From Marsupella aquatica (lineage: Eukaryota > Plantae > Marchantiophyta), in the NCBI GenBank assembly GCA_973895155.1, contig OZ316891.1, positions 23,497,899 through 23,561,898 on the forward strand: a stretch of 64,000 bases of DNA. Direction: 5' to 3'. A program made the position numbers and the translations under genes. Of this stretch, positions 1 through 64,000 are shown in pieces. Numbering within the stretch: position 1 is the first letter of the stretch; every line of letters starts with the position of its first letter. The notes under the pieces were generated by a model. That model ran no database searches and was not told the DNA's origin. It saw only the letters and a list, made by a program, of their open reading frames with translations.

Positions 1-2636
1 CTCGACCACTCCTACTGAACTCCAAGTTACCCCTCTCCGCATGGGGACATGCAGTCCTCCACGCCACCACATTGCTGAAGTACAGGCCCTCAGCGTTTAA
101 TACCAAAACTCCACACCACTTAGCGTTCGGATTACCCCCTGACCTGTCACATCTGCGCATCTTTGGATGCAAAGTGATGGTCCCCATCCTTGGGCCAAAG
201 CGCACTAAAATAGGACCTCAAAGACAGGAAGGCATCTACGTTGGCTACGACTCCTCATCCATAATCCGTTACCTGGAACCGACCACTGCAGACCTATTTA
301 AAGCCAGATACGCAGACTGTCACTTCTATGAAGATTCATTCCCCCAGTTACTTACAGAAAAACCACTGACGAGGGATACACCTCCACAAAGCATAAATTG
401 GAACAGTTGAAACTTACTCAACCAGGACCCGCGAACAAAGCGAGCGGATGAGGAAGTCCGCAGACTACTACACCTCCAAGAAATGTTGGACAAGATCCCC
501 GACGCCTTTAATGATGCGGCCAACGTTACAAGATCCCATGTAGAGGCAGCAAACATACCAGCTCGAGTACAACCTGCCACAAAATCAGCAATGGAGACCA
601 CGGCAAAGAAAAAAAGAGGTAGGCCACCAGAATCTAGAGACTCCCGACCACGCCAGAGACTCCCTCATCAGGTACTACCTGAAACCACGATGCATGCTAT
701 TACTAATGAACCAGATAGATCTAACGTACCAGATAATGAAGAAATGGCCATCCCATACCAATACACCGGACAAATCTATAAAAGACCCAACACTATCGTT
801 GATGCACAATTCGCCTATCACATAGCTCAGCAAATATCAACTGACACTCCGGACCCCCTAACCATTAAAGAAGCACAAGCGAGGTCGGATTGGCCATAGT
901 GGCAAGAGGCCATTAACACTGAAATGGATGCATTGATCCGTAGGCATGTCTTTGGCCCGTTAAAACAAGTCCAACCTAACAATGATTACACAGATAGCAG
1001 ATTCACATTTGTCAGAAAGAGAAATGCCAAAGGAGATGTCATTAGATACCGCGCACGCTTAGTAGCGAAAGGCTACACTCAAATCCCGGGAAGGGATTAT
1101 GATTTGACCTATTCACCTGTTATGGATGTGACTACATTCAGGTATCTTATAGCTTTCTCTCGAAAACACCAACTCTGTAATATACTAATGGACGTTGTAA
1201 CAGCGTACCTATATGGAGTACTAGACTCCGAAATTTTCATGAAAGCCCCAAAAGAACTACTCGCAAGAATGACAGAACATGTCCAAGGGAAACATTTCCA
1301 GAACTTGAGTAAGGACATGAAGTCGGGAATACGACAGATTGTACCAGATGAGAAGCTCAAAGGCCTAGTGTTGAGCACTGGCAACACAAATAAAGATCCA
1401 CTCCAGCACCCCAGAAAAAGTGGGACTGGACAGCAGGCGTTTGCTGTGCAAGTCCTGAAATCCATCAACGGGTTAAAACAAAGTGGACGCATCTGGTACC
1501 AGAAGTTTAAAACTGAGATGCAAACCCTTGGATTTATCAACAACGATATCGCACCGTGCATATTCATCAAACACATCGATACAGAATTCGTCATCCTCGC
1601 CCTATACGTCGATGATGTCAACTTATTTGGTACTCCACAACTCTTACGCAAAACTATTAATACAATGAAGAGTATTTTTGAGATGAAAGAAATTGGAGAG
1701 CCGACATACTGCTTAGGACTACAATTTGAATACCTGCAAACTGGCACATTTATTAGTCAATCAACCTATACCAAGAAGATCATTTGACAATTTAATATGC
1801 ACAATGCATATCCTGTGTCCACACCCATGGAGATGCGGTCATTGGACATAGCTAAGGACATGTTCAGGCGACGACAGGAGAATGAACCAGCCCTTGACTC
1901 GGATAAGCCATATCTATCAGCCATTGGCGCCCTTCTCTACCTGGCAAACAATACAAGACCGGATATCTCCTTTGCAGTAAGCTTACTGGCACGACACAGT
2001 GCACATCCAACTATTCGGCATTGGAACAGCGTGAAAAGGGTATTCTGGTACCTTCAAGGCTCAATAGATATGGGCCTTTTCTTCCCAAATGACAACCCAG
2101 ATGAACTCATCGGTTATGCAGATGCGGGGTACCTCTCTGACCCACAGGACTCGAAGTCACAGACTGGCTACGTTTTCCTGCAAGGGAGAGCTGCCATATC
2201 CTGGAGGAGTACGAAACAGAGCATGACCACAACCTCCTCGAATCACGCAGAAGTCATCTCTCTCTATGAAGCATGTTGTGAGGCGATATGGCTCCGCAGT
2301 ATTATCAACTATATCCTGAAACAAACAGGCAAAACGATATTGACCAAACCAACAATTATTTACGAAGACAATAAAGCATGCGTCGACCAAATTGTTGCAG
2401 GCTACATGAAGACAGATCGGACCAAACATATTGATCCAAAATTCTTTTTTATGCACGAACAGAGTGGAAACCAGATCCAAGTGAAGTGGATCCGTTCACA
2501 AGACAATTGCGCCAATCTTTTTACGAAGCCCTTACCTGCGGGACCCCATCGACAGCACGCTACCGCCATCGGAATGTGTCGACTCTCTACCCTGCTTTCC
2601 CCCACTGCCGACGCACCCCACCAAGCAGATGCTTGA
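1..2636 (+). pseudogene. pol: copia pol (IN C-term/RT/RNase H) broken by in-frame stops
   Basis: ORFs 72-410, 483-899, 924-1787 and 1797-2636 are all in one frame and separated by stop codons. Confidence 0.9.
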
Positions 2637-3033
2637 AAAACGAAACGAGGACTTTGGAATTTGGGTTTCGACCTTTCCCCCCAACACCTCCCTGTTTACC
2701 AAATACCCGACCTAAGCTATACACATATACCTCCGACTTTACACCATTACTTCGATTCAATTAACCGTTCGGGCATAAGACATTATACTTTTAGACATAG
2801 TGAACTACTCTTACTCTAAAGTTACCCTAAATTTTAACATACCTTAGAATTTAACAGGATAATTCATCATATAGAACATACATTTTATGGACCACAAATT
2901 CTAATGATGGTAGTACTCTTCCTTGAGAAGAAAGCAGCAAGTTTTAATGAGGCTACATCAAAAGTGGATTCCATTTTACACTAGGGTTAAAAGTGTGGTT
3001 ACTTGACACCCCGTCCAATTAACCAAGGGGAAG

Positions 3034-3173
3034 TGTCATAAACCATAGTTTACTTTAACCCTAGACTAGAGTAGGTTAACCTTAACCCAATATGTTAACC
3101 TCTTAGGACTATATAAGTCCTTGATATAATGGAAGTGTGTGGAAGATTACAATTATCTACTTTGTTTACAACA
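3034..3173 (+). repeat. copia 3' LTR (~140 bp)
   Basis: Starts tgtcataaa directly after the PPT, ends tttacaaca, and contains tatataa. The partner LTR is not in the window. Confidence 0.6.
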
Positions 3174-3309
3174 ACCGTTTCAAATTTGAAAAGCAATTCA
3201 GCCTTCTCTTAATCATTTTCCCTCTTTCCCTAAAAGTATATTGTTGAAAGAGCTCAAAAAATTAAAAAATTAACCTAAAAATGGTTATCTTAACTTCTAT
3301 CATCACCTA

Positions 3310-6183
3310 ATCTCTACACAGCCATCCCCTCCTTAAATAAGGGAGTGACCTCACGACCCTACTCCAATGGCTGAGCCATGTATTTTTTTACTCTATGGCC
3401 ATTGACTCTAGTAATTAACTCTTCTCCATCAGTAGTGGTAAGTTGTAAACTGCCATTAGGCCAAACATTCTTAACTACATAGGGACCCCCCACCTAGTGT
3501 GGAGCTTCCCTCGAAATTTCAAATAACAATTATCATATAGTAAAACTAAATCTCCTTCCTTAATGGTTGTGGGCTTCAACTTCTTATCATAAGTCATTTT
3601 CCTACGTGCTTGCTGAACATGAGTGTGTGTGAGTGCATAAAGACGATTTTCCTCCAAGTGTTCTAATTCAGCTAGTCTAATTAATTGACTTTCTTCAGGG
3701 GGTAAACGTCTATCTTCCAAAATTCGTGCAGTGGGCAAACTGAACTCTATAGGAACAATAGAGTCCATCCCATAAACCAGGTAAAAAGGAGTTCTTTTTG
3801 TGGTGATCTTTTGTGCAGTTCTATACGCCCATAATGCAGATGCTAACTTCATGTCCCAATCACTCTTATGTGCAGAAATGATTTTTGTGAGGATTTTACA
3901 AATGATGCCATTAGCCCTCTCCGTCAAACCATTTGCCTTAGGGTTATAGGGAGTAGTTTTGCGGTGCTTGATCAGATAAGTGGTGGTGAGCAGTTCTATA
4001 GTGCTATTTAGGAAGTGAGTGCCTCTATCACTAACCAACTCTAAGGGACACCCATAGCGAGTGATGATATTATCAAAAAGGAAAAGTGCTGTAACAGCTG
4101 CATCATCCTTCCGTACAGCTTCGGCTTCCACCCACTTGGTGGCATAATCGGTTGCCACTATGATGTAGCGATTCCTCCTCCGTTGAGTAACCGGTTGTAT
4201 GGGGCCCACAAAATCAATGCCCCATTTCTCAAAGGGAGCTAAGGGCATTATGGGGATTAAGGGCCATCTTCCACTGAGTAAAGGTTTTCCCATGCGTTGG
4301 CAAGGGTCACACCCTTTAATGAAATCAAGTATGTCCTTATGCATTGAGGGCCACCAGTAGCCCGCATTACGAACTTTGGCCACCGTAGTGTCCACAGCAA
4401 AATGTCCACCCGAATCCCCTTCATGCAATGCACTAATCACTCTGGACACCTCATGCGTCTCCAAACATCGCTTAAGTTTAAGGTCGGGCATGGTTTTATG
4501 GAGCACACCTCTAATAAGGGTGTAAGGTCCCGCCTTATGTACAAAAACTGCCTGCTGCTCCGCATTCATGTGTTGAGGAGGTCGACCAGTAATGAGAAAA
4601 GAAACAATCTCAGCATAGAGCGATTGTTCACCCTCCACGTGAAATAACTCCTCATCAGGAAACACATCGGGAATTGCCTCGGTATCACCTTCTCCTTCCA
4701 ACCGAGATAAGTAATCAGCATTGACATGGCTTTTTCCAGGGCGCATCTCCACTTTAAACCGAAATTCTTGAAGAAGTAGAATCCAGCGTGCAATTCGGCC
4801 TGACAAATCTGCCTTATTAAAAAGATACTTAAGAGAGTTATGATCAATATGAAAAACAATGTCATAACCAAGGAGGTAGTGACGGAATTTTTTACAAGAA
4901 AAAACAATGCCCAGAGCTTCACGTTCAGTGGTGGAATAATTTTGCTTGGCACTATTGAGTTGACGACTGGCAAAGTAAATAGGATGGTGCTTATCACGCT
5001 CATCTTTCTGACTCAACTCAATCCCTATGCAAAACTTAGAAGTATCCACGAAAACATGAAACTCTTTTGACCAGTTAGGAGGGAGAAGAACTGGTGCTAC
5101 AGTCAACGTATGTTTGAGGGTGAGCAAGGCATGGTCTCGTGCATCATTCCACTCATAAGGCACGTCTTTTTTAAGAAGTTGATTAAGAGGTGTGGCAAGA
5201 ACGGAATAACCCTCAATAAATCGTCTATAATACCCGACATAGCCCAAAAACCCTCTTAACTCGCGCAAATTAGTGGGCACTTCTAAAGCAAGGATGACGG
5301 AAATTTTGTCATGATCAACAACAATGCCCTTCTGCAAAATTTTGTGACCCAATAAAATGCCCTCGGTCATCCCAAAGAAACATTTTTCAGGGTGCAAACA
5401 CAAGCCAGCCTCACGACACTTAGCAAAGGTCTTCCTCAGTTTCTCCAAATGGTCCTTTTCACCGCTGAAAACACAAAAATCGTCAATAAAAATCTCCAAG
5501 AAATCACGCAGGTAATCCTGAAAAATAACAGTCATTAGCCTTTGAAAAGTTGTTGGGGCATTACACAACCCAAAGGGCATGCGAGAAAATGCATAAGTGC
5601 CCCAATCAGTTGTGAATGTAGTTTTAGACTGATCCTATTTCTTAATAGAAACCTGGTTATAACCTGAGAACCCGTCTAAAAAACTATACAATTCCTTACC
5701 GGCCACTTGATCTAGAATCGTATCCGTAAATGGCAAGGGGTGAAAATCCTTTTTAGTGGCCGCATTTAATTTCCTATAATCCTGACATACTCTAATTTTT
5801 ACTTTCCCATCCGGTCCTGGTTTTTTAGGAACTATAACTATAGGCGATACCCATTCACTACTTAGGACAGGGTAAATAAAACCAGCCTCTTTTAATTTAT
5901 CTAATTCCATTTTAACCATGAGGGAATACTTGGGATTTAGTCTATACTGACGCTGCCTAATGGGTATAGCACCCTCTACTAAATCTATATGGTGTTCACT
6001 TGAAGTAGAAGAAATTCCTTTTAAATCATGATGACTCCAGGCAAAAATATCTTTATATTCATACAAAAGATCCGTGTATGCTTGTTGGGTAACATCATCC
6101 AAATTTCTCCCTATGTTAAACGTTTTATCCTTTTCTAATTCTAGTTTAACATATTGATTCTTTTTAACCATACCCTCAGTCAT
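3310..6183 (-). pseudogene. pol: gypsy-1 pol: RT, RNase H, integrase
   Basis: RVCQDYRKLN, LDGFSGYNQ, MPFGLCNAP, FIDD, YSTTEREALG, zinc finger H..GGH...CDPCQR, WGIDFVG/VSDRG/GLTER. Stop at ~5635 and frameshift at ~3480. Confidence 0.92.
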
Positions 6184-6308
6184 GCTAGCAGATTCTTGAA
6201 AATATGCAGAGCTTTTTCCTAAGGCTACTTCCCCTTCCTTAGGTTTCTATGATTGCTATTCATCCAAATCCGATTCTGGCATCTCGACAATCGGTTTTGG
6301 TTTGAAAA

Positions 6309-8024
6309 TTACTTTAGGAGGTAGCATCGCTTGAGGATTTGGGCCAAGTGGTTCAGACCTTGAGAAGTACCAACTTTGTCTACTTTCCTCACATGCGCAG
6401 CTGGTACTGCATCTTCGTAAGTGTAGACTTCGAGGTAACGCACGTCCTCCTCAAAGCTGAATTTGTCCTCCTTGAGCTTCATCATCGCATCCACCCATCG
6501 CGAATCAACTGTAGAGGTACTATTATCGGACGTATAACCTGGATCTGAAGACATAGTTTCCCCCAAATGCTGGATCTTATCCCAGGACAACGTGACTTTA
6601 GGATAGCCAAAGGAAAATGTTTTATTAGCCCAATTCACTTTAACTTTAGCTTTATAAAGCCAAGGGCGACCTAACAAAATAGGAAAAGTTGACTGAGTGG
6701 GAGGATCAATAACAAGAAAATTCAAAATAAAAGGTAAGCCTCCAATTAAAACTTCAATATTCCCTAATTTACCTAATGGAAAAACTCTAGATTGATCTGC
6801 CATCCTAAGGATTCTAGGTGTTGATTCATACTTAGTAAATCCTAACGAATGTGCAGTTTGTGCTATCATAATATTAACTCCCGAACCGCCATCAATAGGA
6901 ACACTTCTAACTAAACAGCCATCAATTTGGAGTTCAACATCTGGGGCACCAAAGTCCTCTATTTCAGCAAAATTAACGGCTACCGGAGGCATTTTATATT
7001 TCCTACGCCTAGAACTAAGAAGCGGTTTTAGTTGTTTCCTATACAAGGCATTATTTCTCAACAATTCTCCAAAGGTTACCGTTGCCTGAGCATTAGCTAC
7101 ATCCTTAACTATGTCATAGCCTACTTTTTCATCTACTCTAACTCCTTGAAAATTTGGCTTATCCTCAAAAGAAACATGCCTGGGTTTCACTCCAATATTT
7201 TGTGCATTAGCTTTAATCTCTTGATTAATATATTCATTGGCCTCAGATGATATATCTCTTATAAAATATTTTGGGTCATACCTGTCATACGCAGGGTCTA
7301 ACTCTTTGGGAAGGCCCTCTACCTGCTTACCCCCAAGCGGTGAATCATTGATCTTGGCCTTATCCTTGATCTTGCGTGAAGTGGTTGAGGCATCTTGATG
7401 ACCGGAAGCGAGTTTTGAGCTTAAACTATTGTTTTGGTGATTTGTTTCCTCAGCTTTTCGCTTGGCACTTCGAGTAGTAGTCCTATAGACTGATGAAACC
7501 TCCTCGTCGTTCAACTCCTCCTCCATCACCTGGTGAGTATCTTCAAGGAAAATCATCCGTACCTCCGCAACGTCCTTCTTCTCTGGATCTTTAACATATT
7601 TCACCATTAATTTGGGTTGAACCGGTTTTGGGCATTCAATGGGCAAATGTCCCTCACTTCCACAGTTTCCACAGATAGGGGTATATTGATATGGAGCTTT
7701 TGGATATGGACAATCAGGGGCATGATGGCCAGCAATTCCACAATTATAACAAGTTCCTGGGATCCTCTGCGTGCGAGGAGGATATCCTCTAGGAGGGTCC
7801 ATGGGGGGTTTAACTGGTGGCCGTACGGTCATTGATCGGGTCATCGTATTCATTCCCATATCCCGACCCATAGATGGTCGTGATGGAACCATGGGTCTTC
7901 TTGGAAACGAAGGGCTACTGACCATGTACCAATCAAGCTCTTCCGGTTCCACGTCGTAGCAAACCTGGTCATCCCATTCTTCAGCCATGTACCGCACTTG
8001 TCTCCCTACATGTGGGCACTCCAT
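6309..8024 (-). CDS. gypsy-1 nucleocapsid (CCHC knuckles) plus aspartic protease
   Basis: CYNCGIAGHHAPDC, CGNCGSEGHLPIEC, IDGGSGVN ... ILLGRPWL. Confidence 0.88.
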   Translation of the reverse strand: MECPHVGRQVRYMAEEWDDQVCYDVEPEELDWYMVSSPSFPRRPMVPSRPSMGRDMGMNTMTRSMTVRPPVKPPMDPPRGYPPRTQRIPGTCYNCGIAGHHAPDCPYPKAPYQYTPICGNCGSEGHLPIECPKPVQPKLMVKYVKDPEKKDVAEVRMIFLEDTHQVMEEELNDEEVSSVYRTTTRSAKRKAEETNHQNNSLSSKLASGHQDASTTSRKIKDKAKINDSPLGGKQVEGLPKELDPAYDRYDPKYFIRDISSEANEYINQEIKANAQNIGVKPRHVSFEDKPNFQGVRVDEKVGYDIVKDVANAQATVTFGELLRNNALYRKQLKPLLSSRRRKYKMPPVAVNFAEIEDFGAPDVELQIDGCLVRSVPIDGGSGVNIMIAQTAHSLGFTKYESTPRILRMADQSRVFPLGKLGNIEVLIGGLPFILNFLVIDPPTQSTFPILLGRPWLYKAKVKVNWANKTFSFGYPKVTLSWDKIQHLGETMSSDPGYTSDNSTSTVDSRWVDAMMKLKEDKFSFEEDVRYLEVYTYEDAVPAAHVRKVDKVGTSQGLNHLAQILKRCYLLK

Positions 8025-8036
8025 TGGGTAGTGACC

Positions 8037-9392
8037 TCATTCTCCACAACGACCACACCAAACATTCGGTCTTTGCACGGGCAATGGTCTACGTTTGGGG
8101 CGATTATCTGCCAAATTGACCGAAAGTTTGTCAAATTTACCACTAAGATCGTCAATTGTTTTCTTCACGCCTGTAAGCGATTTCAATGCATTATTAGTGG
8201 GATGATATATTTTCTTCCGATCTTTCCTATTACTATTGGATTCATCGTCTGATGATGAAGAGGACGAAGGTGAAGAAGAACTCGAACTAGAACTTGAGGA
8301 GGAAGAGGATGAGGAGGACGAAGAAGTAAGGTCCTTCTTTTTAGAATCGGATCTTTTCTTCTTTTGCTTCCTCTTTTCCCGTTCCTTTTCTCGTTTTTCC
8401 TCTTTCTTGAGCTCCATCCGCTGGGACATCTCAGTATCCTCAAATTCTTGTGCAGCCTCAATCATTGCCGCTAAGTTGGCAAGGTGTGCTCGTCTGACAT
8501 ACCGATTCATTTTGTGTGGTAGTCCTCCTACAAAATATTTGGTCTGCATGTCATCACTGGGTAAAGGTCTTAATTTCAAAATCAATTTCCTTACCTCCTG
8601 AGAATAAGTCCTTAGGGTATCTTTCTTTTGCATGCGAATTCTCCTTGACCGAGCAAGTACCCTCGAAGTCGCTCCTGCTTCTCGAAATTCTTTCTGAAAA
8701 GCGGTTTGCAAGTCCGGCCAACTCCCCTGAATGGTAGGAGTGAGGGATAAAGTGTACCATTTATGGGCCTCTTTCTTCATCAGACCTTCAAAAATTTGGA
8801 GGAGATCGGGCTCTGTGTTCTCCTTATTAGTTTTGGCCGTCGACAAGAATTCACCCAGCCAATCGTCTGGGTCCTGGCCTCTGCCTTTAAAAGCTGTATA
8901 TCTCAATCTAGTGGAAGTCGTCATGATGGCAAATGCCGAAGTACTAGGTAATCTAACAGTAGGTTGCTGAACTTGACTATTGACTATTCGTAATGGAATC
9001 GAGGGCAACAAATTATTTCTACTTGCAGAACTAATTACTACTCTAGGACTACTATCGAGGATATCTATATCAAGAGTAACGGATTCTTCTAAATTTCTCA
9101 CCTTTTCTGCTACAATCAAAAATTCGGGCTGAATCTCTGAGTCAGTTATTCCTTGGCGATTGAAATCATCCTTTGTTCTTTCCTTTTCAGCAATGGAACC
9201 ACCTAGTACATATCTCGTAAGATCAACATAAGGGACTGGACTATCTCTGTTGATAGGGACCTTTCCTCGATCTATAGAGGCCGAGGTTGACCTTTGCTCT
9301 GCAAGTTGTGCTTGGGCTTGAAGGCATTTCTTCTCTTCTCTGTTTTGATAGCGTATCTCTCTCTCTCTGGGGTTAGTACCGTCTGTACTCAT
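8037..9392 (-). CDS. gag: gypsy-1 Gag capsid region with poly-Ser tract
   Basis: FKGRGQDPDDWL...A.KWY...W..L..AF gag pattern. Ends in a CCHC knuckle split by a TGA (CGRCGE*GHYPMEC). Confidence 0.85.
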   Translation of the reverse strand: MSTDGTNPREREIRYQNREEKKCLQAQAQLAEQRSTSASIDRGKVPINRDSPVPYVDLTRYVLGGSIAEKERTKDDFNRQGITDSEIQPEFLIVAEKVRNLEESVTLDIDILDSSPRVVISSASRNNLLPSIPLRIVNSQVQQPTVRLPSTSAFAIMTTSTRLRYTAFKGRGQDPDDWLGEFLSTAKTNKENTEPDLLQIFEGLMKKEAHKWYTLSLTPTIQGSWPDLQTAFQKEFREAGATSRVLARSRRIRMQKKDTLRTYSQEVRKLILKLRPLPSDDMQTKYFVGGLPHKMNRYVRRAHLANLAAMIEAAQEFEDTEMSQRMELKKEEKREKEREKRKQKKKRSDSKKKDLTSSSSSSSSSSSSSSSSSSPSSSSSSDDESNSNRKDRKKIYHPTNNALKSLTGVKKTIDDLSGKFDKLSVNLADNRPKRRPLPVQRPNVWCGRCGE

Positions 9393-10032
9393 GGAAATCC
9401 ATCCTTACTTCATAATTCTAATTATTCATTCAGGAACGTACTCCATTAAGAGAAAAGAAGGAAAATATGTATCAAACTTCCTCCATGTATTCTGAATTCC
9501 ACCACATTGTTACTTTAGTTTGGCGCACTTGAAAATCCCAAAATTTGTAACCGTTTTTATTTGTGTTGCTCATTCAGCAATTTAAATTGAAGCTGTTGGA
9601 ATTCAGATTCCTGCTACCACACAACATCAAATCCTTAAATACTATCTTAGATCATAAACATTTGCAACCTATGATACCCGTCAATCTTAATTACCAATGA
9701 ATTTATACGTCTATCAATTCATTTCGTCAAGATGATTCTTTCTTGGCGTCAAGGGTCGGCGGTTCTATTTCCTGAACCTTGTTATTCGTTTCCTCCTTGA
9801 GGATTTGATGGAGTACCTTGGTCATCCTTTTGACATACATTTTGGGTGCATTCTTGATGGTGAATGGTTGTACATCGAACTTAAACACCAAGGGCGGTCT
9901 CCACAAATCATCCTCCATCACGAACGATTTGTTAAGCTTTAGCGCAACCTTCAGGCTTCAATTTGTTCTCAATTTCCAATCTATTGGCCAATTTCAATTC
10001 GCTGTCTTCATAAATCGATCTCTTAGTTTATT

Positions 10033-10049
10033 CCCCGGCAGCGGCGCCA
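10033..10049 (-). promoter_or_regulatory. primer-binding site of gypsy-1
   Basis: Minus strand reads TGGCGCCGCTGCCGGGG a few bp inside the LTR end, an Athila-type PBS pattern. Confidence 0.7.
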
Positions 10050-10058
10050 AAAAGAATA

Positions 10059-11037
10059 TGTGGTAAGTGTTTTAGATGTAATTTATGTAAAATGTATCTT
10101 ATTAACTCAGATTCGTTCCCGTAGGGAATAGAGGAAATCGATTTACGATAGTATTAATGTTTTTGAGACCTCAAAGGATTTCTATCTTATCATACTTGCT
10201 ATAAAACATATAATATATTTATGTTTAATTGTCTTGGTATGGAATCTCTCTGATTATCGTTCTCTCTCCATAGAAGTTTGATTTTCATTTCATTCCTAAA
10301 TTCCATATACTCCTTAGAGATTGGTTTTACATTAGGAATGTCATTACAATTCTCTAAACTCTAGATTTCAGAATTTACTCAGATTTTCCATGCAAAACTC
10401 AAGAAACGTTTTCTTAAAAGATGTTCACTCATTCCAAAGTTTACGAGAAGATAACGAGGAATTCATGAACAATAGTGGAATTTTAGTGGTGGTGCATTTT
10501 CCAATTCATCGATTCTCCCTTCTACGCCCAATTTGGCACGAGGAAAAGACCCACATTGGTCACAAATCGCTTCCAAAGAAAATGACAAGGAATTTCTTCC
10601 TAGGAGTTCAATTGTAATACTCCCTCACAGATCAAAGAGATCTGAAAAGGTTACCTAACTACCTAAAAACTAACTATTGATTGAAGATGAAGAGGTGAGT
10701 AGTTCTAACTACTTTCCTAAGCTAAGATTCCTAATGATGGCTAAACTAGTTTAACTAAGCTTAATTCTATCTAATGAGCTCGGTTTAGGAAAAAGGGAGA
10801 GGAAAAACGGTTTAAGAGAAGTTGAATCAAAATCCAACTTAAAAACGTCTGAACAATTCTTCCGATGTAAAGCAATTGTCGATTAAAAAGGATCCTTCAA
10901 TGTGAAAGCAGTTTTAGAGCTTTAACTCCTTCATCTTCTTTAAATAACTTCATTTGTCGCTTAAAAGGTTTCAAAGGTTTTGGAAAATGTAGATTGAATA
11001 CTCCTTTAGAACACTTCCTCAGAAAAGGCTTTCCACA
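10059..11037 (-). repeat. gypsy-1 5' LTR (~979 bp)
   Basis: Bounded by TGTGG (10059) and CCACA (11033-11037). PBS on one side, abrupt switch to gypsy-2 LTR sequence on the other. Confidence 0.75.
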
Positions 11038-11345
11038 TCGAGCTGAGAGAGGTCTTAGCGGCTTAACCAAACCAATTGGGGATCATTCCGGCGGCGGAAT
11101 CCAAATATACCTAACCAACAGAAGGGAAAGACAAGAGAAGGTATAGATTGGGCCAACTGCGTATCTCATGACCCGATGAAGGATCTGTCTAGTATATGTG
11201 TGTAAAATATTAATAGTAGTAGTAGGAAGTTAGCAGCGTCCCATACCGCTAAACCGCGGAAACGGCCTCGCCAAGCACAAAACCTGCGGGAATTGGCTTA
11301 GGCGGGGGGGTTTCCTGGGTTTGGGGAGCCATGGGACGCACCACA
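11038..11345 (+). repeat. gypsy-2 5' LTR (start removed by the gypsy-1 insertion)
   Basis: Near-identical to 21915-22228. Ends gggacgcaccaca. Confidence 0.85.
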
Positions 11346-11606
11346 TTTTTGGCGCTAGATGGAGGGGGCATTTCTTAAGCCGTGAGATATGAAGTTAGGA
11401 AGGAAGCGTAGGTAATGACTGAACCTACGCCTAGGGAGGAAAGAGCGATTCAACGGGAGAGAGCTTGTCTGCAGCAGCTCGCCGGGTGGCATGATACACA
11501 GTGACTGAGAGGGGCAGAAAGAGCTAGTAGCTCCGTAACTGAAAGTGGCATCGAAGAAGACATACCAGAAGAAGGGTCGGTAAGGAGACGTGAGTCTTCA
11601 ACAGAC

Positions 11607-13222
11607 ATGGGGGAACCAGAGGCACGGCTAGACGAGAGACCAGGGACCAGACTGAGCCAACGTTCACGCATTCATTACAAGGCCTTTCATGGTAGAGGAG
11701 ATGAGGATCCGGACGAATGGTTGGATGACTTCAAAGGAACTGCTGCAGCAAATGGAGAATCGGCCATCAAGATGCAAATTCTTCCCGGCCTGTTCAAAGG
11801 TGAGGCTAGGCCTTGGTACAGAGCCTTGGACATGGAAGATCAAGCCATATGGAATACTTTCAGACCACTATTTGTCAAGGAGTTTTGACCCATTGGAACT
11901 TCAAAGTTAGCAGTGCTGAAGATGGGACGACTTTGGTTCAAGGAGAACAAATCCTTCAGGAAGTTCTTGCAACGCTTTCAAAAATTGGTAAGACGTACAA
12001 AGACCAATGCATCTGAAGGTATGCAACTTCAATGGTTAGTGAATGCTTTGCCACAGAAGATGAGTTTTGCAATTAGGAAGGAGAACCCAGAGACTTTAGC
12101 CGAGGCAATTAAGGATATTCAATTATACATTAATGCAGATATAATAAGCCGGAAGAAGCAGCTTAAGTCTGAGAGTTCCTCATCGGAGGAGGGATCACCC
12201 CACAAGAAAAAAGATAAGAAAAGAAACATTCTAAGAAGTCAAGAAGTGATAACTCAAGCTCGAATAGTGGAAGTAGCAAGAGTGAGTCATCTTCTAGTTC
12301 TGAAGAAGAAAAAAGTAGGAAAAGGAAGGGCAGAAGGAGGGGGAAGTTGAAAGTCAAACTAGAGGCTAAAACGCCAGATAACATCGTAGCTCTTACCGAG
12401 CAGCTTAAGGCTATAATAGCAAAGGTAAAACCAAAGAAGAAGGTAGTACAGGAGGATAGCTCTGTATGGTGTGCCTTATGTTATAAAACTGGACACCATA
12501 AAGATGCGTGTCCTGAACTTAATACTAGTCATGTTCGGCATGTGGCTGAGTCTAGACCATGTCAGGGAGAAGTAGAGTACTTTCTAGGTGATGCCGCTGA
12601 TAGTGTTTCCGGCATCAATGAGACTGGAGCACGAGATCTATCCAACCGACCTGCATCTCTCTGGTCAGGATTAAGGAACAATCCGGGAGAGATGTATCCT
12701 CGAATTATTCAGAATCCGTCAGTACCTCCTAGGCCAAATGTGCAAAGATTTGCGGCATGCTATAACTATGGTCAACCTGGCCATTTTGCTAGAGAATGCC
12801 CAAATGCACGCAAACAAGGAGATGGACAACCAGCTCAGCTATGTATGGGATGCCGACAAGAAGGTCACATACTAGGACAATGTCCCACTTGGTTGGCAGG
12901 CCTGGCCGCAAATCATAAGCTCTTGCCAGTCAAAGTTTTACCACCAGGTACTACCCCCGGAGGAGTTCAAATCAACCACATCAAACTCGGATGGCAAACA
13001 AATGTCGAGGCAGAGTTCGGACCATCTAATGATGAGGCCGAGGCCTTATCAACATTTTCAGAAGAAGATTTGGATCATGATTGTTACAGGGTCTCTACTC
13101 AATCCACCAGAAGGAAGGAAAGGTGGGATGGGCTGGCCAAAAATAAAGGGAAGGATAAGGAAGAAAGAATCGACTCTTCATCAACGTCAATGGAAGGGGA
13201 AGGAAAGGCGCCGGCAACATAG
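11607..13222 (+). pseudogene. gag: gypsy-2 gag (stop and frameshift)
   Basis: FHGRGDEDPDEWL and three CCHC-like knuckles (CALCYKTGHHKDAC, CYNYGQPGHFAREC, CMGCRQEGHILGQC). Confidence 0.85.
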
Positions 13223-13291
13223 GTAAGCCATGAGCTCAACAGTGACCCCAATCCTTCACAAGACAGCGATTTCAATCGAGATCACCCTAAG

Positions 13292-16200
13292 TTGTTCTAC
13301 CCCGCTATTACGGCTAGTGTTAAGGAACAACTACGAGAATTAGAAACCCTGGAGAATACCGAAGCCATAGCCAAGGATGTGGAACGAGCAAAAGCACTGT
13401 TTGCTTTGGAGGATCCAACGGCTGTGGAAACCAGCGTGAAGAAACAGGCCGAAGCCAAGATAAACACACTGCCAGAAGAGAAGCCGATAGTTCCCTATGA
13501 CCTGGCTAAAGATGTGCTAGAATCTAGAGTCTCGGCAACAGTAGGTCAACTATTGAAAAATAGCCCGTACTTCCGGAAGTAGTTAAGGAAGGCGATTCTC
13601 GGCCAACCGAGATTACCCAAGGTAGCAACCAGATCCGATGTGCTAATGATAGAAGAAGATCAAGGAGCCCCAGCATTACCATTAATGATTCAAGGAGAAA
13701 TATTATTGCGGGTACCCATTGATGGAGGATCCGGGGTATGTATTATGATTGATTCAACAACAAAAGGATGGGGTCTAACGCCGGAGATGACTGGAAGAGT
13801 GTTAAACATGGCCAATGAGTATCAGGTCATTCCCACGGGGGTGTTAACCGGCATCAAGACTGAGATAGGAGGTATCTTCTTTAGCATTAACTATGTAGTG
13901 ATGAAGCCCGTAAACCCTACGTCATTCCGACTATTAATTGGCAGGCCATGGCTGTACCTAGCCAAGGTAATAGAAGATTGGGGAATGAAGGAGTTCACTT
14001 TTGGGACCCCCTCTATCACGGTATCCTGGGACACTAAGGATGACTGTAGGAAAGGCATCAGGGAAGTAGATGGGTACGACAGTGGACTCGAGTCAGCCAA
14101 TGAAGTACGTTGGTTAGAATGCCTCACTGACCTAACCGAAGAAAGTGTGTTTGGACCGGAAATACCCCCTAGCGGACTATGGCACGAACCTATGGAGAGT
14201 AACCTAGAGGAAGGTGAAGAAGAGACTAAGGATTGCTTTGCCATAGAGTCAACATTCTTAGCTTCAATTCTGGAAGAAACGCAAGAGGCGGATCGGCTAG
14301 AAACGGCTAGGTGGGGAGCTACACCAGAGACAGTGGATTTTCCTCGGGCATTGTGGCAGAGCCGACAGGATCCACAACGCCGTCTATCATCGGCAACAAA
14401 TTAAATACCAAGGGATCGGCTTACAAGCCGATCACCAGGGCAGAACAAATTGAGGCCCTACTAGAAGCCGGAAGAGCACGACGGCCTGACCCTCAGGACA
14501 CAGGAATAGATAAGATGCACAGGAAGAAACCAGAGCCAAGTCAGGAAGGGAGGCTGGCAACCAATTCAGAACCAAGCAGAACGGTAAGGGAACACTTTGT
14601 TAATAACCAAGTAGAACCAGGGTCAAACAATTTGGCTAGTACTGCCGAGATTCCAGTCTATGGAGGTATGAGACTGGAGAGGTTGGAGGCCGGGTTGGAC
14701 CCGAATTTGAAGAAGCAGATTAATATGATCCAAGCACGGCAATACCGGAAGCTCGACTTAGGAGAAGGAAGGGAACTGAACTTGGGGTAGGACCTAGCAC
14801 CTGAGCTGGAGAAAGAGATCAGTGAATTACTAATTGAATTTCAAGATGTGTTCGCATGGAGTCATCAAGATCTGAAAGGAGTAGACCCAAAACTGGGAGA
14901 ACACCGAATTGATCTCATGTTAGGGGCCAAATCATTTCGACAACCGATTCAAAGGATGAACCCTAAGTCAAGGCTGAAATCGATAAACTAGTGGAAGCCG
15001 GATTCATCACTCCAGTCCTGCATTCAGACTGGGTGTCTCCAATCGTGATAGTTCCCAAGAAAGCTAGACCCGATGGTAAACCAAAGATCCGTGTTTGTCA
15101 GGATTACAGGAAGTTGAATGAGGCTACATTAAAAGATCATTTTCCCTTACCCTTTACTGATATGCTGTTAGACATGGTAGCCAGTCATGAACTATACTCA
15201 TTCATGGATGGGTACTCTGGTTATAACCAAATCAGGATTAGGCAGGAAGACCAAATCAAGACAGCCTTCATCACGGAATGGGGGATCTATGTCCGTATGC
15301 CGTTTGGACTCTGTAACGCACCAGCTATGTTCCAACGATTAATGGTGAACATTTTTCATGACTACTTGAGGAAATTCATGGAAATCTTCATTGATGACTT
15401 TGCAGTGTTTGGGAAGGCATCGAAACATGCTAAATACCTCAGGAAAACCTTTATGAGATGTAGAGAGGTAGGTCTCAAGTTACACCCCGATAAATGTTTC
15501 TTTGGAGTAACAGAGGGGGTACTACTAGGTCACAAGGTATCAAAGAAAGGCATTGAAATTGACAAAGGTAAGCTAGCAGTATGGCTAGATATCATGCAAC
15601 CTAAGAACATAAAAGATGTAAGATCCTTCTTGGGGTGCATTGGTTATTATCGCCGGTTCATCAAGGATTTTGCCAAGCTAGCTTTACCATTAACCAACAT
15701 GCTCAAGGCGGGTGCAGACTTCGAACCCACACCAGAACGAGTAACAACAGTGGTGGAATTGAAGCAGATGTTAGTAGAGGCCCCAGTCATAATAGCACCA
15801 GACTGGAACAAGGATTTTCATGTCTTTGTAGATGTCTCAGGCTTCTGTATCGGCTCAGTACTAAGTCAGTTGGATGAGAAAGGAAGGGACCATCCCATAT
15901 ACTTTGCAAGCCGCCAGCTTATCAATGCCGAACGAAACTACTCCACCACAGAAAGAGAAGCATTAGGAGTCATTTATTCATGTAAAAAGTTTAGGCATTA
16001 TCTACTAGGGTACAAGGTAATCTTTCATACTGATCATGAAAGTTTGAAGTACCTAGTAAATAAGCCGGACCTTACAGGTAGGGTAGCAAGATGGATTTTG
16101 CTATTACAGGAATTTGACTACGAGCTAAAAATCAAGCCGGGAAAACAACACGCCAATGCCGACTTCTTTTCAAGGATCATAGGTGAACCTGCCACGGATT

Positions 16201-17564
16201 GCATCGACGATCGATTTCCCGACAAGGAGCTATTTGTTGTGGAAATAACTGATACATGGTACCCTGAGATTTACAATTTCTCAGCACTTCCAGATTACAG
16301 CCAGGGCTAAGCCGAGAGCAAGCCACAGTCTTTCTGCGGAAGGTCAAACAGTATCAATGCATCAAGGGCGTACTACATAGGCACGGAATCAGTGGCACGA
16401 TTCAAAGGTGTTTGGAGGAGGGAGAAGTCAAACGGGTCTTACGAGCTATGCATGGGGAGGAAGCCGGGGGCATTTTGCTCCATTTACCACTTCTAAAAAG
16501 ATATTAAATGCCGGTTATTGGTGGCCCACCTTGCACAAGGATGTCTATCAGTTTATCAAACAATGCGATCCTTGTCAACGAGCGAGAGGACCAAGGGCAT
16601 CCACAAGACATCCACTCCACCCTATTCTACCTCTGGCACCATTTGAGAAGTGGGGTATTGATTACATCGGACCTCTGAAACCATTGACTCATCCTTGAAG
16701 AAACAAGTACATAATCTTGGCCACGGATTATGCAACTAAGTGGGTAGAGGCCAGGCCGACAACAAAGGATGATGCAATTACTACAGCTCGATTCATGTAT
16801 GAACAGATCTTCACCAGGTATGGCGCACCCTTAGAATTAGTTAGTGATAGAGGAACCCATTTTCTGAATGATATAATTAGTCGTTTAAATGAACAGTATT
16901 TAGTTAGACATAGGCCTACTACTCCCTACCACCCAAAGGCAAATGGGTTGACAGAACGAGCCAATGGAATTATAGGAAAGATATTGAACAAAACCGTCGC
17001 TCAGAACAAACTCGATTGGGATGATAAATTGTTTGCTGCTGTTTTTGCTTCAATTTAGCTTATAAATCCACTACCGGTCATACACCTTTTTTCCTCACCT
17101 TTGGACAGGAAGCCCTGGTACCAATGCAACTTGAGATTCCTACATTTCAAGTTACAATTGAGGAGAGAACCTCAGAGGAGGAAAGCCTAAAGGAGCGAGA
17201 ATATAGGTTAGAAGCTTTAGAGGAGGCAAGAGTGATTTCAGCTGAGAGAGTAGAATGTAGACAGAATACCATGAAGCAACAGTATGATAAGAGGTTGAAA
17301 CCAGTTAGTATTCACACAGGAGATCTTGTATTACTTTATGACAGTAGGTATAATAAGTTTCCAGGTAAACTTTACACTCATTGGTTAGGACCCTTTAGAG
17401 TAACCATGAAGTTCTCCAATGGCTCCGTGCAATTGGCCAACATTACTGGAGAGGTGTACCCAGTTCGCATCCATTACGACCGCCTCAAGCAATATTATAT
17501 GGACGAAGATGAAGTTGTTCGCGAGGACGCTTCACAATTAAGTGGGGAGCTATGTGATGCCTAG
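13292..17564 (+). pseudogene. pol: gypsy-2 protease-RT-RNase H-integrase, degenerate
   Basis: IDGGSG, RVCQDYRKLN, FIDD, WGIDYIG, VSDRG, WLGPF. Several stops and small deletions relative to the related copy at 61756-64000. Confidence 0.92.
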
Positions 17565-17928
17565 CCAGGAATCACTAGCCCGGTTTAAATGGTAAAGCAG
17601 GAGTGTACCCTGGAAACACCTTAGTATAGGAACAAAACAAGGAAAATATAAACAATTAAGGGTGACTATGGAACCCGGGCCGAGGCCGGAAGTAAGGACG
17701 CGGGGGGAGAGAACACGATTAGGGTTAGGGCGCGCTAAGCGTCGGCAGCTAGGGGTGACCAACGGGAGGGAGGACCTTAGGAGGAGAGAGGTAAGGACCG
17801 CTCGCAAGGAATAGAGGCTCATTTGCAAGAACAAACTGGGCACACGACTATGGGAGGCCAATTGCTGTCAGCTGCTTAGGCAAGCACTTGGGGTGGGAAC
17901 AGATACCAACGATCGACTCAAGGAGGGT

Positions 17929-19430
17929 ATGAGCAACGTCAATCAAGCGGCATATTTTTGGGGATGCCTATTCGAACGGGCAGGTGAGTACATCAGGACT
18001 TACGAGGACGAGGAATCAGAGAGAGCAGCTCAAGAATGGCAGGAACTCGCTAAGCTTTGGGAACTATAGAAGACGACTTTCTTAGGAGGAGAACTTATCA
18101 AGGCCAAGTTCTTGTGGACTCCTACTGCCAATCAGCTCGACGACCTTCTGTTTTGCAAAAACAAAATCGTCGGCATTCGGGAAGCCATCAATCGCTGCAA
18201 CGACCTACACTGGGAGTTGAAGGGTAACACAGACGGGTGGACGAAGGCAACCTTGCTAGGAGAAACATCCACGGCAGCCGAGATGAAGAGGAAAGGAAAC
18301 AACAATGAAGAGGCCACCCCGGCAAAAAGAACAAGGTCGGCGGCACCTAGGAAGCCAGCAGCGCAGCAGAGCGGGACTAGGGGAGAAGCCGAGGAGGAAG
18401 AGGTTGATCCCATCAATGCCATTCCAACAAACGATGACACCTGGAAAGGCTGGGCGGCGACCCTACCGGAGGAAGTGCAATTACACTTTGCACGAGAGGA
18501 GGATGCATGCTTAACGGCCATGCAGACCAAGAAGTACCAAGGCTTCATGGCCGGATCCGGCTTGGAGCCTTCGTAAGATTACCATGGCTGAAGCCGAAGG
18601 TGCCGGACTCAGACTTATTAGAATTCGTGGGATCATGGGAACCCGAGACCAATTCCACGAGGGTGTATGGGAAGGATTTCTATCTCACTCCCCGGGTGAT
18701 TGCCGAGGTGTTTGGCTTGCCGATGGGTAATAAGACCAAGGTTGATACCAGGAAGACCTTACCTGACAAGGAGTTCCGGTCATTCCTAGGACCATCAACG
18801 AAGAATGGTTTCTTTCGGAACACCTGCACCAACCCGCACATCGGAGAGATGATCGATTTCTTGTGGGTGACCATGCATTGTAACTTGCCAAGGGCAGAGA
18901 TCGGCAAGGCTCAGGTCTACCTGGCAGAAAGGCCAGACCCAAGCCGGGATTACAACGGGTACCTCCTCAACCAACTGAAGAAGATCTTGAAAGAGGAACA
19001 GCAGGTGATTGGCATGGGAAGCGTGTCCCGGCTTGGCTATCACATGCCGCTGTTGTGCTGGTATGCCAGAAGTCAAATCTTTGCCCCAGTACTTCCCCTA
19101 TCGGCAAGGGCACCGGAGGAGGTTCTGGAGCAGAGGCCGGCACCAGAGAAGCCCAACCAACCCGGCAGTCCGACGATCGAGCAAGTGTTTTGGACAAGGA
19201 ATGAAGACGTGCCGATGCAGCAACCAGGCATGCAAAGTCTGTTGAACTTACTGGAGAAGGAAAGGAGAAGGGTTCCGGCAACGGCAACGGCAACGATCCA
19301 GGACGATGCCCCAGAGGTTGGCTTAAACCAACTTAGAAGGGAAGATCCCTTTACCAAAGCCAAGGAGAGAAGGAGGCCAGAACACAAGCCGGGAGTGCAA
19401 ATGTATGTGGGAGCCTCAAGCCCCGAATGA
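17929..19430 (+). pseudogene. gypsy-2 extra ORF (sense, after pol), weak Athila-ORF/plant-mobile-domain-like motif
   Basis: Fragments 18112-18576 and 18507-19430 are one frame in the paralog 32827-34029. Motif LLEFVGSW...RVYGKDFYLTPRVIAEVFGLP. Confidence 0.6.
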
Positions 19431-20066
19431 GAGGCAGAGCAGCCTAAGGCTCCTTTCCGCGGAGAGCAGAAGGAGACGATACCCTGGAAACAAGAGGAAC
19501 CAGAGGCTGTTTTCACGACTGGACCAGGGGAACAAGGGGAGAAGGCGGGAGGCCAAGTAGTGGAGGAGGCGGGAGAGGACTACAGCAATGATAACTCCGG
19601 CTATGGGTCGGATCATCATGTTCCAAGAGTCAGGACCTGTGGCCAATTTATCCCCACGCTTCCAAGAGTAGTTTGAGGGGACCCCAACCAGCAGAGTAGC
19701 CCCGAGTCTCCCCCACCAGAGATTGCTCCCCCGAGCTTTGGCGGCATAAAGCAGACGGCACAGGAATTTCAGGAGCGACTTAGGGAGGATGAGAAAGCAG
19801 CCCTGGCTAGGGAGAAGGATTTACCAGGAGGAGATTGGCCGGAGGACATCAGGCGGCTTGCCGAAAAAAGAAGCAACCCTCTTGCCACCATAGAAGAAAT
19901 CCGCAAGACGGCTTGGGAGCAGAGGCCGCGGTGGGTAATGCCGATGACTTCTAGTTACTCCACCTATGCTAAGGATAGAGCCATGGAGTATGGGGAGATG
20001 TGTGGGGAACTGGCGCTCAGCATCTTTGGGGAGGAGTTGGAGCAGGGACCCTTTTTCTAGAGGGAG

Positions 20067-21326
20067 ATGTTGGAAAAGCACCGATTAGAAGAAGTGGTGG
20101 CTTTGGAGAGGAGCAAGAAGGACGAGGTTATCTGGCAGCTTAGGGAGAAGGAAGCCGAGATGGAAATCCTGCAGGTGGCCAAGAAAGCCCAAGATGAACT
20201 ATGGATTAAGCGGCATGAGCTAACCATCATGCAGGGGCAGTTGGATACCGCTCAGTCTGACAATCAGATTATCAAAGATAAACTGACTCGGACGCAGGGA
20301 GAGTTGGCCGGCGCAATCAAGGAAAGAGAGAAATGGAAGCGGGAGCTAAGGGATGCAGAGGAGGCCCACTTAGCAACTAACAATCGGGCCACGACAGAGA
20401 ACCAGAGAAGGGAGAGGGCGTTGAAAGGAGAGCTCGAAGATATCCGCGGAGCCCTTGAGCAAAAGGAAGCAGAGTTAGGGAAATCCTATCAAGGGATTAT
20501 TGCGCTGCAGCAGGAGCTTGCGTCCCTGACAGCCAGCTTCAAGGCCAACCTGCGTGAAAAGGAGGACCAACTCGACCAAACTTATGCCAAGATGAATAAA
20601 ATGGAGTCTGTGGTCGTAGCAGAGCTCGACAAGGAGCTAAGAGCAACCCAGGAGGAGAGGGCTACCTTAAGGAGGGAATTGGAGGAAGCCAATAAGGAGC
20701 TGGAGGAGGCATGCAAGGACCTGGACGAGACCCAGGAGGAGTTGGAGGAAATCACGAGAAAGATGGAGAACCTACAACGGCGGACCGACAACCAAACGGA
20801 GCGGCTAAAGACACAAGCCGCAGTATTTAAATGCTTGGCTTCATCAGGTCCAACTCCAATTGGGGGAACCCAGTTACCAGGGGTAGTATTGGCCACAGGA
20901 CAAGCCAAAACACTCACCCCGGTGCCGAAGGTAGGTGGCAAGGGGAAGGAACTGGCTGTCAAAATAGGGAAGAAGAAGAAGCGGAAACCTTCTAGGTTTG
21001 GGAGTTATACGGCTTCTCAAGCCGAGGGGACCGAGAGGATAAACCCGGCACCGATCTCTAGCATCTGCACGGCGGTGGATCCACCAGTCCTAGGAAGTGG
21101 AGATGGACCGGATCCTCCGCTAGGGCATGCCGGAGCCGTATCAGAGGCCGGAGCCGTATCGGAGGCCGGAACCAATGATGAAGCCGAAGCCGGGGGTGGA
21201 CCTAGTCAGGCCAATGAAGAGTTGACTCGGTCAAGGGCAGGTAATCTGTCAGTGGACGGACCAACGGTAGTGGCTGCGGAGGAAACGTTGGGGGCGTCCA
21301 TTGAGAACCAGCCACCGGTGTCGTGA
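20067..21326 (+). CDS. gypsy-2 extra coiled-coil ORF
   Basis: 419 aa, long E/K/L/Q-rich heptad region followed by KIGKKKKRK. Conserved in the inverted copy at 35647-36900. Confidence 0.6.
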   Translation: MLEKHRLEEVVALERSKKDEVIWQLREKEAEMEILQVAKKAQDELWIKRHELTIMQGQLDTAQSDNQIIKDKLTRTQGELAGAIKEREKWKRELRDAEEAHLATNNRATTENQRRERALKGELEDIRGALEQKEAELGKSYQGIIALQQELASLTASFKANLREKEDQLDQTYAKMNKMESVVVAELDKELRATQEERATLRRELEEANKELEEACKDLDETQEELEEITRKMENLQRRTDNQTERLKTQAAVFKCLASSGPTPIGGTQLPGVVLATGQAKTLTPVPKVGGKGKELAVKIGKKKKRKPSRFGSYTASQAEGTERINPAPISSICTAVDPPVLGSGDGPDPPLGHAGAVSEAGAVSEAGTNDEAEAGGGPSQANEELTRSRAGNLSVDGPTVVAAEETLGASIENQPPVS

Positions 21327-21910
21327 CGATGTAAAGGCGCCGTCCCTTTTAGGGAGGGCGGACGTGGAGGTAGGAGGCGTGAGTGGACAGGGCGGGCGCT
21401 GATCTCCAAGTTTAGATTTAGTATCAGGACCAGGAGATGGCCCTGACACTTAGATTAGTGGGATTTCGGATTCGCGGTTGAGGGCGACACTTGTGCTCCT
21501 GCCTCGCTGTACATAGGTAGATTATAGTGGATAGATTAGGCTTACGCTGCAAGGAATCAGGCGGATCCACAACCAGGATAAGTACCTGGGCTGCGGGGAG
21601 TTTAGGGCCTCTTCTTTAGCAAGTTTTTAGTCGCACCAGCACGGCTGGGATCAAGTAGTAAGAGAAACTCTCGGTTAGTTATACAGTGACCTTGTGTATA
21701 TCCATGTTTCCTCATACTTAAGAACTGAATAGAGTTGGCCTCACGGCTTAGTTCGCAGAGCTTGTGTATGAGATGTACTGTTTGTATTGCAAGTGCAGGG
21801 TATAACTCAGTCAGAAGGAGTCATTTTGCTATTTGTGTGTCGCATGAACTTGTGTGAAGAATGCCCACATCAACAAAAGAAGGGAAGTAAGCAAGGGAGT
21901 GAGAGTTGGA

Positions 21911-22228
21911 TGTGTCGAGCTGAGAGAGGTCTTAGCGGCTTAACCAAACCAATTGGGGATCATTCCAGCGGCGGAATCCAAATATACCTAACCAACAGAA
22001 GGGAAAGACAAGAGAAGGTATAGATTGGGCCAACTGCGTATCTCATGACCCGATGAAGGATCTGTCCAGTATATGTGTGTAAAATGTTAATAGTAGTAGT
22101 AGGAAGTTAGCAGCATCCCATGCCGCTAAACCGCGGAAACCTCCTCGCCAAGCACAAAACCTGCGGGAATCGGCTTGGGCGGGGGGGGGGGGGTTTCTTG
22201 GGTTTGGGGAGCCATGGGACGCACCGCA
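21911..22228 (+). repeat. gypsy-2 3' LTR (~318 bp)
   Basis: tgtgtcgagc...gggacgcaccgca, preceded by a purine-rich tract. The 5' boundary is somewhat uncertain. Confidence 0.75.
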
Positions 22229-22281
22229 ATCCGGCACATCGCCACTACCTTGTCGGGAAGGGCCACCTGCACCAGATACTC

Positions 22282-24381
22282 CTACGCGATCGCCTCGTCC
22301 CATGCCATCACCTCTACTACCCCCTGAGTGCCTGGGCCCCGCACCCCGTGATGCTCCAGAGCAATGGGAGCCCACGCCATCAGCAGCATGTGACCCACCC
22401 CTCCCTGCTGATGGGGCAACAACACCTTGGACCTGAGGATTAGGGGTGACTGTGGGCACCCTCCCCAACCCTGCCTCAGCATCCTGCTCAGAATCTGAGT
22501 CCAACTCCTCCGACCCAGACCCCTCCTCATCCTGCGCACTAGGGTTTAATTGCAGTTAGAATGAATGGTCCCGACCATAACTCTAACAAATTCATGACAA
22601 CCTTAAACATTATATCACCCTAGGGTGAACACTTACCTCTCACAACTCATCCTCAAGGTGGCGCTTTAGAGCGCGGGGTCCATCCGTCTTTGCCAAATTC
22701 CTCTCCAACAGCGCAATAGGGCGACCATACTCCCGCTCCTGAAATTTAAAGATCCAAACCATAGAGGCTAGGTTAATATCAAATCTAGTATTAGCGTGCT
22801 CTACCCTAAACCAAGCCACCCTACATAGCCCTAATGTAACCTTAAACCATAGTTCACCCTAACTTATACTCTACCCTAGTAAAAAATTAACGTTAAGTAC
22901 GTTCATTCAAAAATCTAAAGGTCTTGCCGAGGGGTCTGATGCAGAGTCCGATACAGCCTGCATCGGACGTCTATCGGATGCGTAACAAGAAAAATGGCAT
23001 GACACGGTGTCCAATGCTGCTTCCGATGCAAAACCTATCGGATGAGTATCGGAAAGAACAGGCCCGAGAGCAAAAATGAGTTTTGCAAAGGGTTTAAACA
23101 AAAGACATAAGGCACAAACAACTCATTCTTTGTGCAAGGAGTCAGGTGATCAGGGAGTCGAGGTGGGGAGGAGAGGGAGGGCACTTACAAACTCAGCCTT
23201 CAATTGATTGGAGCCGCCTTGCCCCATTCGGTGAGTGATGGTTGGCCTCCCCTGCACTCTCTCCAATGCTACTATGATGTGCCTTGGTGGTTTGGGGAGT
23301 CTTGCTGCCTGAGCTGCCCATTGTTGCAGGTTCTGTTGAAGGGGGAGGATATCAACATTCTCCCCAGCCTTTTGCTTCTCCTCTGCCAGCCTAATTTTGT
23401 TGTCCCAATGTCTTCTTTTCAGCCAGGCACGGACTGAGAGTTCCTCCTCAAGCCAAGCCGCCCACTCATCCGGGGAAACATTGTCTGGACAACCCTCCTC
23501 CCTGATCACCTCTGCATCCACTGCCATATCTCCAAGGTACTTTCTGAATTTCTCTCGCTGATGATTGCGCATGTCTGAGAGTGATGCTGAAATTTGTTTG
23601 TTTAGGAACCTGTCATCAATGTAGGCCCTGTTCTTGAACCGTTCCTTCACCTGCTCTCTGATTCTCAATCTCTCTTCCTCCTTCTTCTTGCCCCAGTAAT
23701 CCAGTGGCCCCAAATTGGCCCTCAGCACCTGCTTGAATTGGCTTCGGAATAGATGGTAGCTCTTAGGCAATGGACCACCACCCGAATTGAGAGCTAGCTC
23801 AGGCCTGAGAGCTCTCTCTGCCTCCTTTCACCTCTGCTCCTCCAATCGCACCTTCTCAATTGCCTAGCTTCTTTTTGAAGCTTTTTCTCTCGTTTTCTTG
23901 GAGACAGTGTCTCCTCTGCATCCCCCTTGCCTCTCTTTGCCTCTTTCTTCCTCTTCTTTGCCTCCTTCTCACTTGCAATGCTTGCAGCAGCAGTCTTCTC
24001 TGCCTCACGCCGAGAGGCATCAATCAGCGTTTGGAGGAGTGGGACTACTCTCTCTGCGTCCTCCACACTCAGCCCTGCCTTGGCCACAAAAATGTCCCTC
24101 ATAACTTCATTGTATGGCTGGGACGGCCCCCCTTGCTCTCCACCACCACCTGATCCCCCTTCGTCTCCCCCACCACCTGATCCCCCACCCCCTCCATCTC
24201 TCCTCCCTTCAAGCTCTCCTCCTTGATCCAGCTTCAAAAAATTTGAAAAACACCTAGTGCAAAATGGGGCCCGACGCGCTGGTCTTCGCACCTGCATCGG
24301 TTCTTTTTTCCGAAACAAAACCTGCTGCTTCCGATTCTTTCTGTTTCGGACTTTGCGAAACCAAAGGTATCGGACACGCAA
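22282..24381 (-). pseudogene. CACTA second gene, TnpA/Ptta-like, multi-exon
   Basis: ORFs 23794-24381 and 23150-23770 share a frame across a stop. CPDNVSPDEWAAWLE and HRMGQGG resemble En/Spm TnpA-type proteins. Donor-like site at ~23190. Confidence 0.5.
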
Positions 24382-24856
24382 TCGGACTTTCTGAAACTAT
24401 CTGCTTCAGACCCCTTGTCCTTTTCTTGTGGCCGTGTATTTACCAAGTGTGGCCCGTTTCCTATTGCATCGGACCCCTCATGAAGTTATATCGGATACCT
24501 CTTGGCTTTCCCAAAGGGGGTCCAATATAATGTTTTGATTTGGGTTGGGTATGGGATTGGAGGGTTTAGAGTATAATTTAGGATATTTAGGTTTTGTATG
24601 GGGTAAGGGCACATGGTTGGAGTTATTATTTGCTTTCATATTTGAATCCGCATTTTGTAGCTAGGGCTCTACATATGTGAATGGGACAGTGAACGTGTCA
24701 TGCATGTAGAGGGACCTCTTGCAAGTTTCTTTGTTGCGGAGAACAAATTTTGGGGTTTGTACCGGACTATGTAATTTTTTTGATAAGCTATGGTCTTGCA
24801 TGCTTAATATATTGGGCTCTAATTAATGATGCAATTGTGTATAGAGTCTTGGTGTT

Positions 24857-25570
24857 TTAGGGGTGGTTGTGGTGATGGGAACTCAATACTATGATATGTA
24901 ATATAGGATCAAGAAAATACTACAAGAAGTTTTTGTATGAACCATTTTCGGGTGAAAGCCTTTTGTTTCATTTCTTTATAGGGGATTATGGGTGTACGTA
25001 GAGGTTTTATTAGTATAACATTATACCTTTTGTTAGGATAATATTAAACCCCTTCATTAGGCTAATCTTTGTGTTTGGATTTGATGTGCAGGACCTTGCT
25101 TTTGGAGGGGTGGTTAACTTTTTTTGAGGGGGTAGGGAGGTTTTGATTTTGGACAATGCACTATGCATGAAACCGTGCATCCAGGAGGTATGATGTCCTC
25201 TTGCAAGTTCCTTGCAAGTTTAGGGATGGTTGTGGTGATGGGAACTCAATACTATGATATATGATAGACAAAATACTACAAGAAGTTTTTGTACAAACCA
25301 TTTCTTGGTGAAAGCTATTTGGATCATTTCTTTGGAGGGGTTTATGGGCTTAGGGTTATGGGGTTTTACTAGGATAAGGTTACACCTTTTCTTAGGATAA
25401 GGTTCAACCTCCATATATTAGCTAGGCTAATGGTTGTGTTGGATTTGATGCACAGTACCTTGCGTTTGGAGGGGTGGTTCAATGTTTGTGAGGGGGTAGA
25501 TAGGTTTTGTTTTGGACAATGCACTATGCATAGTGTGAGACCGCGCATCCAGGAGGTATGATGTCCCTGC
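24857..25570. repeat. ~360-bp tandem duplication between the divergent CACTA genes
   Basis: ggttgtggtgatgggaactcaatactatgata...ttttggacaatgcactatgcat...catccaggaggtatgatgtcc occurs twice in tandem. Confidence 0.85.
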
Positions 25571-25855
25571 TTCACGAGCCGCATCATTTACACTTAATTT
25601 GTATGTTGGAATTTTTTTATATGTGGTGTGTTCTTCCTACACTCTTTCGCACTTACAGATTATGTATGCTCATTAGCAAAATGCTCACCCATATATGCAG
25701 AGATTTTGGATGTCCCACACCTTGTGTGTAGAAAATACGACAGAGTAGGCTGGCAAAGCGCGGGTATCATTGAGGTACAACAGGAATTTTGTATCTCATG
25801 CATTAATTAATTCTATTTTGATACTCCAACACTTGTCTTCTTTTATGCAGCTTAC

Positions 25856-26116
25856 ATGAATTTAGAGTGTACTTCATGCATGCAGATGTCTACTTCTGAT
25901 AGTTCCACGTCAGATTCAAACTCAGACACAAGCTCGTCTGAGGGGGAGGTTCCTCCACCCCCTCCTCCAGATCGTCCTCGTGCTCCACTAGGACCCATAC
26001 CTTGCTGGTGTGTGAGATGTAAGGGACTTGTGGTTCGACATGCGTGGGAGACTTGTGAGCACATTGAGAACTGTGGCCGCCACAAGGGTGATATGCCAGG
26101 GTATTTGCCTAGCCAG
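25856..26116 (+). CDS. CACTA exon 1, transposase-associated Cys/His domain-like
   Basis: PCWCVRCKG...TCEHIENCGRH resembles the CACTA N-terminal CxC..C/H domain. Phase-0 donor CAG|GTACAG at 26117. Confidence 0.55.
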
Positions 26117-26291
26117 GTACAGATATGTTTATGTCCCCTATTCATTCCATATATGCATTCCAATTTAGGGTATTGCTTAATTATCTTGCATTTACATCCT
26201 GGCACTAATTAATTTATTGATTTGTGTAAAACCATTGTATGTGTGTTGAAATAGGTGCCTCGTAGGCCCCCACCTCCTTTGGTTCCTTCAG

Positions 26292-26806
26292 ATATGGGGT
26301 CGCCCTTGGATAGTGAAGGCATCCTCTATTGGTCCTGATATAGGATATGGTCTTTTTGCTTTGGAGGATATTGTGGTCCCTCCAAAGCCATGGAGACGTG
26401 GTTATGATGGAGAGCACCTCTTTCCTTACATTGGGGCTGTATATAACTCAAAGAGTTGGAATATTTTGTTGCGTCAACACCCAAGTTGGGGGTGTATGCA
26501 TTGAGGATGGACTCAGACCCGGATGAGGTATTCACTAGGCCGTGGCATTGCCGGATGATTGATGGTGACCCTATTTGGAACGGTAATTTAGCAGGGTACA
26601 TCAATAGTACCACAGGTAGAGATAGAGGTTTGGAGGCTAATGTAGAGTGGATTCAAATGTTTGGTCCACCTAGACATCCATATTTTGTGAAACATATGGA
26701 CGACCATATCATGACAGTAGCTATTAGGACCATTAGAGCTGGTGAGGAGTTATTGTGTGAGTATGAGTGGGATGCACCAAAATTGTCCTTGCATTGTCGT
26801 CCATGA
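26292..26806 (+). pseudogene. SET (PR/SET-like) domain exon inside the CACTA element, 1-bp frameshift
   Basis: VKASSIGPDIGYGLFALEDI (SET motif I), NGNLAGYINST, VAIRTIRAGEELLCEY. The two frames join at the G run 26488-26492. Confidence 0.8.
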
Positions 26807-26929
26807 TAGTTTCTTGGACTTACATACATGTATATATATATGTCAATTTATTTTACATGTTTACATGAGAATGATGTTGTTCAGCAGTGCATGTGTTGAT
26901 GAGATTAATTAATTGATGTTGTATGATAG

Positions 26930-29900
26930 AATCAATATGTAATGCCTGATATTGGGGTAATATCACGAGCTATGCGAAAACACCTTGTTGAGGCCATGGT
27001 GGCCAACCGTGGGCATGAACCGCAAAGGCAAGAGGATGGGGTACGACATGATGGTGATGATCCTATCCAAGACCATCTTGATGAGGAGAGGGCCATGGAT
27101 GAGCTCATGGACCAATTCTATGATGATCACGATGACATTGGTTTGGAGGACATTGGTTCAACCCATGAAAGGACTAGTCATCCACATCCTTCTAGGGGGT
27201 CCCAAGACAAGCAATGGGAGGAGGCGCAACGTCATGCCCGTACTCGCATATTCAAGGGGAGTAGGTTATCTCGGCTCTCATCAATAATGTTGTTGCTCAA
27301 CTTGCAGCAAAGACATGGGGCAAGCAATCTACTTTTGGATGATGTTTTCCGTACCTTGCATGATCATATTTTGCCAGTAGGCAATGCATTGCCAACCTCT
27401 TGGAAAGAGGCTAAACAGGTGTTGAGGTCCATTGGCCTGAAGTATGAGGTGATACATGCATGTGTGGATGATCGCATTCTTTTTAGGGGTGAGCATGAAA
27501 ATGCCACTACATGTCCTAAATGTCAGAAGCCACGGTACCGTGATGACATGTTGACGGGGAAGGTACCGCAAAAGGTTATGAGGTACTTTCCTCTTATCCC
27601 TCGATTGCGACATCAATTCCGATGTGCAGAGTTGGCTGAGATGATGGTATGGCACTCACAAAATTGTTCTGATATGGCTGTACCCTCTAGTGCCATGCGG
27701 ATGATGGTTGACTCTCCTGCCAATCGATTTGTAGAGGATAGATGGGGAGAGTTCAAAATTGACCCATGACATGTTCGACTAGGCTTGGCAGTAGACGGTA
27801 TCAGCCCTTTTGCATTGACAGGAAAAGCCAAACCATATTCGGTGTGGCCAGTAGTGTTGACAAACTACAACATCCCTCCTTGGATGGCCATGAAGAAAGG
27901 TCACCTACTACTCTCCATGATTATTCCGGGTCCTAAGCAAGTTAAAAAGATTGATGTGTACTTGCAGCCATTGATTGATGAGTTGATACAACTGTGGAGA
28001 GGAGTGGATTGTTATGATGGACGTCACAACACAGGAGGTTTATCCCGCATATTTACTCTAAAGGCCATCCTTATGTGGACCATGCATGATTTACCAGGTA
28101 TGGTAAACCCTTATTTCCTCTAGTACCTAAACCTTGTATTTACTTGCAATTATGCAGATTTTTGCCTTGATGAACCTTATTCTATGAATGTGTTTTCTAT
28201 GCACCGGGCAGGGTTTGGATATGTTTTTGGATTGCAAACATCAGGCTATCGAGCTTGCTCTACATGTGGACCCGATTTGGAGGGGGTGGCCAGGCCCAAG
28301 TCAAGTACTCTGCAAAAAATTGTTTACATTGGTCATACTAAATATCTTCCACCAGACCATCCTTGGAGGAGTGATCCATTCCTTTATGATACTGATGAGG
28401 GCCAACCTGATATTCGTCCTCAACCTTAGCGGAAGGATCCAACATATTGGAGAGAGGTATGGGGGAGAGTTCAGGATCCGAGTGATCCATTACCATTATT
28501 CAGATGTGGCATGACCCGTTTGTCTGCATTGTCACAATTGCCATATTGGTCAGATATGCCCCAGGCCCTATGCACATTGAGGGGAATGTGGGGAAATCAT
28601 TGATTCGCCATCTATATGGGGAGAAAATTAACAATTGGAGAGAAAGTTGTGAGGAGATGGGGATGCATGGTCTTTTGGGTTTTTGGCCATCTTTGGACCC
28701 CCTGGTGCTCCCCCTAGCATCCATCCTCCTTGGGTTTTGACAAGGGCAGAGCGCATTGAGTTTCATAGACGTATTGGGTTGATGAGGTTTCCCATAGGTT
28801 ATGGTACCAATCTTCGGAAGGCATTTGGGGGGGAGGATTCTCCAAAATGGCCATCTTTCTTGAAGACACATGATTATCATCGGTTGCTTGAACATGTTCT
28901 TCTAGTTGCTATTATTGGATTGGGTAGTGAGGAACTTCGTGATGCCCTTTGGTCATTGGGTAAGCTCTTAAGATGGGTATGTCAAAAGGAGGTACAGGAG
29001 TCCAATGACATTGCTGCTATGGAGATATTTGGAGTAGAGGTTGTCTGCAAGTTGGAGAAGGCACTCCCTCCCTCATTCTTTGATGGTCAGGTTCATTTCC
29101 TCATACATTTAGTGCGCGAGGTTGCAATTGCAGGCCCAGTTAATTGTCGATGGATGTATTGGGTAGAGCGTTATATGGGGGTGATGAAGTCATATGTCTT
29201 TAATCGCGCTAGGGTGGAAGGTAGCATTGCGGAGCGTCATCTTGGAGCAGAGAGTATGTTTTACTGTACAAACATAGTTGCCACACTAGATCCTAGTGCT
29301 CCTAGGGGATGGATAGATGAGGCGGCACGAGAGGCTGACTACGAGGATGATAGACTCACTGGGGCATCTGGAGAGCGTCTCATAGGCTCAGCAGAGCGTT
29401 TACAGCTCACAACATTTATGTTGTATAACTCACCCGAGGTTGTGGGGGAGTGGACAACATTTTATGAGGAGGAGAAGCAAAACAGTCGACGCCCACGGTT
29501 ATTTCCCGAGTTTCACCCATACATGAAGGAGAAGTTGTTAGAAGTGGATGCCCTGGTGGGTACCGGGGAGAGTGTATTACACTACCCAAATGTGACAGAT
29601 AAACTTCGTACCTTGGTTCATGGTCCACTACTTATAGTCACGACTCGGACTGCCATGTGGTCAAAGGGGAGACATTTTTGTGTGGAACAACTTGATGAGA
29701 AGAGGGCAGCTACACAGGATTGTGGGGTGATGGGTTGGTTCACCCAAGATTCCCAGAGTAGCATGTCAGACATGAATCCCATTCGCTCCACCGTGGCCCA
29801 TTATGGGAAGATTGAGGAGATCCTAACAGTGAAGTACCATGCACATACTACTTTGGAGGAAGTGGTATTCAAGTGCAAATGGTTCAAGATGAATCTTGTA

Positions 29901-30161
29901 GGCCACAATTGTACTTGTGAAGATGATGCATGCGGTTTTACTTGTTTGAAGACATCCGCAAATAGTGTCATCAGTTCCAACTGGAGGTCCTCAGATCCCT
30001 TTGCCTTCCCACATCACCTTGAGCAATGATTTTACCTACCCTATCCCAATGACCCCGAGTGGTCCATTGTCATGCCGTATATTCCCAGATCACGGTCCAT
30101 AGTCCAAGAGAGACCCAACGTAGTTGTAGTGGAAGATAGAGACATACCCCCCACGAGTTAG
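26930..30161 (+). pseudogene. CACTA Tnp2/TnpD transposase (Transposase_21, DUF4218- and DUF4216-like regions)
   Basis: CPKCQKPRY, YFPLIPRL, GLAVDGISPF, YSVWPVVLTNYNIPPW, WTMHDLPG, PPSFFD, RWMYWVERYM, EGSIAE. Intron 28098-28211; several stops and frameshifts. Confidence 0.92.
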
Positions 30162-30834
30162 TATAAATTGTAGACCCCACCATCTTCATGTATATTTTTA
30201 CCGGCACTATCTTTTTATCGGCATTCTACAATTTTTCTCATTGTCCACAATTTCATGTAGTATACATATCTATTGCTTAAAGTATGCCCCATATCTGAAT
30301 CCATTAATTCCATGCAACCTATACATTGTAAAACACTAAAGTCCCATATGTCCCATTCAAATACCATCGGAAACATATCGGACACACATCAGTACTGCCA
30401 AAGCAAAAAACCCCTTCCCATCCTCAAAGTATTGGATTTTCCGATACTATAACAATTGGAAGCCACTATCCGATACTCCACAGATCGGACACTTAAGCCC
30501 GAGGCCGAGGAGGGGTCTGATAGCAATTTCAACGGATAGTGACCGATACCTCAACCTTTGCAAATGATTTCCGTTGTAACTAGTATCGCAAAAATATGTC
30601 CGATAACACTTGTATCGGTAAATGTCCGAAACCAAACCTATCGGAATTAGCTTTCGATACTATTATTATCGAACGTCTAAAAAACATGTCGGCTCTCAAT
30701 TTGCGATACAGGATGTTTCGGACATTGTCCGATATGATGGGTATTGGATAAAGTTTTCGATACAAAACATATCGGATAATAATGTCCGATTTTGGTAGTA
30801 TCGGAAGTATTTTGAAGATCGCTCCACAGCGGTG

Positions 30835-32512
30835 AGTAGTTTTTAATGGTAACTCAGCATTGGGTAACCATAAATTAATGAAAAGGAAATGATTAACAAA
30901 ACACAAGGAAAAATATCTCAAAGTACGCTAAGGGAGTCTGGAATTTTCCAAGGTTACTCCTTAAACATAAGTCAAAATGAAAAGACTTAAGGATTCAAAT
31001 CCATATTGCTTCTCAGATCTAAACTGCTTACTAGAGTACTCTTTTAAAGTGCCGTCAACATGTCTTATCCTTTCTTTCTAAGTGGTACTCAGATAAGATC
31101 TAAAAGGTAGCTACTTCAATATTTAGATGGTACTGAGCAACATGAAAGAAAATCCATCAATTTCATTAAGACATAAACTCAATGAGTTAACTTTAAGAAC
31201 TCAAGAGATTGTAATGAATCACCAAAAAGGAATCTATCATCACAACTCAAAAGATTTGCACAAAAGGAATTTTACTTCCTGTGTTTATAATCATAGGTAA
31301 AAACACAAGAAGGAGGTAAGTCTCTCCAAATGTTAAACCTGATCTCGAACTCATAGATTCATGATCAACTAGTTTAACACAAGGAGAAGGCAAAAATGCA
31401 TAACTTAACCATAAACTACACTAGTGGTGGAGGGGTCTTATAGTAAAAATCTACAGAGTAAGAGGTCAAAAGTCGAAGAGACATGCCTCTTCATACTCCT
31501 CAAAAAGTTAAAATGACGATTCAATAAGTGAAAAGCCGAAAATCTGGCTAAGTCTGAACTCGTAAACTAGTAAACTAGTAAAAGTTGTGAACTAGTAAAC
31601 TCTTAAACTCGTAAAAGTCTAACTAAGTTGTAACTCGTAATTGTAACAGAAGTAAAAACTTGGCAAATTCAACTATTTTTAACTTCTTACTCGTAGCTCA
31701 GAAAAGCCTCAAATTTTTCCAGAAGGCTTTCCTAAGTACAGACTACATGCTAAAGAAGTATGACAGCTTTTAAAGCTCTAGAACACATTTCGAAAAATAG
31801 GAAAAGATGCACTACTCTTAAAACTAACTAAATCACTTAAGACTACTCTTCAAGCTTGCTGTCGGATGTCCTCTGGTTCTAGTAACTCCACAAGAGTAAC
31901 AGTTCGATTCTGGGTAACCTCTATCAACTCAGCTTGGCGTGGGGATCCTCTGGAGTAAGGTAGGCACCTCAATTGTCTCTCATGATACATCAAAGGCATT
32001 CTCTTCATCAAATAACATGAATCTATACGAAGAGCTTCTTTGTAAATTCCAATCACATCATAGTGATTGCAGGTAGCAGCATGAACTTGGGGATAATAGT
32101 ATAGGAATTCATCAGAGTTCAGCATCCTGGAATAGAAAGGTTGAAGCCTCCATTTGACATCTCTGAAATACCGATTGAATTCTGTAAGAGTCTGAGAGGT
32201 AAGGTGGAAGAGAAGTCAGTAATGAACGCTTATGTCCTGCATTCCTTCCCTTTCAAGGTGAGCTCTTCATCCATTGGGGAGTCCTGTTGAACTAGTCGTA
32301 AGATGTCACAATCACAGGGTCGCCAACTCTTAAGGTGTAACTCGTAAAGCAGTGAACTAGTAAACTCGTAAACTGAGTTTACTCGTAACTTAGGAACTTA
32401 GTAACTTTGAATGTTGTTTCAATTACAGTTAGCAATAATTGCAGTCTAAACACCGTAAAAAATTAAAAGAAATTCAGTTTCTTCATGCTTTTGGAATTAC
32501 CCACTACTTACA
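30835..32512. repeat. AT-rich probable LTR/TE fragment with AACTCGTAA/AACTAGTAA repeats
   Basis: Motif clusters at ~31555-31640 and ~32338-32395. Ends ...cttaca at the junction with gypsy-2-family sequence. Confidence 0.35.
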
Positions 32513-34749
32513 AACACATTAGTATAGTAACAAAAACAAGGAACATATAAACAATTAAGGGTGACTATGGAACCCGGGCCGTGGCCGGAGGTAAGGACGC
32601 CAGGGGAGAGAACACGATTAGGGTTAGGGCGCGCTAAGCATTGGCGGCTAGGGATAACCAACGGGAGGAAAGATCAGAGGAGGAGAGGGGTAAGGACCGC
32701 TCATGAGGAATGGTGGCTCATTTGCAAGCACAAACTGGGCAGATGACTACGGAAGGCCAACTACTGTCAGCTGCTTAGGCAAGCACTCTGGGCGGAAGCA
32801 GATACCAACGATCGAGTCAAGGAGGTATGAGCAACGTCAATCAAGCGGCACATTTTTGGGGATGCCTGTTCAAACGGGCAACTGAGTACATTAGGAATTA
32901 CGAGGATGAAGAATCAGAGAGAGCAGCTCGAGAACGGCAGGAGCTTGCTCGACTGTGGGAGCTGCAGAGGTCTACCTTCTTAGGAGAACTCATCAAGGCT
33001 GAGTTCTTGTGGACTCCTACTGCCAATCAGCTCAATGACCTTCTGTTTTGCAAAGACAGAATCGTCGGCATTCGGGAAGCCATCAACCGCTGCAACGATG
33101 CGCACTGGGAGTTGAAGGGTAGCACGGAGGGGTGGACAAAGGCAACTGTGCTAGGAGAAACATCCACGGCAGCCGAGATGAAGAGGAAAGGAAACAACAA
33201 CCAAGAGGCCACCCCGGTAAAAAGAACAAGGTCGGCGGCACCAAGGAAGCCAGCAAAGCAGCAGAACAAGAGGCAGGGAGAAGCCGAAGAGGAGGAGGTC
33301 GATCCCATCAATGCCATTCCAACAAAGGATGACACCTGGAAAGGCTGGGCGGTGACCCTACCAGAGGAGGTGCAATTACATTTTGCACAGGAGGAGGATG
33401 CATGCTTTACGGCCATGCAGACCAAGAAGTACCAGGGCTTCATGGCCGGATCCGGCTTGGAAGCCTTCGTAAGGTTACCACGGCTGAAGCCGGAGATGCC
33501 GGACTCAGACTTATTAGAATTTGTGGGATCATGGGAACCCGAGACCAATTCCATGAGGGTGTATGGGAAAGATTTCTATCTCACTCCCCGGGTGATTGCT
33601 GAGGTGTTTGGCTTGCCGATGGGTAATAAGACCAAGGTTGATACCAGGAAGACCTTACCTGACAAGGAGTTTTGGTCATTCCCAGGACCATCAACAAAAA
33701 ATGGTTTCTTCCGGAACACCTGCACCAACCCGCACATCGGAGAGATGATCGATTTCTTGCAGGTGACCATGCATTGTAACTTGCCGAGGGCAGAGATTGG
33801 CAAGGCTCAGGTCTACCTGGCAAAAAGGCCAGACCCAAGCCGGGATTACAACGGGTACCTCCTCAACCAACTGAAGAAGATCTTGAAGGAGGAACAACAT
33901 GTGATCGGCATGGGAAGCGTGTCCCGGCTTGGCTATCACATGCCGCTGTTGTGCCGGTATGCCAGAAGTCAAATCTTTGCCCCAAAACTTCCCCTATCGG
34001 CAAGGGCACCGGAGGAGGTTCCGGAGTAGAGGCCGGCAACAGAAGAGCCCAACCAGCTTGCCAGTCCTACGATTGAGCAGGTGTTTTGGCCAAGGAAAGA
34101 AGACTTGCCAATGCAGCAATCAGGCATACAGAATCTGCTGAAATTGCTGGAGAAGGAGAGAACGGCACCGGTACAGGACACTACCCCAGAGGCCGGCTTA
34201 AGCCAACTTAGGAGGGAAAACCCCTTTACCGGAGCCAACGAGAGAAGGAGGCCGGAACACAAGCCGGGAGTTTGAATGTATGTGGGAGCTTCAAGCCCCG
34301 AATTGGAGGCAGAGCAGCCTAAGGCTCCTTCCCACGGAAAGCACAGGGAGAGGACAGCCTGGAAACCAGAGGAGGAACAAGAGCCCGTGATCTATGAGGC
34401 TGTTTTCACGGTAGGACCAGGGGAACAGAGGGGGAAGCCGGGAGTCCAAGCAATGGAGGAGGCGGTGGAGGACTACAGCAATGATAACTCCGGCTATGGG
34501 TCGGATCATCATGTTCCAGGAGTAAGGACCTGTGGCCGGTTTATCTCCACGCTTCCAAGAGTAGTTTGAGGGGACCCCACCTAGTAGAGTAGCCCCGAGT
34601 CTCCCCCACCAGAGGTTGCTCCCCCGAGCTTTGACGGCATAAAGTAGACGGCACAAGATTTTCAGGAGCGACTTAGGGAGGAAGAGAAAGCAGCCCTGGC
34701 TAGGGAGAAAGATTTACTAGGAGGAGATTGGCCGGAGGACATTAGGCGG
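32513..34749 (+). mobile_element. gypsy-2 family internal fragment (extra-ORF region)
   Basis: Colinear with ~17614-19857. ORF 32827-34029 (400 aa) is paralogous to 17929-19430. Confidence 0.9.
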
Positions 34750-37700
34750 TGTGGTGCGTCCCATGGCTCCCCAAACCCAAGAAAACCCCTTTGCTCAAGC
34801 CGATTCCCGCAGGTTTTGTCCTTGGCGAGGCCGTTTCCGTGGCTTAGCGGCATGGGACGCTGCTAACTCTCCTTCAACTACTATTAACATTTTACACACA
34901 TATATTAGACAGATCCTTCATCGGGTCATGAGATACTTAGTCGGCCTATTCTAGGCTCTCCCTTGTATTCCTCTCCTGGTCTTCCATTAGGTATGTTTGG
35001 ATTCCACCGCCGAAATGATCCCCAATTGGCTTGGTTAAGCCGCTAAGACCTCTCTCAGCTCGACACATCCAACTCTCACTCCCTTGCTACTTCCCTTCAT
35101 TGTTGTGGGCACTGTTCACACAAGTTAATGCGACGCACAAATAGCAAAATGACTCCTTCTGACTGAGTTATACCATGCACTTGCCATACAAACAGTACAT
35201 CTCATACACAAGCTCTGCAAACTAAGCCATGAGGCCAACTCTATTCAGTTCTTAGGCATGAGGAAACATGAATATACACAAGGGTCACTGTATAACTGAC
35301 CGAGAGCTTCTCTTACTACTTGATCCCAGCCCTGCTGGTGCAACTAAAAACTTGCTAAAGAAGAGGCCCTGGACTCCCCGTTGGTATTTATCCTGGCAGC
35401 GGATCTGTCCAAAACTTTGTTACGTAAGCTTAATCTATCCTACCTGTAATCTACCTAACTGTATAGCGAGGCAGGAGCACAAGTGTTGCTCCTACTAGTG
35501 GATCCGTCATCCCACTAATCTAAGTGTCAGGGCCGTCTCTTGGTCTTGATCCTAATCCTAAACTTGGAGATCTGAGCCCGCCCTGCCCACTCACGCCTCC
35601 TACCTCCACGTCCGCCCTTCCTTAAAGGAACGGCGCCCTTGCACCATCATGACACCGGTGGTGGATCCTCAATGGACGCCCCCAACGCTTCCCCCGCAGC
35701 CACTGCCGTTGGTCTGTCCTCTGACAGATTACCTGCCCTGGACCGAGTCAACTCTTCATCGGCTTGACTGGGTCCACCCTCGGCTTTGGCCTCTCCAGCA
35801 TGTTCTAGTGGAGGATCCGGTATCTTGGCTTCATCAATAGCTGTCCCGGCCTCGGCCTTGCCATCCCCACCTTCTTCAACAGGTGGATCTACTACCATAA
35901 TCATGCCGGAGGTTGGTGCCGGGTTGACCTCTTGGGTCACAACGGCTTGGTAAGCCGTATAACTCCCAGACCCAAAAGGTTTCCGCTTCTTTTTCTTCCC
36001 TATTTTGGTAGCTGGTCCCTTCCCCTTGCTACCTACCTCCGGCACCGGGGCGAGTGTCTCGGCTTGTCTTTCGGCCAGTACCCCTCCTGGTAACGGAGTT
36101 CCCTCAATTGGAGTTGGACCAGATGAAGCTAAGCACTTAAGTACTACGGCCTATTTCTTTAGCTGCTCCGTTTGGTTGTCGGCCCGCCGCTGTAAGTTCT
36201 CCGTCTTCCTGGTGGTTTCCTCCAACTCCTCCTGGGCTTCCTCCAGGTCCTTCCATCCCTCCTGCAGCTCCTTTCTCGCTTCTTCCAATTCCAATTTTAA
36301 GGTAGCCCTCTCCTCTTGGGTTGCTCTTAGCTCCTTGTCGAGCTCTGCTACGACCTCAGACTCCATCTTATTCATCTTGGCATAAGTCTGGTCGAGTTGG
36401 TCATCCTTCTCATGCAGGTCGGCCTTGAAGCTGGCCGTTAGGGACGCAAGCTCCTGCTACAGTGCAATAATCCCTTGATAGGATTTCCCTAACTCGGCCT
36501 CCTTCTGCTCAAGGGCTCCGCAGATATCTTTGAGCCCTCCTTTCAATGCCCTCTCCCTTCTCTGAGTCTCCCCCATGGCCCGGTTGTTGGCTGTTATGTG
36601 GGCCTCCTCTGTGTCCCTCAGCTTCAGCTTCCACTTTTCCCTGTCCTTGACCACGCTGGCCAACTCTCCTTGGGTCCGAGTTAGTTTATCTTTGATAATC
36701 TGATTGCCAGACTGAGCGGCATCCGATTGTCCTTGCATGATGTTTAGCTCATGTCGCTTAATCTGCAACTCATCTTGGGCTTTCTTAGCCGCCTGCAGGT
36801 CTTTCACCTCGGCTTCCATCTCCCTATGCCATCGGATGACCTTGTCCTTCTTGCTTCTCTCCAAAGCTACCGCTTCTTCTAATTGGTGCTTCTCCAACAT
36901 CTCCCTCTAGAAAAAAGGTCCCTACTCCAACTCCTCCCCAAAGATGCTGAGCGCCAGGTCCCCACACATCTCCCCGTACTCCATGGCTCTATCTTTAGCA
37001 TAGGTGGAGTAAGTAGAAGTCATCGGCATCAACCACCTCGGCCTCTGTTCCCAAGCCGCCTTGCGGATTTCTTCTACGGTGGCAAGAGGGTTGCTTCTTT
37101 TTTTGGCAAGCCGCCTGATGTCCCTCGGCCAATCTCCTCTTGGTAAATCTTTCTCCCTAGCGAGGGTTGCTTTCTCTTCCTCCCTAAGTCGCTCCTGAAA
37201 TTCTTGTGCCGTCTCCTTTATGCCGTCAAAGCTTGGGGGAGCAACCTCTGGTGGGGGAGACTCGGGGCTACACTGCTGGGTGGGGTCCCCTCAAACTACT
37301 CTTGGAAGGGTGGGGATAAATCGGCCACAGGTCCTTACTCCTAGAACATGATGATCCGACCCATAGCCGGAGTTATCATTGCTGTAGTCCTCCACCACCT
37401 CCTCCACTGCTTGGACTCCCGGCTTCCCCCTCTATTCCCTTAGTCCTGCCGTGAAAATGGCCTCATAGATCATGAGCTCTTGTTCCTCCTCTGGTTTCCA
37501 GGCTGTCCTCTCCCTGTGCTTTCCGCGGGAAGGAGCCTTAGGCTGCTCTGCCTCCGATTCGGGGCTTGAAGCTCCCACATACATTCGAAATCCCGGCTTG
37601 TGTTCCGGCCTCCTTCTCTCGTTGGCTCCGGTAAAGGGGTTTTCCCTCCTAAGTTGGCTTGAACCGGCCTCTGGGGTAGTGTCCTGTACCGGTGCCGTTC

Positions 37701-38272
37701 TCTCCTTCTCCAGCAATTTCAGCAGATTTTGCATGCCTAATTGCTGCATTGGCAAGTCTTCTTTCCTTGGCCAAAACACCTGCTCAATCGTAGGACTGGC
37801 AGGCTGGTTGGGCTCTTCTGTTGCCGTCCTCTGCTCCGGAACCTCCTCCGGTGCCCTTGCCGATAGGGGAAGTACTGGGGCAAAGATTTGACTTCTGGCA
37901 TACCGGCACAATAGTGGCATGTGATAGCCAAGCCGGGACACGCTTCCCATGCCGATCACATGTTGTTCCTCCTTCAAGATCTTCTTCAGTTGGTTGAGGA
38001 GGTACCCATTGTAATCCCGGCTTGGGTCTGGCCTTTCTGCCAGGTAGACCTGAGCCTTGCCGATCTCTGCCCTCGGCAAGTTACAATGCATGGTCACCTG
38101 CAAGAAATCAATCATCTCTCCGATGTGCGGGTTGGTGCAGGTGTTCCGGAAGAAGCCATTCTTCGCTGATGGTCCTGGGAATGACCGGAACTCCTTGTCA
38201 GGTAAGGTCTTCCTGGTATCAACCTTGGTCTTATTACCCATCGGCAAGCCAAACACCTCGGCAATCACCCGG
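34750..38272 (-). mobile_element. gypsy-2 family 3' part in inverted orientation, including LTR 34750-35067
   Basis: Reverse complement of ~18692-22228. ORFs 37432-38268, 36457-36900 and 35647-36045 are paralogous to the extra ORFs. Confidence 0.9.
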
Positions 38273-39990
38273 TGTCCGGGGAACCGTTTGAAGCGGTCTG
38301 AAAACTAGTTTCTATAGTTTCTTAGGGACTGATTTGAGAATAAGTGTAAATCACTTTCTAAATACTTAATCTTTTATCAAATCTCATTTACTAGTTTCAT
38401 CTAAGTTTCTAACACTTGAGCATTTTAAAAACAAGTTTAAACATAAGTTCTTTTAAGAATCTTACACTTTTTTGTTTATTTTTATTGTATTTTTATGTTT
38501 ACCCTAATTTTTAACCACTAGTTTCTAAAGTTTCTCTAAGTTCATTCTTGTTTTAAATCTAATACATAATCCTTCCTTAAGTTTAGTTCAAATGAAAAAC
38601 TTTTGAATAAATTCTTTCCATCCATTTCATTTTTAAATTCAGGAGTTGCAATCAATTTTAATGGATAAACCACTCATTTATTTCTTAGGTTTGAAGTTAC
38701 ATGGGTTTTTGGCTGTCTCAAACTCTAGATTCTCAACGTCACTTCAGCTCAGGTCAGTCTCAGTTCATTAGGTCAGTCGTCAATTGTTTTGCTCAAACAT
38801 TTGCTACAGAGCCTCATTCGCTGACGAGCCTCCCTTTCGTCTTCATTTCTTTTCTTTTCTTCCCGGGTCTCTCCTTCAAGCCCTCCTTTCCTCCTCGTCT
38901 CAACTTTCCAATCCCATAAAAGGAAAAACCTTTGTCCAACTTCCCCTTCACCATCCATTCTTATTCCAAAACAGAGCGCCGATCTACTTCCTACTCCTTA
39001 GTTTAAACTAAATCATAAACAATTCTTGTTTTAATTCTCTTAATGCTCGGTCTATTCCTTCCTGGAAATTAAATCCGAACTATCTTAGGCTTCAGGTCAT
39101 TGTACTTCCATGGGAAACTGGTCTCAAGTCATTTTTTCCATTTTTCCACTTCAATGTTTAGCCTTCATTGCCATTCTCCTTTATTTTCCAAGTCATCCAA
39201 CGCAACATCTCCAGAATCCTTCCTGGAACTTTATCTTCATTTTTATCTTAGTAACATGGCATCGAAGTAGTCATCCCTTAGATCAAAACTACTTCTTCTC
39301 GTTCCTCTTAACTCAGCCGACTCCTCTCTCTCACTTGAGACTTTCGCAGCTATAATGCCTCCTTAAGTCACTATCAACTTTTCATTTCTTTACTGCAAAT
39401 CAATCTTCTTTCTGGATTTTCCCTCAACGCTTTATCTTCTTTTGCCGTTCGTTCAATCTCACGTTTTTATTTTTCTTTGCCATCTTTGCACTGTCGCTTC
39501 TCTGCTCTTCTCAGATCGCCTTACTCATTGTAATTCTGTTTCCAGCACCAGTTCCTCTCTCGCATCCGCCATAGCCTTAGACTCTTCACTTGTAAATTTC
39601 CTCTATCCACAATCACGTCATCCTGCGCTATTCGCCTTGCTCACTGGTTCTCTTTGTCTTCACCATAGCCTTGAATCTTCACGATCAATTTTCCCCTTTT
39701 CTCCAAATTTGCGCGCGATGCCCTTTTTTAGTTCCTCCATTCTTCTCTATCCCCGCACATTACTCCGCTATCTCTCTACCTCTAATTTTCACTTTCAAAA
39801 TTGTTTTCCCGTGCTCCTCCGACTGCTGTGCACTGCGCTCCAAACCACTCTAATCAAATGACCTCTCTAGTCTGTGCCTGCCTTATCCTTGTACATACGT
39901 TCATTCGTTTCAGTTCTTCTCTTCCTACTAAAGCTTCAGATCACCCCCTTGAAAACAAACCTTGTCGCTCTTCTTCGCCCCTCCTACAAG
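38273..39990. other. unclassified pyrimidine-rich segment, possibly an LTR start
   Basis: Begins TGT exactly where gypsy homology stops. No credible ORF. Serves as the target of MULE B. Confidence 0.25.
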
Positions 39991-40694
39991 GGGTATAACA
40001 ACGGTGACACGAAACAGGTAACAAAATTCCTGTTATCAGATAACTCTTAACTGGTAACAGGAAAGTCTTATGGTAAAAGTGTACTTTTTGGCTAAGTTTG
40101 CAAAAAATTAACGTCATTTTCCACCACATCATCAAGTTGAACGTCTTGTTAGTGCCAAATGTGACAAGGTCAGATATAAGCCAAGGGTGTGGTCACAGCT
40201 GCAAAGAGAGGTTCCAAACCGAGTGTCCATTTGTTCTACATGAATAATGTTGTCACTGAATATCCCTGCTATTTAGATACAGCATCATTTCAGAACAGTC
40301 CAGTTCAGAAAGCGCAGTTTGGCCTATGAGAAGGAAAAATAAAATCCATGCAGGGATGGAGTAATTTAGGGTGGGACCCACCCTAAATCCAGTTATAGGC
40401 TTAAACAACCAATCGGCGAAGAAGGGTTCTGGAGTTTGCAATATTGGAGCCGGACAGAGTGTGAAAACTAGCGCCCGGCGCTAACAAAGCTTTAACAGGG
40501 ACAAAAGTTTAAGTTAAGGGACAACGACATGACAATAACCAGATCAAATTCAAAACTTTGAAATATTAATGTTCTAGAACCAGCGCCAGGCGCTAACCAA
40601 AAGCAAGAAAAAACAAGTGTAATATCCGTTGACTACAAACAAAAACCATAGTATCCATTACAAAAAACGACAGTCTCTAGAATGTCGTGTTACT

Positions 40695-41023
40695 CTACAA
40701 ACCATTCACGTTCTGCCTATCCAGCACGAGTTTGACTTCCGCAACTGTGAAAATGGGCTGGCTACACAAGGTAGACTCCTCTACATGAAACTTGAAGACA
40801 TTTATAAACACCCAATACAAATGTTTACAAGGCATATATGGCTTGCCGCGAGAATGACGACGGAAGAAATCCTCACCAGAACAGGTTTGGAAGACGCAAA
40901 TATGGACAAAGTGTTTAGGGATCGAAGGTTCTCGTGGGTCCGGATTTTGAATTGCTTCCCAAATGCAATTCCAATACCCACATCCCACTCGCCATCCAGG
41001 ATCATAGCTTCTTTCCGAGCCGA
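40695..41023 (-). pseudogene. C-terminal SWIM-finger end of the element B transposase
   Basis: KPYMPCKHLYWVF is paralogous to 41515-41817. It reads on from 52820 across the 9-bp TSD (..HSTRME|SARKEAM..). Confidence 0.8.
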
Positions 41024-41071
41024 CTCCATTCGGGATATAACCACCGTGCTAGCAAATAGTAAATAGATATT

Positions 41072-41226
41072 CTCATACGAGCCAATTTTGCCTCGTACAA
41101 GCAAAATTTTGTCTCGTACGAGTAAACAAGTTTATCGTATGAGCATATCTATTTACTTGTACGAGTTTCTGTTTTCTTGTATGAGTTTCTGTTTTCTTGT
41201 ATGAGTATTTTCTTTTCTTGTATGCA
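41072..41226. repeat. subterminal array of 10-bp palindrome CTCGTACGAG variants, 20-22 bp period
   Basis: Copies at 41072, 41092, 41113, 41134, 41156, 41176, 41196, 41217, plus one at the right end (52741). Confidence 0.8.
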
Positions 41227-41514
41227 TTTTAGTTTCTTCTCTTCACGGTATGTAGCGTCCATATATGCAATAATTGTGCGGACAATATTATGGCGGGTCC
41301 CACCATTGTACAACATCAGAGGAAATTTCTTGACGATTTCACACAAGGACTCCAATATATTGCCACGAAATATGAAGTCAAAACAAAGTCATACAATACT
41401 AGCGCCCGACGCTAGTATTGTATTATACAAAAAAACAACACTTTAAGAACTCACACTTCTGCCCGTTAGAAAAGACAAACTACAATTGTAGCTATTCAAC
41501 GATAAAGCAACAGT

Positions 41515-44500
41515 CTACGTTCTCGTTCCCAACTGCCTATCAAGTATGTAACGGACTTCTCCCAACGTTAGAATTGGCTGGCTACATAATGTCGAATCAA
41601 GCACATCCAGTTTGAACACATTCTTGAACACCCAATACACATGTTTGCAAGGCATGTAAGGCTTCCGATAAGTATGCCGACAGTAGAAATACTCGCAAGA
41701 GCAACATGGGAAACAACATATCTGAACCCAATAAGAGGCGACTGATCTCTCATGTTCATGGGTCCGGATACAAAACTGTTTCCCCGACGCATTTCCACTC
41801 GTGATCTCTCTCTCCAATGACGCTCATCACTTCTTTTTCAGAGGCTTCAATTCTCTTCAAATGTGTTTGGGTAAGATGCACTCTTTGCAAGCATTTCTTC
41901 CCGTTCCTTGAAGCGCACCTCACAGATGGGTCAGTTAGGTTGATCCTCTCCGAGAAAAGATTGACATCAATCCGTAATGCAGAAGGCAACGGTGCTTCGA
42001 TTTCATCTCCACGGCCTTCGGAGAGAATAAGGCCTTGTTCTTTCAAAAATTGAATCTCTGCTCCAGAAAGATTGGTCCCTCTGGCAATTGGGAGATGTGA
42101 AGGAACATTGGGAATGTTCGAGACTCCTCTCCTTGTTGTGCTTCGGTGACAGTGGTTGTTGGGGCAAAACCATATCTGATCGTTATAAGGTTGGCCCCTG
42201 AACATTCTGCATCCTCTCACGGAAATTGCAACAACACCATCTGGATTCGGAAGGCCAACCTTCTTTACTCGATTTCGACATTCATCCTCGCATTCATTAC
42301 GACTACCTCCGCGTCCAAGGGTTCCGTTACCCCGTTTTGAGGTCCGACGCAACTGCCAGGCACCGGGAGGTACTTCACTTTCCATTGGGGAAACTGAATG
42401 ACAATATGTAGTCTCGATAGGTATTGCAGGCATCACTGGTGGGACAGAGGATCTCGTTGCTCGACGCGTAGGTGTGTCAATGACCACAACTTCCTCAGAA
42501 GCATCGCTTTTTGACAAATTATGGACCGCATCAATTCCACCGGCTGAAGGCGTAGAAGGCATTTTCTCAAAATCAGTGGAATGCAGGTTTCTCCTTTTCA
42601 AACCTTTTGTATTTGGTGAAGTAACAAGGATGGTATCATGCCTGTGCGAGTCTTTTGCCAAGACGTTCCCAGTTGCATGTCCTTTTCGTTTCACCGATCG
42701 AGTTACAACATCACCATTCAATGGAACGCTTCTTTCCAAATCAAACTCAGCAGCGTTCGACAGGAGGAGATTGGTGGCTTCCTCAAAGAGACGCGGTGAC
42801 CCCGCCAGGTCCGCCGATCTGAAGGCAAGCTCAAAAATAGTTGGGCCAGTTCCTCTGCTCAATCCCCTTTTGTATGCAGTATAAGCAGCAATTTGAGCAA
42901 CCGCTCTATTTTGGTCCGTTTTGCATCCTTCAAACAGACCAACCTTTTTTTTCTGTTGCCATGCTTTCATTCTAGCATGCCTAGATTCCGAACCAATACA
43001 ATTAGGAATCATCCCAGCCTCTTCGGCACTCTTGCTCTGAAACATTGCATGCAAGGGTCTAGTACATGCAAGAAATTGTACACAAAAGTGGCAACACAAT
43101 GGCAATAACAGTAGCGCCAGACGCTAATAAACTGATGATGATATTTCCATGTAAAGAACCGTTTAACACAGAATAAAGGCAGTCCTTACATCACGCATAG
43201 TCCAAACGGATTATTAGCACTCGGCGCTACTATTGTGGATAACAAACTCTTCTATCTCACACATGCTTCACTAGTGCCGAGCGCTATTAATGGGAACATG
43301 CATCCTAGAGCAATGTATAACTCACCAGTCTTATGAAGTTTCCCCATTGTCTCCATCGGACAACCCACCAAGACAGCCACCCTTGCAGCATCCGAAGTTT
43401 GCCTGAGTGACAATTGCCAGACCTCCACCAGTCATCGATTTCCCTCGAGATTCGATATGCTTTCAAGAAAGTTGGCGCGTTCCGAAGATGATCCCACATC
43501 TCCTTGTGCTCTCCGTGCTTTCCATCTTTTACACCTTCTCGGGAATGACGATGAAAAGATTGGAAAAAATGAAAGGCATCTGATCTTTCTTGCTCTGGGT
43601 TGGGTACATCGTCAAAGAACACGTTTTGAACAACATTCCAACCAGCCTGAGCATTGTCCGCCATGAATCCCCGAATTGTAACATCTTGTAAACCATTTTC
43701 ATCGGCAACCTCTAACATCAAACGCCAGGCTCTCTCCAGAGATTTTGCATCTTCGGCCTTTAGCTCACAAGTGAATATGGTGCAAAGTGCCCGGTAATGA
43801 TGATCATATACATGGGCACTGAAAGTAAGCCAATCTGCCGTGCTTCGATGCATGACGTCAAAACTTACCCATGAACCCTCTAACGACCCACCAGGTTTCA
43901 TTCTTTGGAGCAGGTCCAGACCACTCCCGTCACCTTTTACGGTCATTTTAAAGATATGAGCACTCTCGTCACGACAGCCTTGACCAGGGAGCAAGAACCT
44001 ATGAAGAAAAGGCAGTCGGATACACTTTTGCATCCTCACAAGAAATTCCAGTTCCCCTTTCCCCTTCTGATCTTGACGGACACTCCTTAAGACGGATGCA
44101 AACTTTTGAGGAGATGCGACGACAATTAGGGACTCCCAGATTTCCTCCTCTTCTTCAAGAGAGATTTCTTCAACAGAGGCCTCGCAAAATGTATTCGTCA
44201 GTGTCTCAGTCGCAGAGTTTTTAATCCCTGCTGGGGATGCCATGGGGTTTGCAGTGAATCCCTTCTCCAGATGAGACCTTGCAACCTTTTCTGCCTCCCT
44301 CAAAAAGACCCGTCGACTGGGATGATTGTGAAATCCCATATGAACAGCTAGTCACGACATCTAGGCCAAAGACTTCACGCCAACTTTTGCAGATGGATAC
44401 ATGTAGAACATTAGAGCAGGGCAGGCCTCAACGCACATCGGAGGTTTGGAGCAATGGTGACAAACAACTCCACCTTCGGAGATCAATTCCCCAACTCGGA

Positions 44501-45362
44501 ATGGGCCCGAAAGTTTTGGGGTTCTTGCCCACATCTCATTATTTCAAAACTTGTTGTCTTTCCACCACGGACAAGCATTATTTCGACATTGCAGCGATCC
44601 CATACACTGGACTTTCCCGAAATCCCACATTTTCTTTGGAAGAACATTTGAAGACGTTTTTACAATCCGAGTCCAATAATAACAATCCTTACCACGATCC
44701 ATATCTTTCAAATGTTCACCTTTTGCGTTCACACAGTCTACAGGGGGTAACTCAAAAACCACATTCCCATTGTAAGATGTGGGAAGACTAGGCACTACAT
44801 GATGAACAAAATCACTCCCCCTTATAAACCGAGACAATTCACTATGACCTTTGGATTTCAAGATTGTATCCATTGCACTCTGCCGGTACACATTCAAAGG
44901 CCCAATCTTTTCTCGATCCGCATTAGACTCCTTTTTAACCTCGAATGGGTAAAGTGGAATCTTCTCTCCGAGAGTAGTTGTCGCTTGCTTATCATCTCCA
45001 GAACTTTCTGAGAGTTTGATGACATCGAGTTTAGCCGCTGTGGGAGGACGAGTATAGGAGGCCCCAAAATCTCTCAAAACAAAAACCTCATATTCTTTCG
45101 GAGCCTCCAGAGTCCAATATCTTTGACCATGAACAACATCGTAGAAAACTGGAGTCTCCCCCAAACAAACCGACACTAACGAGATTGCTAAAATAGACTC
45201 CTTGGGGACATCAAATCTCACTCCCAAATATTCCTCTGAAACACGCTTTGATTCAGATGATTCAAGGATGGGAATTGTGATTACATCCCGAGTGTCCTTC
45301 CTCGTGACAACGATATTTTGAGCCATGGCTTCAAAAGAGGGATATGCATTTGCCCCGCGCAA
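41515..45362 (-). pseudogene. element A transposase: GCM/WRKY-like Zn domain, MULE DDE core, SWIM finger
   Basis: CMGSLQCRNNAC...CHHC...HMGFHNHP; WVSFDVMHR (D), GFMADNAQAG (D), DAFHFFQS, GSESRHA (E); CSC...PCKH. Intron 43037-43325; a few stops and frameshifts. Confidence 0.8.
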
Positions 45363-45501
45363 AATGAAATATGTTTATCATGAGATCCGAGTACGAGAAG
45401 TAAACGTTCGATTCTCATTATAGAGTTGTTGTGGATTTGGACACACTCCATCAATGACGTTTTGTCGTCTTACCAACGGCAGGATTCGGGTTCATAGTTA
45501 C

Positions 45502-45650
45502 TAGCGCCTGGCGCTACCTCTAAGTGTAAAACACTCTTGGGTGAGGACTACAAATGCCAATAATAATAGCGCCTGGTGCTACCTCTGGGTGCAAACATTC
45601 TTGGGTGAGGAGTACGAAGGCAATAAATAATAGCGCCTGGCGCTACCTAT
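45502..45650. repeat. ~65-bp tandem repeat, each unit carrying the 15-bp palindrome
   Basis: Unit tagcgcctggcgctacctct...cttgggtgagga.tac.aa.gc.aataa, spacings 65 and 64 bp. Confidence 0.85.
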
Positions 45651-46106
45651 TTCAATGGACTTGAAAACATTCAATGGAAGGATAAGTACAATAACGTGAT
45701 ACAGTACGAGTAATTAAGTTGGCACGCTTGAAGATCTCCACTGGATCTTCGTGAATCCGATCCGCCCGGGTCCAAATGTGTCAGAGAGGAAGCGTCCACG
45801 AAAGTTATATCAGAGGGGCCTCTTTGAAGTGGGTACCCAGGACCAAGTGCAAACTCTCCTTATATCTAGTCGTTCCCCTCGGATGTCCTCATTGTCAAGC
45901 CATTCTTGACTGAGTCGCAGTTGTGCCTCATCTTTCGGGCGCGTGGTTCCCGTTATCGCTTTCGGGCCCAGTTGTTCTTTTTGGCTTTCATGCGCGTTAT
46001 TGTTCTCCTTCTCATCCTTGTTTCTCATTCTCGTCCTAGTTCACGCTGTTGTCCTCCTTCACATTCTCGTTCGCGCTTCTTTTTGTCGTCCTCTTCCTCA
46101 CTTTCA

Positions 46107-46535
46107 ATGGCACCTCCACGAGGGAAGGCAAAGGAGGAGGCACTTCCCCCGAGTGACACAGACCGGGAGACCCCCATATCAAATAGCTTACCGCCTTGGT
46201 TGAATGCCGAGAGGACAACGGTTCCAATCTCAAAGAAGGGGAAACTCATCTCAAAGACAAAGAATGTCCCAACTGTGGGCCGCAGCAAAGGATCCAGTCG
46301 GCCAAATGCGAGCGGCCCAACTTCTGTTCCCGCTAGGGATATCGCCACTGCTTCAGTCGGCCGTCCAAGAGCCGACACTATCTGCACGAGAGTCTCCGTA
46401 TCTTCTTCATCTACTGAGAGTGATCGTTCTTCGAGCGGGGACTCATCACCGAGCAGGCGAGGATTTGCGTGGTATGGATCGAGCGATTCGAATGACGACT
46501 CCGATGCGTACAAGCCAAGTTGGTGGGAAGACTGA
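46107..46535 (+). CDS. Ser/Arg/Lys-rich ORF of unknown function inside element A
   Basis: MAPPRGKAKEE... lies between two palindrome clusters. No recognisable domain and no counterpart seen in B. Confidence 0.3.
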   Translation: MAPPRGKAKEEALPPSDTDRETPISNSLPPWLNAERTTVPISKKGKLISKTKNVPTVGRSKGSSRPNASGPTSVPARDIATASVGRPRADTICTRVSVSSSSTESDRSSSGDSSPSRRGFAWYGSSDSNDDSDAYKPSWWED

Positions 46536-49030
46536 TTTCACGTTGTCAGAGCGTATTGTTTGAGTGCTGGAGAGACTTGGAGGATCCACCGAGGTTGATA
46601 GGATTTGTTTTCACTCTTTTCTTCCGATAGAAAACCCATACGGTTCCTTCATTGTATGCCGAATTTCTAGTGTAATGTAACATTTTGTATATGAACGGCA
46701 CAGCCGTTCGTTTTTACCTCGGTGTCATTGATTTTGAATTTAGAAGACCAAGCCTAAATTTCCGGTTCTACTCCCGTGTTTGCATTGTATTTCTGAATGC
46801 GTACATGATCTATTTCTTTGAAACACACGTTTGCTGTCAATGTTTTTACTAGCGTCTGGCGCTATTATGAGAAAAAAGTGTCTGTAACCCTGTCATGACA
46901 AGTCTTATCTCTAAAGTGTTTTTGATAGCGTTGGGCGCTATTAATGAAAGGAATCACAAGGCAGGAGTTATTTCTACTTTTATTTCAACAAATTCTGTTT
47001 AATTGATGTGCATTTTAATAGCGCCAGGCGCTATTGTAATTCATTGGAATATTCGTTGAATGAATGGGTTCATGTGGTCATGTTGTTGTCATTGGACTCG
47101 GATGTCATCATTTATTTGAATACTAGCGCCGAGCGCTAATACAGTTGGCTTGTCGATACCTTCACAATTGTGTTGATATTACTGCCCGTAGCTACATTTG
47201 AAAGTATGTTGAATAATAGCGCCTGGCGCTATCCACAACTATCGACACTGATGTGGTTACAACGGTCACTTTCCAACGGTAATATTATAGTAGATTGAGG
47301 TTCACGGAACCCTTTTTGCTTTTGTCTGGGATGAAAGTCCAATCGGATAATGCCATCTGTACTTGGGACCGTTGTACTCGAATGGCTGGTTCTATTGTAT
47401 CGGTGTTTAATACGAGGTGGAGATTGCTCATTTGGGATAATTTAGTCCGTCTATGCGCTCAGACCTCGGATTGTATGAGTTTGTCAAGTGCATATGTGCA
47501 TCCTTTATTGGTCCCGTACATTTTGAGATGTGATCGTCACAAGAACTGCACGGCGCGTACGACAGTGCCGGGTGGTCGAGTCACTCTCCACGGAAACTTT
47601 TGGCTAGGTGATACGAGAATGGGGGAGGCTGATGGTGGTTATTCTGAGTCCTCTCAATCTTTGTTCGCTGGTTCAGTATACACCCATCGCGTCACTCGAT
47701 CGACTGCGTCCCTATCGACTTCCGAAGCTGAATCTGCACAGCCCTTCCCGAGGTCGAGGAGAGGGAGAATGGACCCTAAGGAGGTCTCCATGGGTGAAGT
47801 CAGTGACATAGGCTTATCGATGGACGAGGTAATATCAAAGCACGCATTGTCATTCAGGAAGGATTTTCGAGGACTCGATAAGGAGCCACCTCAAATTCCT
47901 CTTTGTAGATTGCTCCCCATGGAGGTTGTTCGAACATTACAGAAAGAAAGTTCATCGATCAAGAAGTTGAAAGAATCATTCCGTGTCATCGGGTACAACT
48001 CGCGCATTGGGATGCCTTTCTATGTTCAGCCTGCAAATGCCGACGGGGTTTCTCATATATGCACCAGCGAGATCCGGGACTCTTGGGATCCAATCTGGGT
48101 CGCAGAGAACAACAAGTTTGAGGAAGAGTGTGATCCGGACCCAGCGTTCCATATTCTAAAAGATAAAATGTTTTGTGTGTTTGACGGAAATCATCGATTG
48201 TACTCGTGGTCAATCGTCACGAGGGAGAATCCGGACAACTTGAAGTATCATCCTCGTGTGATTTGCGTCATTTACAATGGTGACAGAGGTTCACTAGTTG
48301 AGCTCGAGGCGGCAATGCACACCGTGAACCAGTAAGTTCTGTTCATTAACTGTTGTTACCCTTGTCATTCATTTTGGACCAAACATGCTTTGCGAAAGTG
48401 TTCATTCCCCAATTTTTGCTAGCGCCCAGCGCTACTAATTCCTTTTCATTGCATCCAGGCTTGGACAAGCAGTCGTCGAGCCTTCCTGGATTCTTGACGC
48501 GGACAGAATTTCCCAAATTCTGTCGCGTGATCTTGATCACTATAAGCCACTAATCGACAGCGCGAACATGGCAAAGTTTGAGGCAATCCAAAAGAAGACG
48601 AGAAAGGGATCTTGGTTTACACATAAAATGCCACAGGATGCTCTCATCTACATTCTGTGTGTGGACAAAATCAAGTCTTACTCAAATCAATTTAAGTCTG
48701 ATATGGCTTTAACCAAAGCTCAAGGGGCTTCTTGGTCAGAAGAGGAGACCACAAAGAGGCATGAGGCAATGATGAAGGAGGCGACCAAAGATTGGTCGAT
48801 CAAAGTGACGAAGATCACCCCTTTACTTCATCCGGATTTTGGAGATTATTTGGGAACCTGTGCTGAGATGTATCCCGTAACTGAGAAGAACAAACGGGAG
48901 AAGAAGCCAGACACAGTTGTATGCACAATGGATCGAGCCAGGTTGTTTACTATTGTTTCATACCTGGATCCAAAATTGAGGTGCACCCTTCTAGTAGCCC
49001 ACTGCACTCCCGAGATTCGGAAACAGTTTT

Positions 49031-49358
49031 CTCGGGGGGGTCACTTCCACGGAAGTGACACATCACGTGCGACGAAGTATAGGCCCATTTAAATGGGTGT
49101 GGCGGAAGACTTCCAAAGTTTGGTGGAAGAACACATAGGGCATGTTTTATTGATTGGTCGACTTTAAAGAACACATAGGCCTATTTAATTGCAAAAAATA
49201 CTTTCTATAAAGTTTTTAGGGGTTTTTTAATAAAAAATGACAAAATTTTAAGAAAGAAAGGGCTTTGCAAAAAATTATTTTTCACTTTAAAGTTAGGGGG
49301 GTCAAACCCTAAAACGTCGCACGCGATGTATGACCCTCCATATAGTGACCCCCCCGAG
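49031..49358 (+). mobile_element. 328-bp MITE, copy 1
   Basis: TIR CTCGGGGGGGTCACT/AGTGACCCCCCCGAG, 8-bp TSD acagtttt. Removing it restores EIRKQF|FHLASVND, as in element B. Confidence 0.95.
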
Positions 49359-49694
49359 ACAGTTTTTCCATCTTGCAAGTGTCAACGACGAGCCTGTGAA
49401 GCAGTGGTGCCATACATGGCATACTTGGAATTCTGTGGAGGGAATTGCAACTGGAATGCTTCACACTTCCTTCAAACAGATTTCTGACCGGATGCCGGCT
49501 GACCGTCTCACAAAGTCTGGGTGTGAGTCAATGGAGGCCATGCTTAAGATCATTCTCGATGAATTCAGAAACTTTGGGGATCTTGTCAAGGCAAAATTCT
49601 TCAACAACTTGTGGTCTTCCAAATATGCGGACAAGGAAGATTACACAGAGCGGAACCGGAAGAGAGCCAAACGATATCTATACCGGTTTTACAT

Positions 49695-50022
49695 CTCGGG
49701 GGGGTCACTTCCACGGAAGTGACACATCACGTGCGACGAAGTATAGGCCCATTTAAATGGGTGTGGCGGAAGACTTCCAAAGTTTGGTGGAAGAACACAT
49801 AGGGCATGTTTTATTGATTGGTCGACTTTAAAGAACACATAGGCCTATTTAATTGCAAAAAATACTTTCTATAAAGTTTTTAGGGGTTTTTTAATAAAAA
49901 ATGACAAAATTTTAAGAAAGAAAGGGCTTTGCAAAAAAATATTTTTCACTTTAAAGTTAGGGGGGTCAAACCCTAAAACGTCGCACGCGATGTATGACCC
50001 TCCATATAGTGACCCCCCCGAG
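49695..50022 (+). mobile_element. 328-bp MITE, copy 2
   Basis: Same TIRs, 8-bp TSD ttttacat. One difference from copy 1 seen by eye. Confidence 0.95.
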
Positions 50023-52819
50023 TTTTACATGTGGATGGAGCTTAGATCTCCTGACACTCTATGGGCATACCCGGCTGCATTTCAGAAATGGGTGTCTATC
50101 AAAGATGGAGACGCTCTTGCCGACCTGTATTGATGTACCCAGCGGAGGGAAAGTTTCCACCACGATCATTGTCGGAGTGGGAGAGACTTCACTGTCCCTG
50201 GTACCTCGACACAGACAAATGGGATTTACCGTTCGACAAAGCTGAGAAGGATGCCTTCATGAAGTTGCAAAAGTCCCAGATCCCTACCAACTATGTGTCT
50301 ACAATGAAGCAAGGTCTCTAGTCTGATGTTGACGAATCTGCATCTGAGTTACAGAAGAATTGTGAGTCTCTTGTCATGCACGTTGACCGAAGCCGTAAGC
50401 CAAGAGGAAAGGCGAAGAATGAGTCAGCTGCACCAAGTGACTCCACAAGGTCCTTCAAGAAAAGTCAGTAGTCTAAGCGCTTTTTGGTTACTTGTTGGCG
50501 CTACTTATGCAGGAGTTTCATTTGGAAATTCCTTTGATTAATAGCGCCTGGCGCTAGTCTGAAAGGTTGGACTCATTCAAGTTTTTGTGCCTAACAGGAG
50601 GTCGAAAGTCCGACACGGAGGTCCCGGCTGCCGAAGGGAAGAATGATGCAACTCCTTAGGCATCGGAGGCAAACACTGGAGCTCAAGAAACCCCGGATCA
50701 AGGGACCCCGGATGGTGCTGGAAAATCCATTGTCCCTCTTGACGCAACTAGCACGAAGAAAAAGAAAAAGAGAGGCGCCGGTGAGGACAGAGCAGCATCA
50801 TCTACTCGAGACGTTATTTCCTATGGACTCCAGAGAGATGTCGGGAATTTTAAGCGAAGGTGTTCTAGACACTGTTTTGTGGAGTCCAATTTAAACGAAT
50901 TTTACAATTTGGTATTTAACAAGGGGATGAAGCCTATGTGGGTTACTAAAGTTGAGGCCTGGGGAAAGGAATTGGTAAAGTCAGGAGACAGAGAGAAGGG
51001 AGTAATGCGTGGCGGAAAAGAGAGGGGCTTTGGTGTGGATGCTGGTTTCATCTACATTCCCACTGGGTTAAAACCAACACTTCTTGATCGGAAGGTTCCC
51101 AAGTGGAACCTTCAGGATTACACTATTCCCAGCTCTTTCTTCCGAGCCATGGAGCCGTTCCTTGCAGACGATGGCCTACTTGCAATTTTACACAGAGGAG
51201 ACTATGATCAGGTATCTGAAGTGATTGCGGCTTGCCAGGATTCTAAGTGTTTCCAGTGTATTTCAACCCACCATGTGGTCATGACTACACCAATGTATAG
51301 GCCCCGATCTGATACTCAGGTAACAATTCCTCTTGCACATACTAGCGCCCGACGCTACTATCAGCATTCGCAATATCTACAATTCACTTATCTTTTGTAA
51401 GGATGAATGGTTGACTAGCGCCAAGCGCTAATATATGTGTCTGTTTTCTTATACTGCCTTCATTGGGAAACTGTGTTGCAGATATTCACACTTACTCTTA
51501 ATATATTTTGCCGCATTTTGACAAAGGGAAGGGTCCCGAAAGACCCCAAGTTCCGGCCACTATCGAATGAAGAAGACCCTTCCGTCACTAACATTATTGG
51601 GTTTTTGTTGCCGCGACATGACCCGACTCCTGAGCTCCAATTTGCAGGAAATTCACGATTGCCTGTGGGTTTCATGCAAACTATTTTGGAATTGGTGACT
51701 CTTCCTAGAGATATCGTTATGGACTGGACAGTAGGTTCCGGTAGTACGTTTGTGGCTGGAGATTATTCTGGTCGCTTTGTTGTTGGGCTGGAAAATCGTC
51801 CAGAGTTTGTTGATACTTCCGGTAAGGTCTTCCTCGATCTTTTATAGAACAAAGAAGTGGTTGCACCAACTCCTCCTAAGAAGATTCCTGGAAGTAAGAA
51901 GCAGGACAGGCTCCGTGCTATTCTAAATTTTGATTCGGAAGACGAGGATGAGGGTGGCAATGCTTCTCAGCAATCTAAAGATGATGAGGTGTCGAAGAAT
52001 GTGGTGGACCTTGGATCTGGAGATGAGGACAGTGAAGAGTCAGAAGAGTAATTTTCTTTAGCTTTCTTTCTCTTGTTGTATACTTTTTTCCAAAGAACTC
52101 CTCTACTCCCTTATGTCTAGAAAATTCGCCCGATTTCCCGACTTCGACTAAAGAACTCCAGTTCAAATTCTCAGGTTAGAGTGGAATCTTCGGAGGCATT
52201 TTCAACTTCGAAGGAACGTCTCTAGGAACGTTGTACAGACCCTGGAGAAGCCATTTGTTCTCCCCTCTTATGCTGAAAAGGCGGCACGACGGGCAGATTC
52301 AGTCAGGACGCTTACTTGGTAGAGTAAGGGTCTTAGACTCAAGAGAGGCTCAGATAGAAAGTTTGTGCAAAATCACTTCGTAGATGATATTGCAAAATCC
52401 AAGTATGTGGACGACGAAGCAGAGTCCACTGATAGATCAGAAAGTAGCGGCTCTGAATCGAACTCAGAGTCGAGTGGTGGTTGTGGATCTGGTCTTTAGT
52501 TCTCCTTGTTTTATTTACCCGTTTATGGAGAACGACGACACTCAATAAGAACGCCGTGACGTGTCGGATTGGAGTAGCGCCCGGGGCTATTACTGTAGCC
52601 GGTATTTCAAAGAGGTTTTTATTTGGTTTTTTCCTTATAGCGCCCGGCGCTAGTATAAATGTACTCAATGGCCGCTTCACGTCCAATATATGTGACAATA
52701 TTTTCATACCCTTCGGTGACTTTTTTTGGGTGCACATTTGCTTGTATGAGTTTTGCTGTTTGCTGTTTACTGTTTGCTGTTTGCTATTTGCTGTCACGGA
52801 GAGATCCCCCCTCCATTCG

Positions 52820-55800
52820 TGTACTGTGAGCCAGTGTTAGATTTGATCGAGGTCTGGAGTTTCCTCGGGGGTCTCACTATATGGGGACCTCCCCATCACC
52901 TCCGACGTTTTTAGGCCTCGGACCCCCTAAAATGTGAGAAATTTTTTAATTTTTTAACCCCTATAAAGTTGGAATATTCTTGGAATATTCCAAATTTTGG
53001 ATTAAAACGACCCTAATGTTCTTATAAGTCTCAAAATTGAATTTAAAAGACCCTATTGTTCTTCTACAAAAATTCTTAAGTCTTCTCTTAGAACCAATAA
53101 AATGACCCTATCCTTCGTCGCACGTGATATGCCATTTTTGTGGAAGTGAAACCCCCGAGGGAGTTTCTCCCATTCCTTGTCCGAAGGCGTACGTTGGGAT
53201 CGGCGAAATTGATTCTTTCAGTAAATGCGTTTACATTAATTCTCAAGTGCAGCGCGAGACGTCGCAACTGTTTGGACCATCGAGACTCCCTGTGCTTCAA
53301 GGAACTCTACCTCGGCAGGTGACAGGTTGGTCCCTTTCACAACTGGCAAGATATCCGGCATAGGAGGAAGGCATTCAACACCACGACGCGGGCGGCTCTT
53401 GTAGCATGTTTTGTTTGGGCAGAACCATATCATTTTTGCAATGGGTGTGCCTCTTAAAATGCGATGTCCGCTGACAACAATGCCGACAACACCTGCTGCC
53501 GAATGGAACCCAACTTTTTTCACACGATTTCGACACTCATCCCTCTCAGAATTTCCATGCAAAGTCCCATTGCACTGAGGCCCTGCCCCATATTTGGCCG
53601 TCCGCCGCAAATGCCAGGTCCCTCTAGGAACGTCCATTTCCAAAGGAGTTGACTCTGTCGGCAAATGTTGAAGAACAGCCGGAGCACTGAGTGGGGGTTG
53701 CGACGATGTTGTTGTTCCTCTGGCTTCAGGGGTGTTTGCGAGGGAATCACTTCCATTCGTTGAAGTGTTGCTACCGCCGATGTCGACTATGGGATCTGTT
53801 ACATTTGCAGGAAAGGAAGTGAAGGTAGTGTTGTTGAGATTCTTCCGTTTGAACCCTCGAGTATTTGGTGTAGTGATGAGAATGGTGTCATGCCGATGGG
53901 AGTCTTGTGGTGAGACAATCCCAGTTGCGAGTCCCTTCCTCTTAACCGACTTTGTGACAATATCTCCATTCAGAGGAGAGCTCCTCTCCAGATCCAAATC
54001 AACAGCGTTTGAAAGAATCATGTTGGTTGCTTCTTCAAATAACTTGGGTGAACCAGATTGGTCTGCGGATCAAAATGCTAATTCCCAGATAGTTGGCCCC
54101 TTCCCTCTATTGAGTCCCTTCCGATACGCGCTGTAACCCGCAACTTGTGACAAAGCTCGATTTTGATCAACTTTGCATGCTTCAAAGAGACCCACCATTT
54201 TTTTGGTAGCCCATGCTTTCATGGAGGCGTGCCTTGACTCTGACCCGGTATAGTTTGGAATGAGCGCACCTTCTTCTGCACTTTTGCTCTGCAATAAAAC
54301 CCGTCCAGACAAAATTTACTTCTTTTGTATAAGCAGCGCCAAGCGCTAGCAATGAGTAGGAGATAATAAAAGAAGATTTATCGGTAAAAGTTTCATTTTC
54401 TGTAAAGTTTGAAGGTTTTCTGAGTGAAAATTAAAGTAGCGCCTGGCGCTAGTATAAACACACTGAGGTTTGACTAATAAACGCATCAGGAAAACTTACC
54501 ACACAAATGAAATTCCCCCACTGACGCCATCAAACAACCCACCAAGATATCCAACTCTGCAACATCATCAGCTTTCCTGGGACACAATTTCCCGCTTGCC
54601 ACCATAACACAATCTCCCTCGAAACTCGATACGCCGCAACAAACGTTGGAGCATTCCGCAATTTCTCTCATAGTTGTCGATGTTCTGGTTGCTTACCCTC
54701 CAAAACTCTTTCTGTAGAGTGTCGATGGAACGACTGGTAAAAGTGAAATGCATCAGAGCGTTCACGTTCAGGGTCTAGGTGCCCTCCAAAAAAGATATTG
54801 CGAACGGCGATCCATCCAGCCTGAGCATTGTCAGCCATAAAACCTTGAATGACAACGTCTTGTAACCCATTTTCCTTACAAACCTCAATCATAATTCTCC
54901 ACGCTTTCTCAAAGGACTCCGTGTCTTCAGCTTTTAGTTCGCATGTGAAGATTGTACAAAGAGCTCGGAAGTTGTGATTGTAAACGTGTGCACTGAAAGT
55001 AAACCAGTCGGTTGTCACTCGCTTCATCACATCAAAACTCACCCAAGCTCCTTCCAATCTTCCGCCAGGTTGCATTTGCCGGAGAAGATCTACACCAGAT
55101 CCATGACCCTTGACTGTCATTTTGAATATATGGGGCCTATCTGCTACACAACCCTGACCCGACAGGAGGTACCTTTGGAGGAAAGAAATGTTATTTGATT
55201 TTTGCATCCGAGCTAGGAAATCTAACTACCATGACCAGCCTGGTCCATTCAAACGCTTTGACAAAGCGATGCAAATTTCTGGGGGGTAGACAGTACCATG
55301 AGAGACTTCCAAATCTCCGTTTCTTCAATATCTACTATGTTGTTGACGTTTTTGCAAAGAGCTTTCACGAGCAAACCGGTTGCAGAATTCAAAATACCAG
55401 GCGGCTTTGCTAGAGGATTGGCTTCATGATTTTTTCTTATCAAATCCTCAGCTATCTTCTCAGCGCTCCTCGAGAAAACTTTCCTACTTGGATGGTTATG
55501 CTCACCTATATGAACTGCGAGCCGAGACATGTGACTACAGGTCTTTGTATCAAGAAGGACTTGAGGGTACATATAAAACAAGTGAGCAGGGCAAGACTTC
55601 ACACAGAAAGGAATCTACGCACAATAGTGACAGACTACACCACCCTCTTCAATCAACAAACCCACCACGTGTTGGCCACTGAGTTTAGGAGCACCATGCT
55701 AGGCCTTTGCATTGCATCTCTTCTTTCGCTGAAAGTACTCACAGGACTTGTTCCTGCACTCGATGAACCCGGTACACGTAACCTTACCAAATTCCCAATG

Positions 55801-56523
55801 TTTCTTTGGATGCACGTTTGCAGTTGTCGGAAAAATTTGGGTCCAAATGTAACAATCTTTGGCACGGTCCATGTCACGAAGTCTAGATCCCTTGGAGAGC
55901 GTTCCCTCAATGGGAGGCAGTTCAAATACAACATTTCCGTTGTACTTGTCTGGCAAACAAGGAACTTGCTCATGCCGGAAGTCCCCTGCCAAGATAAATC
56001 TTGACAGTTCACTATGTCCCGTGGCCTTGAGTAAGGCGTCCATCGCACTCCTCCGGTAGACTTTATGACCAACTCCGGAGGTAGCCACCGGCTCATCCTT
56101 AACAAAAGCGGAAACCGGAACTTTGTACTGCGAAGGAGGAGTGGGTGCAACATCACCATCTTCATTGTCAGATATGTCAACAACAACAACAGGAATGTTC
56201 CCAACTGCTGGTTCCGGAGTGACACGTCTGACATTAAGCGTGTAACTAAGCCCGGCATTCATATGCCAAAAGTGTACTCCCTCATCTACATCGAATGCCG
56301 CAGCCCGTTGAAGTTCTCCACTCGTCGATTCCTGTGGAACAATGGACTCAATATCATTCATCCTCAAATCAAATCTCCCAAGGTAGGTTTCACTAACTTG
56401 CTTGTAAGCATCAGAGACTTGCACGGGGATGTTGACGACGTCTCCAGTACAAGCACATGTAATTACAATTGAGCAAGACATTGTGGAGAAAATGAAGGAA
56501 TCAACAAAGCAAATTCCTCCCAA
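52820..56523 (-). pseudogene. element B transposase (GCM-like plus MULE DDE), paralog of A
   Basis: YNGNVVFELPP, CTGFIECRNKSC, HIGEHNHP, WVSFDVMKR, GFMADNAQAGW, GSESRHA. Intron 54289-54499 is at the same position as in A. Confidence 0.8.
52864..53159 (-). mobile_element. 296-bp related MITE, opposite orientation
   Basis: TIR CTCGGGGGTCTCACT/AGTGAAACCCCCGAG, 8-bp TSD ggagtttc. Interrupts the B transposase. Confidence 0.9.
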
Positions 56524-57416
56524 ATGGAATGCTTATACTAATGCGTGAAGACGACTGACCGTTATAAAAGTAGTTTGAATACGACATAGAATTGTGTCCG
56601 TTGAAATCATAAATGTAGAGTTTGTCCTTTTGCCCCGTTAAGTGCGGGTGTCAGGGATATTTTTTTGTGTCAAAATGAACACATATAGGCCAAGATAATT
56701 CACATGATTTCAACAGCGCCTGGCGCTACCAAAAATTCCAGGATTTATAAGGTTAGAATCCAGTCACACAGCAGACTAGCGTCGGGCGCTAGCATTACAG
56801 TGGACACCAATAAGTCTACTTTTTTGTATCTAAACATGCAATATCATCCAAATTTAGGCACCATTTAGGGATACATGTACTAGCGCCGGGCGCTAGTATT
56901 GGTACACCATATTTAAGGACCAAATGTGAACAAAATTAAACTTCCTACGTCCTAAAGTTCTTCATTTCCAAAAACATTTGCCTAAACTATGACAAAAACA
57001 TAACCTTTAATAGACCACGGAATGGGTAGCATCGGGCGCTATCTATTGAACACATTAAACTGTATGACCAATGTGGTTAAAATTTTACTAGCGCCCGACG
57101 CTAGCATTGCATTACCAAGTTTTAGTAGTCTGGTCAACGGTAATATTTAACGGTAACTACGGTTAGCGTGATCTTCACAAAAACAGTTTAGCGGATTCTA
57201 CATTAATATCTTTCACAGTTCTTAGATTGTCGCTTTGTTTTAACAATAACTAATACCCAATTTCATCGTAACGTCTCTTAAATAGATTACATCAAGGGAG
57301 ATAGCACTGATCAATCGGGTATAATACTCCATCAATTGTTAATTTGGTACGGAGATTCAGTACTCAATCGTGAGAATTGTAGTGTACGACCGTTCGTACA
57401 ACACTCATCGCGGGAG

Positions 57417-58898
57417 ATGATGGATGCAGTCCCCTCCTCGTCGAGGGGGTATAGTGTTGTGGGGGATCGTGATCATGGCTATTGCGAGTCTTCTAAGTCT
57501 TCATTTTCAGGTTTGGTGTATACACGTCGAGTGACGAGGTCAAGCGCATCACTTGTTCCCGTATCAAGTAATTTGTTTCCGAAGCCGACATGAAAAATGA
57601 TGGAGAATGTTGACACATTTGCAATCGGAGATGTCTCATTCTCGAAGACCGACCTTATTTCAAAACATGTCATGTTCTTTGGGAAGGATTTCCGAGGGTT
57701 TAACAAGGAGCCTCCTAGGATTCTGCTGTGTTGGTTGGTGCACATGGAGGTCGTCCGCACTTTGCAGAAAGATAGCTCCTCCATTGACAAGTTGAAAGAC
57801 TCTTTTCGTAGTATGGGATACAATTTGTCGATAGGAATGAGGTTTTATGTTCAGCCGGCGGACGCTGAGGGAGTGACGCTCACTTGCACACAGGAAATTC
57901 ATGATACTTGGGATCCAATATGGATATCCGAAAACAAAAAGTTCGAGGAAGAATGTGCGGCAGACCCCAATTTTCTTGTTCTGAAGGATAAGATGTTCTC
58001 AATTTTTGACGAGAACCATCGGTTGTACTCCTGGACGCTTGTCACTAAGGAGAATCCAGAAAACCCAAAATACCACCCGCAAGTGCTTTGTACTGTCTTC
58101 AATGGGGACAAGGGTTCACTGATTGAAATTGAAGCGGTGATGCACACCGTGAACTAGTAAGTTTGTCTTTATAGCATATCTCTAAGAGGAATTGTTTTAC
58201 GAGCGCCCGGCGTTGCTTGAATGTTTTTCTAATTCCTTTGTTTTCCTTCAGGCTTGGACAAGCCTTGGTCAAACCGTCATGGATCCTTGACGCAGATCGA
58301 ATCAAGAGGATTTTGATTCACGACCTGGAGTACTATAGTAAGCTCATCGACCCTGCCAATTATAAGAAGATTGAGCAGATCAGGCTGAAGATGCGGAAAG
58401 GATCCTGGTACATGAAGAAGATGCCTCAAGAGGCTCTTGTCTATATTCTATGTGAGAATAAAATTAAATCATATTCTAACCAATTCAAGCTAGACATGGA
58501 GTCCGCTGCGGCCCTAGGTACCCCCTGGTCGGCCGAGGAGGTTTCCACAAGGCATGCCATAATGATGAAGGAGGCCACCAAGGACTGGGCAGTGAAAACA
58601 TCAAAAATCACTCCTTTGTTGAGTCCTGAATTTGAGGACTTTCTATCTACGTGCGCATAAATGTATGCTGTGACGGAGAGAAATAAGCAAGAGAAGAAAC
58701 CTGATACCGTCTTGTGTACAATGGACCAAGCCAGGCTTTTTACTGCTGTTTCCGCACTCGACCCCAAGCTCAGGAGTACTTTGCTTATTGCCCATTGCAA
58801 TCCTGAGCTCCGAAGGCAATTCTTCCATCCGAACAGCGTGAATGATGATCTAGTAAAACAGTGGTGTCATACCTGGATTACGTGGAACAATGTAGAGG
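57417..58898 (+). pseudogene. element B accessory gene, ParB/Srx-like N-terminal half (truncated by insertion)
   Basis: Colinear with A: MEVVRTLQK, FSIFDENHRLYSW, MMKEATKDW, VKQWCHTW. Intron 58157-58251 is at the same position as A's first intron. Confidence 0.75.
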
Positions 58899-61379
58899 TG
58901 TGACGCCAATGACATGGTCCTTATTTTGTAATCTGATTAAGTAGGTTGCTGTATGCAAGGAGTAGCTATTGATATTGCATAACAATTAGCAAGATGGCAA
59001 GAATAAGGGCAATCATGGCGTTGAGTGTTAGGGAAATAAAAGGCTATGTCGTAGGTAGTCGGCGACCATATCTCGTTCAATATGTCACCAAATCCGGATC
59101 TGTAAAGAGCATTGGGAAGATCTGGTCAAGGCGAGTAAAATCGATATGAAACACTTGAGAAACGGAGGTGTATTAAGAAAGATACGGTCTGATTAGTGTG
59201 ATGGGTTAACTTGTGGCCGAAATTAGCGGATTCAGCTTCAGTTTCGGGTTAACCCAAGCTCGACCACGGCTTAGCTTATGTGAGCACGGCTTTAGCTTAG
59301 CTCAAGTAAGCACGGCTTCAGCTTAGCTCAGGTAAGCACGGCTTCAGCTTAGCTCAGGTAAGCACGGCTTCAGCTTAGGCTTAACCCGGGTTCGGACTAG
59401 ATTGATCCCGGGTTAGACTTAACTCGGGTTAGCCTAAACTCGGGCTCAGGTTAGCATAGGTAAGCTCGGGTTCAGGCTCAACTTAGGCTAGGTTAGCGGA
59501 TAGCGGATAGCGGGTAGCGGCCTAACCCGAGACCACGGGTTAGCTCTACTCGGGTTAGATAGGATAGCTAGGTTAGCCGAACTCGGGTTAGCTATGTAAC
59601 TCGGGTTAGCGCAGCAGTGAGTACCCCCTCTCGGTTGCGGGGGCATAACTCTCTGTGTATTTGACCAAATCGGCTATAATTGACCTCGTTGGAAAGAGGA
59701 GCTCAAGCCGTTTCCAACGCTGCTATCCACGCAGCAAATGGTTGAATAGAGAAATCAGGAGAGGAGGCGCAAGCTCGCGAAAACCATGGAGGAGGGCCAA
59801 ATCCAAAGTACATAGCCAATTTGAGATAGAAATAAAGCTGTGAGTTAGGGTTCAGTAGTTAGAGATAGTGGCGGCTCTGTTAGGGCTGGGATGGGGCTCC
59901 AGCAGCGTAGCATCCACCCATTTGGGCTCAAGGAGAGAGTATATAGAGCAGCCCCCCGGTAGAGGGGGGGGGGGACTTCAATTGTGTGATCTCACTTAGA
60001 CTGAGCAGCAGGGAGGAGCTCTATGCAAGCAAGGCTGGACTTGGACGCTGCGTGTTGGGGAGAGCTTGGTTGTGCTATTACTCAGGGAGTAATCAGCCAA
60101 GCTTCACAGCAATGGGTTGCTAGGTTTGCAAGCTGGATTGTGGCTCTTTCTAGTGGGTAGCACAACTGGGTTCTTTTCCCCCGATACAGAGCCTTGGTGA
60201 TAGGTGATGTATTGGTGATTGTAAACTGTGGGGAGGATGTCAATTTGATTTGTGGTGAGCACATTAGGGAGGCTGAGACATTGATTGAGGGGCAGCAGGA
60301 GGAGCATTTACAGTTTAGTCTGGCAAGGCTACGTGATCCATGGGGAGTCCCGGCCTTTGTCTGGTGGAGAGCACTAAGGGATCTATGGCCAGAGCGGAGC
60401 TTGCAGGGCAAGCGTGAGGCCGGGCCTCATTGCAGTCTGGGGTAGATCGCCGTTAGGCCTGGTACCAGCTTTGAAGTCGAGTCAACTATGTATGCGTAAC
60501 TTGACGTTCTGAATTGGAGGTGTGAGATCTGTATGTGCCCCCAAGAATGAAGTGCAGTGAAGGAGGTTGAGTTAGGGATTGAGTTTGCAAGGCAAGTACG
60601 GGATTGGTTTGAGTCCAATCTGCCATCGCAATCTGGAGTGAGTCGGGCTCAGGTTCAGGATTGAGCTTGCATGGCAAGCATGGGGCTTTTAGGGCAAGCA
60701 CGTCGTAATCTGGAGGAGACAGCCTTCGGGCCTAGTGTTCGGATCAAGTGTTCTCAGTGAACTGTTGTGCACATCTTTGAATCTAACTGAGTTTTCCTCT
60801 CAGGCCTCATTTCTCTCATGGATGTGTGTGTGTGTGAGGCAATCTGAGTGTATGATGGGACTAGCAGCGCCACTGAGAGGTGTACAAGGTGCATTGAAGC
60901 GGGCTGGGTGAGGACTGTCATAGCTCTGATTGTTGAGAGTGGAATGGCAGAGTGGTGGGGCAATGGCTTAGAAGTCCCTAAGTCGGGAATCAGTCAGGAG
61001 TCACTGGTTTATGGGTACATTCCGGCGGCGGAATAGAAACATACCTATGACAGTAAGCATACGTATAGACCTATGCGCACCATAGCGCTAGGCCCTGTGT
61101 GTACGGGCCCAATATGAAGACCCCTTCTCACCAGAACTATCATGAGCGCAGACCTGATCCCCAACCTTGGTTCCTTGGGATTGAGCTTGGGTGATGTGTG
61201 ATAGAGTCTTGCTATGATAGTCTGGTGTTAAGGGCATAAATTGGTGTTTAGAGGCCTTCACAACATCCCTTCGTGATCCTCAGGTACAAGGAGATGGTTT
61301 TGGCACCCATAGTGACTATTTTGGTGTTAAGACCCATGTGAATCGCGTGACAAGAGGGGATTGCAGTGGGGATGTTACA
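58899..61379 (+). repeat. probable long LTR (TGTGACGCC...GATGTTACA)
   Basis: Begins exactly where the B gene is cut and has inverted TG..CA ends. No TSD or PBS found. Confidence 0.5.
59230..59610. repeat. short tandem repeats (26-bp agcacggcttcagcttagctcaggta ~3.5x; aactcgggttag-like units)
   Basis: Directly visible at 59283-59376 and 59385-59610. Confidence 0.8.
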
Positions 61380-61734
61380 GTGTGCTTTGCGGGAGGCCCA
61401 ACAAACCATTCCCAAGAATTGCTTGCAAGACTGGGCATGTGAATTGTCACGCGATTGACATGGGTCTTAACACCAAAAACATCTCCTTGTACCTGAGGAT
61501 CACGAAGGGATGTTGTGAAGGCCGGTAAACACCAATTTATGCCCTTAACACCAGCCTATATCATAGCCAGACTCTATCACACATCACCCAAGCTCAATCC
61601 CAAGGAACCAAGGTTGGGGATCAGGTCTGCGCTCATGATAGTTCTGGTGAGAAGGGGTCTTCATATTGGGCCCGTACACACAGGGCCTAGCGCTATGGTG
61701 CGCATAGGTCTATACGTATGCTTACTGTCATAGG
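61044..61734. repeat. ~290-bp near-perfect inverted repeat with a 90-bp loop
   Basis: Arm 61044-61353 is the reverse complement of 61444-61734 apart from a ~20-bp indel and a few substitutions. Confidence 0.95.
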
Positions 61735-61755
61735 ACCCAAGCTCAATCCCAAGGA

Positions 61756-64000
61756 TTCGACTTAGGAGAAGGAAGGGAACTGAACTTAGGGAGAGACCTA
61801 GCACCTGAACTTGAGAAAGAGATCAGTGACTTACTGATTGAATTCCAGGATGTGTTCGCATGGAGTCATCAAGATCTGAAAGGAGTAGACCCAAAACTGG
61901 GAGAACACCGAATTGATCTCATGTTAGGAGCCAAATCATTTCGACAACCGATTCGAAGGATGAACCCTAAGTATTCCCTGATGGTCAAGACAGAAATCGA
62001 TAAACTAGTGGAAGCCGGATTTATCACTCCAGTCCTACATTCAGATTGGGTGTCTCCAATTGTGATAGTTCCCAAGAAAGCTGGACCCGATGGTAAACCC
62101 AAGATCCGGGTTTGTCAGGATTACAGAAAGCTGAATGAAGCAACGTTAAAAGACCATTTTCCCTTACCCTTTACTGATATGGTACTAGACATGGTAGCCA
62201 GTCATGAACTATATTCCTTCATGGATGGGTACTCTGGTTATAACCAAATCAGGATTCGGCAGGAAGACCAAATCAAGACGGCCTTCATCACGGAATGGGG
62301 GATCTATGTCTTCAATCGTATGCCGTTTGGACTTTGCAACGCACCAGCTATGTTCCAACGATTGATGGTGAACATTTTTCATGATTACTTGAGAAAGTTC
62401 ATGGAAATCTTCATTGATGACTTTGCAGTATTTGGGAAGGCATCGAAACATGCTAAATATCTCAGGAAAACCTTCATGAGATGCAAAGAGGTAGGTCTCA
62501 AGTTACACCCAGATAAATGTTTCTTTGCAGTAACCGAGGGGGTGCTACTAGGTCACAAGGTATCAAAGAAGGGCATTGAGATTGACAAAGGTAAGCTAGC
62601 AGTATGGCTTGACATCATGCAACCTAAGAACATAAAGGATGTAAGATCCTTCTTAGGCTGCATTGGGTATTATCGTAGGTTTATTAAAGATTTTGCCAAG
62701 CTAGCTTTACCATTAACCAACATGCTCAAGGCAGGGGCAGACTTTGAACCCACACCCGAACGAGTCACAGCGGTGGTAGAATTGAAGCAGATGTTAGTTG
62801 AGGCCCCAGTCATGATAGCACCGGACTGGAACAAAGATTTTCATGTTTTTGTAGATGTCTCGGGCTTCTGTATCGGCTCAGTACTAAGTCAGTTGGATGA
62901 GAAAGGAAGGGACCATCCCATATACTTTGCAAGCCGTCAGCTGGCCGATGCCGAACGGAACTACTCCACCACAGAAAGAGAAGCATTAGGAGTCATTTAT
63001 TCCTGTAAAAAGTTTAGGCATTATTTGCTAGGTTACAAGGTCATCTTTCATACCGATCATGAAAGTTTGAAGTACCTAGTCAATAAACCAGACCTTACAG
63101 GCAGAGTAGCAAGATGGATTTTGCTATTACAGGAGTTTGACTACGAGCTAAAGATCAAGCCAGGAAAGTTACATGCCAATGCCGACTTCTTCTCAAGGAT
63201 CACAGGTGAACCAGCCACGGATTGCATCGATGATCAATTTCCCGACGAGGAACTATTCATTGTGGACTTAGCTGAAACATGGTACCCTGAGATTTTACAA
63301 TTTCTCAGCACGTCTAGATTACAGCTAGGGCTAACCCGAGAACAAGCCGCAGTCTTTTTACGGAAGGTCAGACAGTATCAGTGCATTAAAGGCATACTGC
63401 ACAAGCATGGAATCAACGGCACGATTCAAAGATGTTTGGAAAAGGGAGAGGTAAAACGAGTCTTACGGGCTATGCATGGAGAAGAGGCCGGAGGACATTT
63501 TGCCCCAGTAACCACGGCTAAAAAGATATTAAATGCCGGTTACTGGTGGCCTACCTTGCACAGGGATGTCTATCAGTTTATCAAACAATGCAATCCTTGT
63601 CAGCGAGCAGGAGGACCAAGGGCGTCCACCAGACATCCACTGCACCCTATTCTACCTCTGGCACCATTCGAAAAGTGGGGTATTGATTACATCGGACCTC
63701 TGAAACCACTGACCCACCCTCGACGAAACAAGTACATCATCCTGGCTACGGATCATGCAACTAAGTGGGTGGAGGCCAGGCCGACCACGAAGGATGATGC
63801 AATTACTACGGCTAGATTCATGTATGAGCAGATCTTCACCAGGTATGGGGCACCCCTAGAATTAGTTAGTGATAGAGGAACCCATTTTTTGAATGATATA
63901 ATTAGTCGTTTAAATGAACAGTATTTAGTTAGACATAGGCCTACTACTCCTTACCACCCAAAGGCAAATGGATTGACAGAACGAGCCAATGGAATTATAG
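61756..64000 (+). CDS. pol: gypsy-2 family pol (RT-RNase H-integrase), apparently open, runs off the window
   Basis: Frame from 61756 reads FDLGEGRELNLGRDL...FQDVFAWSHQDLKG. It is colinear with 14754-16980 and lacks that copy's stops and deletions. Confidence 0.9.

Follow-up and report, generated by a model that had tools for sequence, protein, structure and literature searches.

A repeated palindrome in two liverwort Mutator-like elements as a possible docking site for an element-encoded accessory protein

A 15-bp palindrome, TAGCGCC-N-GGCGCTA, recurs in the non-coding DNA of two transposable elements, A and B, within a 64,000-nucleotide stretch of Marsupella aquatica DNA (hereafter, the window). 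What preserves this sequence, and which protein might recognize it? We examined the elements, the sites and the proteins that could bind them, and compared the whole arrangement with known systems.

The two elements and their accessory genes

A and B are two multicopy, distantly related Mutator-like elements, each with an accessory gene (about 1,100-1,200 a.a.) divergent to the transposase gene. The exon models were built from splice signals, A/B conservation, the collinear Riccia protein P0168 and the relatives P0001-P0006, rather than from RNA; the similarity of P0001-P0006 stops at the same intron position. The features are as follows (window coordinates, strand, description).

40469..41414, unstranded: element A 3' region with palindromes 40469, 40581 and 41400; extended to 33 bp at 41391-41423
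40680..41052, minus: second SWIM-like 3' module, frameshifted, 72.7% DNA identity to 41533-41703
41515..43036, minus: second exon of the element A transposase, with NCIGSES, a cluster of cysteines and a C-terminus resembling SWIM; frameshifted at about 41756
43037..43325, minus: element A transposase intron; GT/AG ends, palindromes 43112, 43215 and 43272
43326..45332, minus: first exon of the element A transposase, with a Cys/His region for zinc binding (presumably GCM-like), core SFDVM, MADNA and DAFH, and premature stops
45333..47608, unstranded: divergent promoter A, eight palindromes (45502, 45567, 45631, 46850, 46926, 47019, 47124, 47217)
46107-46535, plus: small S/D/E-rich ORF within promoter A, not in B
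47609..48331, plus: element A accessory exon 1; candidate ParB/Srx-like domain, DGNHR motif
48332..48458, plus: accessory intron 1, palindrome 48420
48459..50467, plus: accessory exon 2, predicted helical middle; two MITEs inside, collinear with P0168 residues 325-732
49031..49358, unstranded: 328-bp MITE, CTCGGGGG termini, 8-bp TSD, without palindrome; the empty-site joint skips 336 nt
49695..50022, unstranded: second, near-identical MITE, 8-bp TSD
50468..50597, plus: accessory intron 2, palindrome 50542; atypical donor, boundary approximate
50598..51319, plus: accessory exon 3, predicted first half of a beta-class methylase fold; YIPT at the motif IV position
51320..51481, plus: accessory intron 3, palindromes 51343 and 51416
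51482..52049, plus: fourth accessory exon, with the X-I-II motifs of N6_N4_Mtase (DWTVGSGST), a stop at 51845 and an acidic tail
52575..52652, unstranded: palindromes 52575 and 52638 where A meets B, in the B transposase 3' region or the right arm of A
52800..54288, minus: element B transposase exon 2, MITE-interrupted, without the SWIM end
52864-53159, unstranded: related MITE in B exon 2, 8-bp TSD
54289..54499, minus: element B transposase intron, palindromes 54334 and 54437, separated by 103 bp as in A
54500..56481, minus: first exon of the element B transposase, with stops and frameshifts
56482..57428, unstranded: divergent promoter B, five palindromes (56714, 56777, 56881, 57027, 57089; spacings 63, 104, 146 and 62 bp)
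57429..58900, plus: element B accessory gene, candidate ParB-like exon; exon 2 ends near 58900 at a high-depth repeat
58157-58251, plus: element B accessory intron, degenerate palindrome 58201

The transposase probably has a Mutator/IS256-type DDE fold, as suggested by its visible motifs and by its relative P0004, for which the three top-ranked Foldseek matches were ISCth4 (E 1.2e-3, narrowly missing 1e-3; probability 0.97-0.99). A wide structural search with the transposase model returned generic helical matches only, every one with Z <8, and Pfam MULE models matched neither window copy nor any of 11 relatives. NCIGSES is the putative third catalytic residue of the element A enzyme. The CxC...CKH pattern of SWIM is kept in relatives, with a weak Pfam SWIM match (E=1.6), and the SWIM-like module at 40680..41052 is either an alternative last exon or the remnant of another copy. 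For element A, with its ends placed uncertainly, neither TIRs nor a TSD were found, and B is truncated; MULEs without TIRs exist (PMC6446971).

As judged from its sequence, the accessory protein is predicted to combine a ParB/Srx-like domain, a helical middle and a beta-class N6/N4-methylase domain. For the last, exon 4 matched PF01555 over the curated cut-off (E=1.5e-7), a motif-IV profile made from relatives matched 50981-51220 (iE 5e-4), and the best structural-sequence and phage matches of the protein were beta-class N6/N4 methylases. Pfam scans of the exons and 27 relatives gave N6_N4_Mtase alone above noise. Motif IV lies N-terminal to the SAM-binding motif I, which is retained. The catalytic motif is defined as [DNSH]PP[YFW] (PMC4738411). 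None of the six pattern-matching relatives carries it; they read DLPT (two), DMPT, DMPS, DVPF and DFPI, so that in four of the six the base-stacking residue is T or S, and the window copy has YIPT.

The ParB assignment is tentative, coming from the motif, which we take to be of the Srx/DndB/DUF262 type, and from weak matches. [DE]GNHR was present in 42 of 50 accessory relatives, Atlas leads for ParB scored 0.94-0.95 (one cluster being 11% ParB_N), a PHROG ParB-like match had E=0.07, and DndB matches were weak and restricted to 2 of the 50 relatives. An AlphaFold model of the ParB-like exon from two sequences reached pLDDT 37, too low for a fold assignment. Profile searches against solved structures returned no DNA-binding fold in the accessory protein and profiles detected no HTH; no ParA-like ORF was seen in either element. 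Accessory protein and transposase had no similarity at the profile level (hhalign probability 0.4%).

Distribution and conservation of the palindrome

Scanning the 64-kb window yielded nine exact copies and 27 sites at ≤2 mismatches (40469-57103), compared with means of 0.00 and 0.05 in shuffled sequence. A 28th site, 58201, has three mismatches and brings the full span to 40469-58215; that level also adds 61083 and 61681, both outside the elements (chance expectation 0.81). The PWM scored 58201 at 13.9 and all remaining non-site positions at ≤3.9. The original prediction had confined the palindromes to introns and spacers, and indeed none of the 28 overlaps predicted coding DNA, which makes up 75% of 40400-58900 (P ~1e-17). 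Its tally also held: 10 sites lie in internal introns (three and two in the A and B transposase introns, five in accessory introns), 13 in the divergent promoters (eight and five) and five in 3' regions. Likewise, the other ~45 kb of the window, said to be devoid of the motif, contains none at ≤2 mismatches and no PWM score above 3.9. The 33-bp palindrome described at 41391-41423 exists and is the sole long extension among the 28 sites, where flank complementarity was no higher than in re-paired flanks. Sites 45502, 45567 and 45631 lie inside a 64-bp tandem duplication.

Four-fold sites of the two elements have diverged to saturation, with only 71 of 235 identical, yet the motif is unchanged. 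With motifs masked, the A and B transposase introns and promoters aligned no better than shuffles; accessory intron 1 was borderline, its alignment being reached by 1 of 100 shuffles. Between the two elements, the motif is far better kept than either its flanks or neutral sites. Comparison across copies within the genome pointed in the same direction, with 2 of 37 variable positions falling in motifs against 5.4 expected, but did not reach significance (P=0.08).

The outer arms were said to retain most of their CpGs, and the substitution spectrum agrees, pointing to selection on the outer arm: CpG cytosines were changed in 4 of 112 cases, whereas the inner cytosines open to methylation were changed in 13 of 71 (P=0.001), and arm bases A2, G3 and C4 are almost invariant. 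C6>T changes occurred in 6 of 15 CCG contexts versus 2 of 41 elsewhere (P=0.003), an excess suggesting occasional methylation of the sites, in spite of which the CpG of the arm has been kept. CpG observed/expected ratios were 0.74-0.78 in the motif-masked elements, ~1.0 in both promoters and 0.55-0.57 in the remaining window, and did not peak beside the motifs (0.69 at ≤100 bp, 0.81-0.85 at 100-500 bp); the raised CpG content of the elements could simply mean a younger age.

Neighboring sites also tend to be in helical phase. The 16 spacings below 300 bp gave a mean cosine of 0.59 at 10.4 bp (P=4e-4), a period noticed in the data, and P = 0.012 after a scan of periods 8-13. Phasing was strong in B alone (mean cosine 0.94, P=3e-5) and weak in A alone (P=0.05), and the most conservative collapse gave P=0.07. 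Substitution spectrum and phasing together fit a double-stranded site that a symmetric protein would bind; with the A/B conservation, they support the original proposal of a selected candidate site for a dimeric protein. That proposal left the protein unnamed; the probable candidate is the accessory ParB-like/methylase-like protein.

For the accessory protein, an HMMER search recovered 231 related clusters (50% identity), with full-length members in Riccia (P0168, collinear with the exons) and partial ones in Adiantum. Word-seeded homolog searches with the methylase and ParB-like exons returned nothing, and the ParB-like exon had no relative in viral contigs or phage records. Among 46 related loci, some long ones lacking the ParB-like exon and many short, redundant or decayed, this exon was found in two (L012 and L041), divergent to the transposase. 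The motif-IV profile matched L033 alone (iE 0.004), and the motif X-I profile matched none of the 46; L012 and L033 have NVPS at motif IV, the L012 equivalent being read by eye and from its 74% DNA identity to L033. The window palindrome was absent from all 46 loci at ≤2 mismatches. L012 and L033 instead carry a 24-bp palindrome in a 51-bp array, and the divergent promoter of L041 a 64-bp array with a palindrome of about 36 bp. Such different palindromes in relatives fit co-evolution with an element-encoded protein. Tandem arrays also occur in L010/11, L016-19, L022/24, L029, L043 and L045/46, with no tie to the element. A bacterial wHTH protein adjoining the same palindrome had no significant similarity to proteins of the elements (about 170 proteins compared, best E=0.02), and the exact motif had no match in the literature found.

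Candidate binders of the palindrome

The explanation that we favor, giving it roughly an even chance, is that selection maintains the palindrome as a docking site for the accessory protein that the elements themselves encode; this protein would bind as a dimer and help to keep cognate copies active against host methylation, much as VANC acts for VANDAL. A dimer would occupy the two half-sites; beta-class methylases are commonly homodimers (PMC10406627). In-phase clusters would permit cooperative loading, and the ParB-like domain may carry the protein along the element. The methylase domain, with its D-hydrophobic-P-(T/S) motif, would more likely read or shield DNA than write a mark. As a result, 5mC would be lost locally and both divergent genes transcribed, while turnover of the site sequence among subfamilies would provide family-specific self-recognition. 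A bolder version strikes us as doubtful: liverwort and fern Mutator transposons would have captured a prokaryote-type ParB-methylase module for parS-like self-recognition, which loads at phased palindromes, spreads by an NTP-dependent clamp and writes or mimics 4mC/6mA, keeping 5mC silencing off its own family.

The transposase itself might bind the sites via its Cys/His zinc region, as an activator, an anti-silencer or for transpososome assembly in a TIR-less element. We consider this unlikely, though not negligibly so: no TIRs were found in the elements, the ParB-like exon went undetected in 44 of the 46 related loci and, according to bioRxiv 10.64898/2026.08.24.746577, the transposase of AtMu1, acting alone, recognizes motifs and lowers the methylation of cognate copies, and Spm TnpA requires dense motif clusters. 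The AtMu1 and TnpA sites described there are, however, mostly terminal, whereas 10 of the 28 sites here are in internal introns and 13 in promoters. Moreover, the clear arrays near a transposase (L012, L033 and L041) belong to the same loci that have accessory-gene remnants. GC-rich palindromes also resemble host factor sites, and with 13 of 28 sites in promoters, the elements could exploit a host transcription or chromatin factor to be expressed, such as in the germ line or in dividing cells. The lack of sites in the other transposons that fill ~45 kb of the window, the other palindromes of the relatives and the exact motif's lack of a literature match make this improbable.

We regard it as equally improbable that the accessory protein is an active amino-methylase that marks the palindrome or its surroundings as self with 4mC/6mA, a mark that would prevent 5mC and its deamination. 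The beta-class motif order, the retained motif I, the near-invariance of A2, G3 and C4, and the retention in motif IV of the Pro and the initial Asp by all six pattern-matching relatives (one being DVPF) are in its favor, and 4mC exists in a liverwort, with DN4MT1 (10.1101/2021.02.12.428880). DN4MT1, however, has TSPPY, whereas the window has YIPT and L012/L033 NVPS, and the relatives diverge from [DNSH]PP[YFW] as described above. Least probable is that the copies form hairpins in RNA or single-stranded DNA, or are neutral remnants left by a very small insertion or by tandem duplication, despite the one extended palindrome and the three sites in the 64-bp duplication, since the motif was retained across saturated A/B divergence. 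A hairpin with a 1-nt loop cannot fold, and there were no compensatory changes, no G-U bias on the transcribed strand, no excess of flank complementarity and no Rfam match. The possibility, raised with the original prediction, of mini-insertion relics fails because none of the 28 sites has a TSD of at least 5 bp (25 have none, the rest 2, 2 and 4 bp). These readings are largely excluded.

If the docking explanation is right, the elements would represent a candidate independent anti-silencing system in seed-free plants, assembled from bacterial- or phage-type parts; sequence-specific anti-silencing of the VANC type is described from Arabidopsis and relatives, and its spread from short motifs over whole elements is called "enigmatic" in the literature on it. 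The ParB-like and methylase-like domains suggest concrete ways in which such a protein might spread and act on DNA methylation. The 231 clusters form a large unannotated protein family alongside a divergent Mutator clade missed by Pfam; the family could bear on the entry of amino-methylases such as DN4MT1 into liverwort genomes and could provide a sequence-specific epigenome-editing tool. A literature search by title and abstract returned no description of the element; proteins of this kind could be among those in the supplements of PMC4738411 and PMC6446971.

Comparison with known systems

The transposase resembles IS256/Mutator ISCth4 through the fold match of its relative P0004, but belongs to a divergent clade outside current Pfam models. 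The accessory protein has motif IV before motif I and PF01555 in common with the beta-class methylases (M.PvuII, M.MboII, CcrM, rotifer N4CMT and Marchantia DN4MT1), and a methylase linked to a candidate ParB-like domain in common with phage ParB-terminase-locus methylases (PMC4738411). It differs from beta-class methylases in its non-canonical catalytic motif, its intron-split gene and its location in a eukaryotic DNA transposon; N4CMT and DN4MT1, unlike the accessory gene, are host genes with SPPY.

Bacterial ParB-parS systems use multiple 15-16-bp palindromes, and partitioning ParB proteins carry a GxxR CTP motif. The elements resemble them in the candidate ParB/Srx-like domain beside multiple palindromes of that size, but have DGNHR rather than GxxR, no detected HTH and no ParA.

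Spm TnpA and AtMu1 share clustered family-specific motifs with an element-encoded binder, here a candidate (bioRxiv 10.64898/2026.08.24.746577); they differ in having their sites at or near the termini and in being bound by a transposase or a derivative of one, to which the accessory protein has no profile similarity. VANDAL/VANC shares a Mutator-type element with an accessory gene, TIRs not being evident. It also shares a short motif piled up in introns, intergenic and terminal non-coding DNA (PMC5735166) that varies among related families, often in tandem arrays (PMC5735166, PMC10398659). VANC motifs are 8-9-bp non-palindromic words, as opposed to the helically phased 15-bp palindrome here. 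The accessory protein is ParB-like and methylase-like and, compared by Pfam scan, has no match to any family of the VANC type. Its host belongs to the seed-free plants, for which anti-silencing would be an analogy with VANDAL. As in VANDAL/VANC, a family-specific motif is enriched in non-coding DNA, with other motifs in L012/L033 and L041.

Architecture of the two elements

The window, read by eye, holds eukaryotic, plant-like repeats with Copia-, Gypsy- and CACTA-like ORFs. The 15-bp palindrome TAGCGCC-N-GGCGCTA marks two related elements within it, A (~40.1-52.5 kb) and the truncated B (~52.5-58.9 kb), in each of which a minus-strand transposase and a plus-strand accessory gene have a divergent promoter in common. 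In the contigs of four public runs, the depth of A and B was tens of times that of the flanking contig (X2: 12 versus several hundred), indicating that both are multicopy, summed contig depth not being equal to copy number. Multicopy coverage of A seems to begin at ~40.1-40.3 kb, and a 25-bp near-perfect palindrome lies close to its left end (40365-40389). Both window copies are decayed: they carry stops and frameshifts as well as three inserted MITEs. The MITE family (ends CTCGGGGG...CCCCCGAG, 8-bp TSDs) has a depth far above that of its host elements, and empty sites are present in public contigs.

Features of the window in and around the elements
18000-21400 (+) and 32700-38300: long unannotated ORF cassette that includes a coiled-coil region and is present three times, two copies being oppositely oriented; probably LTR-retrotransposon accessory ORFs
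40680-41052 (-): second SWIM-like module downstream of A's transposase, with its own splice-acceptor-like AG and palindromes on either side
46107-46535 (+): small S/D/E-rich ORF between A's two genes, absent from B and without a family match
49031-49358: MITE
49695-50022: MITE
52110-52495 (+): interrupted ORF remnant at the A/B junction, with an acidic serine-rich end and multicopy depth
52864-53159: MITE

The transposase had no Pfam match. ISCth4, an IS256/Mutator transposase, occupied ranks 1-3 of the structural matches to the model of its relative P0004 (pLDDT 59), and by this predicted fold the elements are probably Mutator-like (MULEs; cf. PMC6446971), although neither TIRs nor TSDs of element A were found. 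The sole named organism among 11 transposase relatives was the liverwort Calypogeia fissa. Residues 39-128 of P0004, at the N-terminus, were modeled as a ubiquitin-like, DWNN-like fold (Z 7.1, within the chance-match range).

Distribution, conservation and spacing of the palindrome

Nine exact copies were found in the window, and 27 with at most two mismatches, all within 40469-57103, versus 0.00 and 0.05 expected from dinucleotide shuffles, respectively; a 28th, degenerate copy at 58201 had a PWM score of 13.9 against a background of at most 3.9. The original prediction confined the palindrome to introns and gaps outside the inferred exons, and none of the 28 copies overlapped the inferred coding DNA that makes up 75% of the region; its per-region copy counts were also correct.

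Between A and B, divergence at four-fold sites is near saturation (71/235 identical), and the motif-masked transposase intron and promoter aligned between them no better than shuffles, with a borderline alignment for accessory intron 1. Despite this, A and B have the same motif, bearing out the claim that it is shared although their non-coding DNA does not visibly align. The outer-arm CpGs were mostly kept, as had been proposed: in the 56 half-sites, 4/112 arm CpG cytosines had changed versus 13/71 inner methylatable cytosines (P = 0.001). C6>T changes occurred in 6/15 CCG contexts versus 2/41 others (P = 0.003, 56 half-sites), a bias that, read from the sequence, is the mark of earlier CHG methylation. 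The elements have a raised CpG content, ~1.0 in their promoters, which would fit periods of low methylation and also a young age; there is no peak at the motifs. Across genomic copies of 46800-47280 (40 of 42 rows), 2 of 37 variable positions fell in the 70 defined motif bases versus 5.4 expected, which is not significant (P = 0.08). One of the 40 listed differences between window and contigs lies in a motif (43219), where the other copies carry the consensus base. The alternative of a tiny independent insertion with TSDs lost its footing, as no TSDs were found around the palindromes; nor were compensatory changes within them or an excess of flank complementarity. We conclude that the palindrome is real and selected.

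The 16 neighbor spacings below 300 bp gather at multiples of ~10.4 bp, a period first noticed in the data, with a mean cosine of 0.59 (P = 4e-4); at 10.5 bp the mean cosine was 0.52 (P = 0.002), and P was 0.012 after scanning periods and 0.07 with one spacing per size class. B's six spacings each lie at most 0.1 turn from a whole number (P = 3e-5), A's alone gave P = 0.05, and a pair of palindromes spaced 103 bp apart is common to both transposase introns, whose flanks are unalignable. The phasing suggests that binding would be cooperative and on the same face.

The accessory gene, distant relatives and bacterial palindromes

Exon 4 of the accessory gene matched N6_N4_Mtase above Pfam's cut-off; beta-class methylases were its top matches in both structural-sequence and phage searches. 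P0168, a full-length Riccia relative (1,207 aa), is collinear with the exons of A, evidence in favor of one fused gene. Exon 1 had 231 relatives at E ≤0.001 (50%-identity clusters); of the 20 whose organisms were looked up, Riccia sorocarpa accounted for 12 and Adiantum for 5, the other 3 being unnamed or hypothetical. [DE]GNHR occurs in exon 1 of 42/50 aligned members and the ParB matches are weak; because neither structure modeling nor a profile search of solved structures yielded a fold, we assign exon 1 as ParB/Srx-like with moderate confidence. In a tree of the 109 of 164 ParB-like domains with at least 110 profile positions covered, A and B grouped as sisters within a clade (support 0.93) in which every named member is from Riccia; with the Calypogeia transposase relative, this makes a liverwort the probable host. 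The methylase domain retains its SAM-binding motif. Its motif IV is YIPT in the window copy and DLPT (twice), DMPT, DMPS, DVPF and DFPI in six relatives matching the search pattern; the canonical amino-methylase form [DNSH]PP[YFW] (PMC4738411) is absent from the window copy and these relatives.

The 15-bp palindrome was absent from all 46 distant loci, whose transposase cores share 26-40% identity; many of these loci are redundant or short. Only L012 and L041 had a ParB-like exon in divergent orientation to the transposase, so the accessory gene is either not universal or decayed beyond detection in the other 44; a third locus, L033, keeps a motif-IV remnant. These three loci show motif turnover: a 24-bp palindrome occurs 9 times in L012 and 6 times in L033, in 51-bp arrays that lie immediately upstream of the exon resembling a methylase, and one of ~36 bp occurs 7-8 times in L041, where the divergent promoter holds a 64-bp array. 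Palindrome arrays occur in loci retaining the accessory gene. The centers of these palindromes are C/T- and G/A-mixed, which, as a lead only, would fit decayed GC-rich cores containing GCGCC-like words.

A nearly identical palindrome, gTAGCGYYNRRCGCTAc, is present in four copies at a winged-helix gene's 3' end in each of five phage-satellite-like loci (L047:4544-5134, with a capsid gene nearby; L049, L051 and L054 from Stenotrophomonas; L053 from Lysobacteraceae), where the copies are likely replication-origin iterons. Their proteins were not significantly similar to those of the plant elements, and the resemblance is probably convergence, since the pattern itself was the search query. Two further MAGs contain the palindrome, one from Bacteroidetes as a 21-bp tandem repeat and one from Ilumatobacteraceae as a paired repeat (L052:154-300; L048 and L050:5001-5076).

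Candidate binders and comparison with known systems

An element-encoded symmetric protein would bind the palindromes. We favor the accessory protein over the transposase or a host factor, because beta-class methylase domains are mostly dimers (PMC10406627), the sites are laid out in a VANC-like manner, and arrays are found where the gene is retained; that it acts as a reader or shield has about an even chance, and that it is an active writer methylase is improbable. Binding by the transposase has precedent in AtMu1 and TnpA (bioRxiv 10.64898/2026.08.24.746577) and is unlikely rather than remote, while a host factor is as improbable as the writer.

The layout of the palindromes reproduces that of VANC targets, as described in PMC5735166 and PMC10398659, and by analogy the A/B system may work like VANDAL/VANC, the Arabidopsis Mutator-like anti-silencing system. 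We do not class it as a member, because Pfam scans of the accessory exons and 27 relatives revealed no VANC homology and, unlike in VANDAL/VANC, the site is a phased palindrome. The methylase-like domain differs from canonical amino-methylases, including Marchantia DN4MT1, a 4mC methylase with TSPPY (10.1101/2021.02.12.428880). The literature searched, mostly non-subscription papers without their supplements, describes neither a ParB-methylase gene carried by a Mutator element nor this motif. We regard the A/B system as a variant form of sequence-specific regulation encoded by transposons, in which the prokaryote-type parts are unusual.

Follow-up and report, generated by a model that had tools for sequence, protein, structure and literature searches.

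A gene at positions 47619–52051 (+) of a 64,000-nt stretch of the liverwort Marsupella aquatica (contig OZ316891.1; the whole stretch is called the window) combines features of prokaryotic ParB proteins with those of beta-class amino-methyltransferases (MTases). This raises the question what such a gene does in a plant transposon, and whether its product still methylates DNA. A sequence-only reading had described a spliced transposon gene with a non-canonical catalytic motif, encoding an altered enzyme, a reader or decoy, or a simply decayed protein.

Gene structure and state of the copy

The ParB-MTase gene model comprises four exons with about 1,110 codons; three GT..AG introns of compatible phase (48332–48458, 50464–50597 and 51320–51481) are inferred from the sequence. 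Exon 1 (47619–48331) encodes the predicted ParB/Srx-fold domain with VFDGNHRL, exon 2 (48459–50463) a central region that is the candidate DNA-binding part, exon 3 (50598–51319; 45 exon-3-like homologs) a charged linker followed by the MTase motif IV site and motifs V–VII, and exon 4 (51482–52051) the SAM-binding half (motifs X, I and II) and an acidic tail. The motifs quoted in the sequence-only reading are all there, in the order in which it gave them: VFDGNHR in exon 1, VDAGFIYIPTG and LADDGLLAI in exon 3, and ILELVTLPRDIVMDWTVGSGST..GRFVVGLE in exon 4.

The four exons probably encode one protein. Exon 1 is linked to exon 2 via an intron position common to the homologs, and exon 2 to exons 3 and 4 via Riccia gene models; the end of exon 2 aligns with the N-termini of Riccia MTase-like proteins (E=0.003, best of 858 tiles). 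It counts against a fusion that no single database protein covered both the ParB and the MTase part in the protein searches; word-based protein searches found no long relatives, which is weak evidence. Domain-family searches gave no family match for exon 2.

The copy in the window is dead. Exon 2 contains two 328-bp MITE insertions that are 99.7% identical, one at 49031–49358 (ends CTCGGGG..CCCCGAG, 8-bp duplication ACAGTTTT) and one at 49695–50022 (8-bp duplication TTTTACAT). The reading frame of this exon also shifts near 50130 and meets a stop at 50319; further stops are located at 50657 (exon 3 linker) and 51845 (exon 4). The sequence-only reading was silent on this broken state. At each MITE site, contigs joining across the insertion were found in 4 of 4 DNA read runs.

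Damage of this kind, together with the truncation of the sister copy (see below), is what would be expected of a captured bacterial or phage gene that is decaying and carried without function. This is largely refuted, and we consider it highly improbable: other copies in the DNA reads have neither the two MITEs nor the stop at 50657, and homologs down to about 30% identity have the intron position in common. Moreover, silent sites between the sister elements are saturated, yet amino acids are 67–68% identical (68% in exon 2). The values of pN (0.17–0.20) and pS (0.80–0.89), from a set that leaves out the out-of-frame pair of transposase exon 2, indicate purifying selection between the sister elements.

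The host transposon

The claim that the gene is borne by a transposable element holds, as target duplication and element ends were located. Element 1 (41033–52810, 11.8 kb) is flanked by the 9-bp duplication CTCCATTCG (41024–41032 and 52811–52819) and has short, imperfect terminal inverted repeats, in which 23 of the first 40 bases match. Many copies are present in the four DNA read runs. The 9-bp duplication and a visual inspection of the motifs point to a Mutator-like DNA transposon. Head-to-head with the ParB-MTase gene lies a broken transposase-like gene (41515–45327, −; delimited from open reading frames) with a Cys/His DNA-binding region of its own and a SWIM-like C-terminal exon. It is 68% identical to its sister copy and gave no Pfam, NCBIfam, PDB or plasmid match; the motifs SFD, FMADNAQA and DAFHF and the SWIM-like motif are recognisable, which would tentatively place it in the MULE family.

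Element 1 is inserted into a sister element of 65–70% nucleotide identity (52820–58900), with a transposase gene (−) and a ParB gene (+) that starts at about 57450 and is cut off near 58900. The 3′ end of the sister transposase (SWIM-like exon) lies on the other side, at 40300–41032 (−), and its frame resumes at 40695–41032 across the insertion of element 1.

The ParB/Srx-like N-terminus

The ParB/Srx assignment of the N-terminus is borne out by the predicted fold, despite the lack of a Pfam ParB match to exon 1 in the Pfam profile search (PF02195 had been suggested for this check). Exon 1 has 13 homologs at 40–68% identity; all 15 rows share D-x-N-H-R-L, DGNHR being its conserved G-x-x-R type motif, and the predicted model has the ParB/Srx core fold. 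The model (pLDDT 83.6) aligns with Caulobacter ParB at Z 8.1 (rmsd 2.6 over 98 residues), a Z near 8 being a level that the alignment tool calls common. The best 13 of 264 aligned chains are all ParB, Noc, KorB, PadC or Pnob8. The fold match is moderate (best Foldseek E=0.037), two of five models were poor, and folding from the single sequence gave a pLDDT of 32.

The methyltransferase-like C-terminus

Exon 4 matches PF01555 above the cut-off (E=1e-7, 32.6 bits, cut-off 26.7), over profile positions 164–219 of 221 only, and its best PDB matches are DpnA, M.PvuII and M.MboIIA. The Atlas search with exon 3 returned only methyltransferase leads below 0.9. VDAGFIYIPTG is located at 51035–51067, with YIPT (51053–51064) at the motif IV site. 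Compared with beta-class MTases over motifs IV–VI, the family profile gives P=0.0036 and a score of 25.4, whereas the best of 40 column shuffles reached 17.1. Motif IV scoring of the window sequence alone is at chance level (1337 and 930 of 2000 shuffles score as high), so that support for this register comes only from the family profile, not from the window sequence alone. It is fixed by four of the 42 family rows covering the site, all from Riccia, which retain the first D (DPPT, DLPS, DMPS and DMPT). The beta order of the C-terminus, with motifs IV–VI before X, I and II, thus stands at family level.

A second candidate for motif IV, VVMTTPMY, scores higher on the window sequence; it was rejected because the family places the D-x-P motif at YIPT and VVMTTPMY is not conserved as a motif. 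DPPY strings inside the gene span are only chance translations of the MITEs, and the SPPY of homolog P0096 sits in a linker.

An aromatic residue (Y, F or W) at the fourth position of motif IV is found in 0 of the 42 sequences, versus a DPPY-type motif in 113 of 115 reference phage and plasmid enzymes. The SAM-binding motif, as had been proposed, is retained: over 53 rows motif I has its D in 47 and its two glycines in 40 and 44, and the acid ending strand 2 is present in 44. The survey covered 92 of 93 hits (P0015 left out), and the exon 4 count leaves out P0097, P0098, P0106 and P0110, which have canonical motifs and were treated as ordinary MTases. Since the aromatic residue is absent throughout while the SAM-binding motif is conserved, the loss of motif IV is old, and not a decay of the window copy. 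In diverged copies Y-[IL]-P-T-G persists, most changes being silent, and [DSN]PP[YFW] is not restored. Simple decay is therefore rejected for the motif, and a reader or decoy is the favoured option among those named. In the available text on bdelloid N4CMT, replacement of SPPY by APPA abolishes activity (PMC8885841).

The conservation of motif I and of the acidic residue could also mean that the methylase domain still catalyses a reaction, but one of altered chemistry or on a different target, which might be another position of the base, RNA or a protein. Alternatively, it might pair as a subunit with a methylase that is active, in the way METTL14 does with METTL3; in either case it would mark the element. 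The x-L-P-T-G site, too, is conserved (P in 39, T in 29 and G in 28 of 46 rows), and the Riccia members with their D would fit as well. Unlike a catalytic residue, however, the residue at the first position is free to vary (Y, A, F, S, D or C), the aromatic residue occurs in no row, the HPTxKP segment of the reference enzymes is replaced in the family, and the frames of the gene and the open reading frame lists contain no canonical partner gene in the element. Taken together, an active or partner role appears quite unlikely.

Relatives

The named close relatives of the ParB-MTase gene are liverwort proteins. Locus scans of viral and of prokaryote genomes gave 0 loci each; of two metagenome scans, the first gave 0 and the second four: the apparent relatives L015 and L016, a distant ParB-like reading frame (L017), and the unrelated L018. 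In the literature, outside Iyer et al. (2011) and bioRxiv supplements, we found no land-plant or catalytically dead ParB-MTase transposon gene.

A dispersed palindrome in the non-coding parts

The elements contain a 15-bp palindrome, TAGCGCC-N-GGCGCTA, dispersed in 27–28 copies over 40469–58215; the window has 29 matches versus 0.61 expected. It is specific to the elements within the window and common to both, which are only 65–70% alike. In the element nest 27 of 27 copies are non-coding, though about 69% of the nest is coding. At least one lies in each of the six mapped introns, eight lie in the region between the divergent genes (45330–47618; CpG observed/expected 0.98 with the motifs masked), and two accompany the 3′ end of the sister transposase. 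This data suggests a parS-like candidate site in cis, for which binding by the element's own protein is predicted. None of the four short loci from outside the window (L015–L018) showed the palindrome, and no helix-turn-helix was identified in exon 2 at sequence level; both count against such recognition.

The palindromes may instead serve transposition: the ParB-MTase protein would be a co-factor like MURB or TnpA, and it, or the transposase, would use them to bring the ends together by looping or pairing and so build the transpososome; silencing would not be the target. Terminal repeats are short and poorly matched, and the element may therefore require additional sites. MURB is bound directly by MURA (PMC12973397), and, according to the available part of bioRxiv 2026.08.24.746577, a Mutator transposase alone activates cognate copies. 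However, the palindromes are spread over introns and the central region and are not clustered at element ends, and a co-factor role leaves the retained SAM-binding motif unexplained. We regard it as rather unlikely.

CpG observed/expected in the elements is 0.75–0.77 versus 0.42–0.68 in ten neighbouring segments, a point in favour of the function proposed below. Against it, the difference is small in the coding parts, which at 0.68–0.72 touch the upper range of the neighbours, and may reflect element age.

Relation to known systems

ParB plus methylase transposon genes are already reported in algae, and the architecture is not new. As described in the available part of PMC12477816, Sola1-1_Ec32 of Ectocarpus carries a gene for a 1104-aa protein with ParB-like and N4C/N6A MTase parts opposite its transposase, and this accessory protein is proposed to bind the element that encodes it and to modify it. 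The window gene resembles it, as far as the description goes, in joining both parts in one predicted protein of about 1,110 residues divergent from the transposase; it differs in its Mutator-like host and in belonging to a liverwort rather than a Sola element of a brown alga. The passage on Sola1-1_Ec32 predicts methylation and is silent on motif IV, which is lost in the window gene and its family.

In the accessible text of bioRxiv 2025.02.11.637652, Plavaka elements of Bostrychia (PAG2/PAG3) and Mutator elements of Chondrus likewise carry accessory genes with PF01555 and ParB-like domains, and inverted-repeat arrays adjoin the ParB-like PAG3 gene. There, in contrast to the window gene, the domains are divided between two genes, one joining ParB with a 2OG oxygenase and the other the MTase with a SET domain, and the repeats are tandem arrays instead of palindromes dispersed in introns. 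Phage ParB-N6_N4_Mtase fusions (Javan213, WOVitA1, AcaML1) have the same order of ParB_N and beta-class MTase. They are 387–510 aa long, with intact DPPY/SPPY and no introns, whereas the window gene has an added central region of about 450 residues; the ParB parts of family and phage fusions show a weak profile match (P=0.046).

In VANDAL21, the motifs bound by VANC21 lie in introns and between genes (PMC5735166, in the part available). The likeness lies in a transposon-encoded protein with short motifs gathered in such parts of its own element; VANC proteins have DUF1985/DUF287 domains and a 9-bp motif arrayed in one orientation, and no homology is claimed. An anti-silencing function is, according to that text, shown for VANC; for the ParB-MTase protein it is only inferred.

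MpDN4MT1 and bdelloid N4CMT are also eukaryotic PF01555-type beta-class proteins of prokaryotic type. They are active host enzymes with TSPPY/SPPY, a motif absent from the window gene and from the motif IV site of its family, and the available texts on them (bioRxiv 2021.02.12.428880; PMC8885841) make no mention of ParB. The special link to these enzymes that had been suggested is not supported.

Proposed function and implications

Based on this dataset, we hypothesize that a Mutator-like element carries the ParB-MTase gene as an accessory, and that the encoded protein regulates this element and binds its 15-bp palindromes, a reading that we hold to be evenly balanced between right and wrong. 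Intact copies would make a protein of roughly 1,110 residues, with the predicted ParB fold in front and a catalytically disarmed methylase behind. The central region encoded by exon 2 would read the palindrome, as ParB reads parS; against this, the Cys/His region of the transposase could do so instead. The ParB domain would bind nucleotide, dimerise and spread the protein along the element, and the methylase shell may bind SAM and DNA or a flipped base with no methyl transfer. Such a shell would shield the element from host methylation and keep both genes transcribed, as VANC does for VANDAL.

In its full form, which we put forward tentatively and with clearly lower confidence, liverwort Mutator-like transposons would carry a complete parS/ParB system: a nucleotide-gated sliding clamp would load on the 15-bp palindromes present in every intron and spread over the element, and the disarmed methylase would act as a silencing shield that senses SAM or modified bases. 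If true, land plants would have a second anti-silencing system, unrelated to the first, and a ParB clamp would be at work on nuclear chromatin.

One family offers both a candidate protein and a precise candidate site, and self-recognition is therefore directly testable by DNA binding. The family says little on the origin of DN4MT1. It suggests that ParB-MTase genes do not write methyl marks, at any rate in land plants, and the predictions to be drawn from the algal methylation proposal change accordingly.

Transposon carrying the gene

The ParB-MTase gene (47619-52051, +) is a real feature and lies in element 1, an 11.8-kb transposon (41033-52810) flanked on each side by CTCCATTCG, with termini matching at 23 of 40 bases. 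A transposase-like gene runs in the opposite direction from about 45327. The duplication and the matching ends bear out the proposal of the sequence-only reading that the gene is transposon-borne. Element 1 is nested in a diverged sister element (52820-58900 plus 40300-41032), which shares its layout and is 65-70% similar to it; the sister's transposase frame resumes across the insertion point. From the 9-bp duplication and motifs recognised by eye, we take element 1 to be Mutator-like; library searches gave no confirming match for this assignment. Amino-acid identity between the two elements is 67-69%, with pN of 0.17-0.20 and saturated silent sites (one out-of-frame pair left out). The ParB gene resembles the transposase in these respects, and that it is a passenger appears highly improbable. 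Of 20 relatives of the methylase part that were looked up, nine carry a species name, in every case that of a liverwort (Calypogeia fissa or Riccia sorocarpa), which makes a liverwort the likely host.

Just within the left end of element 1 lie an imperfect inverted repeat of 100 bp and 20-bp tandem repeats (41058-41157 and 41147-41235). Amid the divergent genes, a Ser/Arg-rich open frame of 221 codons (MAPPRGKAKEE..., 45870-46535, +) is possibly a third accessory exon; family searches gave no match. Elsewhere in the window, 26930-30029 (+) holds fragments of a CACTA/EnSpm-like transposase (DUF4218 match at E=5e-28). ORFs of decayed Copia- and Gypsy-like retrotransposons were recognised by eye at 411-2636, 3475-9404, 11889-17564 and 61750-64000, and the 17.6-21.5 kb region repeats at 32.5-38.3 kb in both orientations. 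A long inverted repeat at 61044-61734 is almost perfect, its arms (176, 87 and 35 nt) being 95-99% complementary.

Gene structure and state of this copy

The four-exon model (47619-48331, 48459-50463, 50598-51319 and 51482-52051, all +) has GT..AG introns with phases compatible with joined reading frames, and yields 3338 coding bases (~1,110 codons) without two insertions. The copy in the window is dead: two MITEs interrupt it, the frame shifts near 50130, and stop codons occur at 50319, 50657 and 51845. The MITEs (49031-49358 and 49695-50022; 328 bp each, 664 bp apart, 99.7% identical) have CTCGGGG..CCCCGAG ends and 8-bp duplications. Among the matches listed from four public sequencing runs (X1-X4, none listed as RNA), contigs span both MITE sites uninterrupted, codon 50657 is sense in all contigs, and some carry an extra base near 50130. 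The MITE family has very deep cover in these runs, and a 77% relative lies at 52864-53159.

The position of intron 1 is the exact end of 10 of 13 exon-1 homologs, the other three continuing into unrelated residues. Exon-3 and exon-4 parts share a single chain in P0020, P0021, P0073, P0094 and P0099, among other database gene models, and a profile built from the N-terminal parts of two MTase-like proteins of Riccia, also gene models, ranks the end of exon 2 first among 858 six-frame tiles (E=0.003). Together these lend indirect support to four-exon splicing. No single protein covering both ParB and MTase parts was found among the database homologs. Intron borders and phases fit the suggestion of a spliced gene; splicing itself we infer. 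P0012 (an exon-1 homolog) and P0061 (an exon-3 homolog) each list a 7196-base ENA contig, possibly the same one with both halves.

ParB part

Sequence searches of Pfam, NCBIfam and PDB gave no ParB match for exon 1, the Pfam check proposed in the sequence-only reading included; PHROGs gave a ParB-like family (E=0.11). The exon 1 model (17 sequences) reaches pLDDT 83.6 and pTM 0.80, with two of five models poor. Foldseek returned nothing under E=0.001, its leading rows, all above that value, being PadC, Noc, KorB and ParB. Upon realignment to 264 chains, ParB-family structures take the first 13 places, with sulfiredoxin and SerK behind; the best reaches Z 8.1, with 98 residues superposed at rmsd 2.6, and Atlas clusters include ParB_N (11% of members) and DUF3723. 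The predicted ParB/Srx fold, as originally read from the N-terminus, is well supported by the model. An outside locus (L017:707-2695) holds a 662-codon eukaryote-like ORF with VFDGNHRL. It encodes a distantly ParB-like protein, and its downstream partner, another long ORF (3257-4390), is a different one.

Methylase part

In the PF01555 check that had been proposed, exon 4 scores above the cut-off, covering the SAM-binding half only, and its best PDB and phage matches are beta-class enzymes. The motif-IV half, taken as window sequence alone, scores like shuffles against 115 reference enzymes and against a motif matrix. An exhaustive search for methylase relatives gave 93 matches, of which 92 were read and 45 of these cover exon 3. 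The profile of these 45 rows can be matched to that of the references across motifs IV to VI (P=0.0036; equalled by 0 of 40 column shuffles), reading aDl.Fi.LPTG vs vDlvlTDPPYG. Four Riccia proteins have DPPT, DLPS, DMPS or DMPT at this site, and therefore the register first placed at VDAGFIYIPTG is fixed.

None of the 42 rows that reach motif IV carries an aromatic residue (Y, F or W) at its fourth place, and the first is free to vary. Most of 53 rows conserve motif I together with the strand-2 acid; the earlier impression of a retained SAM motif beside a non-canonical catalytic one is upheld family-wide. Near the site, diverged copies from two runs carry 16 substitutions, 11 of them silent by our reading, and none restores [DSN]PP[YF]. 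N4CMT loses its activity when SPPY is replaced by APPA (PMC8885841). Because motif IV is lost in the 42 rows, motif I is kept, copies are unrestored and N4CMT APPA is inactive, the domain appears to be a conserved pseudo-methylase and not an active beta-class enzyme; altered or partnered catalysis seems unlikely. DIRS1 elements offer a precedent for inactive adenine methylases carried by transposons (PMC4738411). Mollivirus Mo1-1 (L001:2027-2851) encodes an intact beta-class methyltransferase (DPPF) weakly matching the SAM half (E=0.5).

Palindromes and possible function

The accessory architecture of ParB plus methylase is already known from prior reports, including a preprint on Bostrychia that describes inverted-repeat arrays and accessory genes of the PF01555 and ParB-like kinds. 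Our literature search, with Iyer et al. 2011 outside its scope, found neither a land-plant case nor a report of the lost motif IV.

TAGCGC-N3-GCGCTA has 29 matches in the whole window vs 0.61 expected (consensus TAGCGCC-N-GGCGCTA). Within the two elements lie 27, all outside mapped exons (exon list covering 12.7 of 18.5 kb), and each of six mapped introns holds at least one, with up to three mismatches. After masking of motifs and MITEs, the two elements have CpG o/e values of 0.77 and 0.75, and the stretch separating the divergent genes has 0.98, vs 0.42-0.68 in ten neighbouring segments; the difference is no more than suggestive, given that ages differ.

ParB acts with parS sites, which a predicted ParB-fold protein adjoining dispersed palindromes resembles. 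In lying within introns and intergenic DNA, the palindromes also match the VANC21 sites of VANDAL21 (PMC5735166). A role as transposition co-factor, or the transposase itself as palindrome reader, is a minority possibility, roughly one chance in four. We give about even chances to a self-binding regulator: the ParB-MTase protein would bind the palindromes of its own element and regulate it, with a non-catalytic methylase domain, and such self-binding would probably serve anti-silencing.
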